Assembly (NCBI GenBank): GCA_964412165.1
Contig: CAYPMW010000002.1
Location: 1,324-65,323 of the forward strand
Direction: 5' to 3'
DNA: 64,000 nt
Origin: an uncultured Gammaproteobacteria bacterium
GTDB taxonomy: Bacteria > Patescibacteriota > Microgenomatia > UBA10105
In this document: piece after piece, positions 1-64,000 of the stretch
Numbering within the stretch: position 1 is the stretch's first letter
Layout: each line of letters begins with the position of its first letter
The notes under the pieces: model-generated
What the model was told of the DNA's origin: nothing
Database searches by the model: none
The model's input: only the letters and a program-made list of their open reading frames with translations
Made by a program: the position numbers and the translations under genes

Positions 1-461
1 CTTCGTAGCACCAACCGGACTAACCCGGCTGGTGTCGTAAACGACATAATAGCCGGGACTCCTACCACCATTTGATTGTCAAAGAGCAATTTGCTTAAGC
101 AATTTGCTCTGCAGACTCCGTATCGACGCTCTTCGCGATCCGCCAACTGGCGGACACCGACTCGAAGTAAGTCTGATCGCGGGGTCAAAGTACAGAATAA
201 ATTGCCGCAAATACTATTGATGTTTTCAATAGTTATGAATATTCTAGTCTCTCCGCCTTCTCCGCCAGCTGGCAGATTCGGCGAATGATGCATTTCTAAC
301 TCTCATTTCATTGGGCAAGAACTGCATCAAAAAACCCGCCAAGTCGGCGGGCTGACCCGAGTTTACTGTCGACTTGGACTATTGCATAACTATGCACAAT
401 TGTAGCAAAGGGAAATGGTTGTGTCAATGGACTTGAATTTAATGTTGACGTCTGTGATACT

Positions 462-1043
462 ATGTATCCCGATATGAAACCCGTTGATATGCGAACAGGC
501 GGGGAAACATCTCAAACCTCTTCATTTTTTGAACTGTTCAAAAACATCGCTCTCGGCACCCCAGTGGACAACGGCGTAAGGATCAGGTATTTGACCAATC
601 GGATCGACCCAGGATATCATCTGACAATCGCTTATCTTGAGTATCCAGATTCCCAGGTTTTCGGTCCTCAATCAGGACTGATTCCCTCAGACATGCAGTT
701 CCCCATAATTGCAGTCCAGTTGTGGCATGAAATCAGGCAAAATATAGTAAAAAGCCCTTGGGGAACTGTGCCAGCCACTGCCCGGGGAGCAGATGGGCAT
801 ACATACCAGTTTTATAATATCTACTTCTTAGATAGTTTGGGACATGCTTCACGACTTGAGGTCGTTGAATATACGGCGCACAGTGATGAATTGGATATGC
901 TTAGTTTCGTTCCTGATCCGCTTCAATCCCGCCAGGCTGATTTTGATCATGAGGATACCGCGACGTTCCAATCAATTTTTGACGGTGTGCATGACGGGGA
1001 ATTTTATCTCTGGGATTCCCAACAATTATTTTCGTTGAAATAA
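462..1043 (+). CDS. hypothetical protein (inside GC-richer patch at window start)
   Basis: 193-aa ORF with no motif I recognise; local GC visibly higher (~47-50%) than the rest of the window. Confidence 0.35.
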   Translation: MYPDMKPVDMRTGGETSQTSSFFELFKNIALGTPVDNGVRIRYLTNRIDPGYHLTIAYLEYPDSQVFGPQSGLIPSDMQFPIIAVQLWHEIRQNIVKSPWGTVPATARGADGHTYQFYNIYFLDSLGHASRLEVVEYTAHSDELDMLSFVPDPLQSRQADFDHEDTATFQSIFDGVHDGEFYLWDSQQLFSLK

Positions 1044-1084
1044 TTAAGCTCCTTTTACCCGGTCCCTATTCGGTGTTTATTACA

Positions 1085-1504
1085 TCACCGGGTTTTACGC
1101 TTGATTGGTCTTAGGGTATATATAAATGAACCAAACTGTCCGGCAATAAAATAACCGCATTGGAGATATTTATTCATGATAAATTCAGCTTTGCGCATGT
1201 CAGGAAGAGGTACTACCACAGGCTCTACAAGCAACGGATTATAAATGAGAAAATTATAAAACAGTTGCGTCTCATCAAGACGGGATACTGTATGGTCACT
1301 GCCTGAAAATTCACCCAGTAGCAGGATACAAAGGCCAGGAGGAACCGGCCGCTCAAATTCCGGCTTTCCGGTCCTTGGATTGACTGGAGCTCCCGTCACA
1401 AATCCACCGGCACGCGGATCATTAAGCACACGGTCAAAATTTTCCTCACCGTACCACGTTTGACTGTCAGTGGCGACGGCGTATCGTTGTTCTACCAGGA
1501 TCAT
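1085..1504 (-). CDS. hypothetical protein; weak resemblance to the phage tail-collar (MdpB-like) domain
   Basis: 139-aa ORF; segment PPGLCILLLGEFSG...TQLFYNFL...PLPDMRKAEF loosely follows the tail-collar pattern P.GW..C.GQ.L...ALFSLLG...F.LPDLRGR; in the GC-rich patch. Confidence 0.3.
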   Translation of the reverse strand: MILVEQRYAVATDSQTWYGEENFDRVLNDPRAGGFVTGAPVNPRTGKPEFERPVPPGLCILLLGEFSGSDHTVSRLDETQLFYNFLIYNPLLVEPVVVPLPDMRKAEFIMNKYLQCGYFIAGQFGSFIYTLRPIKRKTR

Positions 1505-1676
1505 TAAACATATGATTATACAAAAATCAAGTACATATCTGAAGCAGGATGTCTACGATAACGAAAACTATTAGGTAATATTACGATTCTGACTTGGTTT
1601 GTTTATGCATTTTCCTTTTAAAAATAAACTTGTACTAACGCTTTACGAAACTTGGATGAGGGGATAAACTTACAGC

Positions 1677-2297
1677 ATGATTGATCGGGTAGACGCAAAT
1701 CAACCTCACGCAGAATCTTCCCACATCCGTATAGTACAGTTGCCACTTGAGAGGATTTCGTTTAAACAACATGGCGAGGGAGCCTGGCGTACGGTTAATG
1801 CGGCAGCGGTAAGTAGTGCGCTTTTCCGTTCTCTGACTGGCCTGGGTGTTAAATTTCCAATTCGTCACAATCAAATCGGGTCGAGTGTGATCTCTCAAAA
1901 CGCAAGGCCTCCGCAAAACATACAGCTGGTGGAAAACACAGCGCCTCTTGTTTGGCTTGAAAGTAACATCACTGAAATCGGACAAGGCGCCACTGACCCA
2001 TATCCTGTACAGCAGGCAAAACGCGAAGCGATCAACAATTACGAGGAACTTCTTACATGGATAAATTATTACCACCGAGGGAAAACTGATATCCGGCCCG
2101 ATCCAACTGCGATACTACCTAATGTTCGACTGATGGTCAGGATTGATATTGCGGAGAGACTGGAATACGATTCCCTAAAATCCCCTGAGGGAGAGGCGAC
2201 ACTTAAGGCACTTGCTCGAAGCCTCTGTAGATATGCCAATATGACCTCTACTCAGATCACCCAACTCCTCTCTGGTTTTCGCTTTACTCTCAGTTGA
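1677..2297 (+). CDS. hypothetical protein
   Basis: 206-aa ORF, longest frame in its region; the overlapping antisense 146-aa ORF is judged a shadow. Confidence 0.35.
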   Translation: MIDRVDANQPHAESSHIRIVQLPLERISFKQHGEGAWRTVNAAAVSSALFRSLTGLGVKFPIRHNQIGSSVISQNARPPQNIQLVENTAPLVWLESNITEIGQGATDPYPVQQAKREAINNYEELLTWINYYHRGKTDIRPDPTAILPNVRLMVRIDIAERLEYDSLKSPEGEATLKALARSLCRYANMTSTQITQLLSGFRFTLS

Positions 2298-2393
2298 TTT
2301 CTGCGGTATATATTTTTTTGATTGAATTCGAGACCTGCATTAAAAAATTTAAAGTTCGTGGATCGGTTTGTATCTAACGATCCAGGAAATTTA

Positions 2394-2942
2394 CTAAGCA
2401 ATTTGTTTGGTGATTTCATAAAGAACGATCCCGCAGGAGACCATCACGTTAAGCGATTTATTTACCCCAAACATCGGCAGCTCAACGATCAAATCGGCGA
2501 TATCTAGTACTTCTTTTGATACTCCGTGCGTCTCGTTACCCACGACTAAAGCGAGCGGCAATTCGTATTTTGCTTGATCAAACCTTTCGCTTTTCTCGCT
2601 TTGCTCAACAACAATAATCTTGATCTCTGAATGCTGGTTCTTAAGCTTGATAATCGCTTCAATCGCAGTCAGAGCATATTCCCACTCTACCCACTTCCAC
2701 GTTGACACCGAAGCTTTCTTAATTCTTGTATGCGGTGGGGTTAGTGATTCTCCACAAATATAAATTTTTTGAGCAGCCACCGCATCTGCGAGTCGGAAAA
2801 TAGATCCGACATTATACGTATCCAGAACGTTATCAAGAATGATATAAATTGATCGTTTCTTGATAGCTTTAATTTGTTCCGGAGTCGGATCAGTTGTCCG
2901 AAGTTCCTGCGCGTTGAGCTTAAGCATATAAATATTATACAT
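2394..2942 (-). CDS. SpoU/TrmH-family (SPOUT) RNA 2'-O-methyltransferase
   Basis: IILDNVLDTYNVGSIFRLADAVAA and LVVGNETHGVSKEVL...SLNVMVSCGIVLYE are the characteristic SPOUT motifs; size 182 aa. Confidence 0.8.
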   Translation of the reverse strand: MYNIYMLKLNAQELRTTDPTPEQIKAIKKRSIYIILDNVLDTYNVGSIFRLADAVAAQKIYICGESLTPPHTRIKKASVSTWKWVEWEYALTAIEAIIKLKNQHSEIKIIVVEQSEKSERFDQAKYELPLALVVGNETHGVSKEVLDIADLIVELPMFGVNKSLNVMVSCGIVLYEITKQIA

Positions 2943-2977
2943 GAAGCCTCACGCTGCCAGTATGATACTATATCAAT

Positions 2978-3844
2978 ATGCACATCGTCTCAACATTTTT
3001 TCGAGTATTTTTCAAAAGTTTAACTTCACTGTCGTATTACCGCGATGTAGTGAAAGCACCGTTTACGTTTTCGCTTAAATATTTCCTCTTTTTTTCACTA
3101 CTTTTAGGCAGTCTCGCAACTTTCGGAGTTTCAAGTCTAGTCCTTCCCCACGTTACAGTCTTTGTAGACCGATTTGAGAAACGAGCCAACGACCTCTATC
3201 CAGAAGATTTAGTGATCACTATCAAAAACGGCATACTAACTACTAACGCCAATGATCCCATTCGTTTCCCCATCCCATTTGAATTGTTTCTGGAAATCCC
3301 ACCGGCAATCCCCGACAGCAAACAACTCTATCTCGTCACCCTTGATCCATCGTTTGTAAATTCTGAAACCAAAGTAAAGAACTCTCTATTTTATTTCACC
3401 CAAAACTACTTATATATATCTGACGGAGAAAATTCCACTCAGTACTCCTTAAGTGACTTTGGCGACGTTAAGATCACTAAAAGTGGGGTCAACAGATTTA
3501 TCCAAACCATCATCCCCTTATTAAAAATGGTACCAGCACTTCTCGTGGTAGTATTCATGCTACTTTTTTTTATCATTTGGCCTATTTTGAGACTTATAAG
3601 CCTGCTATTTCATACTACACTCCTTTTACTAGTTGCAAATCTTATTGGTATATCTCTCCCATTTGTCAAAATGTATCAGATTGGGCTGCATTCAATGACG
3701 TTTTCGACCATACTCAGGACCGTCCTGATGGCATTTTCAATTAGTCCGGCGGTTCCGCTTTTCGATTCGGTGATATTTCTTTTGTTTAATCTGGCGGTAC
3801 TTGCCGAGCTAAAACATCCACAACGCCATAAGTCCCAAAGCTAA
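2978..3844 (+). CDS. integral membrane protein, unknown function
   Basis: 288 aa with several hydrophobic helices at both ends and a central soluble segment. Confidence 0.5.
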   Translation: MHIVSTFFRVFFKSLTSLSYYRDVVKAPFTFSLKYFLFFSLLLGSLATFGVSSLVLPHVTVFVDRFEKRANDLYPEDLVITIKNGILTTNANDPIRFPIPFELFLEIPPAIPDSKQLYLVTLDPSFVNSETKVKNSLFYFTQNYLYISDGENSTQYSLSDFGDVKITKSGVNRFIQTIIPLLKMVPALLVVVFMLLFFIIWPILRLISLLFHTTLLLLVANLIGISLPFVKMYQIGLHSMTFSTILRTVLMAFSISPAVPLFDSVIFLLFNLAVLAELKHPQRHKSQS

Positions 3845-3881
3845 CATCCGTCCTTTAGGCGCCGCTGATATAATAACAGTA

Positions 3882-4646
3882 ATGTTTAAAAAATTGCTTT
3901 TGATGATCCTCGGGGTATTCGCAATCGGAATTGGGATTATTACGTATTTTGACTTGAGCGAAAAAAACGAGACTAAAGTGCCATTTGTCGTATCGCCGTC
4001 TCCCATACCATCAGCAGATGGATCTCAAATGGTAGTAGTAAACCAAAAATCATATTCGGTATTTGTACAAGCTGTGGGCGACCCTTCCCAACTCATACTC
4101 ATCCCAAATTTTAAGGATAAAATTCTTTCCCGTGAAATTATTGAAAATAATGGTTGTCTGTACGGGATAAATGGCGGTTTCTACACAACCAAAAATACCC
4201 CTCTGGGACTCTTTTATACAAAAGGGGTGTATTATGAAAAAAAGCTACATCGGTCAACGCTAACAAACGGATATGTGTTTTTCAAAGACAGAACGCTCCA
4301 CATATCAACCTCTCCTCCTGCCTCCGAATCAACTGATTTTGTTTTCCAAACCGGACCCTTTTTTACTCCGTCTACCCAACTCTCTATTGTTAATGATGAA
4401 CCTTCACGCCGGATGCTAGTGGGAATTGACTCCCGAGAAAACGGGTATTTTATAGCCGTAGTGAGTCGGGAAAATGTCCATTCGGGCCCTCTGCTTGCTG
4501 ATCTGCCACAAATCGCAGGTAAACTTAATCCCACTTTTACACAACTGGTCAATCTAGATGGCGGATCGGCATCAGCATATTATATAAAATATAAAGTTCA
4601 ATACTCCGAACTCACTCCGATTGGCAGCTTCCTGTGCGGAAAATAG
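3882..4646 (+). CDS. phosphodiester glycosidase family protein (NAGPA/DUF2233-like), membrane anchored
   Basis: N-terminal TM; YGINGGFY...LVGIDSRENGYFIAVV...NLDGGSASAYY resemble DUF2233 conserved blocks. Confidence 0.5.
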   Translation: MFKKLLLMILGVFAIGIGIITYFDLSEKNETKVPFVVSPSPIPSADGSQMVVVNQKSYSVFVQAVGDPSQLILIPNFKDKILSREIIENNGCLYGINGGFYTTKNTPLGLFYTKGVYYEKKLHRSTLTNGYVFFKDRTLHISTSPPASESTDFVFQTGPFFTPSTQLSIVNDEPSRRMLVGIDSRENGYFIAVVSRENVHSGPLLADLPQIAGKLNPTFTQLVNLDGGSASAYYIKYKVQYSELTPIGSFLCGK

Positions 4647-4701
4647 ACTCGATTGATTCTAAATCTTGACAGTATGATGTTTATTTTGCTACGGTAGTGA
4701 T

Positions 4702-5028
4702 ATGGAAGAAAATATCACTCAAACTGTAACCATGACTTCACCACATACCAAAAGTAATTGGCCGCGTACTCTGCTCCTTATCCTGTTGTTAGCTACACTT
4801 CTGGGTGCTGGAGCACTCACGTTTGTGGTGGTCAGTAATAAACAATACCTTAATACTCCAGTCAATGATGTACCCGTGGCGTCTCCTGAATCAGGCACAA
4901 CTACCAATCCGTTTGAAGATACTGCTCAGGTAAACCCATTCGATAGCGAACCTAATGACGAAAACCCGTTCGACCAATTCGCATCGGAAGAAGAAACCGA
5001 TACTGGTGTGTATCAAAATCCGTTTTAA
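4702..5028 (+). CDS. membrane-anchored protein with four NPF motifs in an acidic tail
   Basis: TM helix LLLILLLATLLGAGALTFVVV, then TNPFED, VNPFDS, ENPFDQ, QNPF; stop 4 nt before the next gene start. Confidence 0.5.
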   Translation: MEENITQTVTMTSPHTKSNWPRTLLLILLLATLLGAGALTFVVVSNKQYLNTPVNDVPVASPESGTTTNPFEDTAQVNPFDSEPNDENPFDQFASEEETDTGVYQNPF

Positions 5029-5031
5029 TAT

Positions 5032-5913
5032 ATGAAGCGAGTCTTACGAACTATACTAGTTGGCGGAGTGCTCTTGGTACTGCTTTTGGTGGTAAAAAAT
5101 TCAAATGCCTTTGAATACCCGATAAAAGAACTGGGTGGGTGCCGTGACCAAAGAGAGTGCCGGCTTTTTTGTGAAATTCCCAACCATAAAGCTGCCTGCT
5201 GGTCATGGGGCGTTTATAGCATGAAGCGAGCCGTACTCGGTGAATCCACACCTGAAGAAAAACTTGCTCCACTCGACGTTACATTCCCCATCGCTGAGCT
5301 CGGCAATTGTGAAAATTTAGCCGATTGCCGCGAGTTTTGCGCGTCTCCCTCCAATAAATATTCTTGTCGAGTTTACGGGCAAACACACGGTCTAACCAAT
5401 AAACAAAAAATCATTGATCGGGCAGAGGAAGAACTCGGATGTACCACACAAGCAGAATGTCGCGCTTACTGCGAAATCGAAACCAATAAGGACACCTGCC
5501 GCGAATTTGCTAAAAAATACCATCTGCGCCGGGTATCCAAAGCGCGGATTATAGAGTATGCGAAAACCGATTTAGGTTGCGATACGTATGAATCATGCCG
5601 AATTTACTGTGCTGACAGTGTTCACCGTGAAGAATGTCGAGATTTTGCCCAAAAAATCGGCAGAAGCGCGAGAAGAATAATCAAAACAAAAGGTGACTGT
5701 AAGACTGTAGATGAATGTAGGGATTTCTGCGAAGAACTTCCAAATGAGTGTCCAAATTTTCCAAAAACAGGTAGATTTGATCAAAAACGTATCGATGATA
5801 GCTTAGATGATGGAGAAGATGAAACAAATGAGACAGATGAAACAAACCAGTCCCAAGATGATACTGTCAACGATGATGGTGATGAAGCTGGAGACTCCGA
5901 CCTTGATCAATAG
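5032..5913 (+). CDS. secreted cysteine-rich repeat protein (five C-x5-6-C-R-x-F/Y-C-x7-9-C modules) with an acidic C-terminal tail
   Basis: Signal-peptide-like N-terminus; repeats ELGGCRDQRECRLFCEIPNHKAAC, ELGNCENLADCREFCASPSNKYSC, ELGCTTQAECRAYCEIETNKDTC, DLGCDTYESCRIYCADSVHREEC, KGDCKTVDECRDFCEELPNEC; tail DDGEDETNETDETNQSQDD... Confidence 0.6.
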   Translation: MKRVLRTILVGGVLLVLLLVVKNSNAFEYPIKELGGCRDQRECRLFCEIPNHKAACWSWGVYSMKRAVLGESTPEEKLAPLDVTFPIAELGNCENLADCREFCASPSNKYSCRVYGQTHGLTNKQKIIDRAEEELGCTTQAECRAYCEIETNKDTCREFAKKYHLRRVSKARIIEYAKTDLGCDTYESCRIYCADSVHREECRDFAQKIGRSARRIIKTKGDCKTVDECRDFCEELPNECPNFPKTGRFDQKRIDDSLDDGEDETNETDETNQSQDDTVNDDGDEAGDSDLDQ

Positions 5914-5980
5914 TGACCATTTCGCATCTCTTCCCCTCTCTACCACCCTATAATATTTAAATAAGGAAACGAATACGGTC

Positions 5981-6616
5981 TTAACTCTGACTCACTGCAT
6001 GGGGAGGGGATATCAAGTCAATTATCTTCCATGATACATATCCTACCAACCATCCCAAAACTGCGCCTGCGACTACATCAAGTGGGTAATGTTTACCTAA
6101 AAAAATGCGGGAGAAAGCAGTGAGAACAGCAAACCCGATAAAAATGATGCGGGCAATTCTATTGCGTTGCCGGGAATGCCTTTTTCCATGTTTTCCATAA
6201 GTTTCTTCCCGCGTCACGATGTAAGCTCCGGCAAAGGCAATTGCCGCGTGTCCTGAGGGAAACGCAAAATCATTGTTCCAAGGAACAGCCGCAGGTTTTT
6301 CTTTAACTACAATAACCTGGTTTCCTATCCGCAAATCTGGACGAGGTCGCCTCACGATAGGTTTGATAAAACCCGATGCCAGCCATCCAGCAATAAGAAG
6401 TGCCAGGATAAGTCTGACTATAAATATTTTTTCTCTGCGCTCCTCAAGTATGGTCACTGTGACACCAATTACTGTCCAGATAATGAGCGGATAAAACGAG
6501 AAAAACAGAAATATCTGGTCAATACCTTCCGAATGAGGTAGAGAGTTAATCGCTAAAAATAAAGCCCGATCAAAAGTAGTAAAAAGTCCGATAAGATCCA
6601 TATAACTATAATACAC
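5981..6616 (-). CDS. PAP2-family phosphatase (undecaprenyl-diphosphate/lipid phosphatase-like)
   Basis: KPIVRRPRP, PSGHAA and SRIFLGKHYPLDV match the three PAP2 motifs; multi-TM. Confidence 0.8.
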   Translation of the reverse strand: MYYSYMDLIGLFTTFDRALFLAINSLPHSEGIDQIFLFFSFYPLIIWTVIGVTVTILEERREKIFIVRLILALLIAGWLASGFIKPIVRRPRPDLRIGNQVIVVKEKPAAVPWNNDFAFPSGHAAIAFAGAYIVTREETYGKHGKRHSRQRNRIARIIFIGFAVLTAFSRIFLGKHYPLDVVAGAVLGWLVGYVSWKIIDLISPPHAVSQS

Positions 6617-6642
6617 AAAAAAAGATCACGTGAACATCAAAT

Positions 6643-6975
6643 TCAGGTTGAAGGAGTAATAGATGGAGATGGAGAGACTTTAGCACGAGGTGAAGGTGAA
6701 ACAAGAGAAGATGGAGAAGGTGTTTCAGCCTCCGCTGTTGACTCCGGCTCCTCAGACGCATTTGGAGTCGGTTCCAAATCCGTCCCAGGTGAAGCAAAAA
6801 TAATTCGCACATTACCTTTGTCATCCGGTAAAGGAGAAATCAACCCTTGACTCCTACCTATAAACAAAAAAATTCCCATCGCAACTATCAAAACAAGTAT
6901 CACTCCAAGCAAAATAAATAATCTTATGGGTGTTGGATCTCTACCGGTTATTTCCATGACCATTGAATTATACAC
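6643..6975 (-). CDS. membrane-anchored Pro/Ser/Thr-rich protein
   Basis: One TM (LFILLGVILVLIVAMGIFLFI) followed by a PS-rich low-complexity tail; true start may be an internal Met. Confidence 0.4.
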   Translation of the reverse strand: MYNSMVMEITGRDPTPIRLFILLGVILVLIVAMGIFLFIGRSQGLISPLPDDKGNVRIIFASPGTDLEPTPNASEEPESTAEAETPSPSSLVSPSPRAKVSPSPSITPST

Positions 6976-7059
6976 TATATGATAAAATTTTCATTTTTAT
7001 GTAAGAAATATGTATTCCTTACTATAGAGAGTGCCATCAAACGTGGAAGCTAAGGTAGA

Positions 7060-7908
7060 TTACAGATGGATTAAGATCCTCACTACTTCAAATATGCCGT
7101 AAAATGCCAGACCAATGAAGGCAAACGTTCCTAGGAAACTGACCCATTCATTTTTCACGGCGGAAATAGTCTTTCCAGGAGATAAAAATAACCCGATGTT
7201 AAGTATAGTATGTGCGGCAAATACGCCAATTGAAAAACCAAATACGTTTATTATTGAAAAAAGAGGCACATAACCTGCGAAATCATCAAGTCCTAGGATA
7301 AACGGAACAGAAAAAGAAAACGTAAATAAGGCCATCCATGAAAGGCCCTCTCTACCTTTTAGTTTTTCTCCCAAGTCGGGCATAATTCTAGATAATACAG
7401 GATCTATAATTTTTTTAACCAGATCAAGAAATTTATGAAGCCCTAAGAAAATAGATCGCTTCACCGGGTGTGCTCCTTCCCATGAAGCAAAGTGTTCAAG
7501 ACCACCATGTGCCAACTCAAATAAAACCAGTGATGCCAAAAACACCATAGCTGCAAGAAGGAGTTCTACTTCTTTAAATACCACCCAGATGGCAATCACT
7601 ACCAGCGTACCTAAAGCATTCCCGAGTGCTGTACCAATTTCAATCGCAATCCTACTTCTCCATCCTGGATTAGTGGCCATCATCCTACCCATAAAAATGG
7701 CAAAATCAATCGCGGTTTTAAGGTAAATGGTGAATCCGACGAAAATATCAACGGGTCTTGCCACCAAAACAATCCTTTCCCCCACGGGAAGAAGGTCGAT
7801 GATATATATGAAAAGGTATAGTAGCAAAATTAGTCCGACTAAGATCACCACTGTCAGGAATAGAGGCACTATCTGCTGTAATGATTTTGACCGGTCAATG
7901 AAATTCAT
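7060..7908 (-). CDS. multi-pass integral membrane protein (TerC/DUF475-like, weak)
   Basis: 282 aa, ~8 predicted TM helices, internal LGLDDFAGY motif. Confidence 0.35.
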   Translation of the reverse strand: MNFIDRSKSLQQIVPLFLTVVILVGLILLLYLFIYIIDLLPVGERIVLVARPVDIFVGFTIYLKTAIDFAIFMGRMMATNPGWRSRIAIEIGTALGNALGTLVVIAIWVVFKEVELLLAAMVFLASLVLFELAHGGLEHFASWEGAHPVKRSIFLGLHKFLDLVKKIIDPVLSRIMPDLGEKLKGREGLSWMALFTFSFSVPFILGLDDFAGYVPLFSIINVFGFSIGVFAAHTILNIGLFLSPGKTISAVKNEWVSFLGTFAFIGLAFYGIFEVVRILIHL

Positions 7909-7962
7909 AGATTGCTTCCATTTAATGTTATAACTATGTATTATAGATAAGATAGTCAGATT

Positions 7963-9309
7963 ATGCTAACTCCTCCCCATACCAATGGCGACAATAAAAC
8001 TCAAACAAGCAGGTCCGCTCCATCTTCCGAATCACATATATCCTACGTCACGACTCAAACAAGAACATCCTTATTCAAGCAAGAAAGAACCAGAAAAGTG
8101 ATGTTTGTCGCGACTTGGGTAATTTTCATTTTCATAGTTCTCCTTTTTATGCCCATCCCCTACTACAATTCTAAAAACCCTCAGTGTCAAGTCGCTACAA
8201 ATTGTCTCTATAAGGGTTGGGGTATTGGCCCGTCCATATTGCAGATGTTCTTTCCAGCCTCCATCTCCCAACAACTCCAGTCACCGCCGATTAAGGCAGC
8301 AGCTACTCCTGATCTTACAGCTAATTGGAAAATGTACGAAAATGCTCAGTATAATTTCAGATTTAAATATCCACTAGAGATCCGAAAAATCAGTTCACCG
8401 ACAAAATCTAACCTCATTCTTCTACGAAATGAAATAATTGAGGACCCTATCTTCGATTTATGCGGTATTAAAAATGCCATTGTTACTGTCGAAATGACTC
8501 CACAATTTGATGCTCCGAACACCACAAAGTGGCCACCAATTAAACTGAGCGTTGCTCAAGATGCATTAGAACCAAATGTCAGCATTAACGAGTGGTTACT
8601 GACGAATTGCCAAGGTGAGTGGGTATTTTATGCAAGTCCACAAAAGACTGTCGTTGTCGATGGGTACGAGGCACTTTTATTAAGTGGTGGAAGTAAAACA
8701 ACTCCGCATTATGGCTTTACGCAATTGGCTCTCGTGAAAAAAGAAGATTATATTTTTTTGGTACAGTCGCAAGACAATCTCCAACCACAATGTGTCTTGG
8801 GAGAAGAATGTCCTGACTACCAAACAAACCAGCTGTTTAACCAAATCCTTTCTACGTTTGAATTCATTGATAACAAAACAATTGCAGGTAAAAAGGTCGA
8901 AAACCAAATTCCTCAAGATGCATATTGTCAAAGTGATGCTGATTGCGGGGTAAATATCTGCGATTGCAAGGCGCAAAATAGTAACTACATCAAAGACGAA
9001 GATAAAATTTGCATGAGAGTTTGTTCAGGAACTCCGGTGTGTTTTAAAAATCGATGTATCTTCAAGGGTAATGAAGATAAATACTATCTAGAGATTGACA
9101 ATGTTCCCGAAATTTCCTGGAATGAAGCCATGGTTCTCATCAACGGCTGCCAAGTGGTGAGTGTAACTCAGTCCCATGCACTCGGAGTTATGCTGACATT
9201 ACGTGATCGAACCATGAAGTATGCTCTTGAACCTGAAATAGATGATGTACTACATGCTGCAAGAGCAGTAAATGATACGTGCGGACCGATCCAAATGGCA
9301 ACTGAATAG
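7963..9309 (+). CDS. hypothetical membrane-anchored protein with a Cys-rich C-terminal domain
   Basis: TM near residues 45-65; C-terminal cluster CQSDADCGVNICDCKAQ...CMRVCSGTPVCFKNRC; start may be the internal Met at ~8098. Confidence 0.45.
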   Translation: MLTPPHTNGDNKTQTSRSAPSSESHISYVTTQTRTSLFKQERTRKVMFVATWVIFIFIVLLFMPIPYYNSKNPQCQVATNCLYKGWGIGPSILQMFFPASISQQLQSPPIKAAATPDLTANWKMYENAQYNFRFKYPLEIRKISSPTKSNLILLRNEIIEDPIFDLCGIKNAIVTVEMTPQFDAPNTTKWPPIKLSVAQDALEPNVSINEWLLTNCQGEWVFYASPQKTVVVDGYEALLLSGGSKTTPHYGFTQLALVKKEDYIFLVQSQDNLQPQCVLGEECPDYQTNQLFNQILSTFEFIDNKTIAGKKVENQIPQDAYCQSDADCGVNICDCKAQNSNYIKDEDKICMRVCSGTPVCFKNRCIFKGNEDKYYLEIDNVPEISWNEAMVLINGCQVVSVTQSHALGVMLTLRDRTMKYALEPEIDDVLHAARAVNDTCGPIQMATE

Positions 9310-9413
9310 GATACCGCATATTAACGGTCCGGGATCGTTAAAGACCCAAAATCAGATCAATAAAGGATAGTAATTGATCTCACAGATATTTTCTTAGTAG
9401 TATATATTTATAC

Positions 9414-9785
9414 ATGAAAAAAATCCTTATAGCCTTTTTATTAGTGATGTGTATGACTGTACTTTTGATGTCACTCTTTATTTTTTTTAGCACTATTCCT
9501 ACCATAACAAAATTAGGTAGATGTTTTGATGAAAGGGAGGCGCGTGGTATATACCAGGATTTTAAAATTGCGAAAAATCAGGAAGAACGGTGTAAAATCT
9601 CCTTTTATGATTATCCTCTATTTGTCACATGTGAAAATAAGGTGGAAAATAATCAAAATTTTCCTAACGAGGTTATGTTAACAAAGAAAATTATGAGTAT
9701 AGTCCGTCCAGAATATCGAAATAAAAACATCAAGGATTCGCATAACAAGATTTGTAATAATTATCCTCAGTATATAATTCAATAG
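9414..9785 (+). CDS. small secreted/membrane ORFan, very AT-rich
   Basis: 123 aa with an N-terminal hydrophobic signal; codon usage markedly AT-rich versus neighbours. Confidence 0.4.
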   Translation: MKKILIAFLLVMCMTVLLMSLFIFFSTIPTITKLGRCFDEREARGIYQDFKIAKNQEERCKISFYDYPLFVTCENKVENNQNFPNEVMLTKKIMSIVRPEYRNKNIKDSHNKICNNYPQYIIQ

Positions 9786-9797
9786 GTATTCTTTACC

Positions 9798-11861
9798 TTA
9801 ACTGACGCTCGGGGGTGGTAATTTCGGCTTTGTCCACGAAGCGAAGTTGCAATCGGGGTAACGGGAGCAACCATAGAAAATTCGACCTCGCTTTGTTTTT
9901 TTGACAATTACATCGCCTTGAGAGCATTTGGGGCATCTCATGTCGATTTTTACAACGATATTTTTGGTGTATTTACAGTCCGGAAATCTCGAACAGGCCA
10001 TGAATTTACCGTACCTGCCCAGCTTAATAATCACCTCCCCCAGTTTGCACTCTGGGCATACTTCTCCTGTTTTTTCTACCGGAGCTTCAACTTTCTGTAC
10101 TGTTTCTTCGACGTGTCTTAGTTTTTCCGAGAAAGGCTTATAAAATTCGCTAATTACTGGTATCCATTCTCTTTTTCCTTCGGCTATTTCATCAAGCTCC
10201 CCTTCCATGTTGGCAGTAAATGGCAGGTTTACAATATCGGGAAAATACGCTACTAAAAAATCATTCACTAATAACCCGAGTTCTGTCGGCACAAAATTCC
10301 TTCCTGTGCGGCCGTCGGGCTTAGTTTCCTTGGCGACATACTGCCGCTCTTGGATAGTTGACAAGGTTGGCGCATATGTTGATGGCCTGCCGATTCCGTC
10401 TTCTTCAAGTGCTTTAATGAGTGAGGCTTCGCTGTAGCGTGGCGGCGGTGTAGTAAATTTTTGTTGCGGCAAGGATTCAGCTAAATCAAGCGTTTCCCCA
10501 ACTCGTACATCAGGCACTTCTTTTACCTCACTATCTCTCCCCATTACCTTTAAAAATCCGTCGAACTTAACGACCGAACCCTGTGTCTCAAACAGGTACC
10601 CGTTGGGTGTCGTAATTCGGATAGTAGTCGAATCAAAAATCGCCTCGGTCATTTGCGAAGCTAACGCCCGTTTCCAAATGAGCTCGTAGAGTTTAGTGTG
10701 GTCACTTCTGAGTGTCGTATCCCCAGATTTTAAATGTTCCGGCGAAGCGTAAATGTTGGTGGGCCGGATGGCTTCGTGTGCTTCTTGGGCTAACTTTGAT
10801 TTAGTTGTGTAGGTACGGTAATGGGAATAATTGTTTCCGTAAGTTTTTTCAATATATACTTTTGCTTGTCCTAAAAATTTCGTCGACAATACAACTGAAT
10901 CGGTGCGGTGGTAGGTAATCAATCCCTTTTCGTATAACAACTGAGCGGCTCTCATGGTACGTCTAGCAGTAAAACCCAAACGTTTTCCGGCATCGATTTG
11001 CATAGCTGATGTTGTATAAGGGGGTCCGGGATATCGCTTCACTTCTTTTTTGTCTACGGCTGATACGGTATATGGAGTCTGCCAGTCGGCAATAATTTGT
11101 TTTGCATGAGTCTCGTTTGAAATCGTAGATTTCGTATATGAATATGAACCATCAAAAAGCTTGAGCGTCTCACTAGTCTCATATTTAATCCCATCCTTGG
11201 ATTTGAGCTCAGATTCAATTTGTTTCTGCGTACTTCGGGCTACAAACTGCGAATAAATCACCCAGTATTCCTGTAAATTGAACCGTTCAATTTCCCTTTC
11301 CCTTTCAACGATCAGCCTGAGAGCTATCGACTGAACCCGCCCTGCAGACAACCATCTTCTTGACAACTTTTTCCACAACATTGGTGACAATTTGTAACCA
11401 ACTAGCCTATCTAATACACGACGGGCTTGTTGGGCATTCACCAATGGAATGTTGAGGGAACCGGAATGAGTTAGCGCTTCTTTGATAGCGTCCTCGGTGA
11501 TTTCGTGGAAAGTAATGCGCTCGAACTTATTTTCGTCTATCGTTTCATTTTTGATTTTGGCTCCCTCTTGCGAAAGGATGACCGCCATATGATATGCAAT
11601 CGCCTCGCCTTCACGATCAGGATCAGTTGCTAGCACAACCTTTATGTCATCCTTAACAAGCGTTCTTAGTTCTTTTACCCGCTTGGACTTGTCCCTGGGT
11701 ATGACGTATTTGGGAGTAAAATTTTTCTCCACGTCGACACCGAGCTCTCCTTTCGGAAGATCCCTCAAGTGTCCAAATGTTGCCTCAATCCGGTAGTCTT
11801 TCCCTAAAAACCGAGACAGGGTTCGAGCTTTAGTAGGTGATTCAACCAGAACTAGTTTCAT
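9798..11861 (-). CDS. topA: DNA topoisomerase I
   Basis: N-terminal Toprim (LVLVESPTKARTL), catalytic-core similarity throughout, C-terminal zinc ribbons (CPECK...C, CPKCS...C). Confidence 0.95.
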   Translation of the reverse strand: MKLVLVESPTKARTLSRFLGKDYRIEATFGHLRDLPKGELGVDVEKNFTPKYVIPRDKSKRVKELRTLVKDDIKVVLATDPDREGEAIAYHMAVILSQEGAKIKNETIDENKFERITFHEITEDAIKEALTHSGSLNIPLVNAQQARRVLDRLVGYKLSPMLWKKLSRRWLSAGRVQSIALRLIVEREREIERFNLQEYWVIYSQFVARSTQKQIESELKSKDGIKYETSETLKLFDGSYSYTKSTISNETHAKQIIADWQTPYTVSAVDKKEVKRYPGPPYTTSAMQIDAGKRLGFTARRTMRAAQLLYEKGLITYHRTDSVVLSTKFLGQAKVYIEKTYGNNYSHYRTYTTKSKLAQEAHEAIRPTNIYASPEHLKSGDTTLRSDHTKLYELIWKRALASQMTEAIFDSTTIRITTPNGYLFETQGSVVKFDGFLKVMGRDSEVKEVPDVRVGETLDLAESLPQQKFTTPPPRYSEASLIKALEEDGIGRPSTYAPTLSTIQERQYVAKETKPDGRTGRNFVPTELGLLVNDFLVAYFPDIVNLPFTANMEGELDEIAEGKREWIPVISEFYKPFSEKLRHVEETVQKVEAPVEKTGEVCPECKLGEVIIKLGRYGKFMACSRFPDCKYTKNIVVKIDMRCPKCSQGDVIVKKTKRGRIFYGCSRYPDCNFASWTKPKLPPPSVS

Positions 11862-11925
11862 AAAGAATTCAAAAATTAAATATCAAAATATAAAATGACA
11901 ATCCAAAAATAAAATATGTCTTTAT

Positions 11926-12026
11926 ACTATTCTTACTGTAATTTGCAACTTTTTCGAATGAAAAATGTTGCTAAATCAGTCTAGAATGCGTTATACCCGG
12001 AACATTTCATTGTGTGAAGGGTATAT
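11926..12026. repeat. ~100-nt structured repeat element, copy 1 (inverted relative to copies 2 and 3)
   Basis: ~95% identical to the reverse complement of 14601-14703; termini ATACCCTTC...GAAGGGTAT are inverted repeats. Confidence 0.85.
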
Positions 12027-12084
12027 CATTTGTGCAGTTTGAATTTTTAACAATCATTTTGATCTTTGATCTTTACATTTTGCA

Positions 12085-13188
12085 TTATTTAAGTCCGTAT
12101 TTGCCGTTTCCCAGGTCCCGTATTATACCACCCAGTTCCATTTTGGTAAGGAGAACGCTTGTTTCCTGAGCTCTTTTTTGTAAACGGCGGACGATCTCAT
12201 CAAAGTGTAGTTCACCTCCAGAAAGTAAATCAATGACGAGTTTTTCTTCAGGTAAAACATCGTTAGTGTGAATGAGTCTAACTTGGGATTTTTGCACATG
12301 TAATTCCTCAAGTATATCATCCACCCTGGTAATGACAGATGCTCCCTGTCGCAATAAACTTGCTGGACCGTCAGATAAGTAGCTCGTAATCGGACCCGGT
12401 ACGGCAAATACTTCTTTCCCTTGTTCAGCTGCGTAGCGCGCGGTGATAAGTGATCCTGAGTCGATAGCTCCTTCGGTAACTACAACACCTCGTGAGAGAC
12501 CAGATATGATACGGTTTCGTGCAGGAAACAAACCTTTGAGAACCGTGTGTCCCGGTGGAACTTCAGATACTACCGAACCGTCCTTCTCAATAATCTCCTG
12601 GTAGAGAGGCCAGTGTTCTGGCGGATAAATGACATCCACACCACATCCCAAAACTGCTATGGTAATCCCATTATGCCTTAAAGTAGTTCTGTGTGCGATG
12701 GCATCTATGCCTCTCGCCATGCCTGAGACGATAGTGAAACCGCCCGTTACTAAACCCTCCGTCAGCGTCTCGGTGACTAGTTTACCGTATGGAGTCGGTT
12801 TACGAGTCCCTACTATCGCAATTACTTGCTTTTTTGTTTCAGGTAATGCTCCTTTTATATATAGTGCAATAGGCGGATCAGGTATTGACATTAAAGGCTC
12901 GGGATACCCCGAATCCATCAATGTAATGATTTTGATTTCCTTTTGTAAAAGTTCCTCTTTAAACTGGCGCGGAATAAATCTGTCACGAAATGAGACAAAA
13001 TTAGAGGTAAGCTTTTGGGAAAGACCAATACGCGTTAATGCACTTTCGTTCGCCTTCCAGGCAGCAATGGCTGAGCCGAAATAATCCTTTAAAAGCTTAA
13101 ATCGCATCGGCCCGATGCCGGAGAATGCGCTAAATCCCAAGTATGCGTCCCGCTCACCCACCTCATTTAAATGGTGTATATTTGTCAT
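12085..13188 (-). CDS. dprA: DNA processing protein DprA (Smf)
   Basis: VAIVGTRKPTPYGKLVTETLTEGL...IVSGMARGIDAIAHR...AVLGCGVDVIYP are canonical DprA Rossmann motifs; the conserved dprA-topA neighbourhood is present. Confidence 0.9.
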   Translation of the reverse strand: MTNIHHLNEVGERDAYLGFSAFSGIGPMRFKLLKDYFGSAIAAWKANESALTRIGLSQKLTSNFVSFRDRFIPRQFKEELLQKEIKIITLMDSGYPEPLMSIPDPPIALYIKGALPETKKQVIAIVGTRKPTPYGKLVTETLTEGLVTGGFTIVSGMARGIDAIAHRTTLRHNGITIAVLGCGVDVIYPPEHWPLYQEIIEKDGSVVSEVPPGHTVLKGLFPARNRIISGLSRGVVVTEGAIDSGSLITARYAAEQGKEVFAVPGPITSYLSDGPASLLRQGASVITRVDDILEELHVQKSQVRLIHTNDVLPEEKLVIDLLSGGELHFDEIVRRLQKRAQETSVLLTKMELGGIIRDLGNGKYGLK

Positions 13189-13223
13189 GGACTAGAGTAG
13201 ACCGTATAATCGACTTACCATAC

Positions 13224-13802
13224 ATGAAACCATGTATATTATTTGATATAGATTTTACCCTGATCGACACTAATAAGCTGCATACACGGATTAAAAGATA
13301 TCTTTTTAATTTAAAAAATGCGCCATTTGTCTGGAACAATATTGCCGCTGTGAGACACGTAGCAACGTACACACACATTAAAGATCTCAATCCTACCCGA
13401 TTTGAACGCACCCTTTTTGATCCACTCTATTATACGCAAGCAGTATATCCGGATGTTGAGGCCTCCCTAATGACACTCAAACAATTTGCCCGTTTAGGCA
13501 TCTGGTCAGAGGCTAGTCCTCGCCTTCAATATATTAAGTTATTTTTCTCTCGATTATATAATTTTTTTGATCCCAACCTAATAAGTATTACGCCTTCGAA
13601 ATGCGCGTTACTTCCTCTTCTCGCGCAACGCTTTGGTCCAAATTTATATATCATCGACGACCGCCCCGATATGCTGAAAACAGCTCGAAATTATAATATT
13701 CATACAGTTTTAATTGATCGAAACAAAAAATATGTCTACTCTCCTGACTTCAACTATATCACCACTTTACTAGAAATTACCCAAATCTTTAAATTACGTT
13801 AA
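13224..13802 (+). CDS. HAD-superfamily hydrolase
   Basis: Motif I ILFDIDFTLIDT (DxDxT) and late IIDDRPD; start moved to the Met at 13224 (the track ORF starts upstream at 13143). Confidence 0.6.
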   Translation: MKPCILFDIDFTLIDTNKLHTRIKRYLFNLKNAPFVWNNIAAVRHVATYTHIKDLNPTRFERTLFDPLYYTQAVYPDVEASLMTLKQFARLGIWSEASPRLQYIKLFFSRLYNFFDPNLISITPSKCALLPLLAQRFGPNLYIIDDRPDMLKTARNYNIHTVLIDRNKKYVYSPDFNYITTLLEITQIFKLR

Positions 13803-14585
13803 CCATAATCGTCTCAAGAAACTATTGAGAAATCCTTTAGAACTCGCTAGTAATAAGATACTTCCGTAATGGAACACATAGTACCAAAGAATCCAAGAAT
13901 TTGAACTACTTCTGATGAGAATAAATGCTGCCGAGAATCCTATCGCGCACAGCACTCGAATAGTAGACAAGTCAAAGAGTGTGGAAGTATGTTCCTTCTC
14001 AATCTTAAAGGTAACTGCTAACACCAATCCGCACCATATCATCACATACGCGGTAAATGGATCCATCACTTGACCTCCTGCCACTACTACACCAAGTGCA
14101 AACCGGGCTGGATGAGTACTACTTATGATAAGTGTACCAATGACCTGATCTATTTTTTTAAGGACCATCGTATATATTAGATTCAAACCGATAAAAAAGA
14201 ACTGAAAAATTACCAGGGTAGGTAAATAAATTGTCCCTAAGAGGATCGATAATCCGATCAAGGCTATCGCATCAATCGCTATAATGAGTCGGCTCACCCG
14301 CATACGGATCCATAGACGGCGCCGTTTAAATCTATGGGAGTAATCATGGGTGTAATCAAAAGCATTATTACATGCATAAATACCACCATACATAAGCATC
14401 CCGTGTATAAGAAAAATCTTTATAAATATGAATATATGTGATACTGATATAGATAAACCCGAAGTAAAGATAAATCCAATGAGGAGATGAAAAAAGTTCC
14501 CCAAGCGAATAAACCGGTGTGTATGAATATAGATAGCAATCAAAGTTGCTATCCGGTTTAGTGACAGCTTGACGTCGTGATTCAT
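13794..14585 (-). CDS. UbiA-family prenyltransferase-like membrane protein
   Basis: ACNNAFDYTHDYSHR fits the UbiA N[DN]xxDxxxD...R motif; ~8 TM helices. Confidence 0.55.
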   Translation of the reverse strand: MNHDVKLSLNRIATLIAIYIHTHRFIRLGNFFHLLIGFIFTSGLSISVSHIFIFIKIFLIHGMLMYGGIYACNNAFDYTHDYSHRFKRRRLWIRMRVSRLIIAIDAIALIGLSILLGTIYLPTLVIFQFFFIGLNLIYTMVLKKIDQVIGTLIISSTHPARFALGVVVAGGQVMDPFTAYVMIWCGLVLAVTFKIEKEHTSTLFDLSTIRVLCAIGFSAAFILIRSSSNSWILWYYVFHYGSILLLASSKGFLNSFLRRLWLT

Positions 14586-14600
14586 ACTAAATACACACGT

Positions 14601-14703
14601 ATACCCTTCTCACAATGAAATGTTCCGGGTATAACTCCTTCTAGACTGAATTAGCAACATTTTTCATTCGAAAAAGTTGCAAATTACAGTAAGAAGAGTA
14701 TTC
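14601..14703. repeat. ~100-nt structured repeat element, copy 2
   Basis: Inverted repeat of copy 1; shares its first ~52 nt and last ~22 nt with copy 3. Confidence 0.85.
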
Positions 14704-14740
14704 AATTAGCATGCACATCAACAGGAAAAATAGTCAAGTT

Positions 14741-16534
14741 TTATCGTTTAAACCATTCTTCAAGAATTTTTTTGGCAATAGGAGCAGCGACATTTGAACC
14801 TTCTCCGCCTTTCTCCAGAAGCACTGTCACCGATATTTCCGGCTCACCTGTAATAACTGAATTTGATTTTTCTCCTGGCAGTGGAGCAAATACACTAAAC
14901 CAGGCATGGGTTTTGTTTTCCGGATCACCGAATTCTGCAGTACCTGTTTTACACGCCACGGGCACGCTTTTTTGTCTTCTTTCACCATTCCCATTTTCAA
15001 ATTTTTCCTGAACAACCGAAAAATTAAATAGCGGCCACCCAGTACCCCTATATGTGGTATCGGAACCTTCCATGCACGCCCGTCGCATGCCTTCTCTCAC
15101 CAGTATAACCGTATCCTCACTCAAGTGAAGATCTCTGCATGTACCTTTGTCAGTCTTATGGAGCGTCGGCTTACACAATTTTCCGTTCGCGGCGATAGCG
15201 TTTGTCCATAGATTAACTTGAAGCGGTGTAGTCTGAAGATCTCCCTGCCCGATTGACACATGATATGTATCTCCCAGATACCAACCTCCCCCACGGACTT
15301 TTTTCCGCCACTCAGGATCGGGCATCACTCCCTCTGCTTCACCAGATAGTTCAAGACCTGTTTTTTGTCCGATACCTAATTCTTTCCCCCAGTGAGCGAG
15401 TGTTTCAATTCCTGTCTTTTCGCCTAAGTGATAAAAATAAATATCATTGCTTCTCGCGATCCCCTTTACAATATCTACCATGCCGTCTTTTTTACCATTT
15501 TGGATAAAGTTCCAATTGCCGAATGAAAATGTCCCTATGGTCAAAATTCCCGTATCCTCAAACAGGGTTGTACCTGAGACTGCTTTTGACTCAAGCCCTG
15601 CGATGCTTGATACAATTTTAAAGGTTGAACCGGGAGGATATACTCCTGATATGGCCCGGTTAAATAACGGCTTAGCCTCGCTTTTGAATAATTTCTCGTA
15701 TTCACTCCGAGTTATCCCCTGATGAATCAAATTAGGGTTAAAGGATGGCGTTGAGATAAGAGCTAGTATTTCGCCTGTGGTGGGTTTAGTGACCACTACC
15801 GCACCGGTATACCCTCCCATCGCCTGATAAGCGACTTGCTGTAGATCAGCGTCAAGCGAGAGCGTGAGATCTCGTCCGGGTTTAGCGTCAATTTTACCCA
15901 AAGTCCTCACTTTCACACCACTTGAATCGACTTCAATGAGTTCTCTGCCATTTATACCTTTGAGTTCTGGATTAAAAGATTCTTCTATTCCCATCCTTCC
16001 CAAACGGTCACCGGGTTCAAAATCTTGGTAAGCGTAATATGGGTTCTTCAATTCTTCCTGCGAAATTTCGCCTAAGAATCCCAACACATGTGCAGTTTCC
16101 TGGGGATACTCATATTCACGTAGATAATCGTGCTCCGAGTAATATTTTTCTTTGCTGTACCCTTTTTCTTTCCATTCTTCCTCGGTCAAAAATTCTACCC
16201 CGCACGTTTTTCCTACCTCGCACGGTGGGCTTACTCTGTAGGCCGGAATGTTTCGCACGAGCGGTACACCCCGACGGTCTTTGATAGTTCCTCGTGGAGC
16301 ATGGATGACGGATGAACGAATGCGGTTTTCTTCGGATAGTTCACGGTTCTTTGCACCTGAAACAATAGTAAGATGAAATAGCCTAAGAAATAATACACTG
16401 AAGATAACTATCAAAATAAAATATAAAAAAGTAATGCGTGCACCCCAACCTCTGATTGGAGGTGGTGGAGTGGCGCTTCGCCTCTTGGTCATTTTGATAA
16501 TACTATCTGAGAAAGCTTGGCCAAGTTTCACCAT
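14741..16534 (-). CDS. mrdA: penicillin-binding protein 2 (elongasome transpeptidase)
   Basis: N-terminal TM plus PBP dimerisation region; STFK (SxxK), SND (SxN) and KTGTAE (KTG) motifs. Confidence 0.9.
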   Translation of the reverse strand: MVKLGQAFSDSIIKMTKRRSATPPPPIRGWGARITFLYFILIVIFSVLFLRLFHLTIVSGAKNRELSEENRIRSSVIHAPRGTIKDRRGVPLVRNIPAYRVSPPCEVGKTCGVEFLTEEEWKEKGYSKEKYYSEHDYLREYEYPQETAHVLGFLGEISQEELKNPYYAYQDFEPGDRLGRMGIEESFNPELKGINGRELIEVDSSGVKVRTLGKIDAKPGRDLTLSLDADLQQVAYQAMGGYTGAVVVTKPTTGEILALISTPSFNPNLIHQGITRSEYEKLFKSEAKPLFNRAISGVYPPGSTFKIVSSIAGLESKAVSGTTLFEDTGILTIGTFSFGNWNFIQNGKKDGMVDIVKGIARSNDIYFYHLGEKTGIETLAHWGKELGIGQKTGLELSGEAEGVMPDPEWRKKVRGGGWYLGDTYHVSIGQGDLQTTPLQVNLWTNAIAANGKLCKPTLHKTDKGTCRDLHLSEDTVILVREGMRRACMEGSDTTYRGTGWPLFNFSVVQEKFENGNGERRQKSVPVACKTGTAEFGDPENKTHAWFSVFAPLPGEKSNSVITGEPEISVTVLLEKGGEGSNVAAPIAKKILEEWFKR

Positions 16535-16540
16535 AACAGG

Positions 16541-17140
16541 TCACGTGAGAATAAACAGATGCGAGAAAAAATATATTGTCAACGACAATCCAATACCTAA
16601 CATCACCTCAAGTATTGTGTGATTATTCAAGTATACTCTCGACCAAGCCACAAGAATAATGCCGACAACTCCAAAATACTTCCATGTTCCAAAATTATTA
16701 AGCACCAAGAGATATATAAGTGTCACGCCAGCAGTATGCGCACTAATTTTCCAAAACAGAGTGACAACAAAAAAAAGGATTATGCCAGCTAAAAACACGA
16801 GGGTCAACCGTAATGCAGTATCAAGCTCCATCGACCAGAAGATAAAAACTAATGAAACTAACATTAACAGGCTAAAAAGTATCACAGAGTATCGTTCTTT
16901 TCTGATCCGTAAGTTCCAATCAGATATTTTCTTCACTGCTTTAAGAAAGATGAGGATAAATAAAATCGGTAATAATCCTGCCAGGAGAAATATATACGCG
17001 GAGAGTTTACGCAAATCTTCACTTGACTCAAACCGGATGAGATAAAGTATAACTAACAGGGGAAATACGAACAAAGGATAAGTGATAAAAGATATAAGTT
17101 GTGCTATGAAACGGACAATTCTTTTTGCCATAGGTATCAT
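16541..17140 (-). CDS. multi-pass membrane protein in the mreB-pbp2 gap (MreD position; weak PAP2-like SAH/SRxxxxxH motifs)
   Basis: 199 aa, 5-6 TM; sits where mreC/mreD normally lie; ISAHTAG and SRVYLNNHT noted. Confidence 0.35.
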   Translation of the reverse strand: MIPMAKRIVRFIAQLISFITYPLFVFPLLVILYLIRFESSEDLRKLSAYIFLLAGLLPILFILIFLKAVKKISDWNLRIRKERYSVILFSLLMLVSLVFIFWSMELDTALRLTLVFLAGIILFFVVTLFWKISAHTAGVTLIYLLVLNNFGTWKYFGVVGIILVAWSRVYLNNHTILEVMLGIGLSLTIYFFSHLFILT

Positions 17141-18186
17141 CTTAAACCGCCCGTCACCCTCACCCGGTTAAGCAGTGTTTCATCCTCGAGCAGTTTAAGA
17201 GCTCCCCGGACTACGGCTGTTTGCGGGTCTTCGCTTACCCACACTGGCATTTTCATTTCTTGTGCAATCAGTTTTTCGATCCCCCGAAGTTGTGCTCCCC
17301 CTCCAGCCAAAGTGATTCCCTGTTCCATAATATCACCAATAAATTCGGGTGGAGTCTCCTCAATCACTTCTTTTATGCCTGAAAGAATCTGGTTTACCAC
17401 ACTTGCTAATGCTTCACGGATCTCAGCGGCATTGAGTTTCAGTGATTTGGGAAGTCCCGCCTCAAGATCCCTACCACGGACTACGGTTTGATTTGTATCG
17501 TCTACGATAAAAGCTGAACCGATCGCAATTTTGACACTTTCAGCAGTTTGCTCTCCCAGAAGCAGTGAATGCTTGAGCCGGGCAAATGAGATGACTGCTT
17601 GATCAAGCTCATCGCCGGCTATCCGGATAGAACGGTTAACGACTATACCTCCAAGAGATATCACCGCAATCTCAGTCGTACCACCACCTATATCAACAAT
17701 CATAGAACCTACAGAATCCTCAACCGGTAACCCTGCTCCAATAGCCGCGGCCATTGGCTCCTCGATCAAATACGCAGTCCGCGCACCGGCATCAAGGGCT
17801 GCCTCCTGTACCGCTCGACGCTCTACTTCAGTGACTCCTGAGGGTATCCCTACAACTATTTTCGGCCGGGGAATATTGGGAAAATATCGCTGAGGTTTAA
17901 CATGAACAAGCTTTATATAATGAGCCAGCATAGCAGCAGTCGCGTCAAAATCGGAGATAACACCACGCCTCAGTGGTCTAAGAGCTTCAATCATTTGGGG
18001 AGTTTTTCCGATCATTTTCTTGGCTTCACTGCCGACAGCGAGCACTTTTTTTGTTTTTTTATGTCGGGCAACGACTGACGGTTCCCGCACCACAATTCCC
18101 TTACCTTTGATCGCTACAAGCGTATTGGCTGTACCCAAATCGACCGCTAAATCGTGAGAAAATAAACCGAAGATAAAATCCAGCAT
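17137..18186 (-). CDS. mreB: rod-shape determining protein MreB
   Basis: DLGTANTLV phosphate-1 motif and actin-fold motifs throughout; 349 aa. Confidence 0.95.
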   Translation of the reverse strand: MLDFIFGLFSHDLAVDLGTANTLVAIKGKGIVVREPSVVARHKKTKKVLAVGSEAKKMIGKTPQMIEALRPLRRGVISDFDATAAMLAHYIKLVHVKPQRYFPNIPRPKIVVGIPSGVTEVERRAVQEAALDAGARTAYLIEEPMAAAIGAGLPVEDSVGSMIVDIGGGTTEIAVISLGGIVVNRSIRIAGDELDQAVISFARLKHSLLLGEQTAESVKIAIGSAFIVDDTNQTVVRGRDLEAGLPKSLKLNAAEIREALASVVNQILSGIKEVIEETPPEFIGDIMEQGITLAGGGAQLRGIEKLIAQEMKMPVWVSEDPQTAVVRGALKLLEDETLLNRVRVTGGLR

Positions 18187-18284
18187 AAAAAGTAAACGCA
18201 GTATAGCATACCGCTTGGATAGTAGAATTTAGAAAGTGAGACCAGAATACCAAAAACACTTCGTCGGTATGGTACAATTCTTAC

Positions 18285-20513
18285 ATGTCAATTGATTCAC
18301 GTTTAGGCCGCATTGTCGGTTTTTGTTTTTACATATTATTTTTTGTAACTCCACTTTTATTTAATCCATCTCGTTTCCTTCCGTCATCTGAGGTTTTTGA
18401 AATTAATAAAATGATGTTTGTTTACGTCATAACCGCACTGATTACGGGAGTGTGGATGGCTCGCATGATTGTTTCCAGAAAGCTGATATTTGTTCGCACT
18501 CCCTTTGATATACCAATCCTTTTATATCTAGGGATTCAACTCCTTGCCACTTTATTTTCGATAGATCGTCATGTATCTATATATGGCTATTATTCCCGCT
18601 TTCACGGTGGGCTTTTGTCTACCTTTTGCTATACGCTTTTATATTTTGCGTTTGCGGCAAACAGCGCCTTCATCAACCTGCGTAAGTTATTTCTATTTAT
18701 CCTGTCAGTCGGAGCGGTAGTGGCTCTTTATGGAGTGCTTGAAAAATTCGGAATTGATGAACAAATGTGGGTCCAGGATGTCCGCGCCCGGGTTTTTTCT
18801 TCCTTTGGTCAACCAAATTGGCTGGCGGCATATCTTGTCATTCTTTCCTTCATCGCGTTTGGATTTCTGCTTATAGTCTACCGCAAAGTAGGTTGGGGGA
18901 AAAAACTCATTACTCCATCATTTCTCATGTACAGCGGGATGCTCGCTCTATTTTATATCTGTCTCCTCTTCACCAAATCCAGATCTGGATTTCTAGGTTT
19001 CTGGATTCCATTTTATATAGCGGGAATTGCCCTTTACCTCAAATTAGATCAGTCTCAAAACCTCGTTTACAAGATAGTGATCGTGGCTTTGGGAATACTG
19101 CCGATACTATTTTTGGGGGTGTCTAATTATCTGTATTTCTGGATTTCGGTGCTTATTGAGATAGTTTTTACGATCATTCTCTTGAGAGAATACCAGAAGT
19201 TCTTTTTTTTCGTTTTTTTGACGCTTGCCATCATCACCTTTGTCATTACTACTCCCTTTGACACGATTAATTCAAACATGACACTGGCTCGGTTTATTAC
19301 CCCCACCAATTCTACCCCGCCACCCGAAACTTCTCCGGGAAGTACCGCGCTTGAATTTGGGGGGATCACCGATTCGGCAAATATTCGGCGGATTGTGTGG
19401 AAAGGCGCCGCGACTATCATCAGGAAATACCCGCTTCTGGGGACTGGACCTGAAACGTTTGCCTTCGCCTATTATAAATTCAGGCCAGTCGAGCATAATC
19501 TGACTTCGGAGTGGGATTTTCTGTATAACCGAGCCCATAATGAACTTCTCAATATTGCAGCCACAAGTGGTCTTACTGGTCTTATTGTCTATTTGTTTTA
19601 CCTAATCGCCGTTTTCTTTTACCTTATTAAACAGGCAAAAAAAGCCGTTGACGGGGAACTTTGGTCGATGTATTTAGTATTAGCTTTGGCGTTTCTTAGT
19701 ATCCATATTACCAATTTCTTCGGATTTTCGGTAGTAGTTACCGGCATGTTTTTATATCTTATACCGGCACTGGCAATCACACTACCGCAGACGAAAACCG
19801 CGGCATCGCTTGAACTCAAAAAAAAAGTCACGTTAAAACAGAAAATACTTCTAGTAGGCGTGGGCGTTGGAGTTGTATATGTTATCATTCAAGTCGGGTT
19901 GATGTGGACAGCAGACTCGATGTATGCCCAGGCAGATATTCTCTCCCGGCAGAGTCTTACCAGTGATGCATATACACATATTCAAGCCGCTAATTTTCTC
20001 CGTCCCAGTGAGCCTATTTTTTATAACGAGCGAGCTACCATTGCCAGCACCATCGCGTTTGAAGCCCTCAAACAAAGTGACTCCAGCCGGGCAGCCGCGT
20101 ATGCCACCGACGCCATCGATGCCTCAAGTAAGGCTCTAACTACCAGCCCCCAAAATATTTCTTTCTGGAAAACTAGGACCAAGCTATTATTTAACTTGTC
20201 ACTTTTTGAACCCGCGTTCACAAAATCTGCACTCGATGCAATCTTAGTTGCAAGAGACTTAGCTCCCACCAACCCAGAGCTTGCCTATAATGCTGCAGTG
20301 ATTTACGGCAGACTGGGAAAAAATGAGGAAGCAATTGAGCTTCTTAAGCAAACCATTAATCTAAAACCTGATTATCAGGATGCGTATACGGCGCTTATCT
20401 TATTTTATGAGGAAAAGGGAAATATCGATTTAGTCAAAAAAACGCTTGAAGACGGCCTGAAGATTTTTCCTCGTGACAGCGAACTACTTAAAAAATCGGC
20501 AGAATTACCATGA
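18285..20513 (+). CDS. O-antigen ligase (Wzy_C)-like polymerase/ligase with C-terminal TPR repeats
   Basis: ~12 TM; NELLNIAATSGLTGLIVYLFYL loop resembles the WaaL/Wzy_C signature; C-terminal TPR-like AYNAAVIYGRLGKNEEAIELLKQTINLKPDYQDAY. Confidence 0.65.
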   Translation: MSIDSRLGRIVGFCFYILFFVTPLLFNPSRFLPSSEVFEINKMMFVYVITALITGVWMARMIVSRKLIFVRTPFDIPILLYLGIQLLATLFSIDRHVSIYGYYSRFHGGLLSTFCYTLLYFAFAANSAFINLRKLFLFILSVGAVVALYGVLEKFGIDEQMWVQDVRARVFSSFGQPNWLAAYLVILSFIAFGFLLIVYRKVGWGKKLITPSFLMYSGMLALFYICLLFTKSRSGFLGFWIPFYIAGIALYLKLDQSQNLVYKIVIVALGILPILFLGVSNYLYFWISVLIEIVFTIILLREYQKFFFFVFLTLAIITFVITTPFDTINSNMTLARFITPTNSTPPPETSPGSTALEFGGITDSANIRRIVWKGAATIIRKYPLLGTGPETFAFAYYKFRPVEHNLTSEWDFLYNRAHNELLNIAATSGLTGLIVYLFYLIAVFFYLIKQAKKAVDGELWSMYLVLALAFLSIHITNFFGFSVVVTGMFLYLIPALAITLPQTKTAASLELKKKVTLKQKILLVGVGVGVVYVIIQVGLMWTADSMYAQADILSRQSLTSDAYTHIQAANFLRPSEPIFYNERATIASTIAFEALKQSDSSRAAAYATDAIDASSKALTTSPQNISFWKTRTKLLFNLSLFEPAFTKSALDAILVARDLAPTNPELAYNAAVIYGRLGKNEEAIELLKQTINLKPDYQDAYTALILFYEEKGNIDLVKKTLEDGLKIFPRDSELLKKSAELP

Positions 20514-21052
20514 AACAACTTGTTCACACGCCTCATGCTATACTTGGCAAACCCGCGACGCCGGTTAAAATAATTGATTCTTTTATAAAGAAAATAATTT
20601 CTGAAATGAAAGATACGCTCTCAAAAGCAGATAATCCCAAGGGCGTCGGGCTCGCAGCACCTCAAATCGGCGAGTCCATTCAGATTTTTGTGATGAAACC
20701 TCACGATAAAGATCCAATCACTGTACATATCAATCCCATCTACATTTTAAAAAGCAAAGCGATGGTAACCGGTATTCCCGGCAGTGAAAATCGACTCGAA
20801 GGTTGTTTGTCGATACCTAAAATATGGGGCATCGTCAAAAGGCATAAATCAGTTGAAATCCAATATATGAATGAGGAGGAAAACAAGGTGCAAAAGGTAT
20901 TTTCAGGATTTCCTGCAATTATCGTTCAACATGAAATTGACCACTTGGGTGGTATTCTTTTTCCCAAACGGGTACTTGAACAAAATGGAAAATTATTTGA
21001 GTCGACGTATGATGACAGCGGAAAAGAAGTGCTCGAACCTATGAAATTATAA
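20510..21052 (+). CDS. def: peptide deformylase
   Basis: GVGLAAPQIG, EGCLSIP and QHEIDHLGG motifs; overlaps the upstream stop (operon). Confidence 0.9.
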   Translation: MKQLVHTPHAILGKPATPVKIIDSFIKKIISEMKDTLSKADNPKGVGLAAPQIGESIQIFVMKPHDKDPITVHINPIYILKSKAMVTGIPGSENRLEGCLSIPKIWGIVKRHKSVEIQYMNEEENKVQKVFSGFPAIIVQHEIDHLGGILFPKRVLEQNGKLFESTYDDSGKEVLEPMKL

Positions 21053-21055
21053 TAA

Positions 21056-21973
21056 ATGAAACCGCGAATCGTCTTTTTCGGTACATCAGTGTACTCGCTC
21101 ATCGTTTTAGAGAAGTTATATGAGGAGAGCTATCCGATAGTCGGCATTGTCACCAAACCGGACCGGCCAGTAGGCCGAAAACACACACCCATACCCACAT
21201 CAGTCAAACTTTGGGCAGACTCACACCGTGTTCCCGCACACACACCCCAACCACGTTCCGATAAACCATGGCAATTTACCAATGAAAGACAAGTCACTCA
21301 GGAAGTACTTAAATTTAATCCGGAACTTTTACTAAGCGCGGATTTTACGCTTAAAATCCCCGCGGAGCTGGTGAACAAAGTTACATATCACGGGTTAAAC
21401 ATCCATCCGTCGCTTCTCCCCTCGTACCGCGGGCCAGCACCAGTACCATGGTCAATAATACATGGTGAAACTAAGACAGGGGTAACTATTGTAACAATCA
21501 GTCAGCATTTTGATTCTGGCAGGATAGTTGCTCAACAAGAAGAGGTCATTTTACCCACTGATACCACGCACTCGCTTCTCACCCGCCTTTTTACCAAAGG
21601 GGTAAAGTTATTAGTAGAAATATTACCAGAATTTCTTAAGAAACCCGCTTCTTACCAACTACCACCTACTACCTACAACCTACAACCTTCTTATTATCCT
21701 CGTCTGACGCGTAATGATGGTTTTGAAAAGTGGGAAAAGATAATTAAGGCTATCAAAAAAGGCACTGATGCTGCTCGTATTGAACGTAAATTCCGCGCCT
21801 TCCACCCCTGGCCTGGTCTTTGGACAAGTATTATACATAAAGGTAAATCTCTCAGATTAAAACTTTTAGATATAAAACTGGAGGGTAATGAATTAAAAAT
21901 TTCAAAATGGCAATTTGAAGGCAGAAAATCAGTGACCGGATCGCTTGAACAACTTCTAAATAGTCTTGTTTAA
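21056..21973 (+). CDS. fmt: methionyl-tRNA formyltransferase
   Basis: IVFFGT N-terminus and HGLNIHPSLLPSYRGPAPV (formyltransferase SLLP motif); the def-fmt pair. Confidence 0.9.
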   Translation: MKPRIVFFGTSVYSLIVLEKLYEESYPIVGIVTKPDRPVGRKHTPIPTSVKLWADSHRVPAHTPQPRSDKPWQFTNERQVTQEVLKFNPELLLSADFTLKIPAELVNKVTYHGLNIHPSLLPSYRGPAPVPWSIIHGETKTGVTIVTISQHFDSGRIVAQQEEVILPTDTTHSLLTRLFTKGVKLLVEILPEFLKKPASYQLPPTTYNLQPSYYPRLTRNDGFEKWEKIIKAIKKGTDAARIERKFRAFHPWPGLWTSIIHKGKSLRLKLLDIKLEGNELKISKWQFEGRKSVTGSLEQLLNSLV

Positions 21974-22237
21974 CCTCCTATCGATCTGTGTACTAAAGGC
22001 TAGAATATTACCAGGAAGACTACCTTTTTTATGAAGAAGTGAAATACAATCGGTACACAGTTTTACCCGTTCAATTGTAGCGTCACGAAAAACCCGAACG
22101 CTGTGGAGATTTGCCCGAAATACTTTACGTGATTTCTGGGCTTTATGTTTCCACGCACCACCAGCCACACCTTTGTGGTGTTGGCTTCTTCGACTGACTC
22201 GGTTTCTCTTGAGGCAATTAAAACATACGTAAGCCAT
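21956..22237 (-). CDS. rpmB: 50S ribosomal protein L28
   Basis: MAYVCFNCLKRN...ANLHSVRVF...VKLCTDCISLLHKKG follows the bL28 pattern (C..TGK ... PNLH ... C..C). Confidence 0.75.
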   Translation of the reverse strand: MAYVCFNCLKRNRVSRRSQHHKGVAGGAWKHKAQKSRKVFRANLHSVRVFRDATIERVKLCTDCISLLHKKGSLPGNILAFSTQIDRRLNKTI

Positions 22238-22288
22238 ACGCTACACAAAATTTGATTATAACAGAACTAGTGGGATGAAACAATACAA

Positions 22289-22609
22289 ATGAGGAGTCCT
22301 GTTTACACTATTGACAAGCGTTTCAAAACATTCTACGCTCATTGTATGGCAACACGCAGAAGAAATTATGCCCAATATTCGCCAATCGACCCTTCAATAC
22401 ATTTTATCTTATTTTTGGGTTTAGCACTGGTACTTGTAGTACTTGTTGCATCTCTCCTTATCGATACCAGCAAGAAAACTAGAGCTTACTTATTTTGTCC
22501 CAAACAAGATGCGATCCCGCAGCAGATTGCGCAAGACTGCCGCTATGGGATTGAATTGGTCGAAGAAAATGGCTGCCAGTTTTGGAAATGTAAATTGCTT
22601 ACCCCCTAA
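22289..22609 (+). CDS. small membrane protein with four C-terminal Cys
   Basis: One TM (FILFLGLALVLVVLVASLLI); C-terminal CPKQ...CRYG...CQFWKC. Confidence 0.3.
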   Translation: MRSPVYTIDKRFKTFYAHCMATRRRNYAQYSPIDPSIHFILFLGLALVLVVLVASLLIDTSKKTRAYLFCPKQDAIPQQIAQDCRYGIELVEENGCQFWKCKLLTP

Positions 22610-22650
22610 CTCACCTTATCTTTTTTTTATAAATCTGTCTAGCTTGTAGT

Positions 22651-23328
22651 TTGGCTACTATTTGGGTATACTTTAATTTGATAATTGTGGAAATTCCTGC
22701 ATTAATAATTCAATTTATTGTACTCATCATCGCCATAACTGTACATGAATTTGCGCATGCATTTACGGCAGATAGATTCGGAGATCCAACCCCCCGGCTT
22801 GATGGTCGCTTGACACTCAACCCTCTTTCTCACCTCGATCCGCTGGGGACAATCATGATTTTTTTGGTTGGATTCGGTTGGGGAAAACCAGTGCAATTTG
22901 ATCCGTACAATCTTGAACGCCCGCGAAGGGATGCGGCTATCATCTCTCTGGCTGGTCCCGCATCAAATTTTGTGATAGCGATTTTTATAGCAGTAATAAT
23001 GCGCATTTTAACTCTTTCCGGAATTGAAATGTTAGCACCTGGGACCAATCTAATTTCGCAGTTTTTTTCAGGTTTACTCGAATCGCTCGTGTTTTTTAAT
23101 ATAGTACTCGGTGTATTTAATCTCATACCAGTACATCCTCTTGACGGATTTAAAATCGTTGAAGGTATCCTACCGAGTGAGCAGGCGCGAGAGTGGCAAT
23201 CGCTCGAGCGCTACGGATTTATTATCTTACTCATTCTCGTATTTCCAATTTTTTCTAATCCTGCGCCGATAAGCCGGATTATTAGCCCTGTAATCAGAAC
23301 GTTTTATAAATTACTATTACCAGTCTAG
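22651..23328 (+). CDS. site-2 protease family (M50B) zinc metalloprotease
   Basis: HEFAHAF (HExxH) in TM1 and FNLIPVHPLDG (LDG motif). Confidence 0.8.
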   Translation: MATIWVYFNLIIVEIPALIIQFIVLIIAITVHEFAHAFTADRFGDPTPRLDGRLTLNPLSHLDPLGTIMIFLVGFGWGKPVQFDPYNLERPRRDAAIISLAGPASNFVIAIFIAVIMRILTLSGIEMLAPGTNLISQFFSGLLESLVFFNIVLGVFNLIPVHPLDGFKIVEGILPSEQAREWQSLERYGFIILLILVFPIFSNPAPISRIISPVIRTFYKLLLPV

Positions 23329-23811
23329 AAAATTCAGGCATGCTTTCACATATTTTTTCGCAAAAAAATTTTCATTCGGCACTGAATGTAGGTTAAGAGA
23401 AAAACTCTCTCTAAATGTTAAATTCTGGAGCCTTGGAAATACACCTCTCCTCTATTGACTTTCGAGGCTAATTTTCATACACTTAAGAGTGCCCAACTGG
23501 ATAGAGGAAAGTTGAAAACCTATTTTCCTCCACAGAATCAATTTCGATGGGGTAGTCCGAGCAATCGGGCAACGAGGCGAATCTCCCGCCTTCATCTGAA
23601 ATTTCAATGTATGGCGGGATGAGCCTTCCTATTTTGCTCTATCGGGGAAAACGTTTTTAACTTTCACCGTTCGGTTGGGTCTTCCATTACCTAAAATTCC
23701 TCAAAGTCGTGGTATAATTTCCTCCGTATATAATCACAATTTACCAAAAACAGGTTCTTCGTGGATCTGATAAAATCAGATTAGATGTGCGGGATCTTAT
23801 AAAATCGGCAT

Positions 23812-23884
23812 GCCGAGATAGCTCAGTGGTAGAGCAACTGTTTTGTAAACAGTAGGTCCGGGGTTCGACCCCCCGTCTCGGCTC
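23812..23884 (+). tRNA. tRNA-Thr (anticodon UGU)
   Basis: Manual cloverleaf: acceptor GCCGAGA/TCTCGGC, D-arm GCTC-AGTGGTA-GAGC, anticodon stem ACTGT/ACAGT with loop TTTGTAA, T-arm CGGGG-TTCGACC-CCCCG. Confidence 0.85.
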
Positions 23885-23960
23885 CTCAGGCGGTAAGCTC
23901 GATTTGTACTGGGATAAACAGCAGATCCATGATTTAATCCAGTCATACTGATACATTACA

Positions 23961-24329
23961 TTGCTTAAAAAGCAAATACCACTCATGATGGAACGCGAAG
24001 GCAGAAACGAGTGGCAGATTAGAAGGTTAGCACTGTTATCGCAGGATTTTATCCGTACCGCTTGGGATGATTTAGTACCGATCCATTTAAGTCCCAAGAC
24101 TTTTGCATCACGCTCGATTGAGGAATATGAAGTCAAAAAAGATGAAACACAACATTTGCTCGGCATCCGTCATTTACCTTGCGATACATACACTTTACTT
24201 GATCCTTCCCAACAGGAGTTTTTTGGACTCCATACGTGGCCGCCTTCAGATGAAAGCTTACAGGCGCTTTTAAACAGGCATGACGGCTTATGTCAAGACC
24301 TTGAACGCTTCTTTCAAGCCGATACTTAA
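23961..24329 (+). CDS. hypothetical protein (GC-richer patch next to tRNA-Thr)
   Basis: 122-aa ORF, no motif recognised. Confidence 0.4.
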   Translation: MLKKQIPLMMEREGRNEWQIRRLALLSQDFIRTAWDDLVPIHLSPKTFASRSIEEYEVKKDETQHLLGIRHLPCDTYTLLDPSQQEFFGLHTWPPSDESLQALLNRHDGLCQDLERFFQADT

Positions 24330-24408
24330 AATCTCTTGTTTAACCATCCGAATTTGCCTTTACGTGTCTGCTGTATTATAATTTTGGTTATTATAACGAC
24401 CTAATCAT

Positions 24409-24885
24409 ATGGCACAAACACCTGAAGCCGAACGCAGATCCCAAGCACTAGCCCTAATTTATGAAAGGGCTCAACAGCGTTTTGCCGAATCGCGAGATAG
24501 AGAGACACTCCATGCAGTGCTTGATGAAGCCCAGGAAGCATACATAGAAGCTAGACTTCTGACCCGCCTGACGCTTGTTGAAGTCCATCAAGGTGACAGG
24601 TTGACGTTGCTGACACCTTTCCTAAGGTTTTACGGTAAGGAATTCCAAGGATTACGAGAGCTCAATCCGTACCATTCATCTTCCGAGTGGACAGTGACAT
24701 ATATAACTTTTGGCCAAAATGCCGGTGCCACCCTCGAAAGCAGACCTAAGGATAAAGTCGCGGAACGCTTGAAGTTGGGGGCCGATCCTGAGGCTATTTC
24801 CTCCTATTTTACTAACGACCGCGGACTTCTCGAACTTGCGGGTTTCCGGCAGCGGCTCACTGTTGAATTACTATTACCCGGATAA
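24409..24885 (+). CDS. hypothetical protein (GC-richer patch next to tRNA-Thr)
   Basis: 158-aa ORF, ~48% GC versus ~38% in the flanks. Confidence 0.45.
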   Translation: MAQTPEAERRSQALALIYERAQQRFAESRDRETLHAVLDEAQEAYIEARLLTRLTLVEVHQGDRLTLLTPFLRFYGKEFQGLRELNPYHSSSEWTVTYITFGQNAGATLESRPKDKVAERLKLGADPEAISSYFTNDRGLLELAGFRQRLTVELLLPG

Positions 24886-24936
24886 AACATGATTTATCTG
24901 GATTATAGTGCTATCGCAGTTGATTCATTTAAGACA

Positions 24937-25614
24937 ATGCGCATACTCCTCATCGAAGACGAACAGAAGCTAGCTCTGTCTCTTAAAAAAGCTTTGGAAA
25001 GCGAACGGTTTGCAGTCGATACGTGTTTCGATGGCCAAGAAGGGTATGTTCAGGCGGTAGTGGAATCGTATGACGCAATTATCCTTGATCTCACCCTCCC
25101 CTCCCTTGACGGACTTACTATCGCCCAGAAACTGCGCGAGGAAGGTTGTCACACTCCAATACTTATGCTCACAGCACGCGATAACGTCGCCTATAAGATT
25201 GAGGGACTCACGAAAGGCGCTGATGATTACGTCGTTAAGCCTTTTCACTTTGAGGAGTTAGTCGCTCGACTTCACTCTCTCATTCGCCGAAGTTCGCCTA
25301 ACCAAGCCACAGTGCTAGAGGTTGGAACATTGAAACTTGATCCTTTCGCAAAAGAAGTTACACGCTCTGGTAAAAAGATCGCCCTTAGCGCCAAAGAATA
25401 TACCCTCCTTGAATTTCTGATTAGGCACGTAAACCACGTCGTTACTAAAACCCAAATCATTGAACATGTCTGGGACAGCGAACTTGACCCCTTTTCAAAT
25501 GTAGTCGATGTTTATATCGGGTATGTAAGATCAAAAATTGATAAAGCATTTCCAAAGGAAAAGCAACTACTTAAAACACTCAAGGGCTTAGGCTATAAAC
25601 TTTCATATGAATGA
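24937..25614 (+). CDS. OmpR-family two-component response regulator
   Basis: Receiver domain MRILLIEDE...ILDLTLP...LMLTARD plus winged-helix C-terminus; start set at the Met of MRILLIEDE. Confidence 0.9.
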   Translation: MRILLIEDEQKLALSLKKALESERFAVDTCFDGQEGYVQAVVESYDAIILDLTLPSLDGLTIAQKLREEGCHTPILMLTARDNVAYKIEGLTKGADDYVVKPFHFEELVARLHSLIRRSSPNQATVLEVGTLKLDPFAKEVTRSGKKIALSAKEYTLLEFLIRHVNHVVTKTQIIEHVWDSELDPFSNVVDVYIGYVRSKIDKAFPKEKQLLKTLKGLGYKLSYE

Positions 25615-26608
25615 ATTTCAAAAAGCTAGGCTAAAACTGACATTGTGGTATCTAGTGATTATCGCAGTCCTTCTTGCGATTTCATCACTCGCCGCAATAG
25701 ATGCTGAAAAAAGGGCATTTGCGAGAATCGAACAGGCTTTGTCTGATCGTATCCAGCGACCCAAACTCACCGCACTACTTGAACAGCGCCTAGGAGAATT
25801 TGAAGGCAGGTTTATCAAAAGACTGATTGCTCTTGACCTGGTTCTCTTTGCGATTGGGGCTCTCGGGAGCTACTTTTTAAGTGGCAAGACCCTCAAGCCG
25901 ATCCAGAATATGCTTGTCGAACAGGAAGAATTTGCGGGTGATGCCTCGCATGAGCTGAGAACTCCACTCACCACCATCAATATGGAAATTGAGGCTCTGA
26001 AACGAACGAAAAAAGTTCCTCAACCGTATCTTGAAGCATTTCAAAACGTCCAGGACGAAGTCAAACGCATGACCGCTATAGTCGAAGGGCTTTTGACTTT
26101 TGTTCGCGGTAAGATGATTAAATCTCTTGAACTAACGCACCTGGAACTGACGTCGCTAGTCAACCAAACACTTAAAGAAATGCGTCGAATAGCACTCGCA
26201 AAGCAAATCACGCTGGATCAATCGTACGCGGAGAAAGTTTTTGTCAGAGGTGATACCGACAGACTCAAACAGGCACTTATTATCTTAATTGAAAATGCTA
26301 TTAACTACTCACCTCCGGTAACTACAGTACTTATCCAACTAAGCTCCGATATAAATCGCGTGTACATCCGTGTCCAAGACGAAGGCTATGGCATCACAAA
26401 GAAAGATTTACCCCACATCTTCGACCGGTTTTACCGCGGAAGATATCAGGGAACTACCAAAGGAGCAGGTTTAGGTCTTTCTATCGCTAGGCAAATAATT
26501 GAGTCGCATGGAGGTCAAATTCAGGTGGTAAGTGAAGTTGGGAAGGGATCAGTTTTTACCGTCTTTCTTCCTCGTCATGCGGAAACTTCAGGAATCTCGC
26601 GTAAATAG
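25607..26608 (+). CDS. sensor histidine kinase
   Basis: TM sensor region, H-box DASHELRTPLTTI, N-box NAINYS, G-box GLGLSIARQIIESHGG; overlaps the response regulator stop. Confidence 0.9.
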   Translation: MNEFQKARLKLTLWYLVIIAVLLAISSLAAIDAEKRAFARIEQALSDRIQRPKLTALLEQRLGEFEGRFIKRLIALDLVLFAIGALGSYFLSGKTLKPIQNMLVEQEEFAGDASHELRTPLTTINMEIEALKRTKKVPQPYLEAFQNVQDEVKRMTAIVEGLLTFVRGKMIKSLELTHLELTSLVNQTLKEMRRIALAKQITLDQSYAEKVFVRGDTDRLKQALIILIENAINYSPPVTTVLIQLSSDINRVYIRVQDEGYGITKKDLPHIFDRFYRGRYQGTTKGAGLGLSIARQIIESHGGQIQVVSEVGKGSVFTVFLPRHAETSGISRK

Positions 26609-26713
26609 CTATTCAGTAAATTATTATACGCTTAAACAGCCCTCGATCGTTTCTTAGGTTATTCTTAACTTGTCCGTGTATACTTTCCGCATTACCCAAA
26701 GGAGGTGATATTC

Positions 26714-27247
26714 ATGAAACGACTCGTTTTTCTCACAACTCTCTCGGTACTTGCAACTGTCTCACTGACCATAACGCAGCCAGTCTACGCGCAGACACTT
26801 CGTCCGGTACGAGAACGCAAATGTGACGTGGTGCAAAAGAAACTTGAACAGCGTGTTGCCACATACCGTGAACACAGGGACGATCATATCGAAAAGTATG
26901 AAACAGTCAAGGATCGGATAAAAAATATCATTAGCAAATTCAACGACAAAGGATACGATACATCCGAACTTGAAGCGGATCTGGTAGTTCTTGACGGAAA
27001 AATTAAAAAATTCCAAAGTGATGCGGATGCATTTTTTATAAAACTCGAAGGCGCCAATGACTATGTGTGCGGCGATTCAGAAGGAAAATTCCGAAGTGGC
27101 ATTCGTGAAGCTAGAGATTTGCTCAAAGTAGTTCGTGAAGATGCACAGGATATCAAGTCGTATTATCAGACAACTATAAAGGAAGATTTGGAAAACTTAA
27201 GAAATCAACCAAAACCGACTTCTAGCCCGTTGACTGTGACCGAGTAG
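26714..27247 (+). CDS. secreted hypothetical protein
   Basis: Signal peptide MKRLVFLTTLSVLATVSLTITQPVYA; SD GGAGGTGA 5 nt upstream of the ATG at 26714. Confidence 0.5.
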   Translation: MKRLVFLTTLSVLATVSLTITQPVYAQTLRPVRERKCDVVQKKLEQRVATYREHRDDHIEKYETVKDRIKNIISKFNDKGYDTSELEADLVVLDGKIKKFQSDADAFFIKLEGANDYVCGDSEGKFRSGIREARDLLKVVREDAQDIKSYYQTTIKEDLENLRNQPKPTSSPLTVTE

Positions 27248-27256
27248 CAAAGATTT

Positions 27257-27295
27257 CCTGGCCAGCAAGCGGAATTTTACCCTTGACTGGCCAGG
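27257..27295 (+). terminator. hairpin CCTGGCCAG-N21-CTGGCCAGG after the secreted-protein gene (weak terminator candidate)
   Basis: 9-bp perfect inverted repeat; the loop is long and the trailing T-tract is poor. Confidence 0.25.
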
Positions 27296-27310
27296 ATAAT
27301 CATTTACAAT
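27283..27310 (+). promoter_or_regulatory. sigma70-like promoter TTGACT-N16/17-TACAAT for the 27318 gene
   Basis: Near-consensus hexamers, then the ATG at 27318 (very short leader). Confidence 0.4.
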
Positions 27311-27317
27311 ATATCAT

Positions 27318-27608
27318 ATGTCGAAAAAACCATTTACCATAACAACAGGAATTGTAATCACTCTTCTTATATTTGCCTCAATTCTTTGGGTAATTATCAA
27401 TCAGCGTGGAAAATCTGATTTCAATGAATTGAATGAACTAAGAAGCGACGAATCATTTAACAGTCAGGGGTTGGAAGGACTTGAGGAAGAGATTTCTGGC
27501 TCTGAGAATCTGGACTCAGAGTTGGAAAAAGAACTTAAAGAACTTGAGGGCGAGATTGACTCTTTGGATAATAATGCCTTTGCGGACGAACCTTTATCTG
27601 ATTTATAA
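27318..27608 (+). CDS. small membrane-anchored acidic protein
   Basis: TM GIVITLLIFASILWVII, then an E/L-rich acidic coiled-coil-like tail. Confidence 0.4.
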   Translation: MSKKPFTITTGIVITLLIFASILWVIINQRGKSDFNELNELRSDESFNSQGLEGLEEEISGSENLDSELEKELKELEGEIDSLDNNAFADEPLSDL

Positions 27609-27613
27609 CTGCC

Positions 27614-27907
27614 ATGTATACCAATAAACTGACAGCGAAACGCTCATTCAGAAATACACTACTTGTATTTTTAGTAGGAGTCACAATAGCAGTGAGTGCA
27701 TTCCTAATCACGTTTCTCACAACCAATAAAGCCCAGGAGAAAAGCGAGTATACCAATCTGAATATCCCTTTACCCACGATACCACTACGCTCATCGGTTG
27801 AACCAATCTCTCCGAAAGTACATGAGTTTCAAATTCCCTCTCCAGTACTCACGGCTTCTCCAGAAGCAACAGAGGATTCTGAACCTGTGATCAATCCTAA
27901 CGAATGA
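27614..27907 (+). CDS. small membrane-anchored protein
   Basis: TM LLVFLVGVTIAVSAFLITFL, then a Pro/Ser-rich tail. Confidence 0.4.
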   Translation: MYTNKLTAKRSFRNTLLVFLVGVTIAVSAFLITFLTTNKAQEKSEYTNLNIPLPTIPLRSSVEPISPKVHEFQIPSPVLTASPEATEDSEPVINPNE

Positions 27908-27921
27908 AACTCTACTAATGT

Positions 27922-36808: not shown

Positions 36809-37790
36809 ATATCTCATTACATTCACAGGATTATTTACCGCTGTAAGCTTAATGTTGTTTGTCGTCCTCCAAAAGTACTTTCTCCTTCTTCTCCATCACA
36901 CGATTTATTATTGCAAGGAAATGGCTGAAACATTTGCTGTTCGTTTCCCCGATGGCACTGGAATTATCGTATTTACGATCCTTTCAATAATTTTGGTTTC
37001 CACTCTCATTAAATTGATCTCCACTGGACTAAAGATTTATCGGTTCAGAAAGGGATTACAACAAGACGTTACAGGTAACGGTAGGCTCTCAATATTGTTA
37101 GAGAAACTTGATTTGCAGTCAAAAGTTAAAGTAGTAGATTCGTCACGGATATTTGCGGTCTGTTTTGGTATTCTGAACCCTATAATATATCTGTCTACCA
37201 AGCTTATTAAGATGTTAACTAAGGACGAACTGGAAGTTGTGCTTCGCCACGAGAAGTATCATTTGAAAAATAGAGACACTATCACGCTTATGCTCGCTGT
37301 CATCTTTGAATCTTTTTTACCCTTCGTCCCGATTATTTCTGATCTCATTCGGCAATATAAAACAGATCGGGAGTTATCAGCTGATCGCGAGGCAGGCCTT
37401 GTTTACAATGGAGACAAGCTTTTATCGACAGTCCTGACTAAACTTCTAGTCTGTGAGCCACAGTATGCTTTCCTGCCTGCTCCAGCTATTACAGACGCCC
37501 AGACGCTGGAAGCAAGGATTTGTAGACTCACTAGTGGAGCATATCATCATAAATTATTTGGGATTAAAAATAGCCTGATTAGTGTTATCTCGGTAGGATT
37601 TCTTTTATTTCTCGCGTTTACTCCGGTTAACGCAGTTGAACTGCATTCAGACAATCACGACGTGATGATAGTTTGTGCTGCGACTCAATCGTGTGACATA
37701 GCTTGCAAAAAATCGGAAGTAATCATGGAACAAACATCTTCCCATTTGTATACGTCAAAAACTCACGCTTCATATATGTCTTCTAATTAG
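36795..37790 (+). CDS. BlaR1/MecR1-like M56 peptidase membrane protein lacking a penicillin-sensor domain
   Basis: 4 TM, HEKYHLKNRD (HExxH) zinc site, then a short extracytoplasmic Cys/His tail (CAATQSCDIACKK, HSDNHD) after the last TM; overlaps the blaI-like stop. Confidence 0.75.
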   Translation: MRLNKYLITFTGLFTAVSLMLFVVLQKYFLLLLHHTIYYCKEMAETFAVRFPDGTGIIVFTILSIILVSTLIKLISTGLKIYRFRKGLQQDVTGNGRLSILLEKLDLQSKVKVVDSSRIFAVCFGILNPIIYLSTKLIKMLTKDELEVVLRHEKYHLKNRDTITLMLAVIFESFLPFVPIISDLIRQYKTDRELSADREAGLVYNGDKLLSTVLTKLLVCEPQYAFLPAPAITDAQTLEARICRLTSGAYHHKLFGIKNSLISVISVGFLLFLAFTPVNAVELHSDNHDVMIVCAATQSCDIACKKSEVIMEQTSSHLYTSKTHASYMSSN

Positions 37791-37793
37791 CCC

Positions 37794-37823
37794 TTGACAA
37801 ATAAAAGAATAATCTACTACACT
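37794..37823 (+). promoter_or_regulatory. promoter TTGACA-N18-TACACT for the 37834 gene; the -10 lies inside the operator
   Basis: Consensus -35; predicted transcript start ~4 nt before the ATG. Confidence 0.45.
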
Positions 37824-37832
37824 GTGTAGTAG
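37814..37832 (+). promoter_or_regulatory. second BlaI/CopY-type operator box (CTACTACAC-T-GTGTAGTAG), perfect 9-bp dyad ending 1 nt before the ATG
   Basis: Perfect palindrome containing TACA-N3-TGTA. Confidence 0.55.
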
Positions 37833-37833
37833 T

Positions 37834-38076
37834 ATGGCAGAAGAGAAATCTAAAAGATCGCTTACTCCTGTCCTCGTCGTTCTTCTGGTAGTTGCCTCCT
37901 TTTTAATCGGTTCCCTTTATACAAAAGTTCAGGTATTAGAAAAAGGAGTTGAGGAAGGGGTTACGGGTACTCCGGGAACGATAATTCTCACTGCTAGTGG
38001 CAATACACAACTGATTCCGGGTGCCCTCCCATTTGAACAAGTAAAACCGATGATTGACGCAGCATTAAAGAAATAA
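37834..38076 (+). CDS. small membrane-anchored protein, first gene of the operator-controlled downstream operon
   Basis: 80 aa, TM LTPVLVVLLVVASFLIGSL. Confidence 0.45.
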   Translation: MAEEKSKRSLTPVLVVLLVVASFLIGSLYTKVQVLEKGVEEGVTGTPGTIILTASGNTQLIPGALPFEQVKPMIDAALKK

Positions 38077-38082
38077 TCATGG

Positions 38083-38611
38083 ATGAAGAATTTTTGTATC
38101 AATCTATTTACGGCCAGCAAAATTGTTCTGAATGACAAACTATATTTTGTAGGATTTCTGATTATTACAGCAGTTCTCTTTTGGCTGTTTTTATACATTC
38201 CGGTGAGGATTATTCCCGGCAATGACTTTACGTTTCAGCTCAGTATCCTAAGTCCCAAGGACATCACTGTCCTGGTTCTTCTATCTCTGGTTAGTGCTCT
38301 TTCACTCACCTTACATCTTTATATGTTGAGGAAAAGAACTTTAAATAAAGAAGTCGCCTTGACTCTCGGAAGCGGCTTTTTAGGGGGTACTGCAAGAGTA
38401 TGGTTCAATTTTTACTCCCGCCAGCTGCGCTGCTTGTGTCACGACACTGTTGAGTTTTTTGGGTGTTGGAACAGTGTTTTTCCTTCTTATTTACCGGCAG
38501 TATATTATTATTCTTTCGCTAGTTCTTATGCTTGTTTCTTTGCATTTTACAGCTCGGAAAGTTTTAGGAATATGTGACGTGTGTAAAGTTAATTATAAAA
38601 GAATGACATGA
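38083..38611 (+). pseudogene. membrane protein with a TM CxxC (SCAAC) and C-terminal CxxC, split by a +1 frameshift at a T5AG5 tract
   Basis: Frame 1 (38083-~38387) is protein-like, then decays to low-complexity YYYSFASSYACFFAFY. Shifting by one G at GGGGG (38383-38387) gives ...GFLGVLQEYGSIFTPASCAACVTTLLSFLGVGTVFFLLIYRQYIIILSLVLMLVSLHFTARKVLGICDVCKVNYKRMT, ending in ATGA overlap with the next gene. Confidence 0.45.
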
Positions 38612-39252
38612 ACAACGAACTTGTCGTGCCAGTTGGATTATCAAAACATGATCGCAAGGAATTTAAACGCCAATTTTATCGTGAGCTGCAACAGAAACAG
38701 GCAAGAACGGGACAGTTTAAAAAGTATGGAATCATTGGAGTAATTTGTCTCCTTATACTTTTAGGAGGCTACTGGTTAATTAAGCAAGCTTCAAAACCTC
38801 AACCAGGTGAGTTTGTGGCATCATTGGGAAACAAGCATATTCAAAACATCACCGATGCACATGATCCGTATAACTCTTTACCGCCCACGTCAGGAACTCA
38901 TGTTGGTGGGAAAGCTCAGTGGGGCATAAGCGATTCTCCTATTCCCGACGAACTACAACTCCATAATCTCGAAGACGGTGGTGTAGTGGTGCAATATAAC
39001 TGTACACCAGGTGCAGATTCCCAAAACCACGCGACTCCCAGTGCCGAGGCACAAGACGAGTGCAAAAAGCTGGTCGAAGATTTAAGTAGCATAGTGAAAA
39101 AGTATTCCGATAAAGTCCTCATGGCTCCGTATCCGAAACTGGATACCAAGATCGCTCTTACTGCTTGGACACGGATAGATAAATTCAATGATTTTGACGA
39201 TGAACGAATACAGAAATTTATAAAAGCATTTAAAGGTATCGATCATCATTAA
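38608..39252 (+). CDS. DUF3105-family protein, membrane anchored
   Basis: N-terminal TM; YNSLPPTSGTHVG and LHNLEDGGVVVQYNC resemble the DUF3105 blocks (PPTSGPH ... HNLEHGG.V..Y). Confidence 0.55.
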   Translation: MNNELVVPVGLSKHDRKEFKRQFYRELQQKQARTGQFKKYGIIGVICLLILLGGYWLIKQASKPQPGEFVASLGNKHIQNITDAHDPYNSLPPTSGTHVGGKAQWGISDSPIPDELQLHNLEDGGVVVQYNCTPGADSQNHATPSAEAQDECKKLVEDLSSIVKKYSDKVLMAPYPKLDTKIALTAWTRIDKFNDFDDERIQKFIKAFKGIDHH

Positions 39253-39313
39253 TCTTAAACACAGTCGAAGGATTAATGAAATCCTCATGAATAATCGGTT
39301 AAAATAATAATCT

Positions 39314-40894
39314 ATGAATAAAACGTACTTAATAATACTCCTTGTAGCTGTAATTCTTGGTGGAGTTTTTCTTTTTTTAAGGCAACTTGGGAACATCAAC
39401 CCGAAGGGAGAATTTTCTTCCGAAGTAACGAAAGCAAATAGTACTAAACCTCAAGAAATTGTGTCCCTCAAATATGGCGATACTTATAACTTAACCGCCA
39501 GTGTTGTCAAAAAATCTATAAACGGGCAAGAGATGAAAATGCTCGCCTACAATGGCTCAATTCCAGGTCCACTCATCAAAGTTCCTCAAGGAGCGCAAAT
39601 CACTATTAAGTTTACAAATAATACCGATGTTGACTCAACAATTCATTCGCACGGAGTCAGAGTTGATAACAAATTTGATGGCGTTCCCGATTTAACCCAG
39701 CATCCGGTAAAACCAGGGCAATCGTTTATCTATACGCTTAAATTCCCAGACGCAGGTGTTTACTGGTATCACCCACACATTCGCGAGGATTATGCTCAAG
39801 AATTGGGATTGTATGGGAATTTCTTGGTCACACCGAGCACCCCTAATTACTGGGCCGAAGTAGATCGCGAAGAAACTCTTTTCCTGGATGACATTTTGAT
39901 CGAAAACGGGCAAATCGCCAAATTTGATAAATCAGTTGTCGATCACACACTCATGGGTCGATTCGGTAAGACTATGCTTGTGAACGGAGATGATAACTAC
40001 AAGTTATCAGTTAAACAAGGTGAACGAGTTCGCTTCTATATTACCAATGCCGCTAATGCCAGAACTTTTAACTTTGCCATACCTAATACTCGCATGAAAT
40101 TAGTCGGGTCTGATAATGGTAAGTATGAACGAGAGGAATGGATTGATTCGGTAACCATCGGACCATCAGAGCGGCAAATAGTGGAGATCTGGTTTAACCA
40201 GAATGGAGACTACAAAATTGAAAACCAAACTCCTGAAAAAACTTATAATTTAGGGACTATCGCTGTTGCCCAAAATCCCGTTACCGTATCCTATCTAATG
40301 GTACCGCGTACTAATCAAGACGTCATTTATGCAATTGACTCGCTCAGACCTAAGTTTACCAAAGCACCCGATAAAGATATCAAACTCACGCTACAAATGG
40401 GCTCCTCACCTACCGAAGGGAATAATTCTATGGGCGGGCACATGATGGGTAACGGACAAATGATGCAAAACACTCAAATGACTATGGGAGACGTCAAAAA
40501 AATCGAATGGGAAGATGATATGGGGATGATGAATGCGCAATCAACCAAGGATTCTCTTAAGTGGAAACTTGTTGACCAATCAACAAACATGGAGAACATG
40601 GATATTAATTGGCAGTTCAAAAAAGGCGATGTGGTTAAGGTGAAGATTTTCAATGACGATAAATCCATGCACCCGATGCAGCACCCAATTCATATTCATG
40701 GCCAGAGATTTCTGGTACTTTCTACCAATGGCATTAAGAACAATAATCTTGTCTGGAAAGACACCACGCTCATCCAAACTGGCGACACCGTCGAGCTGCT
40801 TGTACAAATGGACAACCCCGGTGACTGGGTCATTCACTGCCATATTCCGGAACACATGGAATCAGGAATGATGAGCGAATTTAAGGTAATATAA
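39314..40894 (+). CDS. multicopper oxidase (CueO/laccase-like) with a Met-rich insert
   Basis: Copper ligand motifs HSHGVRV, WYHPH, HPIHIHGQRF, HCHIPEHMESGMM; Met-rich segment MGGHMMGNGQMMQNTQMTMG...DDMGMMNAQ. Confidence 0.9.
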   Translation: MNKTYLIILLVAVILGGVFLFLRQLGNINPKGEFSSEVTKANSTKPQEIVSLKYGDTYNLTASVVKKSINGQEMKMLAYNGSIPGPLIKVPQGAQITIKFTNNTDVDSTIHSHGVRVDNKFDGVPDLTQHPVKPGQSFIYTLKFPDAGVYWYHPHIREDYAQELGLYGNFLVTPSTPNYWAEVDREETLFLDDILIENGQIAKFDKSVVDHTLMGRFGKTMLVNGDDNYKLSVKQGERVRFYITNAANARTFNFAIPNTRMKLVGSDNGKYEREEWIDSVTIGPSERQIVEIWFNQNGDYKIENQTPEKTYNLGTIAVAQNPVTVSYLMVPRTNQDVIYAIDSLRPKFTKAPDKDIKLTLQMGSSPTEGNNSMGGHMMGNGQMMQNTQMTMGDVKKIEWEDDMGMMNAQSTKDSLKWKLVDQSTNMENMDINWQFKKGDVVKVKIFNDDKSMHPMQHPIHIHGQRFLVLSTNGIKNNNLVWKDTTLIQTGDTVELLVQMDNPGDWVIHCHIPEHMESGMMSEFKVI

Positions 40895-40898
40895 AAAT

Positions 40899-41375
40899 AT
40901 GCTTCATAATAAGCTAGCCAAGAAACATACATATTATAATAACCAATTTTTTGGGAAATGGGCCAGATTTTATGATTATGAAAAATACTTTATGTTTCCG
41001 ATAAGACAAAAGGCAGCCAAATTTTTCCCTCTCAAAGCACCTGCCAAAATTATTGATGTAGCTACAGGCACTGGTGCTCAAGCATATGAGTTGGCGAAAC
41101 TGGGGTTGGATGTGACGGGTGTTGATTTATCGCCTGAAATGCTAGAACAGGCAAAAAAGAAGGGCTCAATCTTGATCGTTGATTACATGGAACCAAGAAA
41201 ACATGTGGTAGGATGGTTGACGCATCCTCTTATTAAGCTATATGAAACTCCTCATTACGACCTTTTCATTAAAAAAGGTCTTGAACGATACTTACGTCAA
41301 GTTGATCATAAAATCAACTGTTATACTCACTTTTTGGGAATAGTCCAAATCGCGCTAATTACAAATACAAAGTAA
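40899..41375 (+). CDS. class I SAM-dependent methyltransferase, short/possibly truncated
   Basis: Motif I IIDVATGTGAQAYELAKLGLDVTGVDLS; only 158 aa. Confidence 0.5.
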   Translation: MLHNKLAKKHTYYNNQFFGKWARFYDYEKYFMFPIRQKAAKFFPLKAPAKIIDVATGTGAQAYELAKLGLDVTGVDLSPEMLEQAKKKGSILIVDYMEPRKHVVGWLTHPLIKLYETPHYDLFIKKGLERYLRQVDHKINCYTHFLGIVQIALITNTK

Positions 41376-41400
41376 ACAGATTGAAAAGAATGTTTATGTG

Positions 41401-41514
41401 ATGGGAAAAAGAGATAGACTATTCCATGCTCTTTTAAATATCGTCAATAATGCTATTAAATATAATGAAGGTAAAGGCACTACCATTAGTGCTACATTCC
41501 CGCGAACAAATTAA
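41401..41514 (+). pseudogene. histidine-kinase ATPase-domain fragment (N-box only)
   Basis: 37-aa ORF MGKRDRLFHALLNIVNNAIKYNEGKGTTISATF matches the HATPase_c N-box (L..NL..NAIKY), compare NLLDNAIKYSSRGGTITIS in the intact kinase at 55739. Confidence 0.5.
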
Positions 41515-41593
41515 GAACTCCTCATTTCTTATTCATCAAATCTTAATCCTCAACTTGATAAGATTTGTTCAATCAGAAAATAACTCCCACTAA

Positions 41594-41614
41594 CCCCCTC
41601 TTATAAAGAGGGGG
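41594..41614 (+). terminator. GC-clamped hairpin CCCCCTCTT-ATA-AAGAGGGGG (intrinsic terminator candidate)
   Basis: Perfect 9-bp stem with a 3-nt loop; the downstream run is only weakly T-rich. Confidence 0.4.
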
Positions 41615-41632
41615 AACTAATTTGAAAAGAGT

Positions 41633-43492
41633 ATGAAAATGAACAAAACCACTGTTCCCATCAAAGGTATGCACTGCCGCTCATGTGAGCTCTTAATTGA
41701 AGATGAAGTATCTCAAATTCCCGGAGTCACCAAAGTTGAAGTCAGCGAAAAAAAGGCTTGTGCCATCGTTCACTTTGAAAATATACTCAATGCTGCAGAC
41801 ATTGAAGGCGCAGTGAAGAAAGCCGGTTATGAAGTTGGTTTTAATGAGACGAAACCGTGGATTTCCAGAAAGCTAGATGACTATCTGGATATTTTTTATG
41901 CCGTTTTTGTACTTGGTGCATTATACGTTGTCGTCAGTATTTTAGGCCTCACAAAGATTTTTGCGACCGGCGCGGGACATCCAACTAATTTAATCACCGT
42001 TCTGATGATTGGTTTAACTGCGGGATTATCCACTTGTATGGCACTCATTGGCGGTTTGATACTTGGAGTTTCAGCCAGATTTTCGGAAATACATCCTGCT
42101 GCAACTGGTATGGAAAAATTCAAACCGCACTTATTTTTTAATGCAGGCAGGATCGTGTCATACATATTTTTTGGTGGAGTTATCGGTCTTTTAGGCTCAA
42201 TGTTTCAGCTTTCCGGGTTTTCATTGGGTCTTATGACGTTAGCCGTTGCTTTGGTTATGTTGACACTTGGTATGCAACTAACAGGATTATTTCCCCGCCT
42301 TGAAAATTTTAAACTTACATTACCTCCAACCATTGGAAAACTACTTGGATTCCAAAGTCAACAAAATCAAGAATATAGTCATAAAAATGCGTTTGTTATG
42401 GGAGCTACCACCTTTTTCCTTCCCTGTGGTTTTACCCAGGCAATGCAACTATATGCTATTTCTACAGGTAATTTTCTATCTGGGGCTCTTATCATGGGAG
42501 TATTTGCTCTCGGAACCGCCCCTGGGCTTTTAGGAATTGGAGGACTCACGTCAGTTATTAAAGGCTTATTTGCCCAAAAGTTTTTCAAATTTGCAGGAGT
42601 AGTTGTCGTTGCTTTGTCTCTTTTCAATCTCAATAATGGTTTAAATCTTATTGGAGTAAGTCCAACCAGTCTCTTCGAAAATGGAACAAATGTACTTGCT
42701 GCTTTCGATGATACTACTACCGAAATACAAGGAAACACCCAAGTAGTAAGAATGAAACAGTCTGCATCAGGGTATGAACCTAATTCCTTTACAATCACCA
42801 AGGGCGTACCGGTCAAATGGATCGTAACTTCAACTGATCCAAATAGTTGCGCAGCGTCTATTCTGGCTTCAAAAATTGGAGTCCGCGCAAATATGCATCC
42901 TGGAGAAAATGTGTTTGAATTTACTCCCACAGAAACAGGAAAAATTCCCTTCTCTTGTATGATGGGCATGTTTCGAGGGTCGTTTACCGTGATTGAAAAC
43001 ACAGGAAAGCCAACCGCTGCTGCGGAAATAAAAGGTGAAACAAATCCTGCACTTGCTCAAGCAGCCGGCTTGCCCACCGACTTGTCCGCCGGAGCGCGAG
43101 CGCAGGTGGAAGCTTTAGCGAAGGCAGGAAGCTGCGGATCAGGTGGATGTGGATGTGGCGGTAGAGCTGCCGCCAAAGTACCTGCGAATGCAACCCCTGA
43201 ACCAGCAGCGTTAAAAGGTGATACTCAAATAATCAAAGCAACTTATACAGTCAGTGGTGACATAACGCCAAAAGTATTCACGGTTAAAAAAGGCAGCAAA
43301 GTCCGCTTTGAAGTAACTGCAAAAGACGATGGGTATGGCTGCATGAGTTCGATCATGATCCCAAGAATCACGTCTCCTCAACTATTAGAAAAAGATAAAA
43401 CACTCATTCTTGAGTTTACTCCGAACAAAACTGGAGATTTACCAATCACCTGTGCAATGGGAATGCAACGAGGAAGTATCAGGGTAATTTAA
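41633..43492 (+). CDS. HMA-domain / DsbD-CcdA-like membrane core / two C-terminal cupredoxin-like domains fusion protein
   Basis: N-terminal GMHCRSCE HMA fold; 6-8 TM with conserved TM cysteines (GLSTCMAL, FFLPCGF); two soluble repeats ...PNSCAAS...FSCMMGMFRGSFTVI and ...GYGCMSS...ITCAMGMQRGSIRVI plus a CGSGGCGCGG linker. Confidence 0.65.
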   Translation: MKMNKTTVPIKGMHCRSCELLIEDEVSQIPGVTKVEVSEKKACAIVHFENILNAADIEGAVKKAGYEVGFNETKPWISRKLDDYLDIFYAVFVLGALYVVVSILGLTKIFATGAGHPTNLITVLMIGLTAGLSTCMALIGGLILGVSARFSEIHPAATGMEKFKPHLFFNAGRIVSYIFFGGVIGLLGSMFQLSGFSLGLMTLAVALVMLTLGMQLTGLFPRLENFKLTLPPTIGKLLGFQSQQNQEYSHKNAFVMGATTFFLPCGFTQAMQLYAISTGNFLSGALIMGVFALGTAPGLLGIGGLTSVIKGLFAQKFFKFAGVVVVALSLFNLNNGLNLIGVSPTSLFENGTNVLAAFDDTTTEIQGNTQVVRMKQSASGYEPNSFTITKGVPVKWIVTSTDPNSCAASILASKIGVRANMHPGENVFEFTPTETGKIPFSCMMGMFRGSFTVIENTGKPTAAAEIKGETNPALAQAAGLPTDLSAGARAQVEALAKAGSCGSGGCGCGGRAAAKVPANATPEPAALKGDTQIIKATYTVSGDITPKVFTVKKGSKVRFEVTAKDDGYGCMSSIMIPRITSPQLLEKDKTLILEFTPNKTGDLPITCAMGMQRGSIRVI

Positions 43493-43502
43493 AAAGATTT
43501 AG

Positions 43503-43709
43503 ATGACACAAACAATAACACTAAAAGGTTTAACCTGTGACGTCTGCGTCAAACTTATCATCAAAAAATTTATGCGAATTCCTGGAGTCGCCTCTACTCG
43601 AGTGACGCTTGATGGCTTAGCTCATGTTGAAGCAAGTCGCACGATTCCCGCAAATGAATACAAACAGGTTTTAACTGGCCTTCCGTACCAAGTAGTAACA
43701 GTTGCATAA
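43503..43709 (+). CDS. CopZ-like heavy-metal-associated (HMA) metallochaperone
   Basis: 68 aa; [15 protein letters not shown] is a variant of the GMxCxxC fold signature. Confidence 0.65.
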
Positions 43710-43717
43710 GAAGATTT

Positions 43718-46700
43718 ATGACACAACAAATTGCACTAAAAATTGACGGTATGCACTGCGCTTCATGTGAGACATTGATTGGTGAAGAATTGAGAGAAAC
43801 TTCTGGCGTATCGGGCGTATCGGTGAGTGCCAAAGAAAAAGTAGCCAGGTTACTACTAGACATGGAAAAAGCTTCTATAGAAGATGTTTTGGCTGCAGTT
43901 GATCGGGCTGGTTATAAAGCCACTGTCGCCAATCTTCAAACCCAAGTCATAGATCAACCTCAATTGGTAGTAAGAAATCAATCAAGCCGAAAACCAATGA
44001 AAATCCAGTTTGAATCACATCTCAAGGCTGAAGGTAAAATTCTTCAGGACGAAAGTGGTAAAGCATATTTTGACGGCAGCATTCGAAATGATAGAAAAGC
44101 AGTCGTTTCTGCTCATAAAGAAGATTTAGGATCAGAAGAAAAAGTAGGTCAATTGGTAAATAGTTTTGGTATGGTGGAAATTTTCAATGCAAATTTTTCC
44201 ACACCCAAAACTAATGGACACAGGAATGGAATAGGGAATTATTCTTCGAGCGAAGGAACGTTAGCGACTGAGTCGAGAAGTAACCTTAATCAAAGTACAG
44301 TTCTCGACTCCGCTTCGCTCCGCTCGAACAATAAGGGCCGGAACAAACGCATTAAACTTTCGCTTACGGGAATGCATTGTGCATCATGTGCAGGTTTAAT
44401 AGAACGATCGCTCAAAAAGGTAAACGGTGTCAAAGAAGCAAATGTTAATTTTGCTGCTGAAAAAGCCAGTGTCGTATTTGATGAAACCCAAACTTCAATT
44501 GACAATCTGACCGAAGCTGTAAAAAAGGTCGGTTACAGAGCTGCTTATCAAGAACAGGAAAATCCAGAACTTGAACGAAAAAAACGTCATGCAGAAATTA
44601 AACAGTTGTTTAACAAATTCTTGGGCAGCTTTATAATAAGCTCCCCAATGCTTTACTTTATGTTCTTTGACTTTTTTTCAGGACTGCCCGGTAAAGCATT
44701 TTTGACACCTTTAATTGGACTTATTTCTTTAGTGCTTGCTACTCCGGTGCAATTTTTATTTGGTGCCTCATTTTATAAAGGCATGTGGTCGGCACTCCGG
44801 ATGAAAACGTTTAACATGGATAGCTTGATCGCTATTGGAACCTCAACTGCGTTCTTTTATTCACTGATAAATTATGGACTCTACGCGCTCACTAAAGGAT
44901 CATTGTTTGGGGTTGGTGGAGAAAAAATACCTGAACTCTATTTTGAAACTGCGGCATTTTTGATTACATTCGTAATTTTGGGTAAATGGCTGGAAAAACG
45001 GGCCAAAGGAAAAACTTCAGATGCCATTAAAAAACTCATGGGTCTCCAAGCAAAAACGGCTCGCGTATTACGCTTTGCGAGCCGTCCTGAACGAAGTGAA
45101 GGACCCCCGTACCTTCAGGATGACAAAGTATTTATGGATATTCCCGTTGATCAGGTTGTAAATGGCGACACAATTCTTGTTCGTCCCGGAGAAAAAGTTC
45201 CGGTTGATGGAAAAATTATCAAAGGTTCCTCCGCCGTGGATGAATCAATGCTCACCGGTGAAAGTTTACCAGTTGAAAAGAATATCAATGACATAGTAAT
45301 TGGTGCTACCATCAATAAGACTGGTAGTTTTGAGTTCATGGCTACTCGAGTCGGTTCTGAAACTGCGCTGGCGCAAATCATCCGCCTGATTGAAGAAGCT
45401 CAAGGCTCCAAAGCGCCCATTCAAGCGTTTGCTGACAAAATATCCGCATATTTCGTACCGGCTGTTATAGGCATTGCTATTTTGACTTTTGTGGTCTGGT
45501 ATTTCTTACTTGGCTCAACACTCGCATTTGCTTTGATGGCATTTACTGCAGTAATTGTCATTGCCTGTCCCTGCGCACTGGGTCTAGCCACCCCAACAGC
45601 ATTGATGGTGGGAACTGGTAAAGGGGCTGAACAAGGAATTTTAATAAAGGGTGGTGAACCACTCGAAGGAGCCTGCAAAGTTAATGCAGTGGTTTTTGAT
45701 AAAACAGGTACTTTAACAAATGGTAAGCCAGCGGTTACAGATACACTGAGTCTTTCCGAGCTTGATGAAGATGAAGTGATTGAAATTGCAGCCTCCCTTG
45801 AAAAATCTTCGGAACACCCTTTAGCTGAGGCAATCGTCAATTATGCTGAGGAAGAAACAATCAATACAACTGAAGTGAATAACTTTAAAGCTATTCCCGG
45901 ACACGGAGTACGAGGCGTGGTCAACGGAAACCTCTATTACATGGGTAATAGAAAGCTTATTGAAGACGTTGCTCAACTTGAAGTTGGTCGAATAAACCGT
46001 AAATTGGAACGACTTGAGGAGCAGGGCAAAACTGCCATGATTCTTACATCTGCCGAAAAAGTCTTAGGAATTGTAGCGGTCGCAGATACCGTCAAGGAAA
46101 CATCTCGTGAGGCAGTGGAAGCATTGAAGATTCGCAAAATTGATGTCTGGATGATTACGGGCGACAATAGACGTACTGCTTTGACGATAGCTAAAGAGGT
46201 TGGTATATCAGAACAATATGTTATGGCCGAAGTTCTACCTCAAAATAAGGCCGAAGCAGTACGTAAACTTCAAGTACCAAATACCAATTTCCAAACAGAG
46301 AAAAGAAATTTTATTTTTAGAATTTTGAATTTATTTGGAATTTGGAATTTGGAATTTGATAATTCCCACAAACGTACTGTTGCGTTTGTGGGCGATGGTA
46401 TCAATGATGCGCCAGCTTTAGCTCAGGCAGATATTGGCATTGCTATGGGATCAGGCACTGATGTGGCCATGGAGACTGGCGGTATTGTAATTATCAAAAA
46501 CGACTTACGTGATGTGGTGAAAGCATTTGATTTGTCAAAAGAAACGATGCAAAAGATCAAACAGAATATGTTTTTTGCGCTCTTCTACAACGTGATCGGT
46601 ATCCCCATTGCCGCCCGTGTATTCATGGGCATTGGATTAGTACTTAAACCAGAATTGGCAGGTCTAGCTATGGCACTTTCATCGGTCTCCGTGGTCACCA

Positions 46701-47269
46701 ACTCACTGCTTATTAAATACTTCAGACCGGGAAAACGAAATTACGTTTCACTTTTTGCGCCAGTTGCGATGACTGCAATTTTCCTATTTGTGTTTTTTGA
46801 ATTTGGTAGAATTAGCTCATCGATGGGTGAAGTGAAAATGGCTGAAGCGAAAACAGAAACAACGATGACTGGAACAAGTCCAGTTAACTCCCAACTTGTT
46901 GCAGCCTTTGCAGCAAGCAACCCAAACAAAATTGCCTTTGACGGAAAAACTCCAAAATATTTTATGGGTATCTCTTCATGGATTACTGAAGCACCAGTTG
47001 CCGAAGGAAAACTTGAGCTATCTGATACAGATGTGATTATTGGCGCAATAGAAGCGGAAGAGATGCGCGAAGAGAAATTGTTCAATAAAGCAGGAGATAC
47101 AATTCCCTATTTCTTTGGGCTACCACAAGTTCGCGTAGCAGCAGTTCTTGCACCTACCGGAACAGTAATCGATGAGTACCATTTTGTAAATCAAAATGCC
47201 ATAAATCAAATAGCCGCTAAACCATTAAACGTTCAAAACGTTGATGGGATAATAACATTTTCTCAATGA
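43718..47269 (+). CDS. copA: copper-translocating P1B-type ATPase, atypically long (1183 aa)
   Basis: Two HMA domains (GMHCASCE x2), TGES, CPC in TM6 ([12 protein letters not shown]), [20 protein letters not shown]-type hinge; also a ~140-aa inter-HMA linker, a ~30-aa insert before GDGINDAP and a ~160-aa C-terminal extension. Confidence 0.9.
46334..46354 (+). repeat. tandem heptamer (TTTGGAA)x3 inside the copA coding sequence
   Basis: tttggaatttggaatttggaa read directly; encodes part of the lineage-specific insert [16 protein letters not shown]. Confidence 0.8.
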
Positions 47270-47577
47270 GAGATACTATGTCGGCCAAAGGCCGATCCGT
47301 CTTTGGCGGAAAATACAAATCTGAAATTCTGACACTTCTTACTGTATCCCGTGAAGAGGTTTCAGAAATCATAAGTGTTTATGAACGCACATCTGATTAT
47401 CATCAGGTTTCAGAGAAAAATCGTAACGTCTTAGATTTGATGCGTAAGGCAAATAACTTGCTCATCAAACACCACCTGAAAAAGTGCGTACCACAGCTTC
47501 TGGCACAAAGAAAAACTGCTGAAGGGATTAAACAAATCGTACTTTCTTACAAATACTTGCGGTTAGGAGGGTTATGA
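47266..47577 (+). CDS. hypothetical protein (4-nt overlap with the copA stop)
   Basis: 103-aa basic ORF, translationally coupled to copA. Confidence 0.4.
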
Positions 47578-48092
47578 GTAAAAATAGACAAACCAAAGAT
47601 AAATCTGTTTTTTGGATCATCGGCGGGATTACTGCACTCGCAATTATTGCCATCGGTTTTGTGGCCTTCAGTGAATCAAAAAGTCAGGTGCAAGTCACTT
47701 CATACGAAACTACGAGCACTTCCCGGCCCAAAGTTGTTGTTGCTTCACATTTTCAAAACTTGGGGGTAATGAAAGAGACAGATGAGAAAACTGCAGAATT
47801 TACGATTGAAAATATGGGCGATAAACCATTACAACTTTTCAAAGTCACCTCATCCTGCGGTTGCACATTTGGATCAGTCACTATCAATGGACAAAAGAGT
47901 CCTGAATTTAGTATGCATAGTAAAAGTAACTGGTCGGGTGAGCTTGCACCTCGTCAAAAAGCAACCGTATCTGTCACCTACAAACCAAATATTATGCCAG
48001 TTAAAGGTGAAGTAACAAGAGATGTGTATGTCAGTACAAATGATCCTGATGATAAAGAACTGACATTTACTGTCAAGGCTTATGTTGAATAG
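47574..48092 (+). CDS. DUF1573-domain protein, membrane anchored
   Basis: N-terminal TM; KVTSSCGCTFG matches the DUF1573 CGC signature; beta-rich remainder. Confidence 0.55.
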   Translation: MSKNRQTKDKSVFWIIGGITALAIIAIGFVAFSESKSQVQVTSYETTSTSRPKVVVASHFQNLGVMKETDEKTAEFTIENMGDKPLQLFKVTSSCGCTFGSVTINGQKSPEFSMHSKSNWSGELAPRQKATVSVTYKPNIMPVKGEVTRDVYVSTNDPDDKELTFTVKAYVE

Positions 48093-48194
48093 AGAAAATG
48101 TCATCCTGGCTTGTCCAGGATCCATTCCTGGTTCGGATTCTGGACGTACTTCGTTTGCCAGAATGACGAACTAATCAAGTTAAAATTCTAATAT

Positions 48195-49001
48195 ATGGAT
48201 TCAAACCTTTTGTTTGGAGTGTCTTTAACTGCGGCGTTTATAGGTGGCATGGTAGCGCTTTTTGCTCCCTGCTGCATCACGTTTTTATTTCCTTCTTATT
48301 TAGGCACTATTTTCAAAGAACGCAGTCGCGTGGTATTTTTGACGCTAATTTTTGCATTGGGCTTGGGGATAATCTTAGTACCAGTTGCGTTGGGATTTCG
48401 TTTTGCCGTTTCATTTTTTGATACATTCCACACGACTATTTATCTTTTGGGCGCACTAGTAATGTTTATAGTAGGACTTATGACTTTGTTTGATACAAAG
48501 CTAATGCTCCCGCTACCACGCTACACCATGCCTGAAAAAACTACGGTTGGTTCAACGTTTTTGCTCGGAATATTTTCCGGCATCACCTCAGCTTGTTGTG
48601 CACCAGTATTGTTTGCAGCTATAACTTTATCCGCACTTTCTCCAACACTTCTGACTTCACTCATCGTATCTTTTGTGTATGTTTTGGGAATTGTTTTCCC
48701 TTTATTTCTCCTTTCATTATTTTACGAAAAAATAACCAATCAGTATCTGTACGACTTCAAGAAAAAAACCGAGCAGCCACTTAAACTGCTCGCAGCCAGT
48801 ACCTTTCTCATTTCCTCAGTAGTTATAACAGTACTGGCTCTAACAGGAAAAATCCAGATGGAATCAAGTGACGCATATAGTAACCAGTTGCGAGCGCTTA
48901 TTTATAATCTTTCTGGCTATTTCCGTAACCCAGTTTTTGATATGCTGATTGTAGCTCTCGCGATTGCATTTATCTATTTTGCGATCAAACAAAAGAAATA
49001 A
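48195..49001 (+). CDS. CcdA/DsbD_2-like thiol-disulfide membrane protein with two vicinal Cys pairs
   Basis: 6-8 TM; APCCITF in TM1 and SACCAPV in a central TM. Confidence 0.5.
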   Translation: MDSNLLFGVSLTAAFIGGMVALFAPCCITFLFPSYLGTIFKERSRVVFLTLIFALGLGIILVPVALGFRFAVSFFDTFHTTIYLLGALVMFIVGLMTLFDTKLMLPLPRYTMPEKTTVGSTFLLGIFSGITSACCAPVLFAAITLSALSPTLLTSLIVSFVYVLGIVFPLFLLSLFYEKITNQYLYDFKKKTEQPLKLLAASTFLISSVVITVLALTGKIQMESSDAYSNQLRALIYNLSGYFRNPVFDMLIVALAIAFIYFAIKQKK

Positions 49002-49067
49002 ACATGATGTGAGTGGTACAAAACTTGGGGTTATTGAATTTAATCTCGTAGAGAGGAGGTGACTTTT

Positions 49068-49286
49068 GTGAAACATCTGCCCGTTCCTACAGCGAATGCT
49101 ACAGCCGCAACTGTTGCAGTGATCTACATCGTTTGTGCTCTCGGCGTTTTACTTGTTCCCGATCTTGCAATGACTATCGCACGTTCTTGGTTTCATGGTA
49201 TCGATATAAGGAAACTAACGCTCTCAACGCAAACCAATACAAGTTCACTGGTAGTCGGTGGCCCCACAGGACGATTTAGTTTCTAA
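49068..49286 (+). CDS. small membrane protein (GTG start)
   Basis: SD AGGAGGTGA 7 nt upstream of the GTG at 49068; one TM (VAVIYIVCALGVLLV). Confidence 0.3.
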   Translation: MKHLPVPTANATAATVAVIYIVCALGVLLVPDLAMTIARSWFHGIDIRKLTLSTQTNTSSLVVGGPTGRFSF

Positions 49287-49419
49287 ATACTACAAAATTT
49301 GTCTTATTTCCTCGATCAACTAGATTCCTATTATTCCTGAAACTTGTTAAAAAGCCTCTCCAAGACACCTCAAAGACCTAGAGAGTGTTTTAAACAACCA
49401 CACGTGTGTGTAAAAACCT

Positions 49420-49956
49420 CTACTTATTTTTTTCCTTGTAGTCGTTGATAGCTTTAACTACTTTACTATCTGTTTTTAGTGCCTCAGTATATAGAATATG
49501 TTTGTTGTTGATCTTGATCTCATCGGTTGGCCCATGGAGTTCATTACCCATCTTGATAAGCGTCAATTCATTTTTTTGTTGAGGTTGGGGACTTCCTTTT
49601 CCTTCTACTTTCACATCACCCTCTTGGGGTGGTACTAATGAATTTTGGACTTTTAAATAATAAACTTCTTTAAGTGTAGCAAACTCAGAATTCAAATCTG
49701 AAACTTTACCAAAATAGACTTGATTATTGGAAAGGAATACAGCTGAATATTCACTCGCTTTAGCATCTGAAATTTTGTTGACAGTTCCAGTAGTAGGTGA
49801 TGTGGTCGTCGATTTTTTACCAAACCATTCAGGTTTCAACAAATATGCTACTCCACCTGCGATGACTAGGACTAAAATAAATACTACCAAACCCCAAATC
49901 CAATTTTTATTCATAGATCCTCTCACAATCCTTTCTGATCGCAGAAAATTTTTCAT
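49420..49956 (-). CDS. membrane-anchored hypothetical protein
   Basis: TM IWGLVVFILVLVIAGGVAYLL, then a soluble beta-rich domain; start may be the internal Met (MNKNW). Confidence 0.45.
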   Translation of the reverse strand: MKNFLRSERIVRGSMNKNWIWGLVVFILVLVIAGGVAYLLKPEWFGKKSTTTSPTTGTVNKISDAKASEYSAVFLSNNQVYFGKVSDLNSEFATLKEVYYLKVQNSLVPPQEGDVKVEGKGSPQPQQKNELTLIKMGNELHGPTDEIKINNKHILYTEALKTDSKVVKAINDYKEKNK

Positions 49957-50159
49957 GTCTAAAATAACACATATATTTGATAACTACAACATATTCTATC
50001 TAAGAAACTGTTTAGAAATTATTTTAAAAAACTTCATAAGAGCCTATATTAGAATACACCCCATAGTTTATGAGAGCGTTCTTCAAACAAGTTCTAACTA
50101 TTTTCCTGCCCTGCAATACTGTCTTGACTACGAGCGCGGATGAAGATAACGGTTCGCTT

Positions 50160-53100
50160 TCATGGAGTAACGGTAACGTATGAAGCTGACACCCAACCAG
50201 TTTTTCCAGACGTATATTCAATTTTGTACCAGCCATCTTGCTCACCTTGTAAAGTAAATGTCTGACCAGGGCTCACCTGACCGACTTCGGGAGCTGATGT
50301 TGCTGGCTCACCTCTCACTCTCAAAAACCCAAGTTCTGTATCTTTAATCGTTAACGTTATTGTAGGACTTATAGACACGCTAGGAGATGCCGCAGGTGTT
50401 GCACTTGGACTTGGAGAGGAATCTACAACTGCTGCAGTTATACTTGGTTGTGGCGTAGGCGAGGCTTGCACGGTTGCTTGAGCAGTCGGAGATGGCGCTA
50501 CTGCTTCAAGTTTGGTATCAAGTAAAATCTGGAGTACCAATTGATTTTCGGTCAAGGCGAGTCCTACTTGGACGAGTTTCTTGGCATCATTTGACACGGA
50601 AGTCACTAATTTTCCGTCAGTTCCCAGGAAATAGCGCTTACCAACCTCAAGCCCTGATAATCCACTCACTTTTCCGGCAACAGCTATCTGTACTTGTCCA
50701 TTTTCCGCAGCAGCTTGAGTCACTAATCCCAATACTTGAGCTCGTGACTCATCAGTATTGCTAGCCTTTTTCACTACTCCACTGCTTGCAATATACACTG
50801 CCTCTCCTGCCTTAAGCGCTTCCCCAGCTGTTGTAGTAATTACCACTGCACCTCCCACCTCTAAGTTACCACCCACAGTTAGGTCTTGGGCAACCGAGAG
50901 ATTACCTTTAAATTCTGCCAATCCGGTGACTGTGAGGTTACCCTTGAACTCCGCTAACTCGGCAACTGCCAGAGTACTGGTATTTATGTTCTCCGGGAGG
51001 AGAATTGCTGGATTGACTGTAGAGGTTCCCAACACATCACCAGTGCCAGTAAGCGCAGCTAAAATTTCCTGTTGTTCTTCAACTCTCGGGTCATAATATG
51101 TAGCTTTGACAAAAAGCGTAATCGTGCCTTTGTCTCCCGAGAAGTTTTCCAGTGCCATTCCAGCAACTGGTCCGGCTTTGGTGGCTTTTATGGCATATCC
51201 AGCTGTTCCCGATGATGTCAAATAATCACCTCGGGAAATTGGGCCATTATCACCAGATACTTTCACTGGAACACGACCAACGAGCGTCACAGCGTGGTAA
51301 TCAGCTGATCGCTTGTAACCTAGTGCAGATTCTGCATCTTCAGCATATTTAGAGATAACACCGACGAGCTTATTATCGTATGCTTTTGCGGTTTTACCCA
51401 ACATAAATGGTGCAGTTGGATCATCAACAGGATTTAATTCATTAGTAAGAGAAACGAGATCGCCCGGTTCTGCACCTCGTGCTGGCATCCATTCTGCCAC
51501 GTCAACGAGTGCTCCAGTGCAAAGCCACGCAGCTCCTGCGGCTTCTTCTTCAGCACACAGTTTATTGTTCGTTGTGTCATACACAATTGCCGCAAATCCA
51601 GCAGGAGTGGACGGATCACCGGTTGGAGCGCCAGCTGTAGTACCCAAGAATAAGAAACTGGCAGTTTTACTGGTGGTAGTCACCGCATCTCCCTGCCACA
51701 AATTTCCATCAACTGAAAGTGTGCCATTGACACCTAATTTATCATCTACATAAAGATCATTGCCGCTAAAGGCAAAATCAGAAGAAGCTATATTTTCTGT
51801 GGTATTTCCATCAATACCAACTGAAAGGTTGTCATTTATTAAAACGTACGATCCGCCGGAGGACAAAGTGGTCCCAGAGGATGCAACTGAATCAAGATCA
51901 ATGGTAAATGTTTCATTATTAGTCCCACCTACTCCACTGAATGTCACGGAATCATCTGTGGCATTATTAATCGTTTCATCAAATTGTAGTGCTATATCGA
52001 CATCCCAGGCAGCGGTATTTTCAATTTCGATGGCTGTATCATTACCTCCTGCGGTTGAAGCCAGATCAATAAAGATACCTCGGGCGATATCGGTGGCAGC
52101 TGTACCTCCGGAAGTCAAAACGAGGTTCATCAGAGAATTAGTAATATCAGTCTGATCAGTGGTCGTCATCGTAATAGCTAGAGCATCAACGTTAGTCGTG
52201 GTAGGACTACCCGCGGCAATCAAGACTACGTCGGCTGTTGGAGCTGCGCCCTTGGCGATATTTAACGTGTCACCGGCATCGGTGGTGAAATTCACATCAC
52301 CGCCAGAAACTGTCAAATCACCATCGCTTAATGTCAAGTCACCAGTTGTTAAAGTCAGGGCAGCTGTACCATCACCAGTTCCTGTAATAGTAGTATTTCC
52401 ATCTTCGGCAATCAGGAATTGAGCAGTCCCCGCTGCGTCTTCAAAGAGCAGGAAGTCTGCTTCTGCATCAGCAGTGTCTGAGTATGTACCACGAATCAAA
52501 TAAGTTTGGACTGTGACGTCGGCCAGTGTGTGGTTCAAGTCAATAACAGATCCATTGGATGCTGCGGTGTCAATATTAATGATTGGTTGGTCGCTAGCTG
52601 CGGTGAGGTTAATATCCACGGTCGGAGCGGAAGCAGTATCATCTGCAATATCATCAATTACAAAAAGTGATGTTGAAGAACGATCTGCGTCCGAATCGAT
52701 GTACAAGACGTTACCTGTTGCTACCATGGCGTCGTTGTTTAAAAAGATGCCGTGACCAGTGGTTGCTCCGGTGAGAGCTATTTCTATCGTGTCACCTGAA
52801 GACGTACCGCTATCGGTGATTGAGATCAAATCCGTAGTCCGAGTCATTACACCAGAACTAACCACCATGGCTTGTGAACCAGTGGCTGTTGCTCCAAGTG
52901 CTATATTGATAGCGTCACCAGTGTCAGTAATGGCACCGAAGTTTAGATCGATAAGATTACCTGCAGAAGCTGTGGTTAAAGTCGTAATGTCAATGACGTT
53001 AGAACCAGCACCACCGGAGCGATTTATGTCCAACACATTTGCCAAATCGTCTAAATCACCTGTCGAGTTGATTTGGAAAATAGCCGCTGCGTCAGCGGCC

Positions 53101-55226
53101 GAACCGGTGGAAGCAGTCGTAATATCAATGATCGCATCGGTTCTCGCTCCTCCCGCATCTGCAACTACAAGTACTCCACCTCCAACGTTGGTCGATCCCA
53201 TAGAAACGTTCATGATGTCACCCGTTGAAAGTTGGGCTCCAAGAGCAATATCAATCATGTTGCCAGTCCACGCACCCGTTGTGTCAACTTCCATCAACCA
53301 ACCGGCTTCGTCAGAAACAGCCGCGTTGTTTACATCAAATATTTGCGTCGATGTCGCACCTGCTTCCAAAGTAATATCTGCAACATCACCATCAGCATCA
53401 CCCGTACCAGTGGTAAAGGAGATGAAATCACCTGAACTAGCAGTATTACCCGTATTATCAAAAGAAATAACATCAGAGGTATAAATACCTGAGGCGGCAA
53501 CATTTAATAACCATCCCGCCTGATCAGAGGCAGCTGCGTTCGTTACTACTATAGTTTGCGTATCCGTTGCTCCTGCCTCAATAGCGACCTTGAGTACATC
53601 TCCTGAAGCATCACCCGTGCCCGTGGCTACATCAATGATGTTACCTGTCCAGACGGCATTTCCCGTGTTGTCAATGGAAAGTACATGCCCTGAGTGGGCA
53701 GTGCTGGTGTCTATATCAATAATATTTCCCGTCGTCGTCCCGGTTGGATCCAAATCAATCAAACTCGCAGTGGTAATATTGGTCCCTGTTATATCAAGCG
53801 CATCGATATTCGTCGATGGAGTAATATCGACTGAATCAGAAGTTGTCGACGAACCACTACCACTGGTGAGCGTACCGGTTATGGTCACATTACCCGCAAT
53901 ATTTACATTTCCATCACTCTCAATATCACCAAGAACATAGAGTTCATCATCACCATCTGCAACACTTGGTGTACCACTATCACCGATTCTTACATACCCG
54001 GTGGCATTAATCGTCAGATTTCCATCAGATGTCAGGTCATCACCGTTCACAGCCACATCACCATCAACCGTCAAGCTATCACCAATGATGGCGTCATCTG
54101 AAAGATATAAATCTTCCCACTTATAACTTGAGGTACCTAGATTTCCAACGGCATTTTGCGCCGGATGCAGATCACCATTGGTGCCTGTAATAATTGATCC
54201 ATCACCTAGACCACCAGTCGTCCCTGATTTGGCAGTAGCTGTATTATAGGCAGTTAAAACTGATCCTTCTTCAAGCTGCACATCATCCAAATACACATTG
54301 CCAGTGGTAAGTCCAGTAATTTCAATCAAAGGAAACCAGTTATTAGAGTCAGTGATGAGACCTGTGGTGGTCGCCGTCATATTGATTCGAGACCACTCTT
54401 TGGTGTCTTTGAAGGTAAAATCTTTCATTGTTCCCCGCGTGTTATTTTTCTCATCCCAAAAACCCAATTTGAAAGTAATTGGGGGAGCATTGATGACTTT
54501 CACATAAGCAGAAAAGGCATAGGTGCGTCCTGGAGTAGTCTTAACATCAGGTTGAGAGATGCCAAAAAGTCCATCTCCACCACCTTTAAACTTCAGACTA
54601 TAACTTCCTGAACGAACAGCTTCATCAGAACGAAATGTATTGCTCGTAGTTGAACTCAACTGATAATTCCATTGTCGGGGTTTGCTACTACTTTCTACCT
54701 CAAATGAAGAATTACGCAGTAAATTGTCGCTCGTTGTATTTAGAGTAGAAAGTGGGGTGGGAGTGAAAGTGGAAAAATTGGTTTCCAGAACTGCTACTCG
54801 CTCACCTAGGTCGTTGAGTTCACTTGTTTCAGCTAACACTATTCCTTTCTTCTTTGGAAGTGGAGTGGGATCCACTATTCTCTGAGCGAGCGCTGCAGGC
54901 GTCGGACTGGCTACCGCGACAGCTTTTTTAGGAGGTGCTGGAGTGAGTGCCTTCGCCCAATTCCCCACCGATTTAGTCAGATTATTGAGGAAAGAACCAA
55001 TGCTATTAACTAAAGAATTAGTTGTGGCCATGATCCATTTACCCCCCTGTGCAAAGACCGAGGGCTGGGCAGCTTTTTGGGCAGCGGAAATTTGCTTGGT
55101 GACGGTAGACTTTTGACTTGGAGAATTAGTTGACGCTGCAATTACGGGAGAGGCAAATAAGAAGCTGACTATTAAACCAGCGCATAAAAAAAATATTCTA
55201 ATTTTCCGGGCAGATAAATTAGTCAC
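50160..55226 (-). CDS. giant (1688 aa) secreted cell-surface protein: signal peptide, CBM_4_9-like domain, long Thr/Gly/Asp/Ala-rich beta-repeat core, C-terminal SH3b domain
   Basis: Signal peptide MTNLSARKIRIFFLCAGLIVSFLFASPVIAA; N-terminal LRNSSFEVESS...GSYSLKFKGGGDG...YAFSAYVKV...VYLDDVQLEEG (CBM4/9-like); ~45-aa repeats TGTGDA[SD]GDV...EAGAT.TQ...N.AA.SD.AGWL; C-terminal GQTFTLQGEQDGWYKIEYTSGKTGWVSASYV (SH3b). Confidence 0.8.
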   Translation of the reverse strand: MTNLSARKIRIFFLCAGLIVSFLFASPVIAASTNSPSQKSTVTKQISAAQKAAQPSVFAQGGKWIMATTNSLVNSIGSFLNNLTKSVGNWAKALTPAPPKKAVAVASPTPAALAQRIVDPTPLPKKKGIVLAETSELNDLGERVAVLETNFSTFTPTPLSTLNTTSDNLLRNSSFEVESSSKPRQWNYQLSSTTSNTFRSDEAVRSGSYSLKFKGGGDGLFGISQPDVKTTPGRTYAFSAYVKVINAPPITFKLGFWDEKNNTRGTMKDFTFKDTKEWSRINMTATTTGLITDSNNWFPLIEITGLTTGNVYLDDVQLEEGSVLTAYNTATAKSGTTGGLGDGSIITGTNGDLHPAQNAVGNLGTSSYKWEDLYLSDDAIIGDSLTVDGDVAVNGDDLTSDGNLTINATGYVRIGDSGTPSVADGDDELYVLGDIESDGNVNIAGNVTITGTLTSGSGSSTTSDSVDITPSTNIDALDITGTNITTASLIDLDPTGTTTGNIIDIDTSTAHSGHVLSIDNTGNAVWTGNIIDVATGTGDASGDVLKVAIEAGATDTQTIVVTNAAASDQAGWLLNVAASGIYTSDVISFDNTGNTASSGDFISFTTGTGDADGDVADITLEAGATSTQIFDVNNAAVSDEAGWLMEVDTTGAWTGNMIDIALGAQLSTGDIMNVSMGSTNVGGGVLVVADAGGARTDAIIDITTASTGSAADAAAIFQINSTGDLDDLANVLDINRSGGAGSNVIDITTLTTASAGNLIDLNFGAITDTGDAINIALGATATGSQAMVVSSGVMTRTTDLISITDSGTSSGDTIEIALTGATTGHGIFLNNDAMVATGNVLYIDSDADRSSTSLFVIDDIADDTASAPTVDINLTAASDQPIINIDTAASNGSVIDLNHTLADVTVQTYLIRGTYSDTADAEADFLLFEDAAGTAQFLIAEDGNTTITGTGDGTAALTLTTGDLTLSDGDLTVSGGDVNFTTDAGDTLNIAKGAAPTADVVLIAAGSPTTTNVDALAITMTTTDQTDITNSLMNLVLTSGGTAATDIARGIFIDLASTAGGNDTAIEIENTAAWDVDIALQFDETINNATDDSVTFSGVGGTNNETFTIDLDSVASSGTTLSSGGSYVLINDNLSVGIDGNTTENIASSDFAFSGNDLYVDDKLGVNGTLSVDGNLWQGDAVTTTSKTASFLFLGTTAGAPTGDPSTPAGFAAIVYDTTNNKLCAEEEAAGAAWLCTGALVDVAEWMPARGAEPGDLVSLTNELNPVDDPTAPFMLGKTAKAYDNKLVGVISKYAEDAESALGYKRSADYHAVTLVGRVPVKVSGDNGPISRGDYLTSSGTAGYAIKATKAGPVAGMALENFSGDKGTITLFVKATYYDPRVEEQQEILAALTGTGDVLGTSTVNPAILLPENINTSTLAVAELAEFKGNLTVTGLAEFKGNLSVAQDLTVGGNLEVGGAVVITTTAGEALKAGEAVYIASSGVVKKASNTDESRAQVLGLVTQAAAENGQVQIAVAGKVSGLSGLEVGKRYFLGTDGKLVTSVSNDAKKLVQVGLALTENQLVLQILLDTKLEAVAPSPTAQATVQASPTPQPSITAAVVDSSPSPSATPAASPSVSISPTITLTIKDTELGFLRVRGEPATSAPEVGQVSPGQTFTLQGEQDGWYKIEYTSGKTGWVSASYVTVTP

Positions 55227-55305
55227 AATATTTAGTATTTGCTAAAAATAGTATTTTGTCAAGTATCTAACATTTAAAATAAAAACGAAATAGTCATTTA
55301 ACATT

Positions 55306-55402
55306 ATACCCTTCACACAATGAAATGTTCCGGGTATAACTCCTTCTAGACTGATTTAATCCCGATATTACATCGGGACAAATTACAGTAAGAAGGGTAT
55401 AC
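55306..55402. repeat. ~100-nt structured repeat element, copy 3 (adjacent to tRNA-Tyr)
   Basis: First 52 nt and last 22 nt match copy 2 (14601-14703); the internal hairpin is replaced by CCCGATATTACATCGGG; termini ATACCCTTC/GAAGGGTAT. Confidence 0.8.
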
Positions 55403-55432
55403 ATCGATGATGTGGTTTTGCAAGAGTTTAAG

Positions 55433-55517
55433 TGCCAGGGCTAGGATTCGAACCTAGGTAGCCCGTTAAGGCGGCAGTTTTACAGACTGCTCCGATTGTC
55501 CGCTCCGGCACCCTGGC
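55433..55517 (-). tRNA. tRNA-Tyr (anticodon GUA), long variable arm
   Basis: Reverse-strand cloverleaf: acceptor GCCAGGG/CCCTGGC, anticodon stem GCAGT/ACTGC with loop CTGTAAA, long variable arm, T-arm CTAGG-TTCGAATC-CCTAG. Confidence 0.85.
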
Positions 55518-55738
55518 AAAATAAATGACTTTGGGATTGTCTTGACCGCTCTACCCTCCCAACGCTTCAGTATGATAGGAACTCCAACTAACTATGTTAT
55601 TGACCATAATAAAGCTTTTCGACCTCTTAGTATTGGATTTATATTGTAACAAATTTTTTGGACTTTGACTAGAAAAACAGCTTCAATTCGGATACTCACC
55701 TACCTTGGATTATCATAAAAGAGTACCTATAATAGATA

Positions 55739-57367
55739 TTGCCCATGACCAACATGCCCACAAAACCAGAAGCACTAGAAGACAAAAATGACGAATTAGA
55801 AAGGCTTCGCCAAACCGAAAAACCGACACTGCCTTCAGTCGTCCTCTTATCGGTTATCACGCTCGTGTATGCCTTTTTCAATCCAAATTTGCGTGAGTTT
55901 CAGATGCATCTTATTATTCTACTCATACTTCTCAATACACTCGTCGTATTTTTCCAAGTATTTATCGTCCCCTCCAAATATTACAGTCAGCTTTTAGGTA
56001 ATCTTGAGGCAGTGGTTTTATCACTCTTTGCAGTACTATTTATCAGCTGGACGGGTGGATTTAATTCGCCACTCATATTTTCTCTCTATCTCATCATGCT
56101 TTCAACTCCCATTAATGAAATCATTACTCCAGTCGCCATGGCCATCGTACAAGTATACTTTTTAATATTTGCTACGATCCTTATGCCGTCAATGTATGAA
56201 ACGCTCGTTACCGATCCAATTCGCGCTGTACTTATCATCCTTTCACCCGCAGGAATCGCGTATTTCACGGCCACCATGCTCTACGAAACACTTACCCAAA
56301 AACGAGAAAAGGAAAAGGCTAGACACTACGCGACACTTCTTATCGAAGAAAAAGTAAAACTGGAGACGGTAATTACCGGAATTGGGGATATGGTGATTGC
56401 GGCAGACACCAAAAATGTCATAGTACTTGTCAACAATGCTGCCCTTGATATTTTGGGATATAAAAAAGAGGAAATGATCGGCCACTCAATGACCAAATTT
56501 TTTTCTAATCTTGACCTAAATTCTATTCACCGAACCCAAGAATTTTCAGTTATCAAGCATAATAGTGAAGTAATGATCGTCAGAATTCGCTTTAACCCCT
56601 TAAAAGACTCAATCGGGCAGGAAATCGGTAAAGTGATGGTTCTTCATGACGTGAGCGCCGAAAAAGAATTCGAACGGATGAAACTTGATTTTGTTTCGAT
56701 GGCAGCGCATGAACTGAGAACCCCTTTGACATCAATCAAGGGATATCTATCGTTTCTTAAGGAATCAGCAACGCAAAAATTCTCCGCAGATGAAAGAATT
56801 TTTGTAGAACGTATTTCAATAAACACTAACTCTCTTTCGTCGTTGGTTGAGAATCTTTTGAATATCTCGCGGATCGAGAGGAGAAATCTTGATCTAAATT
56901 TACTCAGCATTAATATGGTAGAACTTATAAAGTTAGCCATTGATCAAATCAAGGATTTGGCAGCGGATAATAATATTCGGATTAATTTCAAGCCTCAACA
57001 AACGGTTGGAAACGTCTATGTTGATAAACTGCGAATTGGCGAAGTACTCAATAACTTACTTGATAACGCGATCAAATATTCATCTCGGGGTGGAACGATA
57101 ACCATTTCACTTTCGCAGTCAGAAAACGATGTCACCACACTCATCAGTGATACGGGTATTGGGATTCCTCAAGCATCGCTTAAACATCTGTTTACCAAAT
57201 TTTACCGGGTTTCTGGAGTACTTGAGCAAGGTGCTAAAGGAACTGGCTTAGGACTTTTTATCTGTAAATCAATTATTGAACTCCACAAAGGGAGAATCTG
57301 GGTAGAAAGCGAACTCGGCAAAGGTAGTTCGTTTTACTTCTCCTTACCACTTGCCAAACGTCACTAG
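55739..57367 (+). CDS. sensor histidine kinase with multi-TM N-terminus and PAS-like domain
   Basis: 6 TM, PAS-like region, H-box MAAHELRTPLTSIKGY, N-box NLLDNAIKYS, G-boxes DTGIGIP and GTGLGLFICKSIIELHKG. Confidence 0.9.
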   Translation: MPMTNMPTKPEALEDKNDELERLRQTEKPTLPSVVLLSVITLVYAFFNPNLREFQMHLIILLILLNTLVVFFQVFIVPSKYYSQLLGNLEAVVLSLFAVLFISWTGGFNSPLIFSLYLIMLSTPINEIITPVAMAIVQVYFLIFATILMPSMYETLVTDPIRAVLIILSPAGIAYFTATMLYETLTQKREKEKARHYATLLIEEKVKLETVITGIGDMVIAADTKNVIVLVNNAALDILGYKKEEMIGHSMTKFFSNLDLNSIHRTQEFSVIKHNSEVMIVRIRFNPLKDSIGQEIGKVMVLHDVSAEKEFERMKLDFVSMAAHELRTPLTSIKGYLSFLKESATQKFSADERIFVERISINTNSLSSLVENLLNISRIERRNLDLNLLSINMVELIKLAIDQIKDLAADNNIRINFKPQQTVGNVYVDKLRIGEVLNNLLDNAIKYSSRGGTITISLSQSENDVTTLISDTGIGIPQASLKHLFTKFYRVSGVLEQGAKGTGLGLFICKSIIELHKGRIWVESELGKGSSFYFSLPLAKRH

Positions 57368-57430
57368 TCTCTTTGATAAACTTCTTTAAGCGTCGGAGGG
57401 GGTATTTTTCTTTGCTGAATCTATGGTACT

Positions 57431-58093
57431 ATGAAAATAGAAGCTATGTCAGAACCAATACCTTCAATCCCTGAAACGTATTATGGCTTTATTTATCATT
57501 ATTACCGTGCGGAGGTTTATCGAGAGACTAACTGGCGCAACCGCCTCGATGTCACCACCAACTGGTCGATTGTCACCACCGGGGCTATTCTTTCGTTTGC
57601 CTTTACCAATGAATCAGCGCCTCATGCATTAATTCTCATGAATTTCGTCATTGTCTGGTTTTTCCTCTATATCGAAGCAAGAAGATTCCGCTATTATAGT
57701 GTCCTCAAAGAACGGACGCGACTTATAGAAAATCATCTCCTTTCACCAATCATTAACGGTAGTCAAATTGATACCCACTCTTCGCTGGAGTGGGCCCACA
57801 CACTCTCAGAAAGTCTGACTTCACCTAAAGTTACCATGTCCCGACTCGATTCGATCGCTTGGAGATTCAGGCGTAATTATTCGGTGATATTTCTTCTCAT
57901 TCTCACCTCTTGGATAGCTAAGGTTACTTTTTTAGATAGTGAAACACAAACGCTATCCCAGTTTTTCATAAGTGCCAGATTGTGGTTTATTCCTGGAGAA
58001 GTTACCACATGGGTATTTTTTCTACTTCTCACTCTCACTTTTGTGCTAGGACTTTATATCCCTCAAGCTTCAAAAGAAGACGACCTGCCGTAA
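57431..58093 (+). CDS. integral membrane protein (DUF2270-like, tentative)
   Basis: 220 aa, 4 TM; N-terminal YRAEVYRETNWRNRLDVTTNWS block. Confidence 0.3.
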   Translation: MKIEAMSEPIPSIPETYYGFIYHYYRAEVYRETNWRNRLDVTTNWSIVTTGAILSFAFTNESAPHALILMNFVIVWFFLYIEARRFRYYSVLKERTRLIENHLLSPIINGSQIDTHSSLEWAHTLSESLTSPKVTMSRLDSIAWRFRRNYSVIFLLILTSWIAKVTFLDSETQTLSQFFISARLWFIPGEVTTWVFFLLLTLTFVLGLYIPQASKEDDLP

Positions 58094-58167
58094 AGTTTTC
58101 CAGTATCCTCAGTTATCCGTGAAAATTCCTCTTGACATGCACGAAAACATATCAGATTATAGTATAG

Positions 58168-58947
58168 ATGATCTCGTTTATTATTCCTGTCTATAATAAA
58201 GGAAATATCATTTTTAAATCCCTCACCTCACTTATCCATCACCTCTCAAAAGCCCGGATAGAAGATTATGAAATTATAGTCGTCAATGACGGCTCAACTG
58301 ACAATTCTCTTGGAGAAGCAGTGCGATTTAAACGCTTTAACGGACATACGGAAAAAATAAAAATATACCATTATAACGCCAATATAGGCAAAGGATTTGC
58401 GCTAAGATTTGGATTCTATAAATCAGCAGGAAACCCGGTAATATTCCTCGATGGCGACACGGATATCAAAACTACCCAGATCATAAAAGGATTACGAGTG
58501 TTTTTTCAAAACCAGGCTGATATGGTCATAGGTTCTAAATATCATCCGCTGTCTCGGATTTTTTATCCTGTAGAGAGATATATTTATTCTGTTATTTTGA
58601 AACTTATCATCTACGTATTATTCAGGCTATCGGTATCGGATACGCAAGTAGGTCTTAAAATCTTCCGCCGCGAGGTATTAAACGAAATACTGCCCCGCTT
58701 AGTTATCAAACGCTTTGCTGCGGACCTTGAACTGCTCGTTGTGGCACACATGTTAGGATACCACCGTATTCACGAAATACCCGTTATTATTAAACAGTCA
58801 GTTTTGAGTCAAAGTACCATACGTATTCAAGCCGTTAGGGATTTTTGCCTGGATATTTTAGCTATTTTTTATAGAAAAAATTGGCTTAAGTACTACAATA
58901 CCGAGCAACCCACGTACAATCCACATCTTACCATCCAGACCGCATAA
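58168..58947 (+). CDS. family 2 glycosyltransferase (polyprenol-phosphate sugar transferase-like)
   Basis: ISFIIPVYN, IIVVNDGSTDNS and IFLDGDTD (DxD) motifs. Confidence 0.85.
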   Translation: MISFIIPVYNKGNIIFKSLTSLIHHLSKARIEDYEIIVVNDGSTDNSLGEAVRFKRFNGHTEKIKIYHYNANIGKGFALRFGFYKSAGNPVIFLDGDTDIKTTQIIKGLRVFFQNQADMVIGSKYHPLSRIFYPVERYIYSVILKLIIYVLFRLSVSDTQVGLKIFRREVLNEILPRLVIKRFAADLELLVVAHMLGYHRIHEIPVIIKQSVLSQSTIRIQAVRDFCLDILAIFYRKNWLKYYNTEQPTYNPHLTIQTA

Positions 58948-58969
58948 TTCTTCTGATATACTATTCTCC

Positions 58970-60097
58970 ATGCGTTTCCTCATTTTCAACTGGAAAGATA
59001 TCAAACATCCATTTGCGGGAGGTGCTGAATTAGCCACTCATCAGATCGCCAAGCATCTCATCTCGTTCGGACATGGGGTTACCTTAATTTCTTCAGGATC
59101 TAGAGAACTTTCAAAAAGCGAAATCATTGATAAAGTAAGAATTTACCGCGTTGGAAATTCGTTTACTGTATATTTATGGGCAGTATTATTATATCTCACC
59201 AAATTACGCAGTAGTACCGATATCATTATAGATGAGTTTCACGGTATTCCTTTCTATACGATTTTTTTCGCGAAAAAACCTGTAGTGGGATATATTCACG
59301 AAGTAGCAGGACATATATGGGATTATGAGTTTGGTAGTTTTATATCCTGGCTCGGAAAGACGCTCGAACAAACAACGCTTCGGATATATAAAAAAACACC
59401 CATGCTAGTTGCCTCGCAGTCAACGCGAAAAGAACTTATGCAACTGGGGTATAAAAAAGAACAATTGCTACTTTTACAAAGTACTATTAATCCTCCTCCG
59501 AAGTTAGAAATAACCAAAAATCGTACTCCACTATTTGTCTATATTGGTAGACTCACTCCCATGAAACGAATTGAAATGCTCATAAAAGTATCTTCCATGC
59601 TCACCAAGCATTTTCCTACTCTAAAGGTTTTCATTGCTGGTCCTGCAAAACCCACATTTTTTGAGAGACTCAGTCGACTCATCGATCAGCATCAACTCTC
59701 CCACATTATCACTCTGAATGGCAAAATTACTGAAAGTCTTAAGTGGCATACACTTGCCAAGGCGTGGCTTTTCGTCCACCCATCAATCAAAGAAGGTTTT
59801 GGTCTCACCGTACTTGAGGCGGCGTACTACCACACTCCAACCGTGTGTTTTGACACACATGGGCTTCGCGGGATAGTCAAAAACGGATACAACGGAGCGG
59901 TGATAAAATCACACAGTCTTCAGGCTTTGTACGAAACACTCAAAAAATTATTACATCATCCGCAACTTTTCAATTATTACGCACAAAATGCTTACGAGAC
60001 AGCACTCCGAGCACCTGACTGGAAGAGCCAAACTAAAAAGCTCGAGGCTTTCATCTCTCGCAATTTAACCATGAAGGCAGTATCTCTTCCGAAATAG
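58970..60097 (+). CDS. family 4 (GT-B) glycosyltransferase
   Basis: C-terminal EGFGLTVLEAAYYHTPTVCFD (EX7E motif). Confidence 0.85.
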   Translation: MRFLIFNWKDIKHPFAGGAELATHQIAKHLISFGHGVTLISSGSRELSKSEIIDKVRIYRVGNSFTVYLWAVLLYLTKLRSSTDIIIDEFHGIPFYTIFFAKKPVVGYIHEVAGHIWDYEFGSFISWLGKTLEQTTLRIYKKTPMLVASQSTRKELMQLGYKKEQLLLLQSTINPPPKLEITKNRTPLFVYIGRLTPMKRIEMLIKVSSMLTKHFPTLKVFIAGPAKPTFFERLSRLIDQHQLSHIITLNGKITESLKWHTLAKAWLFVHPSIKEGFGLTVLEAAYYHTPTVCFDTHGLRGIVKNGYNGAVIKSHSLQALYETLKKLLHHPQLFNYYAQNAYETALRAPDWKSQTKKLEAFISRNLTMKAVSLPK

Positions 60098-60117
60098 ATT
60101 AAAAACTATACCAGTTT

Positions 60118-61248
60118 TTATGGTATCGCTTTACAAGCATTTGTATAAATTTCACTTAACTTTGGGTTACAGACTGCAAGTGAAAAAGTTTGGTCAAAAT
60201 AGGCTTTGGCGCCCTGACCAAGCATTTTGCGTTTCGTGGGACTTTTTATTAACATTACTATCGCTTTCATCAACGCATTGACGTCATCGGCCCTAACAAT
60301 CACACCCGCTTTACCGTGGTTCACTAACTCAGGCAACGCACATATATCGCTCACAACCACACACAAACCGTGCGATAAAGCTTCTGGTACCACCATACCA
60401 AACCCCTCTACCATCGGAGGTACATGGACAAAAATATCCGTTTGTGCGAAAAACTCTTTATGCAATCTGTCATGTGTCACAAAGATATGATGTTCAATCG
60501 CAGGATCATTAATTTGAATATCATTTGGTAATTCACCAATCATGATTAATTTAAGATTCGGATACTGAGATTTAAGTCGAGCAAATGCTTCAAGAAGAAG
60601 ATGTCCCCCTTTTCGTTTAAACCATACACCCGCGAACAAGATGGTTATGCGGTGTTTGTTTTTCCGCGGTTTAATGTATTGTTTTACCAATCCAGGGTAT
60701 AATACCATGAGCTTCTCCCCCGGTTGTCCTAAACGTTTATGCCATAAGCGGGCAAACTCCGAAAATAAAATCACTTGCTTGGCTTTATATGGTAAGAGTT
60801 CTGGATCGTAAATTGAAAAGCGTTTGTGTAGCAATTTGCGAATTCTATAGTGAATTTTGATGCGCTTCTCACTCCACCCAAAATAATCTCTCAAAGTCAA
60901 ATAGCTACTTGAACTACTTCCTAATACTACCGGCGGATGTTCATTTCCCTCAATTTTCAAATTGTAGCTATGACAATGTATCAAATCAAACCTTTTTTTA
61001 AGTTGAATACATTGGTAACCTGCATCGGGAGGTAAAATTCGCAAACGCATCAAATTGGATAGTGATGTTTGCCAACGTGTGTATTGAATTTCTCCTCTCT
61101 CTAGTGCCTCTTGAAAATGAGTGTACTTTACACCTCTCGGCGGATGATTTAATAAAGAAAGAGTGTAAGTATTTTCACCTCCCATCAATAGTTTTAACTG
61201 ACTTGGTTTCTCAGGATCAAGAGGACTTATGAGTAACACATTACGCAT
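60118..61248 (-). CDS. family 4 (GT-B) glycosyltransferase
   Basis: VEGFGMVVPEALSHGLCVVVSD (EX7E motif). Confidence 0.8.
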   Translation of the reverse strand: MRNVLLISPLDPEKPSQLKLLMGGENTYTLSLLNHPPRGVKYTHFQEALERGEIQYTRWQTSLSNLMRLRILPPDAGYQCIQLKKRFDLIHCHSYNLKIEGNEHPPVVLGSSSSSYLTLRDYFGWSEKRIKIHYRIRKLLHKRFSIYDPELLPYKAKQVILFSEFARLWHKRLGQPGEKLMVLYPGLVKQYIKPRKNKHRITILFAGVWFKRKGGHLLLEAFARLKSQYPNLKLIMIGELPNDIQINDPAIEHHIFVTHDRLHKEFFAQTDIFVHVPPMVEGFGMVVPEALSHGLCVVVSDICALPELVNHGKAGVIVRADDVNALMKAIVMLIKSPTKRKMLGQGAKAYFDQTFSLAVCNPKLSEIYTNACKAIP

Positions 61249-61287
61249 AATACTTTAACTCTATGTGTAACTGATTATAATAAACAC

Positions 61288-62097
61288 ATGAAAAAACCGT
61301 TGGTTTCAATTATTATCGCAACTAAAAACGAATCGCAAACATTACCCAGGTTATTACAAAGTATTTCTAAACAAACATACCATAATTTTGAAATTATTGT
61401 GGTCGATAATCATTCTTCAGACAGAACTCAAAAAATTGCGAGAGAGTATACGCAAAAAGTCTACATACATGGTAATGAACGGAGTAGCCAAAGAAACTTT
61501 GGAGCACTACGTGCGAAAGGCAACTATCTATTATTTCTCGATGCAGATATGGAGCTGACATCGCGTCTTCTTTCCGATTGCATCAAGAATATTTACCGGA
61601 CTAACGCTGCGGGAATGATCATACCGGAAGTTGTATTAATCACCAATTTCTTTTCAAAAATTAAACATTTAGAAAAAGAAATATATCTTGGTGAAGTAAC
61701 AATTGAAGCACCTCGATTTATCACAAAAAAGTTTTTTTTGAATATTGGGGGGTTTAACAACAATTTAATTGCTGGTGAAGATTGGGATCTGGCGAACCGC
61801 TTAAAAAATAAAGGACAATTGTCAAGGGTAACATCACCTTTATATCATCATGAAGTATCTTTAATAAAAGAAATAACTAAAAAATATTATTACGCCAAAC
61901 ACATCCAAAAATATGCTCATTTACATCAAGAGAGTTTTTCACGCCAAAGCGGTCTTTCAAGACTCAGATTATTTTGGCGAAAACGAACTTTACTATTTAA
62001 AAATCCCATTACCGGCTTAGGACTGCTAGCTTTAAAAGCTGTAGAATACTTCCTATATATAATTGTCCGATACGTAACGCGACTACGCCCGGTTTGA
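61288..62097 (+). CDS. family 2 glycosyltransferase
   Basis: VSIIIATKNE...IIVVDNHSSD and FLDADME (DxD) motifs. Confidence 0.85.
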   Translation: MKKPLVSIIIATKNESQTLPRLLQSISKQTYHNFEIIVVDNHSSDRTQKIAREYTQKVYIHGNERSSQRNFGALRAKGNYLLFLDADMELTSRLLSDCIKNIYRTNAAGMIIPEVVLITNFFSKIKHLEKEIYLGEVTIEAPRFITKKFFLNIGGFNNNLIAGEDWDLANRLKNKGQLSRVTSPLYHHEVSLIKEITKKYYYAKHIQKYAHLHQESFSRQSGLSRLRLFWRKRTLLFKNPITGLGLLALKAVEYFLYIIVRYVTRLRPV

Positions 62098-62948
62098 ATA
62101 TGATAAAAGTGAGCATTATTTTTCCCAATTTAAATTGCGAGTTGCCAATATTACAATCCATGTTACGCTCCTCACTGTCACAGAAATCCATAAAAGTAGA
62201 AATAATTCTGGTGGATAACGGGTCGTCCCCAAAACACGTGCAGATAATTAAAAGAAAATTTCCCCAAATAAAGATTATCGGTTTACCTAAAAATGTTGGT
62301 TATGCCAAAGCAGTAAACTTAGGAGCCATGAACGCTACAGGCAAAAATCTTTTTTTTACTAATAATGATTGTAAGTTAGCTTCAAACTGTTTAAATAATC
62401 TGGTTATGTATCTGAAAACCAATCCTCAAGTAGTTATTGTTGGTCCAGTGTCTTATAAAGATCAACAGATGTTGCAAATTGACAGTGCAATACAAAAAAT
62501 TTCCCTCACTAGTGGACTTATAAAAACTCATCCCTCTACCAACCCAAGTGTTTCCGATTGGATATCTGGATCAGGTTTGATGATAAGCAAAAAGAATTTT
62601 ATAAAACTAGGAGGATTTGATGAAAGGTTTTTCTTTTACTATGAAGATGTAGACCTGTGTTTGAGGGCCCAAAAATTGGGTAAAGTGATATGTTTACCCT
62701 CGGCAATAATGTATCACGAGCGAGGAAGTACAGCATTTAGTATACATAAAAGAGATCAAAGCCTTTACTATCTCCACAAGGCTAAACAACAGCTTGTCTT
62801 AAAACACGGCACCATAGTTCAAATTTTTGTAAATATTTTTTTACAATTAGTAGTCTTTAATCTCTACCACCTTTTAATACTTAGGGATCACAGCATCCTT
62901 CCTATGATCAAAGCCACGCTTGATAATATATACTGTAAAGAAAAATAA
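62094..62948 (+). CDS. family 2 glycosyltransferase
   Basis: VSIIFPNLN...IILVDNGSS, NNDC and YYEDVDLC motifs; overlaps the upstream stop. Confidence 0.85.
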   Translation: MNMIKVSIIFPNLNCELPILQSMLRSSLSQKSIKVEIILVDNGSSPKHVQIIKRKFPQIKIIGLPKNVGYAKAVNLGAMNATGKNLFFTNNDCKLASNCLNNLVMYLKTNPQVVIVGPVSYKDQQMLQIDSAIQKISLTSGLIKTHPSTNPSVSDWISGSGLMISKKNFIKLGGFDERFFFYYEDVDLCLRAQKLGKVICLPSAIMYHERGSTAFSIHKRDQSLYYLHKAKQQLVLKHGTIVQIFVNIFLQLVVFNLYHLLILRDHSILPMIKATLDNIYCKEK

Positions 62949-62955
62949 TTTGTCT

Positions 62956-63603
62956 CTACTTCAGTTTTTTGTAGGCGATACATTGATAAGACAATCTCGG
63001 AAAAAAACTGACAATAGGTTCTGACAGAAAAGAAAGTGTAGCCCACATGAACCAAGGTTTATATTTTATGGAAGCGAATTCTCCACGTAAATATTTTATT
63101 CCTCGTATTCCAAGTACGTGATAATTTAATGTATAGAATTCATCTACCTTCCAACCTGATTTATGTCTTTGATACGGATTGCCATGATACGGATTTTGAC
63201 AGTAGAATCCATTTGGAGTCATCAAAATCACAATCCGTCTGGCTATTTTTTCCATACTCTGGATTAACTTTACTGCCTCATTTTTCGATAAATGCTCAAT
63301 GACATCTAGCGCAATTACTCCGTCAAAATTAGCCGGTGGATACAATTTATCCAGAGATCTAATATCTGCAATTTTATATTCATCATGAATCATCTTGTTC
63401 CTACTTATGGTAATACTGGGGGCATATATATCCACACCAGTGCTAGCAAATTTTTTAGGTATATATGTCAGTGGAGATTGGGTCCCACACCCTACATCTA
63501 ATACTGATGAACAATCCCCCAATAGGCGTGTTAAAACTGTAATATAAAACCAATCTTTATATTTTTGAATCAAACTCATACATCTTTCTAAATGCATTAT
63601 CAA
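62956..63603 (-). CDS. class I SAM-dependent methyltransferase
   Basis: Motif I VLDVGCGTQSP and motif II DGVIALDVIEH. Confidence 0.75.
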   Translation of the reverse strand: MIMHLERCMSLIQKYKDWFYITVLTRLLGDCSSVLDVGCGTQSPLTYIPKKFASTGVDIYAPSITISRNKMIHDEYKIADIRSLDKLYPPANFDGVIALDVIEHLSKNEAVKLIQSMEKIARRIVILMTPNGFYCQNPYHGNPYQRHKSGWKVDEFYTLNYHVLGIRGIKYLRGEFASIKYKPWFMWATLSFLSEPIVSFFPRLSYQCIAYKKLK

Positions 63604-64000
63604 ATTCTTTTTCCCATGTATTTTCTTTGGCTACACCAATTGCTTTTTTTCTTAAATTTAAAAACAAAGACTTACTTGAAAATATCTTCATCACGGCCTT
63701 TGCTACCGATTCAGGACTATCATTAATAAGTACTGCTGCCCCCTGCGCAACGATCTCCATTCCTAATGGAGGTACATCTGTAGTTATCACAGGTAAACCA
63801 GCGGCTAAATAAGTTCTTATTTTAGTCGAATCACCGTAAAAACGTTTTGACCCAGGAATTTGACGATATGGTGCCAATGCTATGGCATATTTTCTTATGG
63901 CTTGTGAAATATCATCGCGATTGGCTATAAATCCATGAAAAACGACATATTTTTTCAATTTGAGTCTCACCGTAAATTTTTTTAATTGGTTTAGATCTTC
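63557..64000 (-). CDS. family 4 glycosyltransferase, C-terminal part only (gene runs off the window end)
   Basis: YLAAGLPVITTDVPPLGMEIVAQGAAVLIND is a GT4 C-terminal domain; the frame stays open through position 64000. Confidence 0.6.
   Translation of the reverse strand, partial: EDLNQLKKFTVRLKLKKYVVFHGFIANRDDISQAIRKYAIALAPYRQIPGSKRFYGDSTKIRTYLAAGLPVITTDVPPLGMEIVAQGAAVLINDSPESVAKAVMKIFSSKSLFLNLRKKAIGVAKENTWEKEFDNAFRKMYEFDSKI

What the first reader, a model, noticed from the sequence alone, without database searches (positions are those of the whole stretch)
5032..5913. Secreted protein made of five tandem four-cysteine modules with an acidic tail, a possibly undescribed disulfide or metal-binding repeat
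Five ~40-aa repeats share the pattern [ED]LG-C-x5-6-C-R-x-[FY]-C-x7-9-C-[RW]-x-[FW]. They are followed by a 45-aa stretch that is >50% Asp/Glu/Asn/Thr, and the protein has a signal peptide. I do not recognise this spacing as a known domain; it is not EGF, Kazal, a zinc ribbon or an HMA fold. With 20 Cys in an extracytoplasmic protein, the likely roles are a disulfide-knotted adhesive or inhibitor module, or a metal or calcium binder.
Basis: seen in the sequence. Interest (0 to 1): 0.6.

Follow-up and report, generated by a model that had tools for sequence, protein, structure and literature searches.

The report
Undescribed four-cysteine repeat surface protein
This gene encodes an exported protein made of five copies of a small four-cysteine helical module absent from the domain and structure databases searched; thousands of relatives exist, those with a source name are from ultra-small CPR bacteria, and all 20 loci examined carry the same small membrane-protein partner gene with repeated Asn-Pro-Phe motifs.

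Summary
ORF 5032-5913 (+) encodes a 293-aa protein: a Sec-type signal peptide, five modules spaced exactly C-x5-C-x3-C-x8-C (x6 in the last), and a 46-aa acidic tail. Pfam, NCBIfam, PDB sequences and Foldseek against the PDB give no significant match.

It is not an orphan. A single-module profile finds 1,917 cluster representatives, with up to 13 modules per protein. None has a functional name, and every source lineage name is CPR/Patescibacteria; the window's orthologs are mostly labelled Gottesmanbacteria.

AlphaFold predicts each module as a helix-loop-helix (pLDDT 82). All four Cys are present in 97% of 1,294 modules.

Some relatives carry C-terminal Kazal, ConA-like lectin or Ig-like domains. 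That suggests an extracellular stalk.

New here: the gene just upstream (4702-5028) encodes a single-pass membrane protein whose tail has four NPF motifs. The same pairing occurs at all 20 non-redundant loci examined.

My best reading is a disulfide-stapled surface stalk held or organised by the NPF membrane partner. Disulfide versus metal binding is not settled, and neither is NPF docking.

The module is an undescribed domain within a familiar class of cysteine-rich extracellular repeats.

The parts
4702..5028 (+). Partner gene: 108-aa single-pass membrane protein with an acidic tail. The hydrophobic helix is at about aa 23-44. The tail carries four NPF motifs (nt 4906-4914, 4933-4941, 4963-4971, 5017-5025) and ends ...VYQNPF. 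Its stop codon lies 3 nt before the ATG of the Cys-repeat gene.
   Evidence: ORF; motif coordinates. A TM + NPF-repeat ORF lies upstream on the same strand at all 20 non-redundant loci examined. It is immediately adjacent in 19 of them. No Pfam or NCBIfam family matches.
5032..5913 (+). Cys4-module repeat protein gene (293 aa plus stop)
   Evidence: (100% identical P0001 on 3 contigs).
5032..5109 (+). Predicted Sec signal peptide (aa 1-26), with cleavage after SNA
   Evidence: Read from the sequence (n/h/c regions and the -3/-1 rule). AlphaFold helix 2-24. The motif NA|[FY]E[FY]P is conserved in orthologs.
5116..5217 (+). Module 1 (aa 29-62). F-type N-terminal module YPIKELGG-C-x5-C-x3-C-x8-C-WSW, and the most conserved part among orthologs.
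   Evidence: (invariant P30 L34 G35 C37 R38 E42 C43 C47 P50 K53 A55 C56 W57 Y62).
5284..5385 (+). Module 2 (aa 85-118). Second F-type module, FPIAELGN-C...
5413..5526 (+). Module 3 (aa 128-165), preceded by a linker helix
   Evidence: The single-module AlphaFold model has pLDDT 81.6 with helices at 2-11, 17-24 and 27-39.
5551..5664 (+). Module 4 (aa 174-211)
   Evidence: pLDDT 84-91 over this region.
5671..5769 (+). Module 5 (aa 214-246). Terminal variant C-x5-C-x3-C-x6-C-PNFP.
   Evidence: The x6 variant makes up 147 of 1,257 modules family-wide.
5773..5910 (+). Acidic, predicted-disordered tail (aa 248-293)
   Evidence: It is not conserved in orthologs.

Best explanation
Genes 4702-5028 and 5032-5913 form a conserved two-gene cassette for the cell envelope of CPR (Patescibacteria) bacteria.

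The second gene encodes a Sec-exported protein made of five copies of an undescribed 38-46-aa module. In each module, C1 sits in a loop two residues before the N-cap of helix A. C2-x3-C3 and a conserved aromatic residue line one face of helix A. C4 and a conserved Phe line the facing side of helix B.

I infer that two disulfides per module staple this small hairpin, one of them across the helices. Tandem modules joined by linker helices would then form a stiff, protease-resistant, elongated stalk outside the cell.

The array is polar. One or two special N-terminal modules of the form [FY]P[IV]xELGxC always come first. Whatever varies comes last: Kazal, ConA-like lectin or Ig-like domains in relatives, and here only an acidic disordered tail.

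The first gene encodes a signal-anchored membrane protein whose exported tail displays 2-5 copies of the short motif Y-[QKT]-N-P-F-[DE]. I infer that this tail holds or organises the secreted array at the membrane, probably through the conserved N-terminal modules. The stalk would then project its C-terminal end away from the cell.

Shown: the gene, the module, the size of the family, the domain fusions, the polarity and the gene pairing. Inferred: the disulfides, the stalk role, the outward orientation of the NPF tail and NPF docking.
For: Gene and repeat.

Strong constraint: all four Cys are present in 1,257 of 1,294 profile-detected modules. C2-C3 spacing is x3 in 1,257 of 1,257. The aromatic residue before C3 is Y/F in 95% and F/Y/W follows C4 by three residues in 93%.

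Fold: the AlphaFold single-module model has pLDDT 81.6 and is helix-loop-helix with a linker helix. The full-length model shows the same unit five times and a disordered tail.

Extracytoplasmic location: a signal-peptide-like N-terminus occurs in 228 of 250 members. Relatives carry genuine extracellular domains on the same chain: Kazal, Laminin_G_3 and Big_13.

Oxidising folding environment: Kazal domains need three disulfides (established knowledge). Cysteines outside the modules are even in number in 121 of 128 proteins, p = 6e-28, and counts of 2, 6 and 10 are common.

Polarity: the first module is F-type in 238 of 250 proteins, and F-type modules are strictly N-terminal in 237 of 238. Modules 1-2 hold most of the invariant residues among orthologs.

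Partner: a TM + NPF ORF lies upstream on the same strand at 20 of 20 non-redundant loci, from Gottesmanbacteria to Sungbacteria, Kuenenbacteria and Parcubacteria. The gaps run from overlaps to 77 nt, except at one locus where a DUF4349 gene sits between the two. All 20 NPF-dense ORFs among 1,407 ORF segments in these loci are these partners. In 16 of 18 partners the tail carries a net negative charge, and the N-terminal side is short and basic like a signal anchor.
Against: No coordinates were available, so no Cys-Cys distance was measured and the disulfide connectivity is unknown.

No module has lost a pair of cysteines, so natural variation gives no pairing signal. Total invariance fits a metal site equally well.

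No DsbA or VKOR homolog was seen among the window ORFs I scanned. The only thiol-redox protein found is an HMA-DsbD_2-cupredoxin fusion 36 kb away. CPR bacteria generally lack quinones and respiratory chains (my own knowledge), which makes the source of oxidising power unclear.

NPF number does not track module number (Spearman rho -0.15, p = 0.55). None of 256 family proteins contains two or more NPF motifs, so no NPF-Cys4 fusion was seen.

Flanking-charge counts do not fix the partner's topology. Several Parcubacteria partners have more Lys/Arg after the helix than before it.

Confidence: 0.5

Rival explanations
1. Each module is a tetrahedral Cys4 metal site (Zn2+, or Cu/Cd/Fe in anoxic groundwater). 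The array would be an extracellular metal binder or buffer, or a metal-stabilised scaffold, rather than a disulfide-stapled one.
For: All four Cys are essentially invariant, with no pairwise loss. C2, C3 and C4 face one interface, and C1 lies next to the start of helix A, so the four thiols could converge (geometry inferred). No DsbA or VKOR was seen in the ORFs scanned. Many CPR bacteria live without oxygen (my own knowledge). This particular protein also has an acidic tail.
Against: The signal peptide is Sec-type with no twin arginine, so any cofactor would have to be picked up outside the cell (sequence). CxxxC on a helix is not a usual zinc-knuckle geometry (my own knowledge). Disulfide-dependent Kazal domains sit on the same polypeptides. 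Non-module Cys show strong even parity, including counts of 2, 6 and 10. The module has a conserved aromatic core like a folded domain, unlike metallothioneins. The copper genes in the window are 33 kb away and not syntenic with the pair.
Confidence: 0.2
2. The modules are bioactive mini-proteins, such as protease inhibitors or toxin- or defensin-like effectors. They would be displayed or released in tandem against host or competitor cells, by analogy with multi-Kazal inhibitors.
For: Some relatives are fused to Kazal inhibitor domains. The C-x5-C-x3-C half-pattern is shared with scorpion CS-alpha/beta toxins and inhibitors; the best PDB profile hit is TopI1 (6mrq) at E=0.15. At-threshold AtDEF-like hits occur in some members. 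CPR bacteria are episymbionts (PMC4736985 and my own knowledge).
Against: None of these matches is significant, and the AtDEF-like hits cover the signal peptide plus module 1 with no single stretch passing. The fold is predicted all-helical, with no CxC beta-strand. The conserved positions are core residues and there is no obvious hypervariable reactive loop. The window holds one copy with a fixed membrane partner, and the array has a fixed polarity, which looks structural.
Confidence: 0.1
3. The NPF protein is functionally linked but is not an anchor. It could be a dedicated export or oxidative-folding helper, a regulator, or a co-assembled envelope component that never binds the Cys4 modules directly.
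For: The adjacency is strict, yet NPF and module counts do not correlate, no fusion proteins exist and the topology signals are ambiguous.
Against: Nothing excludes it directly. A tail of short repeated linear motifs with an acidic context is more typical of a ligand than of a chaperone or enzyme (inference).
Confidence: 0.15
4. The ORF or the repeat is a chance or low-complexity artefact.
For: None.
Against: None of 20,000 shuffles had more than two matches, against five observed. The identical protein is found on three independent assemblies. Orthologs at 31-49% identity keep the reading frame and synteny. The profile recovers 1,917 family representatives.
Confidence: 0.01

Closest known systems
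Cysteine-stabilised helical hairpins: plant alpha-hairpinins, kappa-hefutoxin (CS-alpha/alpha) and twin-CX3C proteins such as Tim9/Tim10 (comparison from my own knowledge)
   Same: A short helix-loop-helix braced by cysteines, with a CX3C motif on one helical face pointing at the partner helix. The small size and the predicted fold agree.
   Different: Those families have two CX3C motifs, one per helix. Here helix B has a single Cys and C1 lies in the loop before helix A (C-x5-C-x3-C-x8-C). Those are single domains in eukaryotes, whereas this is a tandem array of 5-13 modules in exported bacterial proteins. No sequence or Foldseek match was found.
Kazal-type domain arrays (Pfam PF00050, PF07648)
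   Same: Small cysteine-rich extracellular modules used in tandem. Genuine Kazal domains occur on the same polypeptides in some relatives.
   Different: Kazal domains have six Cys and an alpha+beta fold. The Kazal HMMs hit only the separate C-terminal domains, never the Cys4 modules, and do not hit the window protein at all.
CS-alpha/beta scorpion toxins, inhibitors and defensins (for example TopI1, PDB 6mrq; Pfam AtDEF-like PF25052)
   Same: They share the N-terminal half-pattern C-x5-C-x3-C, with CxxxC on a helix.
   Different: These modules have no C-x-C beta-strand partner and four Cys rather than six or eight. They are predicted all-helical, and the matches are not significant (E=0.15; 9.7 bits against a cut-off of 25).
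Cysteine-rich large extracellular proteins of CPR Peregrinibacteria (Anantharaman et al. 2016, PMC4736985)
   Same: CPR lineage, signal peptides, high Cys content, and a proposed role in rigidity or attachment.
   Different: Those proteins are about 1,655 aa and weakly resemble Myxococcus cysteine-rich repeats. No such NCBIfam or Pfam hit is found here. No NPF partner is described there.
Eukaryotic EH domain-NPF motif recognition (analogy only, from my own knowledge)
   Same: Repeated NPF tripeptides in an acidic, disordered tail, possibly read by small helix-loop-helix units.
   Different: There is no EF-hand or EH homology. This is a prokaryotic, extracytoplasmic setting, and binding is entirely untested.
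SPASM and ferredoxin-type Fe-S motif CX2CX5CX3C
   Same: It contains the CX5CX3C spacing (literature hits).
   Different: That motif needs the preceding CX2C and further Cys. It sits in cytoplasmic radical-SAM or ferredoxin domains and holds Fe-S clusters. Here there is a Sec signal, no CX2C and no Pfam hit.

Membership tests
Kazal (PF00050/PF07648) | Six-Cys pattern scoring above the Pfam gathering threshold | tested here: not met
   No Kazal hit in the window protein at E<=10. In relatives the Kazal hits map to separate C-terminal domains, for example P0171 residues 633-659.
CS-alpha/beta defensin or scorpion toxin (AtDEF-like PF25052) | CxxxC helix disulfide-bonded to a CxC beta-strand, six to eight Cys, HMM above cut-off | tested here: not met
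   9.7 bits against a cut-off of 25. The PDB profile hit to 6mrq has E=0.15. There is no CxC motif, and the predicted fold is all-helical.
Alpha-hairpinin / twin-CX3C (CS-alpha/alpha) | Two CX3C motifs, one on each antiparallel helix | tested here: not met
   There is only one CX3C per module. Helix B carries a single Cys, and the position four residues after C4 is Ala/Gly in 84% of modules. It may still work in a similar way.
SPASM / Fe-S CX2CX5CX3C | Seven-Cys motif including CX2C, within a cytoplasmic radical-SAM or ferredoxin domain | tested here: not met
   No CX2C is present, the protein has a Sec-type signal peptide, and there is no Pfam hit.
Late nodulin (PF07127) | HMM score above the gathering threshold of 30.4 bits | tested here: not met
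   13.6 bits, E=0.092, spanning the signal peptide plus module 1.
EGF, zinc ribbon, HMA and Myxococcus Cys-rich repeat | A match to the respective Pfam or NCBIfam models | tested here: not met
   No hits at E<=10 in Pfam or NCBIfam.
EH domain (as NPF reader) | A pair of EF-hands of about 100 aa with an NPF-binding pocket | tested here: not met
   No EF-hand or EH hit. NPF binding by the Cys4 modules could not be tested with these tools.
Unnamed CPR Cys4 helix-loop-helix module family (defined here) | Spacing C-x4/5-C-x3-C-x6/8-C, an aromatic residue before C3, N/H five residues after C3, and F/Y/W three residues after C4 | tested here: met
   All five modules fit. The protein was a seed of the profile that recovers 1,917 representatives.
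Unnamed CPR Cys4 helix-loop-helix module family (defined here) | Signal peptide followed first by [FY]P[IV]xELGxC-type module(s) | tested here: met
   Modules 1 and 2 are YPIKELGGC and FPIAELGNC. The same holds in 238 of 250 family members.
Unnamed CPR Cys4 helix-loop-helix module family (defined here) | A TM + NPF-repeat gene upstream on the same strand | tested here: met
   Window 4702-5028, with 3 nt between its stop codon and the next ATG. The pairing is seen at 20 of 20 loci.
Unnamed CPR Cys4 helix-loop-helix module family (defined here) | Two disulfides per module | not testable with these tools
The only support is indirect, from the Kazal fusions and Cys parity.

The most novel reading that the evidence does not exclude
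The pair is a CPR-wide, previously unrecognised two-component surface system. A membrane-anchored protein would display short linear NPF motifs that are read by the N-terminal Cys4 helix-loop-helix modules of a secreted, disulfide-stapled stalk. This would be a prokaryotic, extracytoplasmic counterpart of eukaryotic NPF-EH motif-domain recognition. It would tether lectin, Ig-like and Kazal heads used by these episymbionts to contact or defend against host cells.
Probability: 0.3. Interest if true: 0.75.

Novelty: new variant of a known kind. Interest (0 to 1): 0.6.

Why it matters
CPR/Patescibacteria make up a large share of bacterial diversity. They live attached to other cells, and most of their envelope proteins are unannotated.

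This work defines a compact four-cysteine domain that is missing from Pfam, NCBIfam and the PDB. It occurs in at least 3,099 protein clusters at 90% identity, and at all 20 loci examined a conserved membrane partner is encoded upstream of it.

Naming and modelling this domain would annotate thousands of "hypothetical" proteins. If the NPF tail docks the array, the result is a simple, testable model for how these cells attach surface stalks bearing lectin, Ig-like and protease-inhibitor heads.

The small, highly constrained helical module could also serve as a stable scaffold for protein engineering.

If it turns out to be only a structural spacer, it is still a useful new domain definition, but it is not a new principle.

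Tried and rejected
- **Sequence libraries.** Pfam, NCBIfam and PDB phmmer on the full protein, and a single-repeat profile against PDB sequences, gave only noise.
- **Disulfide connectivity from natural variation.** This failed because the four Cys are never lost in pairs.
- **Rosetta-stone fusions.** None of 256 family proteins has two or more NPF motifs.
- **Stoichiometry.** NPF count against module count shows no correlation.
- **Kazal membership.** Rejected: the Kazal hits are separate domains. The AtDEF-like precomputed hits are at threshold, cover the signal peptide plus module 1, and have no individual stretch passing.
- **Searches that returned nothing usable.** The genome-contig scan with the 9-sequence alignment had no conserved stretch to search with. 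The word-indexed search with the 47-column module alignment found no candidates. The viral-contig scan found no relatives.
- **Operon signals.** Promoter and terminator counts equal those of the shuffles.
- **Thiol oxidases.** Among the window ORFs scanned I found only an HMA-DsbD_2-cupredoxin fusion inside a copper island. Not every ORF was scanned.
- **Literature.** Searches on CPR cysteine-rich surface repeats, Patescibacteria with disulfide, NPF motif in bacteria, Parcubacteria with Kazal, and CX5CX3C found nothing describing this module or the pair.
Full report
**1. The observation**

ORF 5032-5913 on the + strand runs from ATG to TAG and encodes 293 aa with 20 cysteines. The cysteines fall into five modules at aa 37-56, 93-112, 137-156, 183-202 and 223-240. 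The spacing is exactly C-x5-C-x3-C-x8-C in modules 1-4 and C-x5-C-x3-C-x6-C in module 5.

In 20,000 shuffles that keep the protein's composition, 98.3% had no match to this pattern and none had more than two. Five are observed.

The last 46 residues are 43% Asp+Glu and 59% Asp/Glu/Asn/Thr, and AlphaFold predicts them disordered.

The N-terminus MKRVLRTILVGGVLLVLLLVVKNSNA|FEYP reads as a Sec signal peptide without a twin arginine. I judged this from the sequence, as no predictor was available. The cleavage-site context is conserved in orthologs.

The spacing is in fact tighter than stated.

**2. No described family matches**

Pfam returns only two sub-threshold noise hits: Late nodulin at 13.6 bits against a 30.4 cut-off, and AtDEF-like at 9.7 against 25. 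NCBIfam returns nothing, and PDB sequences return nothing.

A profile built from 45 single repeats gives its best PDB hit at E=0.15. That hit is a scorpion CS-alpha/beta inhibitor that shares only the C-x5-C-x3-C half-pattern.

Six literature searches found no description of the module. The nearest paper reports unrelated cysteine-rich giant extracellular proteins in CPR Peregrinibacteria (PMC4736985).

**3. It belongs to a very large unannotated family**

The word-indexed search found only nine relatives. The single-repeat profile, run exhaustively against 1.84 billion cluster representatives, found 1,917 proteins at E<=1e-3. Of these, 1,054 score at E<=1e-30, and some carry up to 13 modules. 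A canonical member (P0017) retrieves at least 3,099 clusters at 90% identity.

None of the listed proteins carries a functional name. Nearly all named ones are "hypothetical", one is called "proline-rich domain-containing protein", and one JGI entry carries a YutE/DUF86 label. Where a source gives a lineage, it is always CPR: Sungbacteria, Kuenenbacteria, Parcubacteria, Paceibacterales or Patescibacteria.

Of the 12 genome loci holding orthologs of the window protein, five are labelled Candidatus Gottesmanbacteria, one Patescibacteria and one Saccharibacteria. The other five are TPA MAGs labelled Gammaproteobacteria or Pseudomonadales. One of these, CAYHKY010000064, has the same gene order as the close relatives, which suggests it is mislabelled.

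Across 1,294 profile-detected modules, all four Cys are present in 1,257; the rest are mostly truncated alignments. Among those 1,257:

- C2-C3 spacing is x3 in all of them.
- C1-C2 is x5 in 1,133 and x4 in 123.
- C3-C4 is x8 in 1,104 and x6 in 147.

The family consensus is GPGG-C-x-[SG]-x-x-E-C-x-A-[YF]-C-x-D-P-x-[NH]-x-x-E-C-x-x-F-[AG]-x-x-x-G.

**4. Anatomy of the module and the array**

The full-length AlphaFold model (9-sequence alignment, mean pLDDT 65, modules 3-4 at 84-91) shows the same unit five times. The single-module model (81-sequence alignment, pLDDT 81.6) agrees. The unit consists of:

- a linker helix;
- a short loop carrying C1;
- helix A carrying C2-x3-C3;
- a tight turn;
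- helix B carrying C4.

From the consensus, the S/T/G two residues after C1 and the Glu three residues later look like an N-capping box (my inference). C2, the aromatic residue and C3 (i, i+3, i+4) share one face of helix A. C4, Phe and Ala (i, i+3, i+4) share one face of helix B.

At least one cross-helix link, from C4 to C2 or C3, is therefore geometrically natural, with C1 pairing with the remaining helix-A cysteine. The same geometry could also bring all four thiols together around a metal.

The array is polar. In 238 of 250 family proteins the first module is a distinct [FY]P[IV]xELGxC type, and such modules are strictly N-terminal to the others in 237 of 238. The window protein has two of them, and they hold most of the residues invariant among orthologs.

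Variable parts lie at the C-terminus. In relatives these are Laminin_G_3 (ConA-like lectin) and Big_13 domains, genuine Kazal domains or low-complexity tails. The window protein's acidic tail is not conserved.

**5. The conserved partner, outside the given coordinates**

The ORF at 4702-5028 ends 3 nt before the ATG at 5032. It encodes 108 aa: a short N-terminus, one hydrophobic helix, and an acidic tail with four NPF motifs that ends ...YQNPF.

An ORF with the same architecture lies upstream on the same strand at every related locus examined. It has one TM helix and 2-5 NPF motifs in the context Y-[QKT]-NPF-[DE], usually with one motif at the extreme C-terminus. The loci comprise:

- 15 Gottesmanbacteria-type and related loci, including a Parcubacteria locus whose Cys protein is only 30% identical;
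- five distant GPGGC-type members, chosen only for contig length. In one of these a DUF4349 gene sits between the two genes.

Among 1,407 stop-to-stop segments of at least 60 aa in these loci, the only 20 NPF-dense ones are these partners. No Pfam or NCBIfam family covers them.

Apart from the pair, the gene neighbourhood is not conserved across lineages. Close relatives share SpoU, DUF1189, NAGPA, the pair, then PAP2. Elsewhere SLT, T2SSE/F or ATP synthase genes flank the pair.

The pair is therefore the functional unit.

**6. Mechanism**

I commit to the following model, with about 0.5 confidence in the whole.

Each module is a helix-loop-helix stapled by two disulfides. Tandem modules make a stiff extracellular stalk. 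The N-terminal F-type modules form the base and the C-terminal end is the business end or tip. The NPF protein is a signal-anchored membrane protein whose exported tail holds or organises the array at the cell surface.

Support for disulfides is indirect:

- The protein is exported by the Sec route.
- Disulfide-dependent Kazal domains sit on the same chains.
- Cysteines outside the modules show a strong even-number bias: 121 even against 7 odd, p = 6e-28, with counts of 2, 6 and 10 common.

Evidence against, or simply missing:

- No coordinates were available, so no S-S distances could be measured.
- No cysteine pair is ever lost.
- No DsbA or VKOR was found among the ORFs scanned.

For NPF docking, the support is the strict gene pairing, the tight coupling of the two genes and the repeated-motif nature of both products. 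Against a simple 1:1 model, motif number and module number do not correlate (rho -0.15) and no fusion proteins exist. The flanking-charge topology signal is ambiguous in several Parcubacteria partners.

The rivals are a Cys4 metal site (0.2), an inhibitor- or toxin-like effector array (0.1), and a partner that is linked but does not dock (0.15).

**7. Comparison with known families, and verdict**

The module works most like cysteine-stabilised helical hairpins such as alpha-hairpinins, kappa-hefutoxin and twin-CX3C proteins. It fails their defining feature, which is two CX3C motifs.

It shares proteins with Kazal domains but is not Kazal. It shares a half-pattern with CS-alpha/beta toxins and with the SPASM Fe-S motif but meets neither definition. 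The NPF-EH comparison is an analogy only.

The finding is real. It is an undescribed domain within a familiar class of cysteine-rich extracellular repeats, and it gains interest from the family's size, its apparent restriction to CPR and the unrecognised NPF partner. Interest: 0.6.

Noticed in passing
window 38599-43489 (+): An apparent copper-handling island: DUF3105 (38599-39249), a three-domain multicopper oxidase (39311-40891), a small methyltransferase (40890-41372) and an unusual HMA-DsbD_2-cupredoxin fusion (41621-43489). A 1,203-aa ORF follows at 43658-47266 that I did not scan. An O2-dependent oxidase and a thiol:disulfide membrane transporter are notable in a CPR genome.
   Followed up: partly
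window 7963-9309 (+): A 448-aa ORF with 16 Cys (3.5%), one N-terminal hydrophobic helix and no Pfam family. A 448-449-aa ORF with no Pfam family occupies a comparable position in L001 and L004. It is probably another exported cysteine-rich envelope protein, with a different Cys pattern.
   Followed up: partly
P0016, P0026, P0054, P0060, P0067, P0075, P0076, P0083, P0085, P0092, P0095, P0109, P0114, P0130, P0138, P0158, P0169, P0173, P0247: A subfamily has an extra conserved domain of about 110 aa between the signal peptide and the first F-type module, with two conserved Cys (...[LF]KKD..GLF.LT..DP.GI.EFSL.P....YGG....C......N..F.DP.DF.P.M.A.I.DC.GN...). It was not analysed or matched to any family here.
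   Followed up: no
L016 4881-5972 and L018 5113-5979: In two loci the NPF partner has a long Pro/Ser/Thr-rich N-terminal extension before the TM helix (364 and 289 aa in total). In L016 this consists of near-perfect tandem repeats (PGNIPEPVTTTSIPPTGGTTGGSAPP). The part before the membrane helix is therefore highly variable.
   Followed up: no
P0007 residues ~250-440: A relative carries a second, different cysteine repeat after the Cys4 modules (YDPATECAK.[PS]GCSW.G..C.C, several copies). It was not analysed.
   Followed up: no
L009, L013, L015, L019, L020 (record titles): Five TPA_asm MAG contigs that carry orthologs are titled 'uncultured Gammaproteobacteria' or 'Pseudomonadales'. L009 has the same gene order as the close relatives of the window (it is the same contig as L005). 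The taxonomic labels look unreliable.
   Followed up: no
window 2978-4646 (+) and 5981-6616 (-): The pair is flanked by envelope-related genes that are syntenic in close relatives: DUF1189 (membrane protein), NAGPA phosphodiester glycosidase with an N-terminal anchor, and a convergent PAP2 lipid phosphatase.
   Followed up: partly
L021 5390-8271: In a Sungbacteria-type locus, a gene for a giant 2,982-aa protein starts directly downstream of the Cys4 gene. A DUF4349 gene also sits between the NPF partner and the Cys4 gene there.
   Followed up: no
window 50163-55241 (-), 23812-23885 (+), 55432-55517 (-): A 1,693-aa ORF with only three Cys, not examined. There are also two tRNA genes, Thr-TGT and Tyr-GTA.
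   Followed up: no

What the first reader, a model, noticed from the sequence alone, without database searches (positions are those of the whole stretch)
11926..14703. dprA-HAD-UbiA module bracketed by two ~100-bp near-identical inverted repeats
Sequences at 11926-12026 and 14601-14703 are ~95% identical as reverse complements of each other. They sit exactly in the two intergenic gaps that bound a three-gene segment (dprA, a HAD hydrolase, a UbiA-like prenyltransferase). This geometry would let homologous recombination invert the segment, or marks it as a composite insertion. The repeats are too long and too conserved to be chance in a compact low-GC genome.
Basis: seen in the sequence. Interest (0 to 1): 0.7.

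Follow-up and report, generated by a model that had tools for sequence, protein, structure and literature searches.

The report
Two copies of a small mobile repeat
The two inverted 100-base repeats are real, but they are two of at least three copies in this window of a small non-coding mobile element (a MITE) that landed separately in neighbouring gene gaps of a candidate-phyla-radiation bacterium, not a device built to flip or carry the three genes between them.

Summary
Observation confirmed. Window 11923-12025 and 14600-14702 are reverse complements, 97/103 identical.

Interpretation mostly not supported. The arms are copies of a dispersed 103-nt element with these features:
- a perfect 10-bp terminal inverted repeat (TATACCCTTC...GAAGGGTATA);
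- TA at both tips;
- 34% GC;
- no transposase-sized reading frame;
- a strong two-hairpin fold.

A third copy lies at 55305-55401. Five more lie on contigs of one JGI metagenome, with unrelated flanks and in both orientations. One of those contigs comes from a relative whose proteins are only 38-71% identical to this genome's.

The organism is a Microgenomates/Gottesmanbacteria-like CPR bacterium. In relatives, mreB-PBP2-dprA-topA is a tight co-directional cluster, and PBP2 is followed directly by the UbiA-like gene, with no repeat in either gap. Both junctions are therefore ancestral, the segment sits in its ancestral orientation, and it is not a composite insertion.

The arms are no more alike than each is to copies in the other organism.

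Rare RecA-type inversion across the arms is possible (45-bp perfect run) but could not be tested, because every available same-strain contig ends inside an arm.

Verdict: a new MITE family, which is a known kind of element. Interest is low to moderate.

The parts
11923..12025 (+). MITE copy c1 (left arm), 103 nt, in the dprA|topA gap
   Evidence: CM 120.3 bits. It differs from the family consensus at 6 positions, including a compensatory C-G to A-U change in the long stem.
14600..14702 (-). MITE copy c2 (right arm), 103 nt, in the PBP2|UbiA-like gap
   Evidence: CM 121.6 bits. It matches the metagenome copies at 99/103 positions.
55305..55401 (-). MITE copy c3, 97 nt. It has the same termini, outer stem and 3' hairpin, but its apical hairpin is replaced by an unrelated one (CCCGAT...ATCGGG). 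It lies 30 nt downstream of tRNA-Tyr and 79 nt upstream of the 1688-aa ORF.
   Evidence: CM 95.1 bits; fold; tRNA; ORF.
9798..11861 (-). topA (type I DNA topoisomerase), outside the left arm
   Evidence: Pfam Topoisom_bac, Toprim and Zn_ribbon_Top1. Homologues are named Microgenomates or Gottesmanbacteria.
12085..13188 (-). dprA. The longest ORF is 367 aa; Logan aa, starting at 13107.
   Evidence: Pfam DNA_processg_A and DprA_WH; gene call in L001. It lies directly upstream of topA in four relatives.
13143..13802 (+). HAD-like hydrolase (weak, just below the Pfam cut-off)
   Evidence: HAD_2 at 23.4 bits against a cut-off of 23.8.
13794..14585 (-). UbiA-like prenyltransferase (weak Pfam match, nearly orphan)
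   Evidence: UbiA at 32.5 bits against a cut-off of 34.2. Only 2 homologues were found at E<=1e-20. The homologue in L002 follows PBP2 co-directionally.
14741..16534 (-). PBP2-type transpeptidase, outside the right arm
   Evidence: Pfam Transpeptidase and PBP_dimer.

Best explanation
The two arms are independent insertions of a miniature inverted-repeat transposable element (MITE). They sit in opposite orientation in two neighbouring, pre-existing intergenic gaps of a Microgenomates-like CPR genome.

The element is 103 nt long (99 nt if the outer TA on each side is a duplicated target). It has a perfect 10-bp terminal inverted repeat, TA at both tips, no transposase-sized ORF, and two stable hairpins.

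Inferred mechanism: a DDE transposase encoded elsewhere, not seen here, recognises the terminal repeats and cuts and pastes the element, plausibly into TA sites as IS630/Tc1-mariner elements do. A pair of copies bracketing three genes is then a by-product of the element's density, about one copy per 20 kb in this window.

Shown here: the repeat, its family, its sharp ends and terminal repeats, its fold, filled versus empty orthologous gaps, and the ancestral gene order.

Inferred: the transposase-driven mechanism, TA as the target duplication, and a recent horizontal origin.
For: Family and boundaries
- Eight copies have unrelated flanks, and similarity stops exactly at TATACCCTTC...GAAGGGTATA.
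- Four complete metagenome copies and one cut by the contig end have identical sequence, which suggests a recent burst.
- Copies are intergenic and lie in both orientations relative to their neighbours.
- The element is 34% GC against about 41% for the window.

Structure
- z-scores are -5 to -8 as RNA or DNA on either strand.
- One compensatory pair change is present, and c3 keeps a hairpin of different sequence at the apex.

Filled versus empty orthologous gaps
- dprA|topA is 223 nt here, against 3, 55 and 65 nt in L013, L015 and L016.
- PBP2|next gene is 155 nt here, against 28, 33 and 2 nt in L002, L014 and L015.
- SpoU|DUF1189 is about 135 nt with the element in L004, against 35 nt in the window and 52 nt in L015.

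Other
- A diverged member with the same architecture is present in relative L015 (6958-7048; CM E=0.003).
- The features match the published definition of bacterial MITEs: under 200 bp, non-coding, terminal repeats, 5'-TA-3' termini, A+T-rich, long stem-loops (PMC2229807).
- There was no Rfam match at E<=10.
Against: - No autonomous IS with matching ends and no transposase was found, but only 64 kb of this genome and short metagenome contigs could be examined.
- The target-site duplication is not demonstrated. TA or TATA at the tips could be part of the terminal repeat, and copy c2 begins AATAC rather than TATAC.
- No base-level empty site was available, because the nearest relatives are too diverged.
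- Near-identity between diverged hosts could also reflect selection on a functional element.
Confidence: 0.8

Rival explanations
1. Invertible segment. The arms serve as substrates for homologous (RecA) or site-specific recombination that flips dprA-HAD-UbiA, changing expression of these genes or of topA.
For: The inverted geometry is real, and the arms share a 45-bp perfect run inside 97/103 identity. That is long enough for occasional RecA-mediated exchange (established knowledge of minimal homology lengths). All same-strain contigs break in the arms, so an alternative orientation is not excluded.
Against: - The present orientation equals the ancestral PBP2-dprA-topA and PBP2-UbiA order of five relatives.
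- No invertase or integrase domain is present in the window.
- The arms are ordinary members of a dispersed family and are not homogenised relative to copies in another organism.
- Inversion would break the conserved dprA-topA tandem.
Confidence: 0.07
2. Functional structured element rather than a transposon. This would be a dispersed RNA or DNA module, such as an orientation-independent terminator or mRNA-stabilising hairpin, a small RNA gene family, or a protein-binding site, kept similar by selection.
For: - The fold is very stable on both strands.
- One compensatory change is present, and the hairpin is retained at the apex of c3.
- Six of eight copies lie 16-62 nt downstream of a gene or tRNA 3' end.
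- Identity is 94-96% between organisms whose proteins are 38-71% identical.
- The outward-facing GAAGGG at each tip sits 8 nt before the ATG of the DUF1189 gene in L004.
Against: - There is no T-run after either hairpin, and the terminator scan finds nothing in the arms.
- Orientation relative to the upstream gene is 3 sense and 3 antisense.
- The orthologous gaps in relatives lack the element.
- Perfect terminal repeats, TA tips and identical copies within one genome are hallmarks of transposition.
- No Rfam family matched.
- A secondary role acquired by the host is compatible with the MITE explanation and does not replace it.
Confidence: 0.1
3. Composite transposon or imported island. The two arms mobilised the three-gene cargo together into this site.
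For: Inverted flanking repeats are the classical composite-transposon geometry. The HAD and UbiA-like genes are absent between PBP2 and dprA in L014 and L015.
Against: - The arms are 103 nt with no transposase.
- dprA is at its ancestral place next to topA in four relatives.
- The UbiA-like gene follows PBP2 without any repeat in L002.
- The boundaries of the variable gene content therefore do not coincide with the arms.
Confidence: 0.02

Closest known systems
RUP (repeat unit of pneumococcus), the IS630-Spn1-dependent MITE of Streptococcus pneumoniae
   Same: Its size is about 107 bp against 103 bp here. It has short terminal inverted repeats (9 bp against 10 bp), TA at the termini, intergenic dispersed copies, no coding capacity and highly similar copies (PMC2229807).
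   Different: There is no sequence similarity. No cognate IS630-type element was identified here. The host is a CPR bacterium. Copy number per genome is unknown.
Correia/NEMIS elements of Neisseria
   Same: They are about 100-155 bp with TA target or termini and stable hairpin transcripts. Length variants differ by an internal block, as c3 differs from c1 and c2. They lie in intergenic positions next to genes and are shared between species (PMC2229807).
   Different: Correia terminal repeats are about 24-26 bp, and the elements carry IHF sites and outward promoters that have been tested experimentally. None of this was tested here, and the promoter-like matches are not above chance.
ERIC/IRU elements of enterobacteria
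   Same: They are imperfect palindromes of about 127 bp with short terminal repeats and TA tips. Their sequence is conserved across diverged species, which parallels the 94-96% identity seen here between diverged hosts (PMC2229807).
   Different: The sequence and host are different, and ERIC mobility itself is unresolved.
Site-specific invertible segments (Hin/Gin/Cin, fim switch, shufflons)
   Same: Inverted repeats bracket a DNA segment.
   Different: Those systems use short recombinase-specific repeats, an adjacent invertase or integrase gene, and a promoter or alternative gene ends inside the segment. None of these is present here.

Membership tests
Bacterial MITE | Small (<200-300 bp) and without a transposase gene | tested here: met
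   The unit is 103 nt. Five of its six frames contain stops, and the one open frame is only 34 codons.
Bacterial MITE | Terminal inverted repeats | tested here: met
   TATACCCTTC / GAAGGGTATA is perfect over 10 bp in c3 and in the metagenome copies. It matches at 8/10 and 7/10 positions in c1 and c2.
Bacterial MITE | Multiple dispersed copies with unrelated flanks and sharp common ends | tested here: met
   There are 3 copies in the window and 5 on JGI contigs, plus 1 more inferred from an NCBI ORF. Flanks are unalignable immediately outside the termini.
Bacterial MITE | Target-site duplication | tested here: inconclusive
   TA (or TATA) is present at both tips in 6 of 7 complete copies, and no duplication lies outside them. 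It cannot be separated from the terminal repeat without a base-level empty site.
Bacterial MITE | Presence/absence polymorphism at orthologous sites | tested here: met
   Three gaps are filled in one genome and short and empty in relatives. This holds at gene-order resolution only.
Bacterial MITE | Cognate autonomous IS with matching ends | tested here: inconclusive
   No transposase domain was found in the scanned window ORFs of 150 aa or more. There was no match in the plasmid, phage or viral collections. The rest of the genome was not available.
IS630/Tc1-mariner-derived MITE | Insertion at TA with TA duplication, and terminal repeats similar to those of an IS630-family member | not testable with these tools
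   The TA tips are consistent. No IS reference library was available and no IS was found.
REP/REPIN with RAYT transposase | 20-40-nt palindromic units, often in inverted pairs, with a single-copy Y1 (RAYT) gene and no terminal repeat or target duplication | tested here: not met
   The unit has 10-bp terminal repeats and TA tips. No Y1_Tnp domain is present in the window, although the rest of the genome is unseen.
Site-specific invertible element | Adjacent invertase or integrase, with repeats specific to the switch | tested here: not met
   No recombinase domain is present in the window. The repeats are members of a dispersed family.
Composite transposon | Flanking elements that encode a transposase, and cargo foreign to the site | tested here: not met
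   The arms are non-coding. The positions of dprA and the UbiA-like gene are ancestral.
DGR template/variable repeat pair | Direct repeats with the variable repeat inside a target gene, mismatches at template adenines, and a nearby reverse transcriptase | tested here: not met
   The repeats are inverted and intergenic. The mismatches are T/A, A/C, A/T, T/G, C/A and T/A. No reverse transcriptase domain was found.
Known RNA family (Rfam 15) | Covariance-model match | tested here: not met
   There is no hit at gathering thresholds in the window, and none at E<=10 in 11800-14850.

The most novel reading that the evidence does not exclude
The element may be more than a selfish MITE. On this reading it stays 94-96% identical between CPR organisms whose orthologous proteins are only 38-71% identical for one of two reasons. 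Either it is being exchanged horizontally right now among co-occurring, DNA-scavenging Patescibacteria, or it has been taken over by the host as a functional two-hairpin module, such as a transcript-end or stability element or an outward ribosome-binding site. The c1/c2 pair could then generate a low-level inversion polymorphism that uncouples dprA from topA.
Probability: 0.15. Interest if true: 0.55.

Novelty: new member of a known kind. Interest (0 to 1): 0.3.

Why it matters
CPR/Patescibacteria genomes are small and are thought to carry few mobile elements. Two full-text searches found no paper about MITEs in this group, only three with incidental co-mentions.

A MITE at roughly one copy per 20 kb, nearly identical in two genus-level-diverged relatives, would be a handy marker of recent DNA exchange among these uncultured bacteria. 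It also has practical consequences. It breaks short-read assemblies, since three Logan contigs end inside the arms. It also seeds spurious ORF calls, such as the 69-aa NCBI protein that starts inside a copy.

For the flagged locus itself the message is deflationary. The dprA-HAD-UbiA bracket is a coincidence of two insertions, not a purpose-built switch or island.

Tried and rejected
- **Bacteroidota-type promoter.** A promoter (TAnnTTTG) plus 5' leader was my first idea, from TAATTTG in the arm. I dropped it once TopA homologues placed the organism in Microgenomates/Gottesmanbacteria and the copies proved to lie in both orientations. The sigma-70 scan is not above shuffles (12 found against 10.0 +/- 3.2).
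- **Rfam.** There was nothing at gathering thresholds or at E<=10.
- **Genome collection.** The GTDB species-representative scan with a 20-mer gave only a chance hit in a GC-rich coding region (L003), so this species is not in that collection.
- **Metagenome scan.** Two of the 7 hits (L007, L008) were chance 20-mer matches.
- **Viral, plasmid and phage collections.** None.
- **Extra copies in the window.** nhmmer and a covariance model with filters off found only the three; the next best hits were at E of about 0.08 or worse.
- **L011.** Its first 19 nt looked like a novel junction but are a Nextera adapter.
- **Exact look-ups.** Look-ups of the UbiA-like protein and of P0123 found no retrievable contig. 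Cluster look-up gave no organism names.
- **Six-frame peptide search.** The search with a 103-aa query built from five of the element's translated segments found only one protein. This route is insensitive because most copies are not called as ORFs.
- **DGR, integron attC, and IS200/IS605 or TnpB-type ends.** I considered these and rejected them on anatomy. The repeats have terminal inverted repeats, lie in intergenic gaps in inverted orientation, show non-adenine mismatches, and have no reverse transcriptase, integrase or Y1 gene nearby.
Full report
**1. Observation**

The inverted repeat is real. The repeat finder gives arms at 11924-12025 and 14600-14701: 102 nt, 95% complementary, 2574 nt apart. 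After comparison with further copies, the unit is 103 nt: 11923-12025 on the + strand and 14600-14702 on the - strand. The two arms match at 97/103 positions and share a 45-nt perfect run. A 32-mer from the arm occurs exactly twice in the window, against 0.00 expected in shuffles.

The gene labels hold (Pfam):
- topA 9798-11861 (-)
- dprA 12085-13188 (-)
- a weak HAD_2 hit 13143-13802 (+)
- a weak UbiA hit 13794-14585 (-)
- PBP2 14741-16534 (-)

Both arms sit in intergenic gaps.

**2. The pair is not unique**

A blastn of the arm against the window found a third copy at 55305-55401. nhmmer and a covariance model (95 bits) confirmed it. This copy keeps the termini, the outer stem and the 3' hairpin. 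Its apical hairpin is replaced by an unrelated hairpin. It lies 30 nt downstream of tRNA-Tyr and upstream of a 1688-aa ORF.

A 20-mer from the conserved 3' hairpin was scanned against public collections.
- GTDB species representatives gave only a chance hit.
- JGI metagenomes gave seven contigs. Five of them, all from Ga0265292, carry copies: four full and one cut by the contig end. The other two were chance matches.

Aligned in register, all copies begin TATACCCTTCTTACTG and end GTGTGAAGGGTATA, and similarity stops abruptly at those points. The flanks are unrelated. The five metagenome copies have identical sequence.

A peptide search with the element's translated frames found a 69-aa NCBI-annotated ORF that starts inside yet another copy.

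**3. Anatomy**

| Feature | Result |
|---|---|
| Length | 103 nt |
| GC content | 34%, against about 41% for the window |
| Terminal inverted repeat | perfect 10 bp, TATACCCTTC / GAAGGGTATA |
| Tips | TA at both ends |
| Coding capacity | none of transposase size |
| Fold | 66-nt imperfect hairpin plus a 34-nt hairpin |
| Fold z-score | -5 to -8 as RNA or DNA, on either strand |

One stem pair shows a compensatory C-G to A-U change in c1. No Rfam family matches, even at E<=10.

These features match those listed for bacterial MITEs: under 200 bp, non-coding, terminal repeats, 5'-TA-3' termini, A+T-rich, long stem-loops (PMC2229807). RUP of S. pneumoniae (107 bp, 9-bp terminal repeat, TA) is the closest analogue in form.

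**4. Host and synteny**

TopA homologues name the clade as Candidatus Microgenomates / Gottesmanbacteria (Patescibacteria, CPR). The nearest non-identical TopA is 74% identical.

Gene order in relatives:
- In L015, mreB-PAP2-PBP2-dprA-topA are co-directional and tightly packed.
- L014 has the same order, with one extra gene.
- L013 and L016 have dprA-topA separated by 3 and 65 nt.
- L002 has PBP2 followed co-directionally, after 28 nt, by a homologue of the UbiA-like gene.

None of these gaps contains the element. Both junctions occupied by the arms are therefore ancestral junctions that were later enlarged by a 103-nt insertion. The dprA|topA gap grew to 223 nt and the PBP2|UbiA gap to 155 nt. 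The segment is in its ancestral orientation, which rules out a composite insertion and argues against a fixed inversion.

**5. Mobility and spread**

Contig L004 is syntenic with window 2394-4646. Amino-acid identities are SpoU 70.6%, DUF1189 41.8% and NAGPA 38.0%. That makes it as distant from the window organism as L013, L015 and L016.

In L004 the SpoU|DUF1189 gap holds the element. In the window (35 nt) and in L015 (52 nt) the same gap is empty. The L004 copy is nevertheless 97/103 and 99/103 identical to the window's arms, as close as the arms are to each other. I read this as recent horizontal spread of the family, presumably together with an autonomous partner. Selection on the sequence is the alternative.

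L015 also carries a diverged member with the same architecture (6958-7048; CM E=0.003) and a degenerate remnant. The family is therefore not confined to two genomes.

**6. What could not be shown**

- No transposase or recombinase domain occurs in any of the window ORFs of 150 aa or more that I scanned. The plasmid, phage and viral collections gave nothing. The mobilising enzyme is therefore inferred, not seen.
- The target duplication (TA, TATA or none) cannot be separated from the terminal repeat without a base-level empty site.
- Inversion in the population is untestable here. The three same-strain Logan contigs (L001, L011, L012) all stop inside the arms, as expected for a k-mer assembler meeting a repeat. 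The odd 19 nt at the start of L011 are a Nextera adapter.

**7. Function**

Copies lie in both orientations relative to neighbouring genes. Of the six that follow a gene or tRNA 3' end, three are sense and three antisense. No T-run follows either hairpin, and the terminator scan finds nothing in the arms. Promoter-like matches in the scanned region are no more frequent than in shuffles.

A secondary role is possible but unsupported. Candidates are transcript-end hairpins, or the outward GAAGGG acting as a ribosome-binding site, as its spacing in L004 suggests.

**8. Verdict**

The interpretation as an invertible or composite module is not supported. The best explanation (confidence about 0.8) is two independent insertions of a previously undescribed MITE family of Microgenomates-like CPR bacteria. 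That makes it a new member of a known kind.

The one point that goes beyond routine is the near-identity of the element between genus-level-diverged hosts, together with the lack of any paper about MITEs in CPR: two full-text searches returned only three incidental co-mentions. Interest 0.3.

Noticed in passing
window 55305-55401: The third copy of the element has its apical hairpin swapped for an unrelated hairpin (CCCGAT...ATCGGG). The termini, outer stem and 3' hairpin are unchanged. This modular subfamily structure recalls the short and long Correia variants.
   Followed up: partly
L004 698-800 compared with window 2943-2977: A relative with only 38-71% protein identity carries the element, 94-96% identical to the window's arms, in the SpoU|DUF1189 gap. 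That gap is empty in the window and in L015. This points to recent horizontal spread or to selection.
   Followed up: partly
L015 6958-7048 and 10586-10667: A diverged member of the same repeat family (CM 21.9 bits, E=0.003) lies just downstream of topA in a relative. A degenerate remnant lies between NAGPA and DUF1189.
   Followed up: partly
window 13794-14585: The UbiA-like protein is nearly orphan. Only two homologues were found at E<=1e-20 among 5.8 billion proteins: one is the same strain and the other is 35% identical. Its Pfam UbiA score is below the gathering cut-off. It sits beside PBP2, with PAP2 genes nearby, which hints at a cell-envelope lipid-carrier role.
   Followed up: no
P0123 (NCBI protein, on a 33.7-kb contig): This 69-aa annotated ORF begins inside a copy of the element (MLLIQSRRSYTRNISLCEGY...). 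It is a likely gene-calling artefact seeded by the repeat's one open frame.
   Followed up: partly
L011 1-19: The Logan contig starts with the Nextera adapter sequence (AGATGTGTATAAGAGACAG) fused to the repeat. This is an assembly artefact, not a junction.
   Followed up: yes
window 39314-47269: A copper-handling cluster lies here: a multicopper oxidase, a DsbD_2-cupredoxin-HMA fusion protein and an unusually long (1183 aa) P-type ATPase with HMA domains. This is a sizeable investment for a small CPR genome.
   Followed up: no
window 50160-55226 (-): This giant 1688-aa ORF has only CBM_4_9 and C-terminal SH3_3 matches. It lies immediately downstream of element copy c3 and tRNA-Tyr.
   Followed up: no

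Follow-up and report, generated by a model that had tools for sequence, protein, structure and literature searches.

The stretch of DNA analysed here, hereafter the window, is 64,000 nucleotides long, has a GC content of ~41% and carries tightly packed housekeeping genes. Three copies of a short repeat are dispersed within it, as a preliminary description of this DNA had proposed. A 40-nt core is matched at positions 11976–12015 (minus strand, 2 mismatches), 14610–14649 (plus strand, 1 mismatch) and 55315–55354 (plus strand, 0 mismatches), and was matched nowhere across 100 shuffles. An alignment that included the flanks fixed the ends of the unit as TATACCC ... GTATA, outside of which the similarity stops. 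All three copies are intergenic and lie between minus-strand genes, in agreement with the first account. A covariance model (R1), which was built from 21 copies of the repeat, revealed no extra or degenerate copies in the window.

Copy 1 (11923–12025, minus strand; 103.5 bits with the covariance model) is situated between dprA (12085–13188, minus strand) and topA (9798–11861, minus strand) and is co-oriented with both. It begins with a TA at 12025–12024, followed by the left terminal inverted repeat (TIR) TACCCTTC at 12023–12016, and closes with a degenerate right TIR, GAATAGTA, at 11932–11925 and a TA at 11924–11923. Copy 2 (14600–14702, plus strand; 106.3 bits) is located between a UbiA-like gene (13794–14585, minus strand), whose start codon is 14 nt from the copy, and the gene for PBP2 (14741–16534, minus strand), and is antisense to both. 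Its parts are a TA at 14600–14601, a left TIR at 14602–14609 and a right TIR, GAAGAGTA, at 14693–14700, which has one mismatch; in the right flank the TA has decayed to TT (14701–14702). Copies 1 and 2 are both of a long-hairpin type, and copy 3 (55305–55401, plus strand; 83.6 bits) carries a short-type tip on a long lower stem. The neighbours of copy 3 are the gene for a 1688-aa CBM/SH3 protein and tRNA-Tyr (55432–55517, minus strand), the end of which is 30 nt away, precisely as had been described; the end coordinate originally assigned to this copy, 55402, overshoots the unit by 1–2 nt. Copies 2 and 3 are thus antisense to the neighbouring minus-strand genes, and copy 1 is inverted relative to both. 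The proximity to a tRNA, which the preliminary description had singled out, is not a characteristic of the family: only 2 of 22 copies adjoin a tRNA, and the tRNA-Tyr next to copy 3 is incidental.

In the 5' to 3' direction the unit comprises TA, TACCCTTC, a first hairpin (a), the block GGGTATAAC-TCCTTCTAGAC, a second hairpin (b), AAGAAGGGTA with the right TIR, and TA. In copy 3, all on the plus strand, the flanking TA dinucleotides occupy 55305–55306 and 55400–55401, and the left TIR TACCCTTC (55307–55314) and right TIR GAAGGGTA (55392–55399) are read directly from the sequence; the outward GAAGGG of the latter resembles a Shine-Dalgarno (SD) motif. Between the TIRs are hairpin a (ACA...TGT; 55315–55328), assigned by covariation, a near-invariant internal block, GGGTATAACTCCTTCTAGAC (55332–55351; alignment columns 28–47), and the long hairpin b (55350–55389), whose lower stem, ACTGATTT / AAATTACAGT, is assigned from compensatory changes and from fold z-scores of about -5 on both strands, and whose exchangeable tip is TCCCGAT-ATTAC-ATCGGGA (55360–55378). 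The unit measures 85–104 nt including the TA flanks, and the element proper ~81–100 bp. No open reading frame is conserved across the aligned copies; the 9-codon ORF MKCSGYN(S/A)F of the window copies was considered as evidence of a coding element and rejected, being absent from other lineages.

The TIRs TACCCTTC / GAAGGGTA are 8 bp in length, or 10 bp counting the TA. They are perfect in copy 3, as well as in copies from the metagenome Ga0265292 which were found with an internal probe, and show two mismatches in copy 1 and one in copy 2. The 9-nt TIRs formerly attributed to all three copies are therefore perfect in copy 3 only, which ends GAAGGGTAT; copy 1 ends GAATAGTAT (also written GAATAGTATA) and copy 2 GAAGAGTAT (also written GAAGAGTATT). 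Similarly, the shared core and 3' block are present in every copy without being strictly identical, copy 1 having GCA for TCC and ...AAGAAT, and the reported difference in the central hairpin is real, GCAAC ATTTTTC ATTC GAAAAA GTTGC in copies 1 and 2 standing against TCCCGAT ATTAC ATCGGGA in copy 3. Across the family, the left TIR TACCCTTC is invariant in 21 of 21 aligned copies; since perfect TIRs were forced by the search pattern in 14 of these, the invariance is partly an artefact of that pattern.

The search for further copies that had been advocated at the outset returned ~20 in other genomes and metagenomes, every one of them with its own, different flanks. In Ga0265292 (a JGI metagenome), an internal 19-mer probe identified five true copies on separate contigs, nearly identical to one another, with perfect termini and unrelated flanks. 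An exact internal 21-mer had 0 matches among the contigs of GTDB species representatives, and the family was reached in genome contigs by means of a TIR-gap-TIR pattern, TATACCCTTC-N65-95-GAAGGGTATA. This pattern retrieved 30 loci, which include 16 clear family members in nine CPR MAGs and ~14 unrelated matches, as chance would lead one to expect. Loci from the pattern scan belong to Parcubacteria SURF_62 (4 loci), two Gottesmanbacteria MAGs (3 loci), a Saccharibacteria MAG (2 loci), Levybacteria (1 locus), an unclassified member of the Patescibacteria (1 locus) and two ERP119705 MAGs titled Gammaproteobacteria (3 loci). For the ERP119705 MAGs, the named relatives of MurF and prepilin peptidase are Gottesmanbacteria and Patescibacteria, and judging from these proteins the title Gammaproteobacteria is probably mistaken. 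So far the family has been found in the CPR alone, where its distribution is patchy: there is no covariance-model match in ~80 kb of related genomes, and R1 disclosed no further copies in ~400 kb of fetched loci. Viral contigs gave one chance match in one scan and none in another, and no real match was found in plasmid and phage collections.

The possibility that the repeats amount to a local duplication, or to a chance similarity confined to the window, might be entertained when only the three window copies are considered, two of which are 2.6 kb apart. It is refuted by the copies elsewhere with unrelated flanks, and, together with the outcome of the shuffles, these reduce its probability practically to nil.

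As for the host, the nearest non-self relatives of the DprA encoded in the window are at most 63% identical to it, and all of the named ones are from Candidatus Gottesmanbacteria, Microgenomates or Patescibacteria. By protein affinity, the window host is an uncultured Gottesmanbacteria-like CPR bacterium; a cyanobacterial origin was discarded, the window having no HIP1 sites. Two short Logan metagenome contigs (L007 and L008) are the only other sequences with an identical TopA; both begin inside copy 1, as would be expected had the assembly broken at a repeat. The element itself is 94–96% identical between genomes whose genes are ~69% identical, and the family would move horizontally among CPR lineages.

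Two independent loci permit a comparison of sites with and without the element. At the first, murF and degT are separated by the element in L035. The corresponding region in L043, L044, L045 and L046, contigs chosen via MurF relatives at 98%, 90% and 88% identity, has neither the element nor a covariance-model match, and murF and degT overlap there by ATGA. L035 and L043 are 98.0% identical over 2828 nt and align without gaps up to the insertion point. The filled junction in L035 runs from CGCAT through TA-TACCCTTC...GAAGGGTA-TA to CATGATT. Without the element and with one TA retained it becomes CGCATTACATGATT, which is equal in length to the empty alleles CGTATCATATGATT and CGTATCTCATGATT, and in which murF regains its stop codon and the two genes their ATGA overlap; the removal of all 103 nt restores neither these two features nor the length of the empty allele. 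At the second locus, the element is inserted 11 nt inside a type IV pilin-like gene in L018, L010 and L047, and is missing from L049 and L050 (86% identical) and L051 (80%). The TA-retaining reconstruction, TTATGAAATCATATACCAAGGCC, and the observed empty allele, TTATGAAATTATATACCAAAGCC, are again of equal length. The restoration of length and frame at these two loci indicates that insertion duplicates the 2-bp TA target site, with the proviso that TA is its own reverse complement and that the empty alleles compared are those of relatives and not the true pre-insertion allele. Two other sites are empty in one member of a comparison. L001 is syntenic with positions 2394–4646 of the window at ~69% identity and contains the element at a place occupied in the window by a spacer of only 35 nt, and the dprA-topA spacer is 71–83 nt long without the element in three relatives, L040–L042, versus 223 nt, including copy 1, in the window.

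Bacterial MITEs are described as elements of <200 bp which have TIRs with a terminal 5'-TA-3', are A+T-rich, generate a target-site duplication and fuse to open reading frames (PMC2229807, PMC3184786); as a membership limit, a size below ~200–400 bp was applied here. The repeats described here are small units (85–104 bp) without a transposase gene or conserved ORF; they have TIRs and, as inferred at two loci, a TA duplication, and their dispersed copies are present in some relatives and absent from others. Because size, absence of coding capacity, TIRs, TA duplication, dispersal, filled/empty polymorphism, mixed orientation and fusion to ORFs all match the published definition, we consider, with a probability of roughly four in five, that the repeats are copies of a new TA-inserting MITE family of Patescibacteria (CPR), that is, of a non-autonomous DNA transposon. 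It is the family that is new; the kind of element is well known, and it is not a new kind of RNA. A literature search found no description of this element, nor of any MITE family in CPR/Patescibacteria.

Mobilization of a MITE requires an enzyme supplied in trans, which in this case would bind the ends, excise the element and paste it into a TA. A 2-bp duplication of TA is diagnostic of DDE transposition of the IS630/Tc1-mariner type (PMC2229807, on RUP and IS630-Spn1), and on the ground of the target-site duplication the element is probably mobilized by a TA-duplicating IS630/Tc1-mariner-like transposase. The IS5/IS427 group might be an alternative source of the enzyme. The TIR of the element, at 8 bp (10 with the TA), is short for IS630-family ends. 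No transposase was recognized among the ~56 window ORFs scanned, no pair of element ends 0.5–3 kb apart, as in an autonomous element, was present in any fetched locus, and no parent element or partner IS was detected in the fetched loci or in plasmid or phage collections. An rve integrase gene and RayT-like genes in L018 and L010 were evaluated as the parent and dismissed, since they have other ends.

The RayT-like genes are nevertheless pertinent to a different mode of mobility, in which the element would be a single-strand DNA unit mobilized by an HUH/Y1 enzyme, either a REPIN/BIME-like RAYT unit or a PATE from IS200/IS605, with the hairpins as recognition structures. RayT-like Y1 transposases (PF01797, with HUH and Y motifs) are encoded within 1–3 kb of the element in L010, L018 and L047, two hairpins are kept by compensatory change, and the termini are complementary to the internal block in a manner that recalls guide/cleavage-site pairing. 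However, both filled/empty pairs require a 2-bp duplication, and HUH/Y1 elements are not known to make one. Moreover, on either side of the RayT genes of L010 and L018 there are REP-like repeats, GTGCGAAGCTAKTCCACCC, that belong to these genes and are unrelated to the element, and the window contains neither repeats of that type nor a Y1 gene. Copies 1 and 2, at 2.6 kb from each other, are in opposite orientations and so show no strand bias. The two hairpins differ from one another, a GTAG head is lacking, and the halves of the element are dissimilar beyond 10 nt. We therefore regard mobilization of this kind as improbable.

The internal structure of this putative MITE was characterized from the alignment. 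Hairpin a has the form ACAnnn-loop-nnnTGT. With 3–4 bp it is weak in the window copies, while in other lineages it attains 6 bp, and two of its six pairs are compensatory (11:24 = AU/GC; 14:21 = AU/UA/GU). In hairpin b, compensatory double changes affect 12 of the 19 pairs, and 96% of the cells are paired in 18 distinct sequences. In total 14 pairs exhibit double changes, with a score that was reached by 0 of 500 shuffles and is far above those of column shuffles and slid controls, the alignment having been fitted to the covariance model, which favours structure somewhat. The check for compensatory changes in the hairpin that had been suggested initially is therefore answered positively for both a and b. 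Minimum-energy folds lie below those of shuffled controls on both strands (z = -5 to -6.5). The internal block (columns 28–47) is unchanged in 15 of 21 aligned copies and is complementary to both termini, GGGTATA to the left end and TCCTTCT to the right. A terminal helix (1–10 with 96–105) is consequently an alternative to two lower stems (1–7 with 28–34; 37–43 with 95–101), and the two are indistinguishable because the columns concerned hardly vary, the termini having been pattern-forced in 14 sequences. An integron attC site was also considered and excluded: there are no R''/R' cores (RYYYAAC / GTTRRRY), and in place of uniformly oriented cassettes the element is surrounded by housekeeping genes that differ in orientation.

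The preliminary description had left the choice between a MITE and a family of small structured RNAs with a variable stem-loop. The former is borne out by the additional copies, their unlike flanks, the TA duplication and the mixed orientation. Of the latter the covariation stands, which alone is no proof of an RNA gene. According to such a proposal, the copies would be not mobile DNA but paralogous RNA genes, whether for small RNAs or for cis-regulatory leaders, whose peripheral stem varies. It would account for the significant covariation and low fold energies just described, for the near-invariant unpaired block, which contains an anti-SD-like CUCCUU (AAGGAG on the other strand), and for a degree of conservation that is much higher in the element than in its flanks. 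Yet the orientation relative to neighbouring genes is unbiased (~9 sense, 9 antisense and 4 mixed), and promoter and terminator signals are no more numerous than in shuffles, with no match within the conserved parts. A comparison of the three copies with Rfam at E ≤ 10 gave chance-level matches only (the best being aspC, E = 8.4, with copy 3 alone; also AfaR, mir-722 and others), and at the gathering threshold there was no element match in the whole window or in 18 family loci. The non-Watson-Crick cells (19 CA/AC versus 6 GU/UG) are equivocal as to strand and point to no clearly transcribed one. Finally, relatives that are 98% identical lack the element at the orthologous sites, and it is in some cases inserted within coding sequence. 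A family of RNA genes is accordingly very improbable, somewhat more so than an HUH/Y1 element.

For a passive MITE, hairpin covariation and a near-invariant 20-nt block maintained across CPR lineages are unusual, and a further constraint is acting on the element. This constraint may reside in recognition by the transposase or a host factor, in the harmless folding of read-through RNA, or possibly in a role in translation. Hairpins a and b would presumably be needed so that the transposase can recognize the element, or so that RNA from read-through transcription folds harmlessly.

The tip of hairpin b is variable between copies, and occurs in at least two interchangeable types. The long-type tip has the sequence GCAAC ATTTTTC nnnn GAAAAA GTTGC, and short-type tips are either TCCCGAT nnn ATCGGGA or CCCGCC TTT GGCGGG. 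The window, SURF_62 and the ERP119705 lineage each contain both types within a single genome. The orthologous loci L010 and L018 share 93% identity across 3.4 kb and have the element at the same site, and their elements are identical save for the tip, which is short-type in one and long-type in the other. The swappable internal hairpin postulated from the three window copies is thereby confirmed at orthologous filled loci. Tip types are common to several genomes, whereas each genome has its own form of the left half of the element, a combination which points to recombination or gene conversion among copies; exchange of the tip would be most simply explained by such events between paralogous copies. 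The short hairpin TCCCGAT-nnn-ATCGGGA is also found alone, without the element, in two CPR loci, where ~0.05 occurrences would be expected by chance (extrapolated from shuffles).

With respect to gene context, the insertion sites are short spacers or the first or last few codons of genes in compact genomes, and at many loci a copy is 1–20 nt from a start or stop codon. In L035, murF runs 17 codons into the element, so that MurF gains 17 residues, and the ATG of degT is 1 nt past the end of the element, with GAAGGG located 7 nt upstream of it. Start codons are found 4–15 nt past the end of the right TIR in L001, L004 and L012. These spacings suggest that the outward GAAGGG may serve as a ribosome-binding site. 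Insertions might be tolerated in part for this reason, a GAAGGG facing outward at each end being a potential ribosome-binding site, and in part as some sequence variants are stop-free in one frame. In the pilin-like gene, the net insertion is 102 nt in L018 and 93 nt in L010, both multiples of three and both stop-free. It adds 34 aa (L018) or 31 aa (L010) to the prepilin leader, which reads MKSY-[insert]-TKAFTLIEL, compared with MKLYTKAFTLIEL in the empty alleles.

One could go beyond a tolerated MITE and regard the element as a transposon-borne structured module which CPR hosts keep because it is useful in expression, a proposal that we hold to be doubtful. The covarying hairpins, the block with its anti-SD-like CUCCUU (AAGGAG on the other strand) and the SD-like ends could form a portable unit for translation coupling or insulation in packed operons. 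The tip, which also stands alone in CPR genomes, could be a separate recognition site for a host or element protein. The in-frame, stop-free insertion in the prepilin leader has been retained across 7% divergence with two different tips that both keep the frame, which hints at selection on inserted copies.

The MITE family proposed here can be compared with several known systems. RUP of Streptococcus pneumoniae is likewise a non-coding element of ~100 bp with TIRs and a terminal TA, inserts at TA and has many dispersed, mostly intergenic copies (PMC2229807). RUP, which is 107 bp long, has been ascribed to IS630-Spn1 (PMC2229807), and thus has a candidate parent IS with matching TIRs, whereas none was found for the present element. 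The two have no sequence similarity; RUP occurs in one species, in contrast to several CPR phylum-level lineages, and an 8-bp TIR, covarying hairpins and an exchangeable tip distinguish the CPR element. The Correia elements (CREE/NEMIS) of Neisseria resemble it in being gene-adjacent, in their terminal TA, in having length variants that differ by an internal segment and in being able to supply expression signals. No cognate transposase is known for the Correia elements. They differ in TIR length (26 bp versus 8 bp), in their unrelated host clade, and in possessing an IHF site and functional promoters; no promoter was detected in the CPR element. The Correia elements have been classified as MITEs of about 100–157 bp with promoters (PMC3184786).

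Like the CPR element, the units of REPIN/BIME-RAYT systems are dispersed, extragenic, ~100 nt long and folded into hairpins of conserved structure, and RayT-like genes are present in some of the genomes that carry the CPR element. A REPIN, however, consists of two inverted REPs with a GTAG head and is not known to make a duplication, whereas the CPR element has unlike halves and a TA duplication. Stowaway-type MITEs (Tc1/mariner) make a TA duplication, are small and A+T-rich, prefer genic neighbourhoods and have a stable fold, and in these respects the CPR element is similar to them. They are eukaryotic, have longer TIRs and form a single hairpin from the whole element, in contrast to the two local hairpins found here.

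CPR/Patescibacteria genomes are very small and streamlined. Empty sites in genomes that are 98% identical to the filled ones signify recent transposition, and the family would also have been exchanged between CPR lineages of phylum level. It is a lead to a putative TA-targeting transposase active in the CPR, and an enzyme of this kind would be useful as a genetic tool. One report indicates that CPR organisms are only now turning genetically tractable (PMC10187176). Beyond CPR biology, annotation and the lead to a transposase, the element is of an ordinary kind. For annotation the consequences are practical: the element breaks short-read assemblies and creates spurious N- and C-terminal extensions, such as the 17 residues added to MurF and the 31–34 added to the pilin leader, and covariance model R1 can be employed to mask it.

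In the loci designated L018 (positions 5207-5310), L010 (1407-1501) and L047 (at the contig end), which derive from other genomes and metagenomes, a copy of the TA-flanked MITE lies inside a gene for a type IV pilin-like protein. The insertion is in frame and is located after codon 4, and the element extends the prepilin leader by 34 amino acids in L018 and by 31 amino acids in L010. This copy has been kept over 7% sequence divergence and with two different hairpin tips. The short tip, one of the exchangeable tip types of the long hairpin b, also has a counterpart of the same sequence outside the element, as a stand-alone TCCCGAT-nnn-ATCGGGA hairpin that is not within any element copy (L011, 3233-3251; L025, 5351-5368).

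The MAG records to which L010, L018 and L035 (the element copy between murF and degT) belong, CAYHQC01 and CAYIXE01, bear the title "uncultured Gammaproteobacteria". The closest named relatives of the MurF and prepilin peptidase encoded by these MAGs are from Gottesmanbacteria and Patescibacteria, and the records are probably mislabelled. The pilin-gene loci also include RayT-like genes for Y1 (HUH) transposases (PF01797), located at 6205-6876 in L018, at 3477-4136 and 1-510 in L010, and at 3190-3861 in L047. These are flanked by REP-like repeats of their own, of approximately 40 nt and with GTGCGAAGCTAKTCCACCC in common, which are in direct orientation around one RayT-like gene and inverted around the other. 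Together, the genes and repeats look like a REP/RAYT system of a CPR genome.

Several palindromic repeats were rejected as members of the element family, the match to its terminal 10-mers (TATACCCTTC...GAAGGGTATA) being due to chance. These unrelated repeats are from a Peptococcaceae MAG (L020/L022), Gammaproteobacteria TamC13-13 (L029/L033) and Bacteroidales (L013/L015); each is paired within one genome, and they look like further MITE-like families.

The window itself includes a metal-resistance island (about 33000-48000) with genes for a MarR regulator, a Penicillinase_R repressor and BlaR-like M56 peptidase, a multicopper oxidase, a DsbD/cupredoxin/HMA protein, and a P-type ATPase of 1183 amino acids; over part of the island the GC skew changes sign. 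A 47-nt direct repeat (33631-33677 and 36190-36236; 94% identity) contains the palindrome AGAAACACTT-N13-AAGTGTTTCT, and both copies are immediately upstream of minus-strand starts in the copper/metal-resistance cluster. They may be operators for the adjoining BlaI/CopY-type repressor (36428-36808). Between a small ORF region and the gene for the P-type ATPase there is a 63-nt inverted repeat (34019-34081 versus 46414-46476) with 83% complementarity, which may reflect coding sequence for a metal-binding domain in common.

The tRNA-Tyr at 55432-55517 was detected by ARAGORN and by a local Rfam scan (51.5 bits; cut-off 29), and was absent from the output of the whole-window Rfam scan at the gathering threshold, probably a filter effect on a tRNA with a long variable arm. 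A tmRNA gene is present at L004 889-1330, on a contig of the JGI metagenome Ga0265292 that also bears an element copy.
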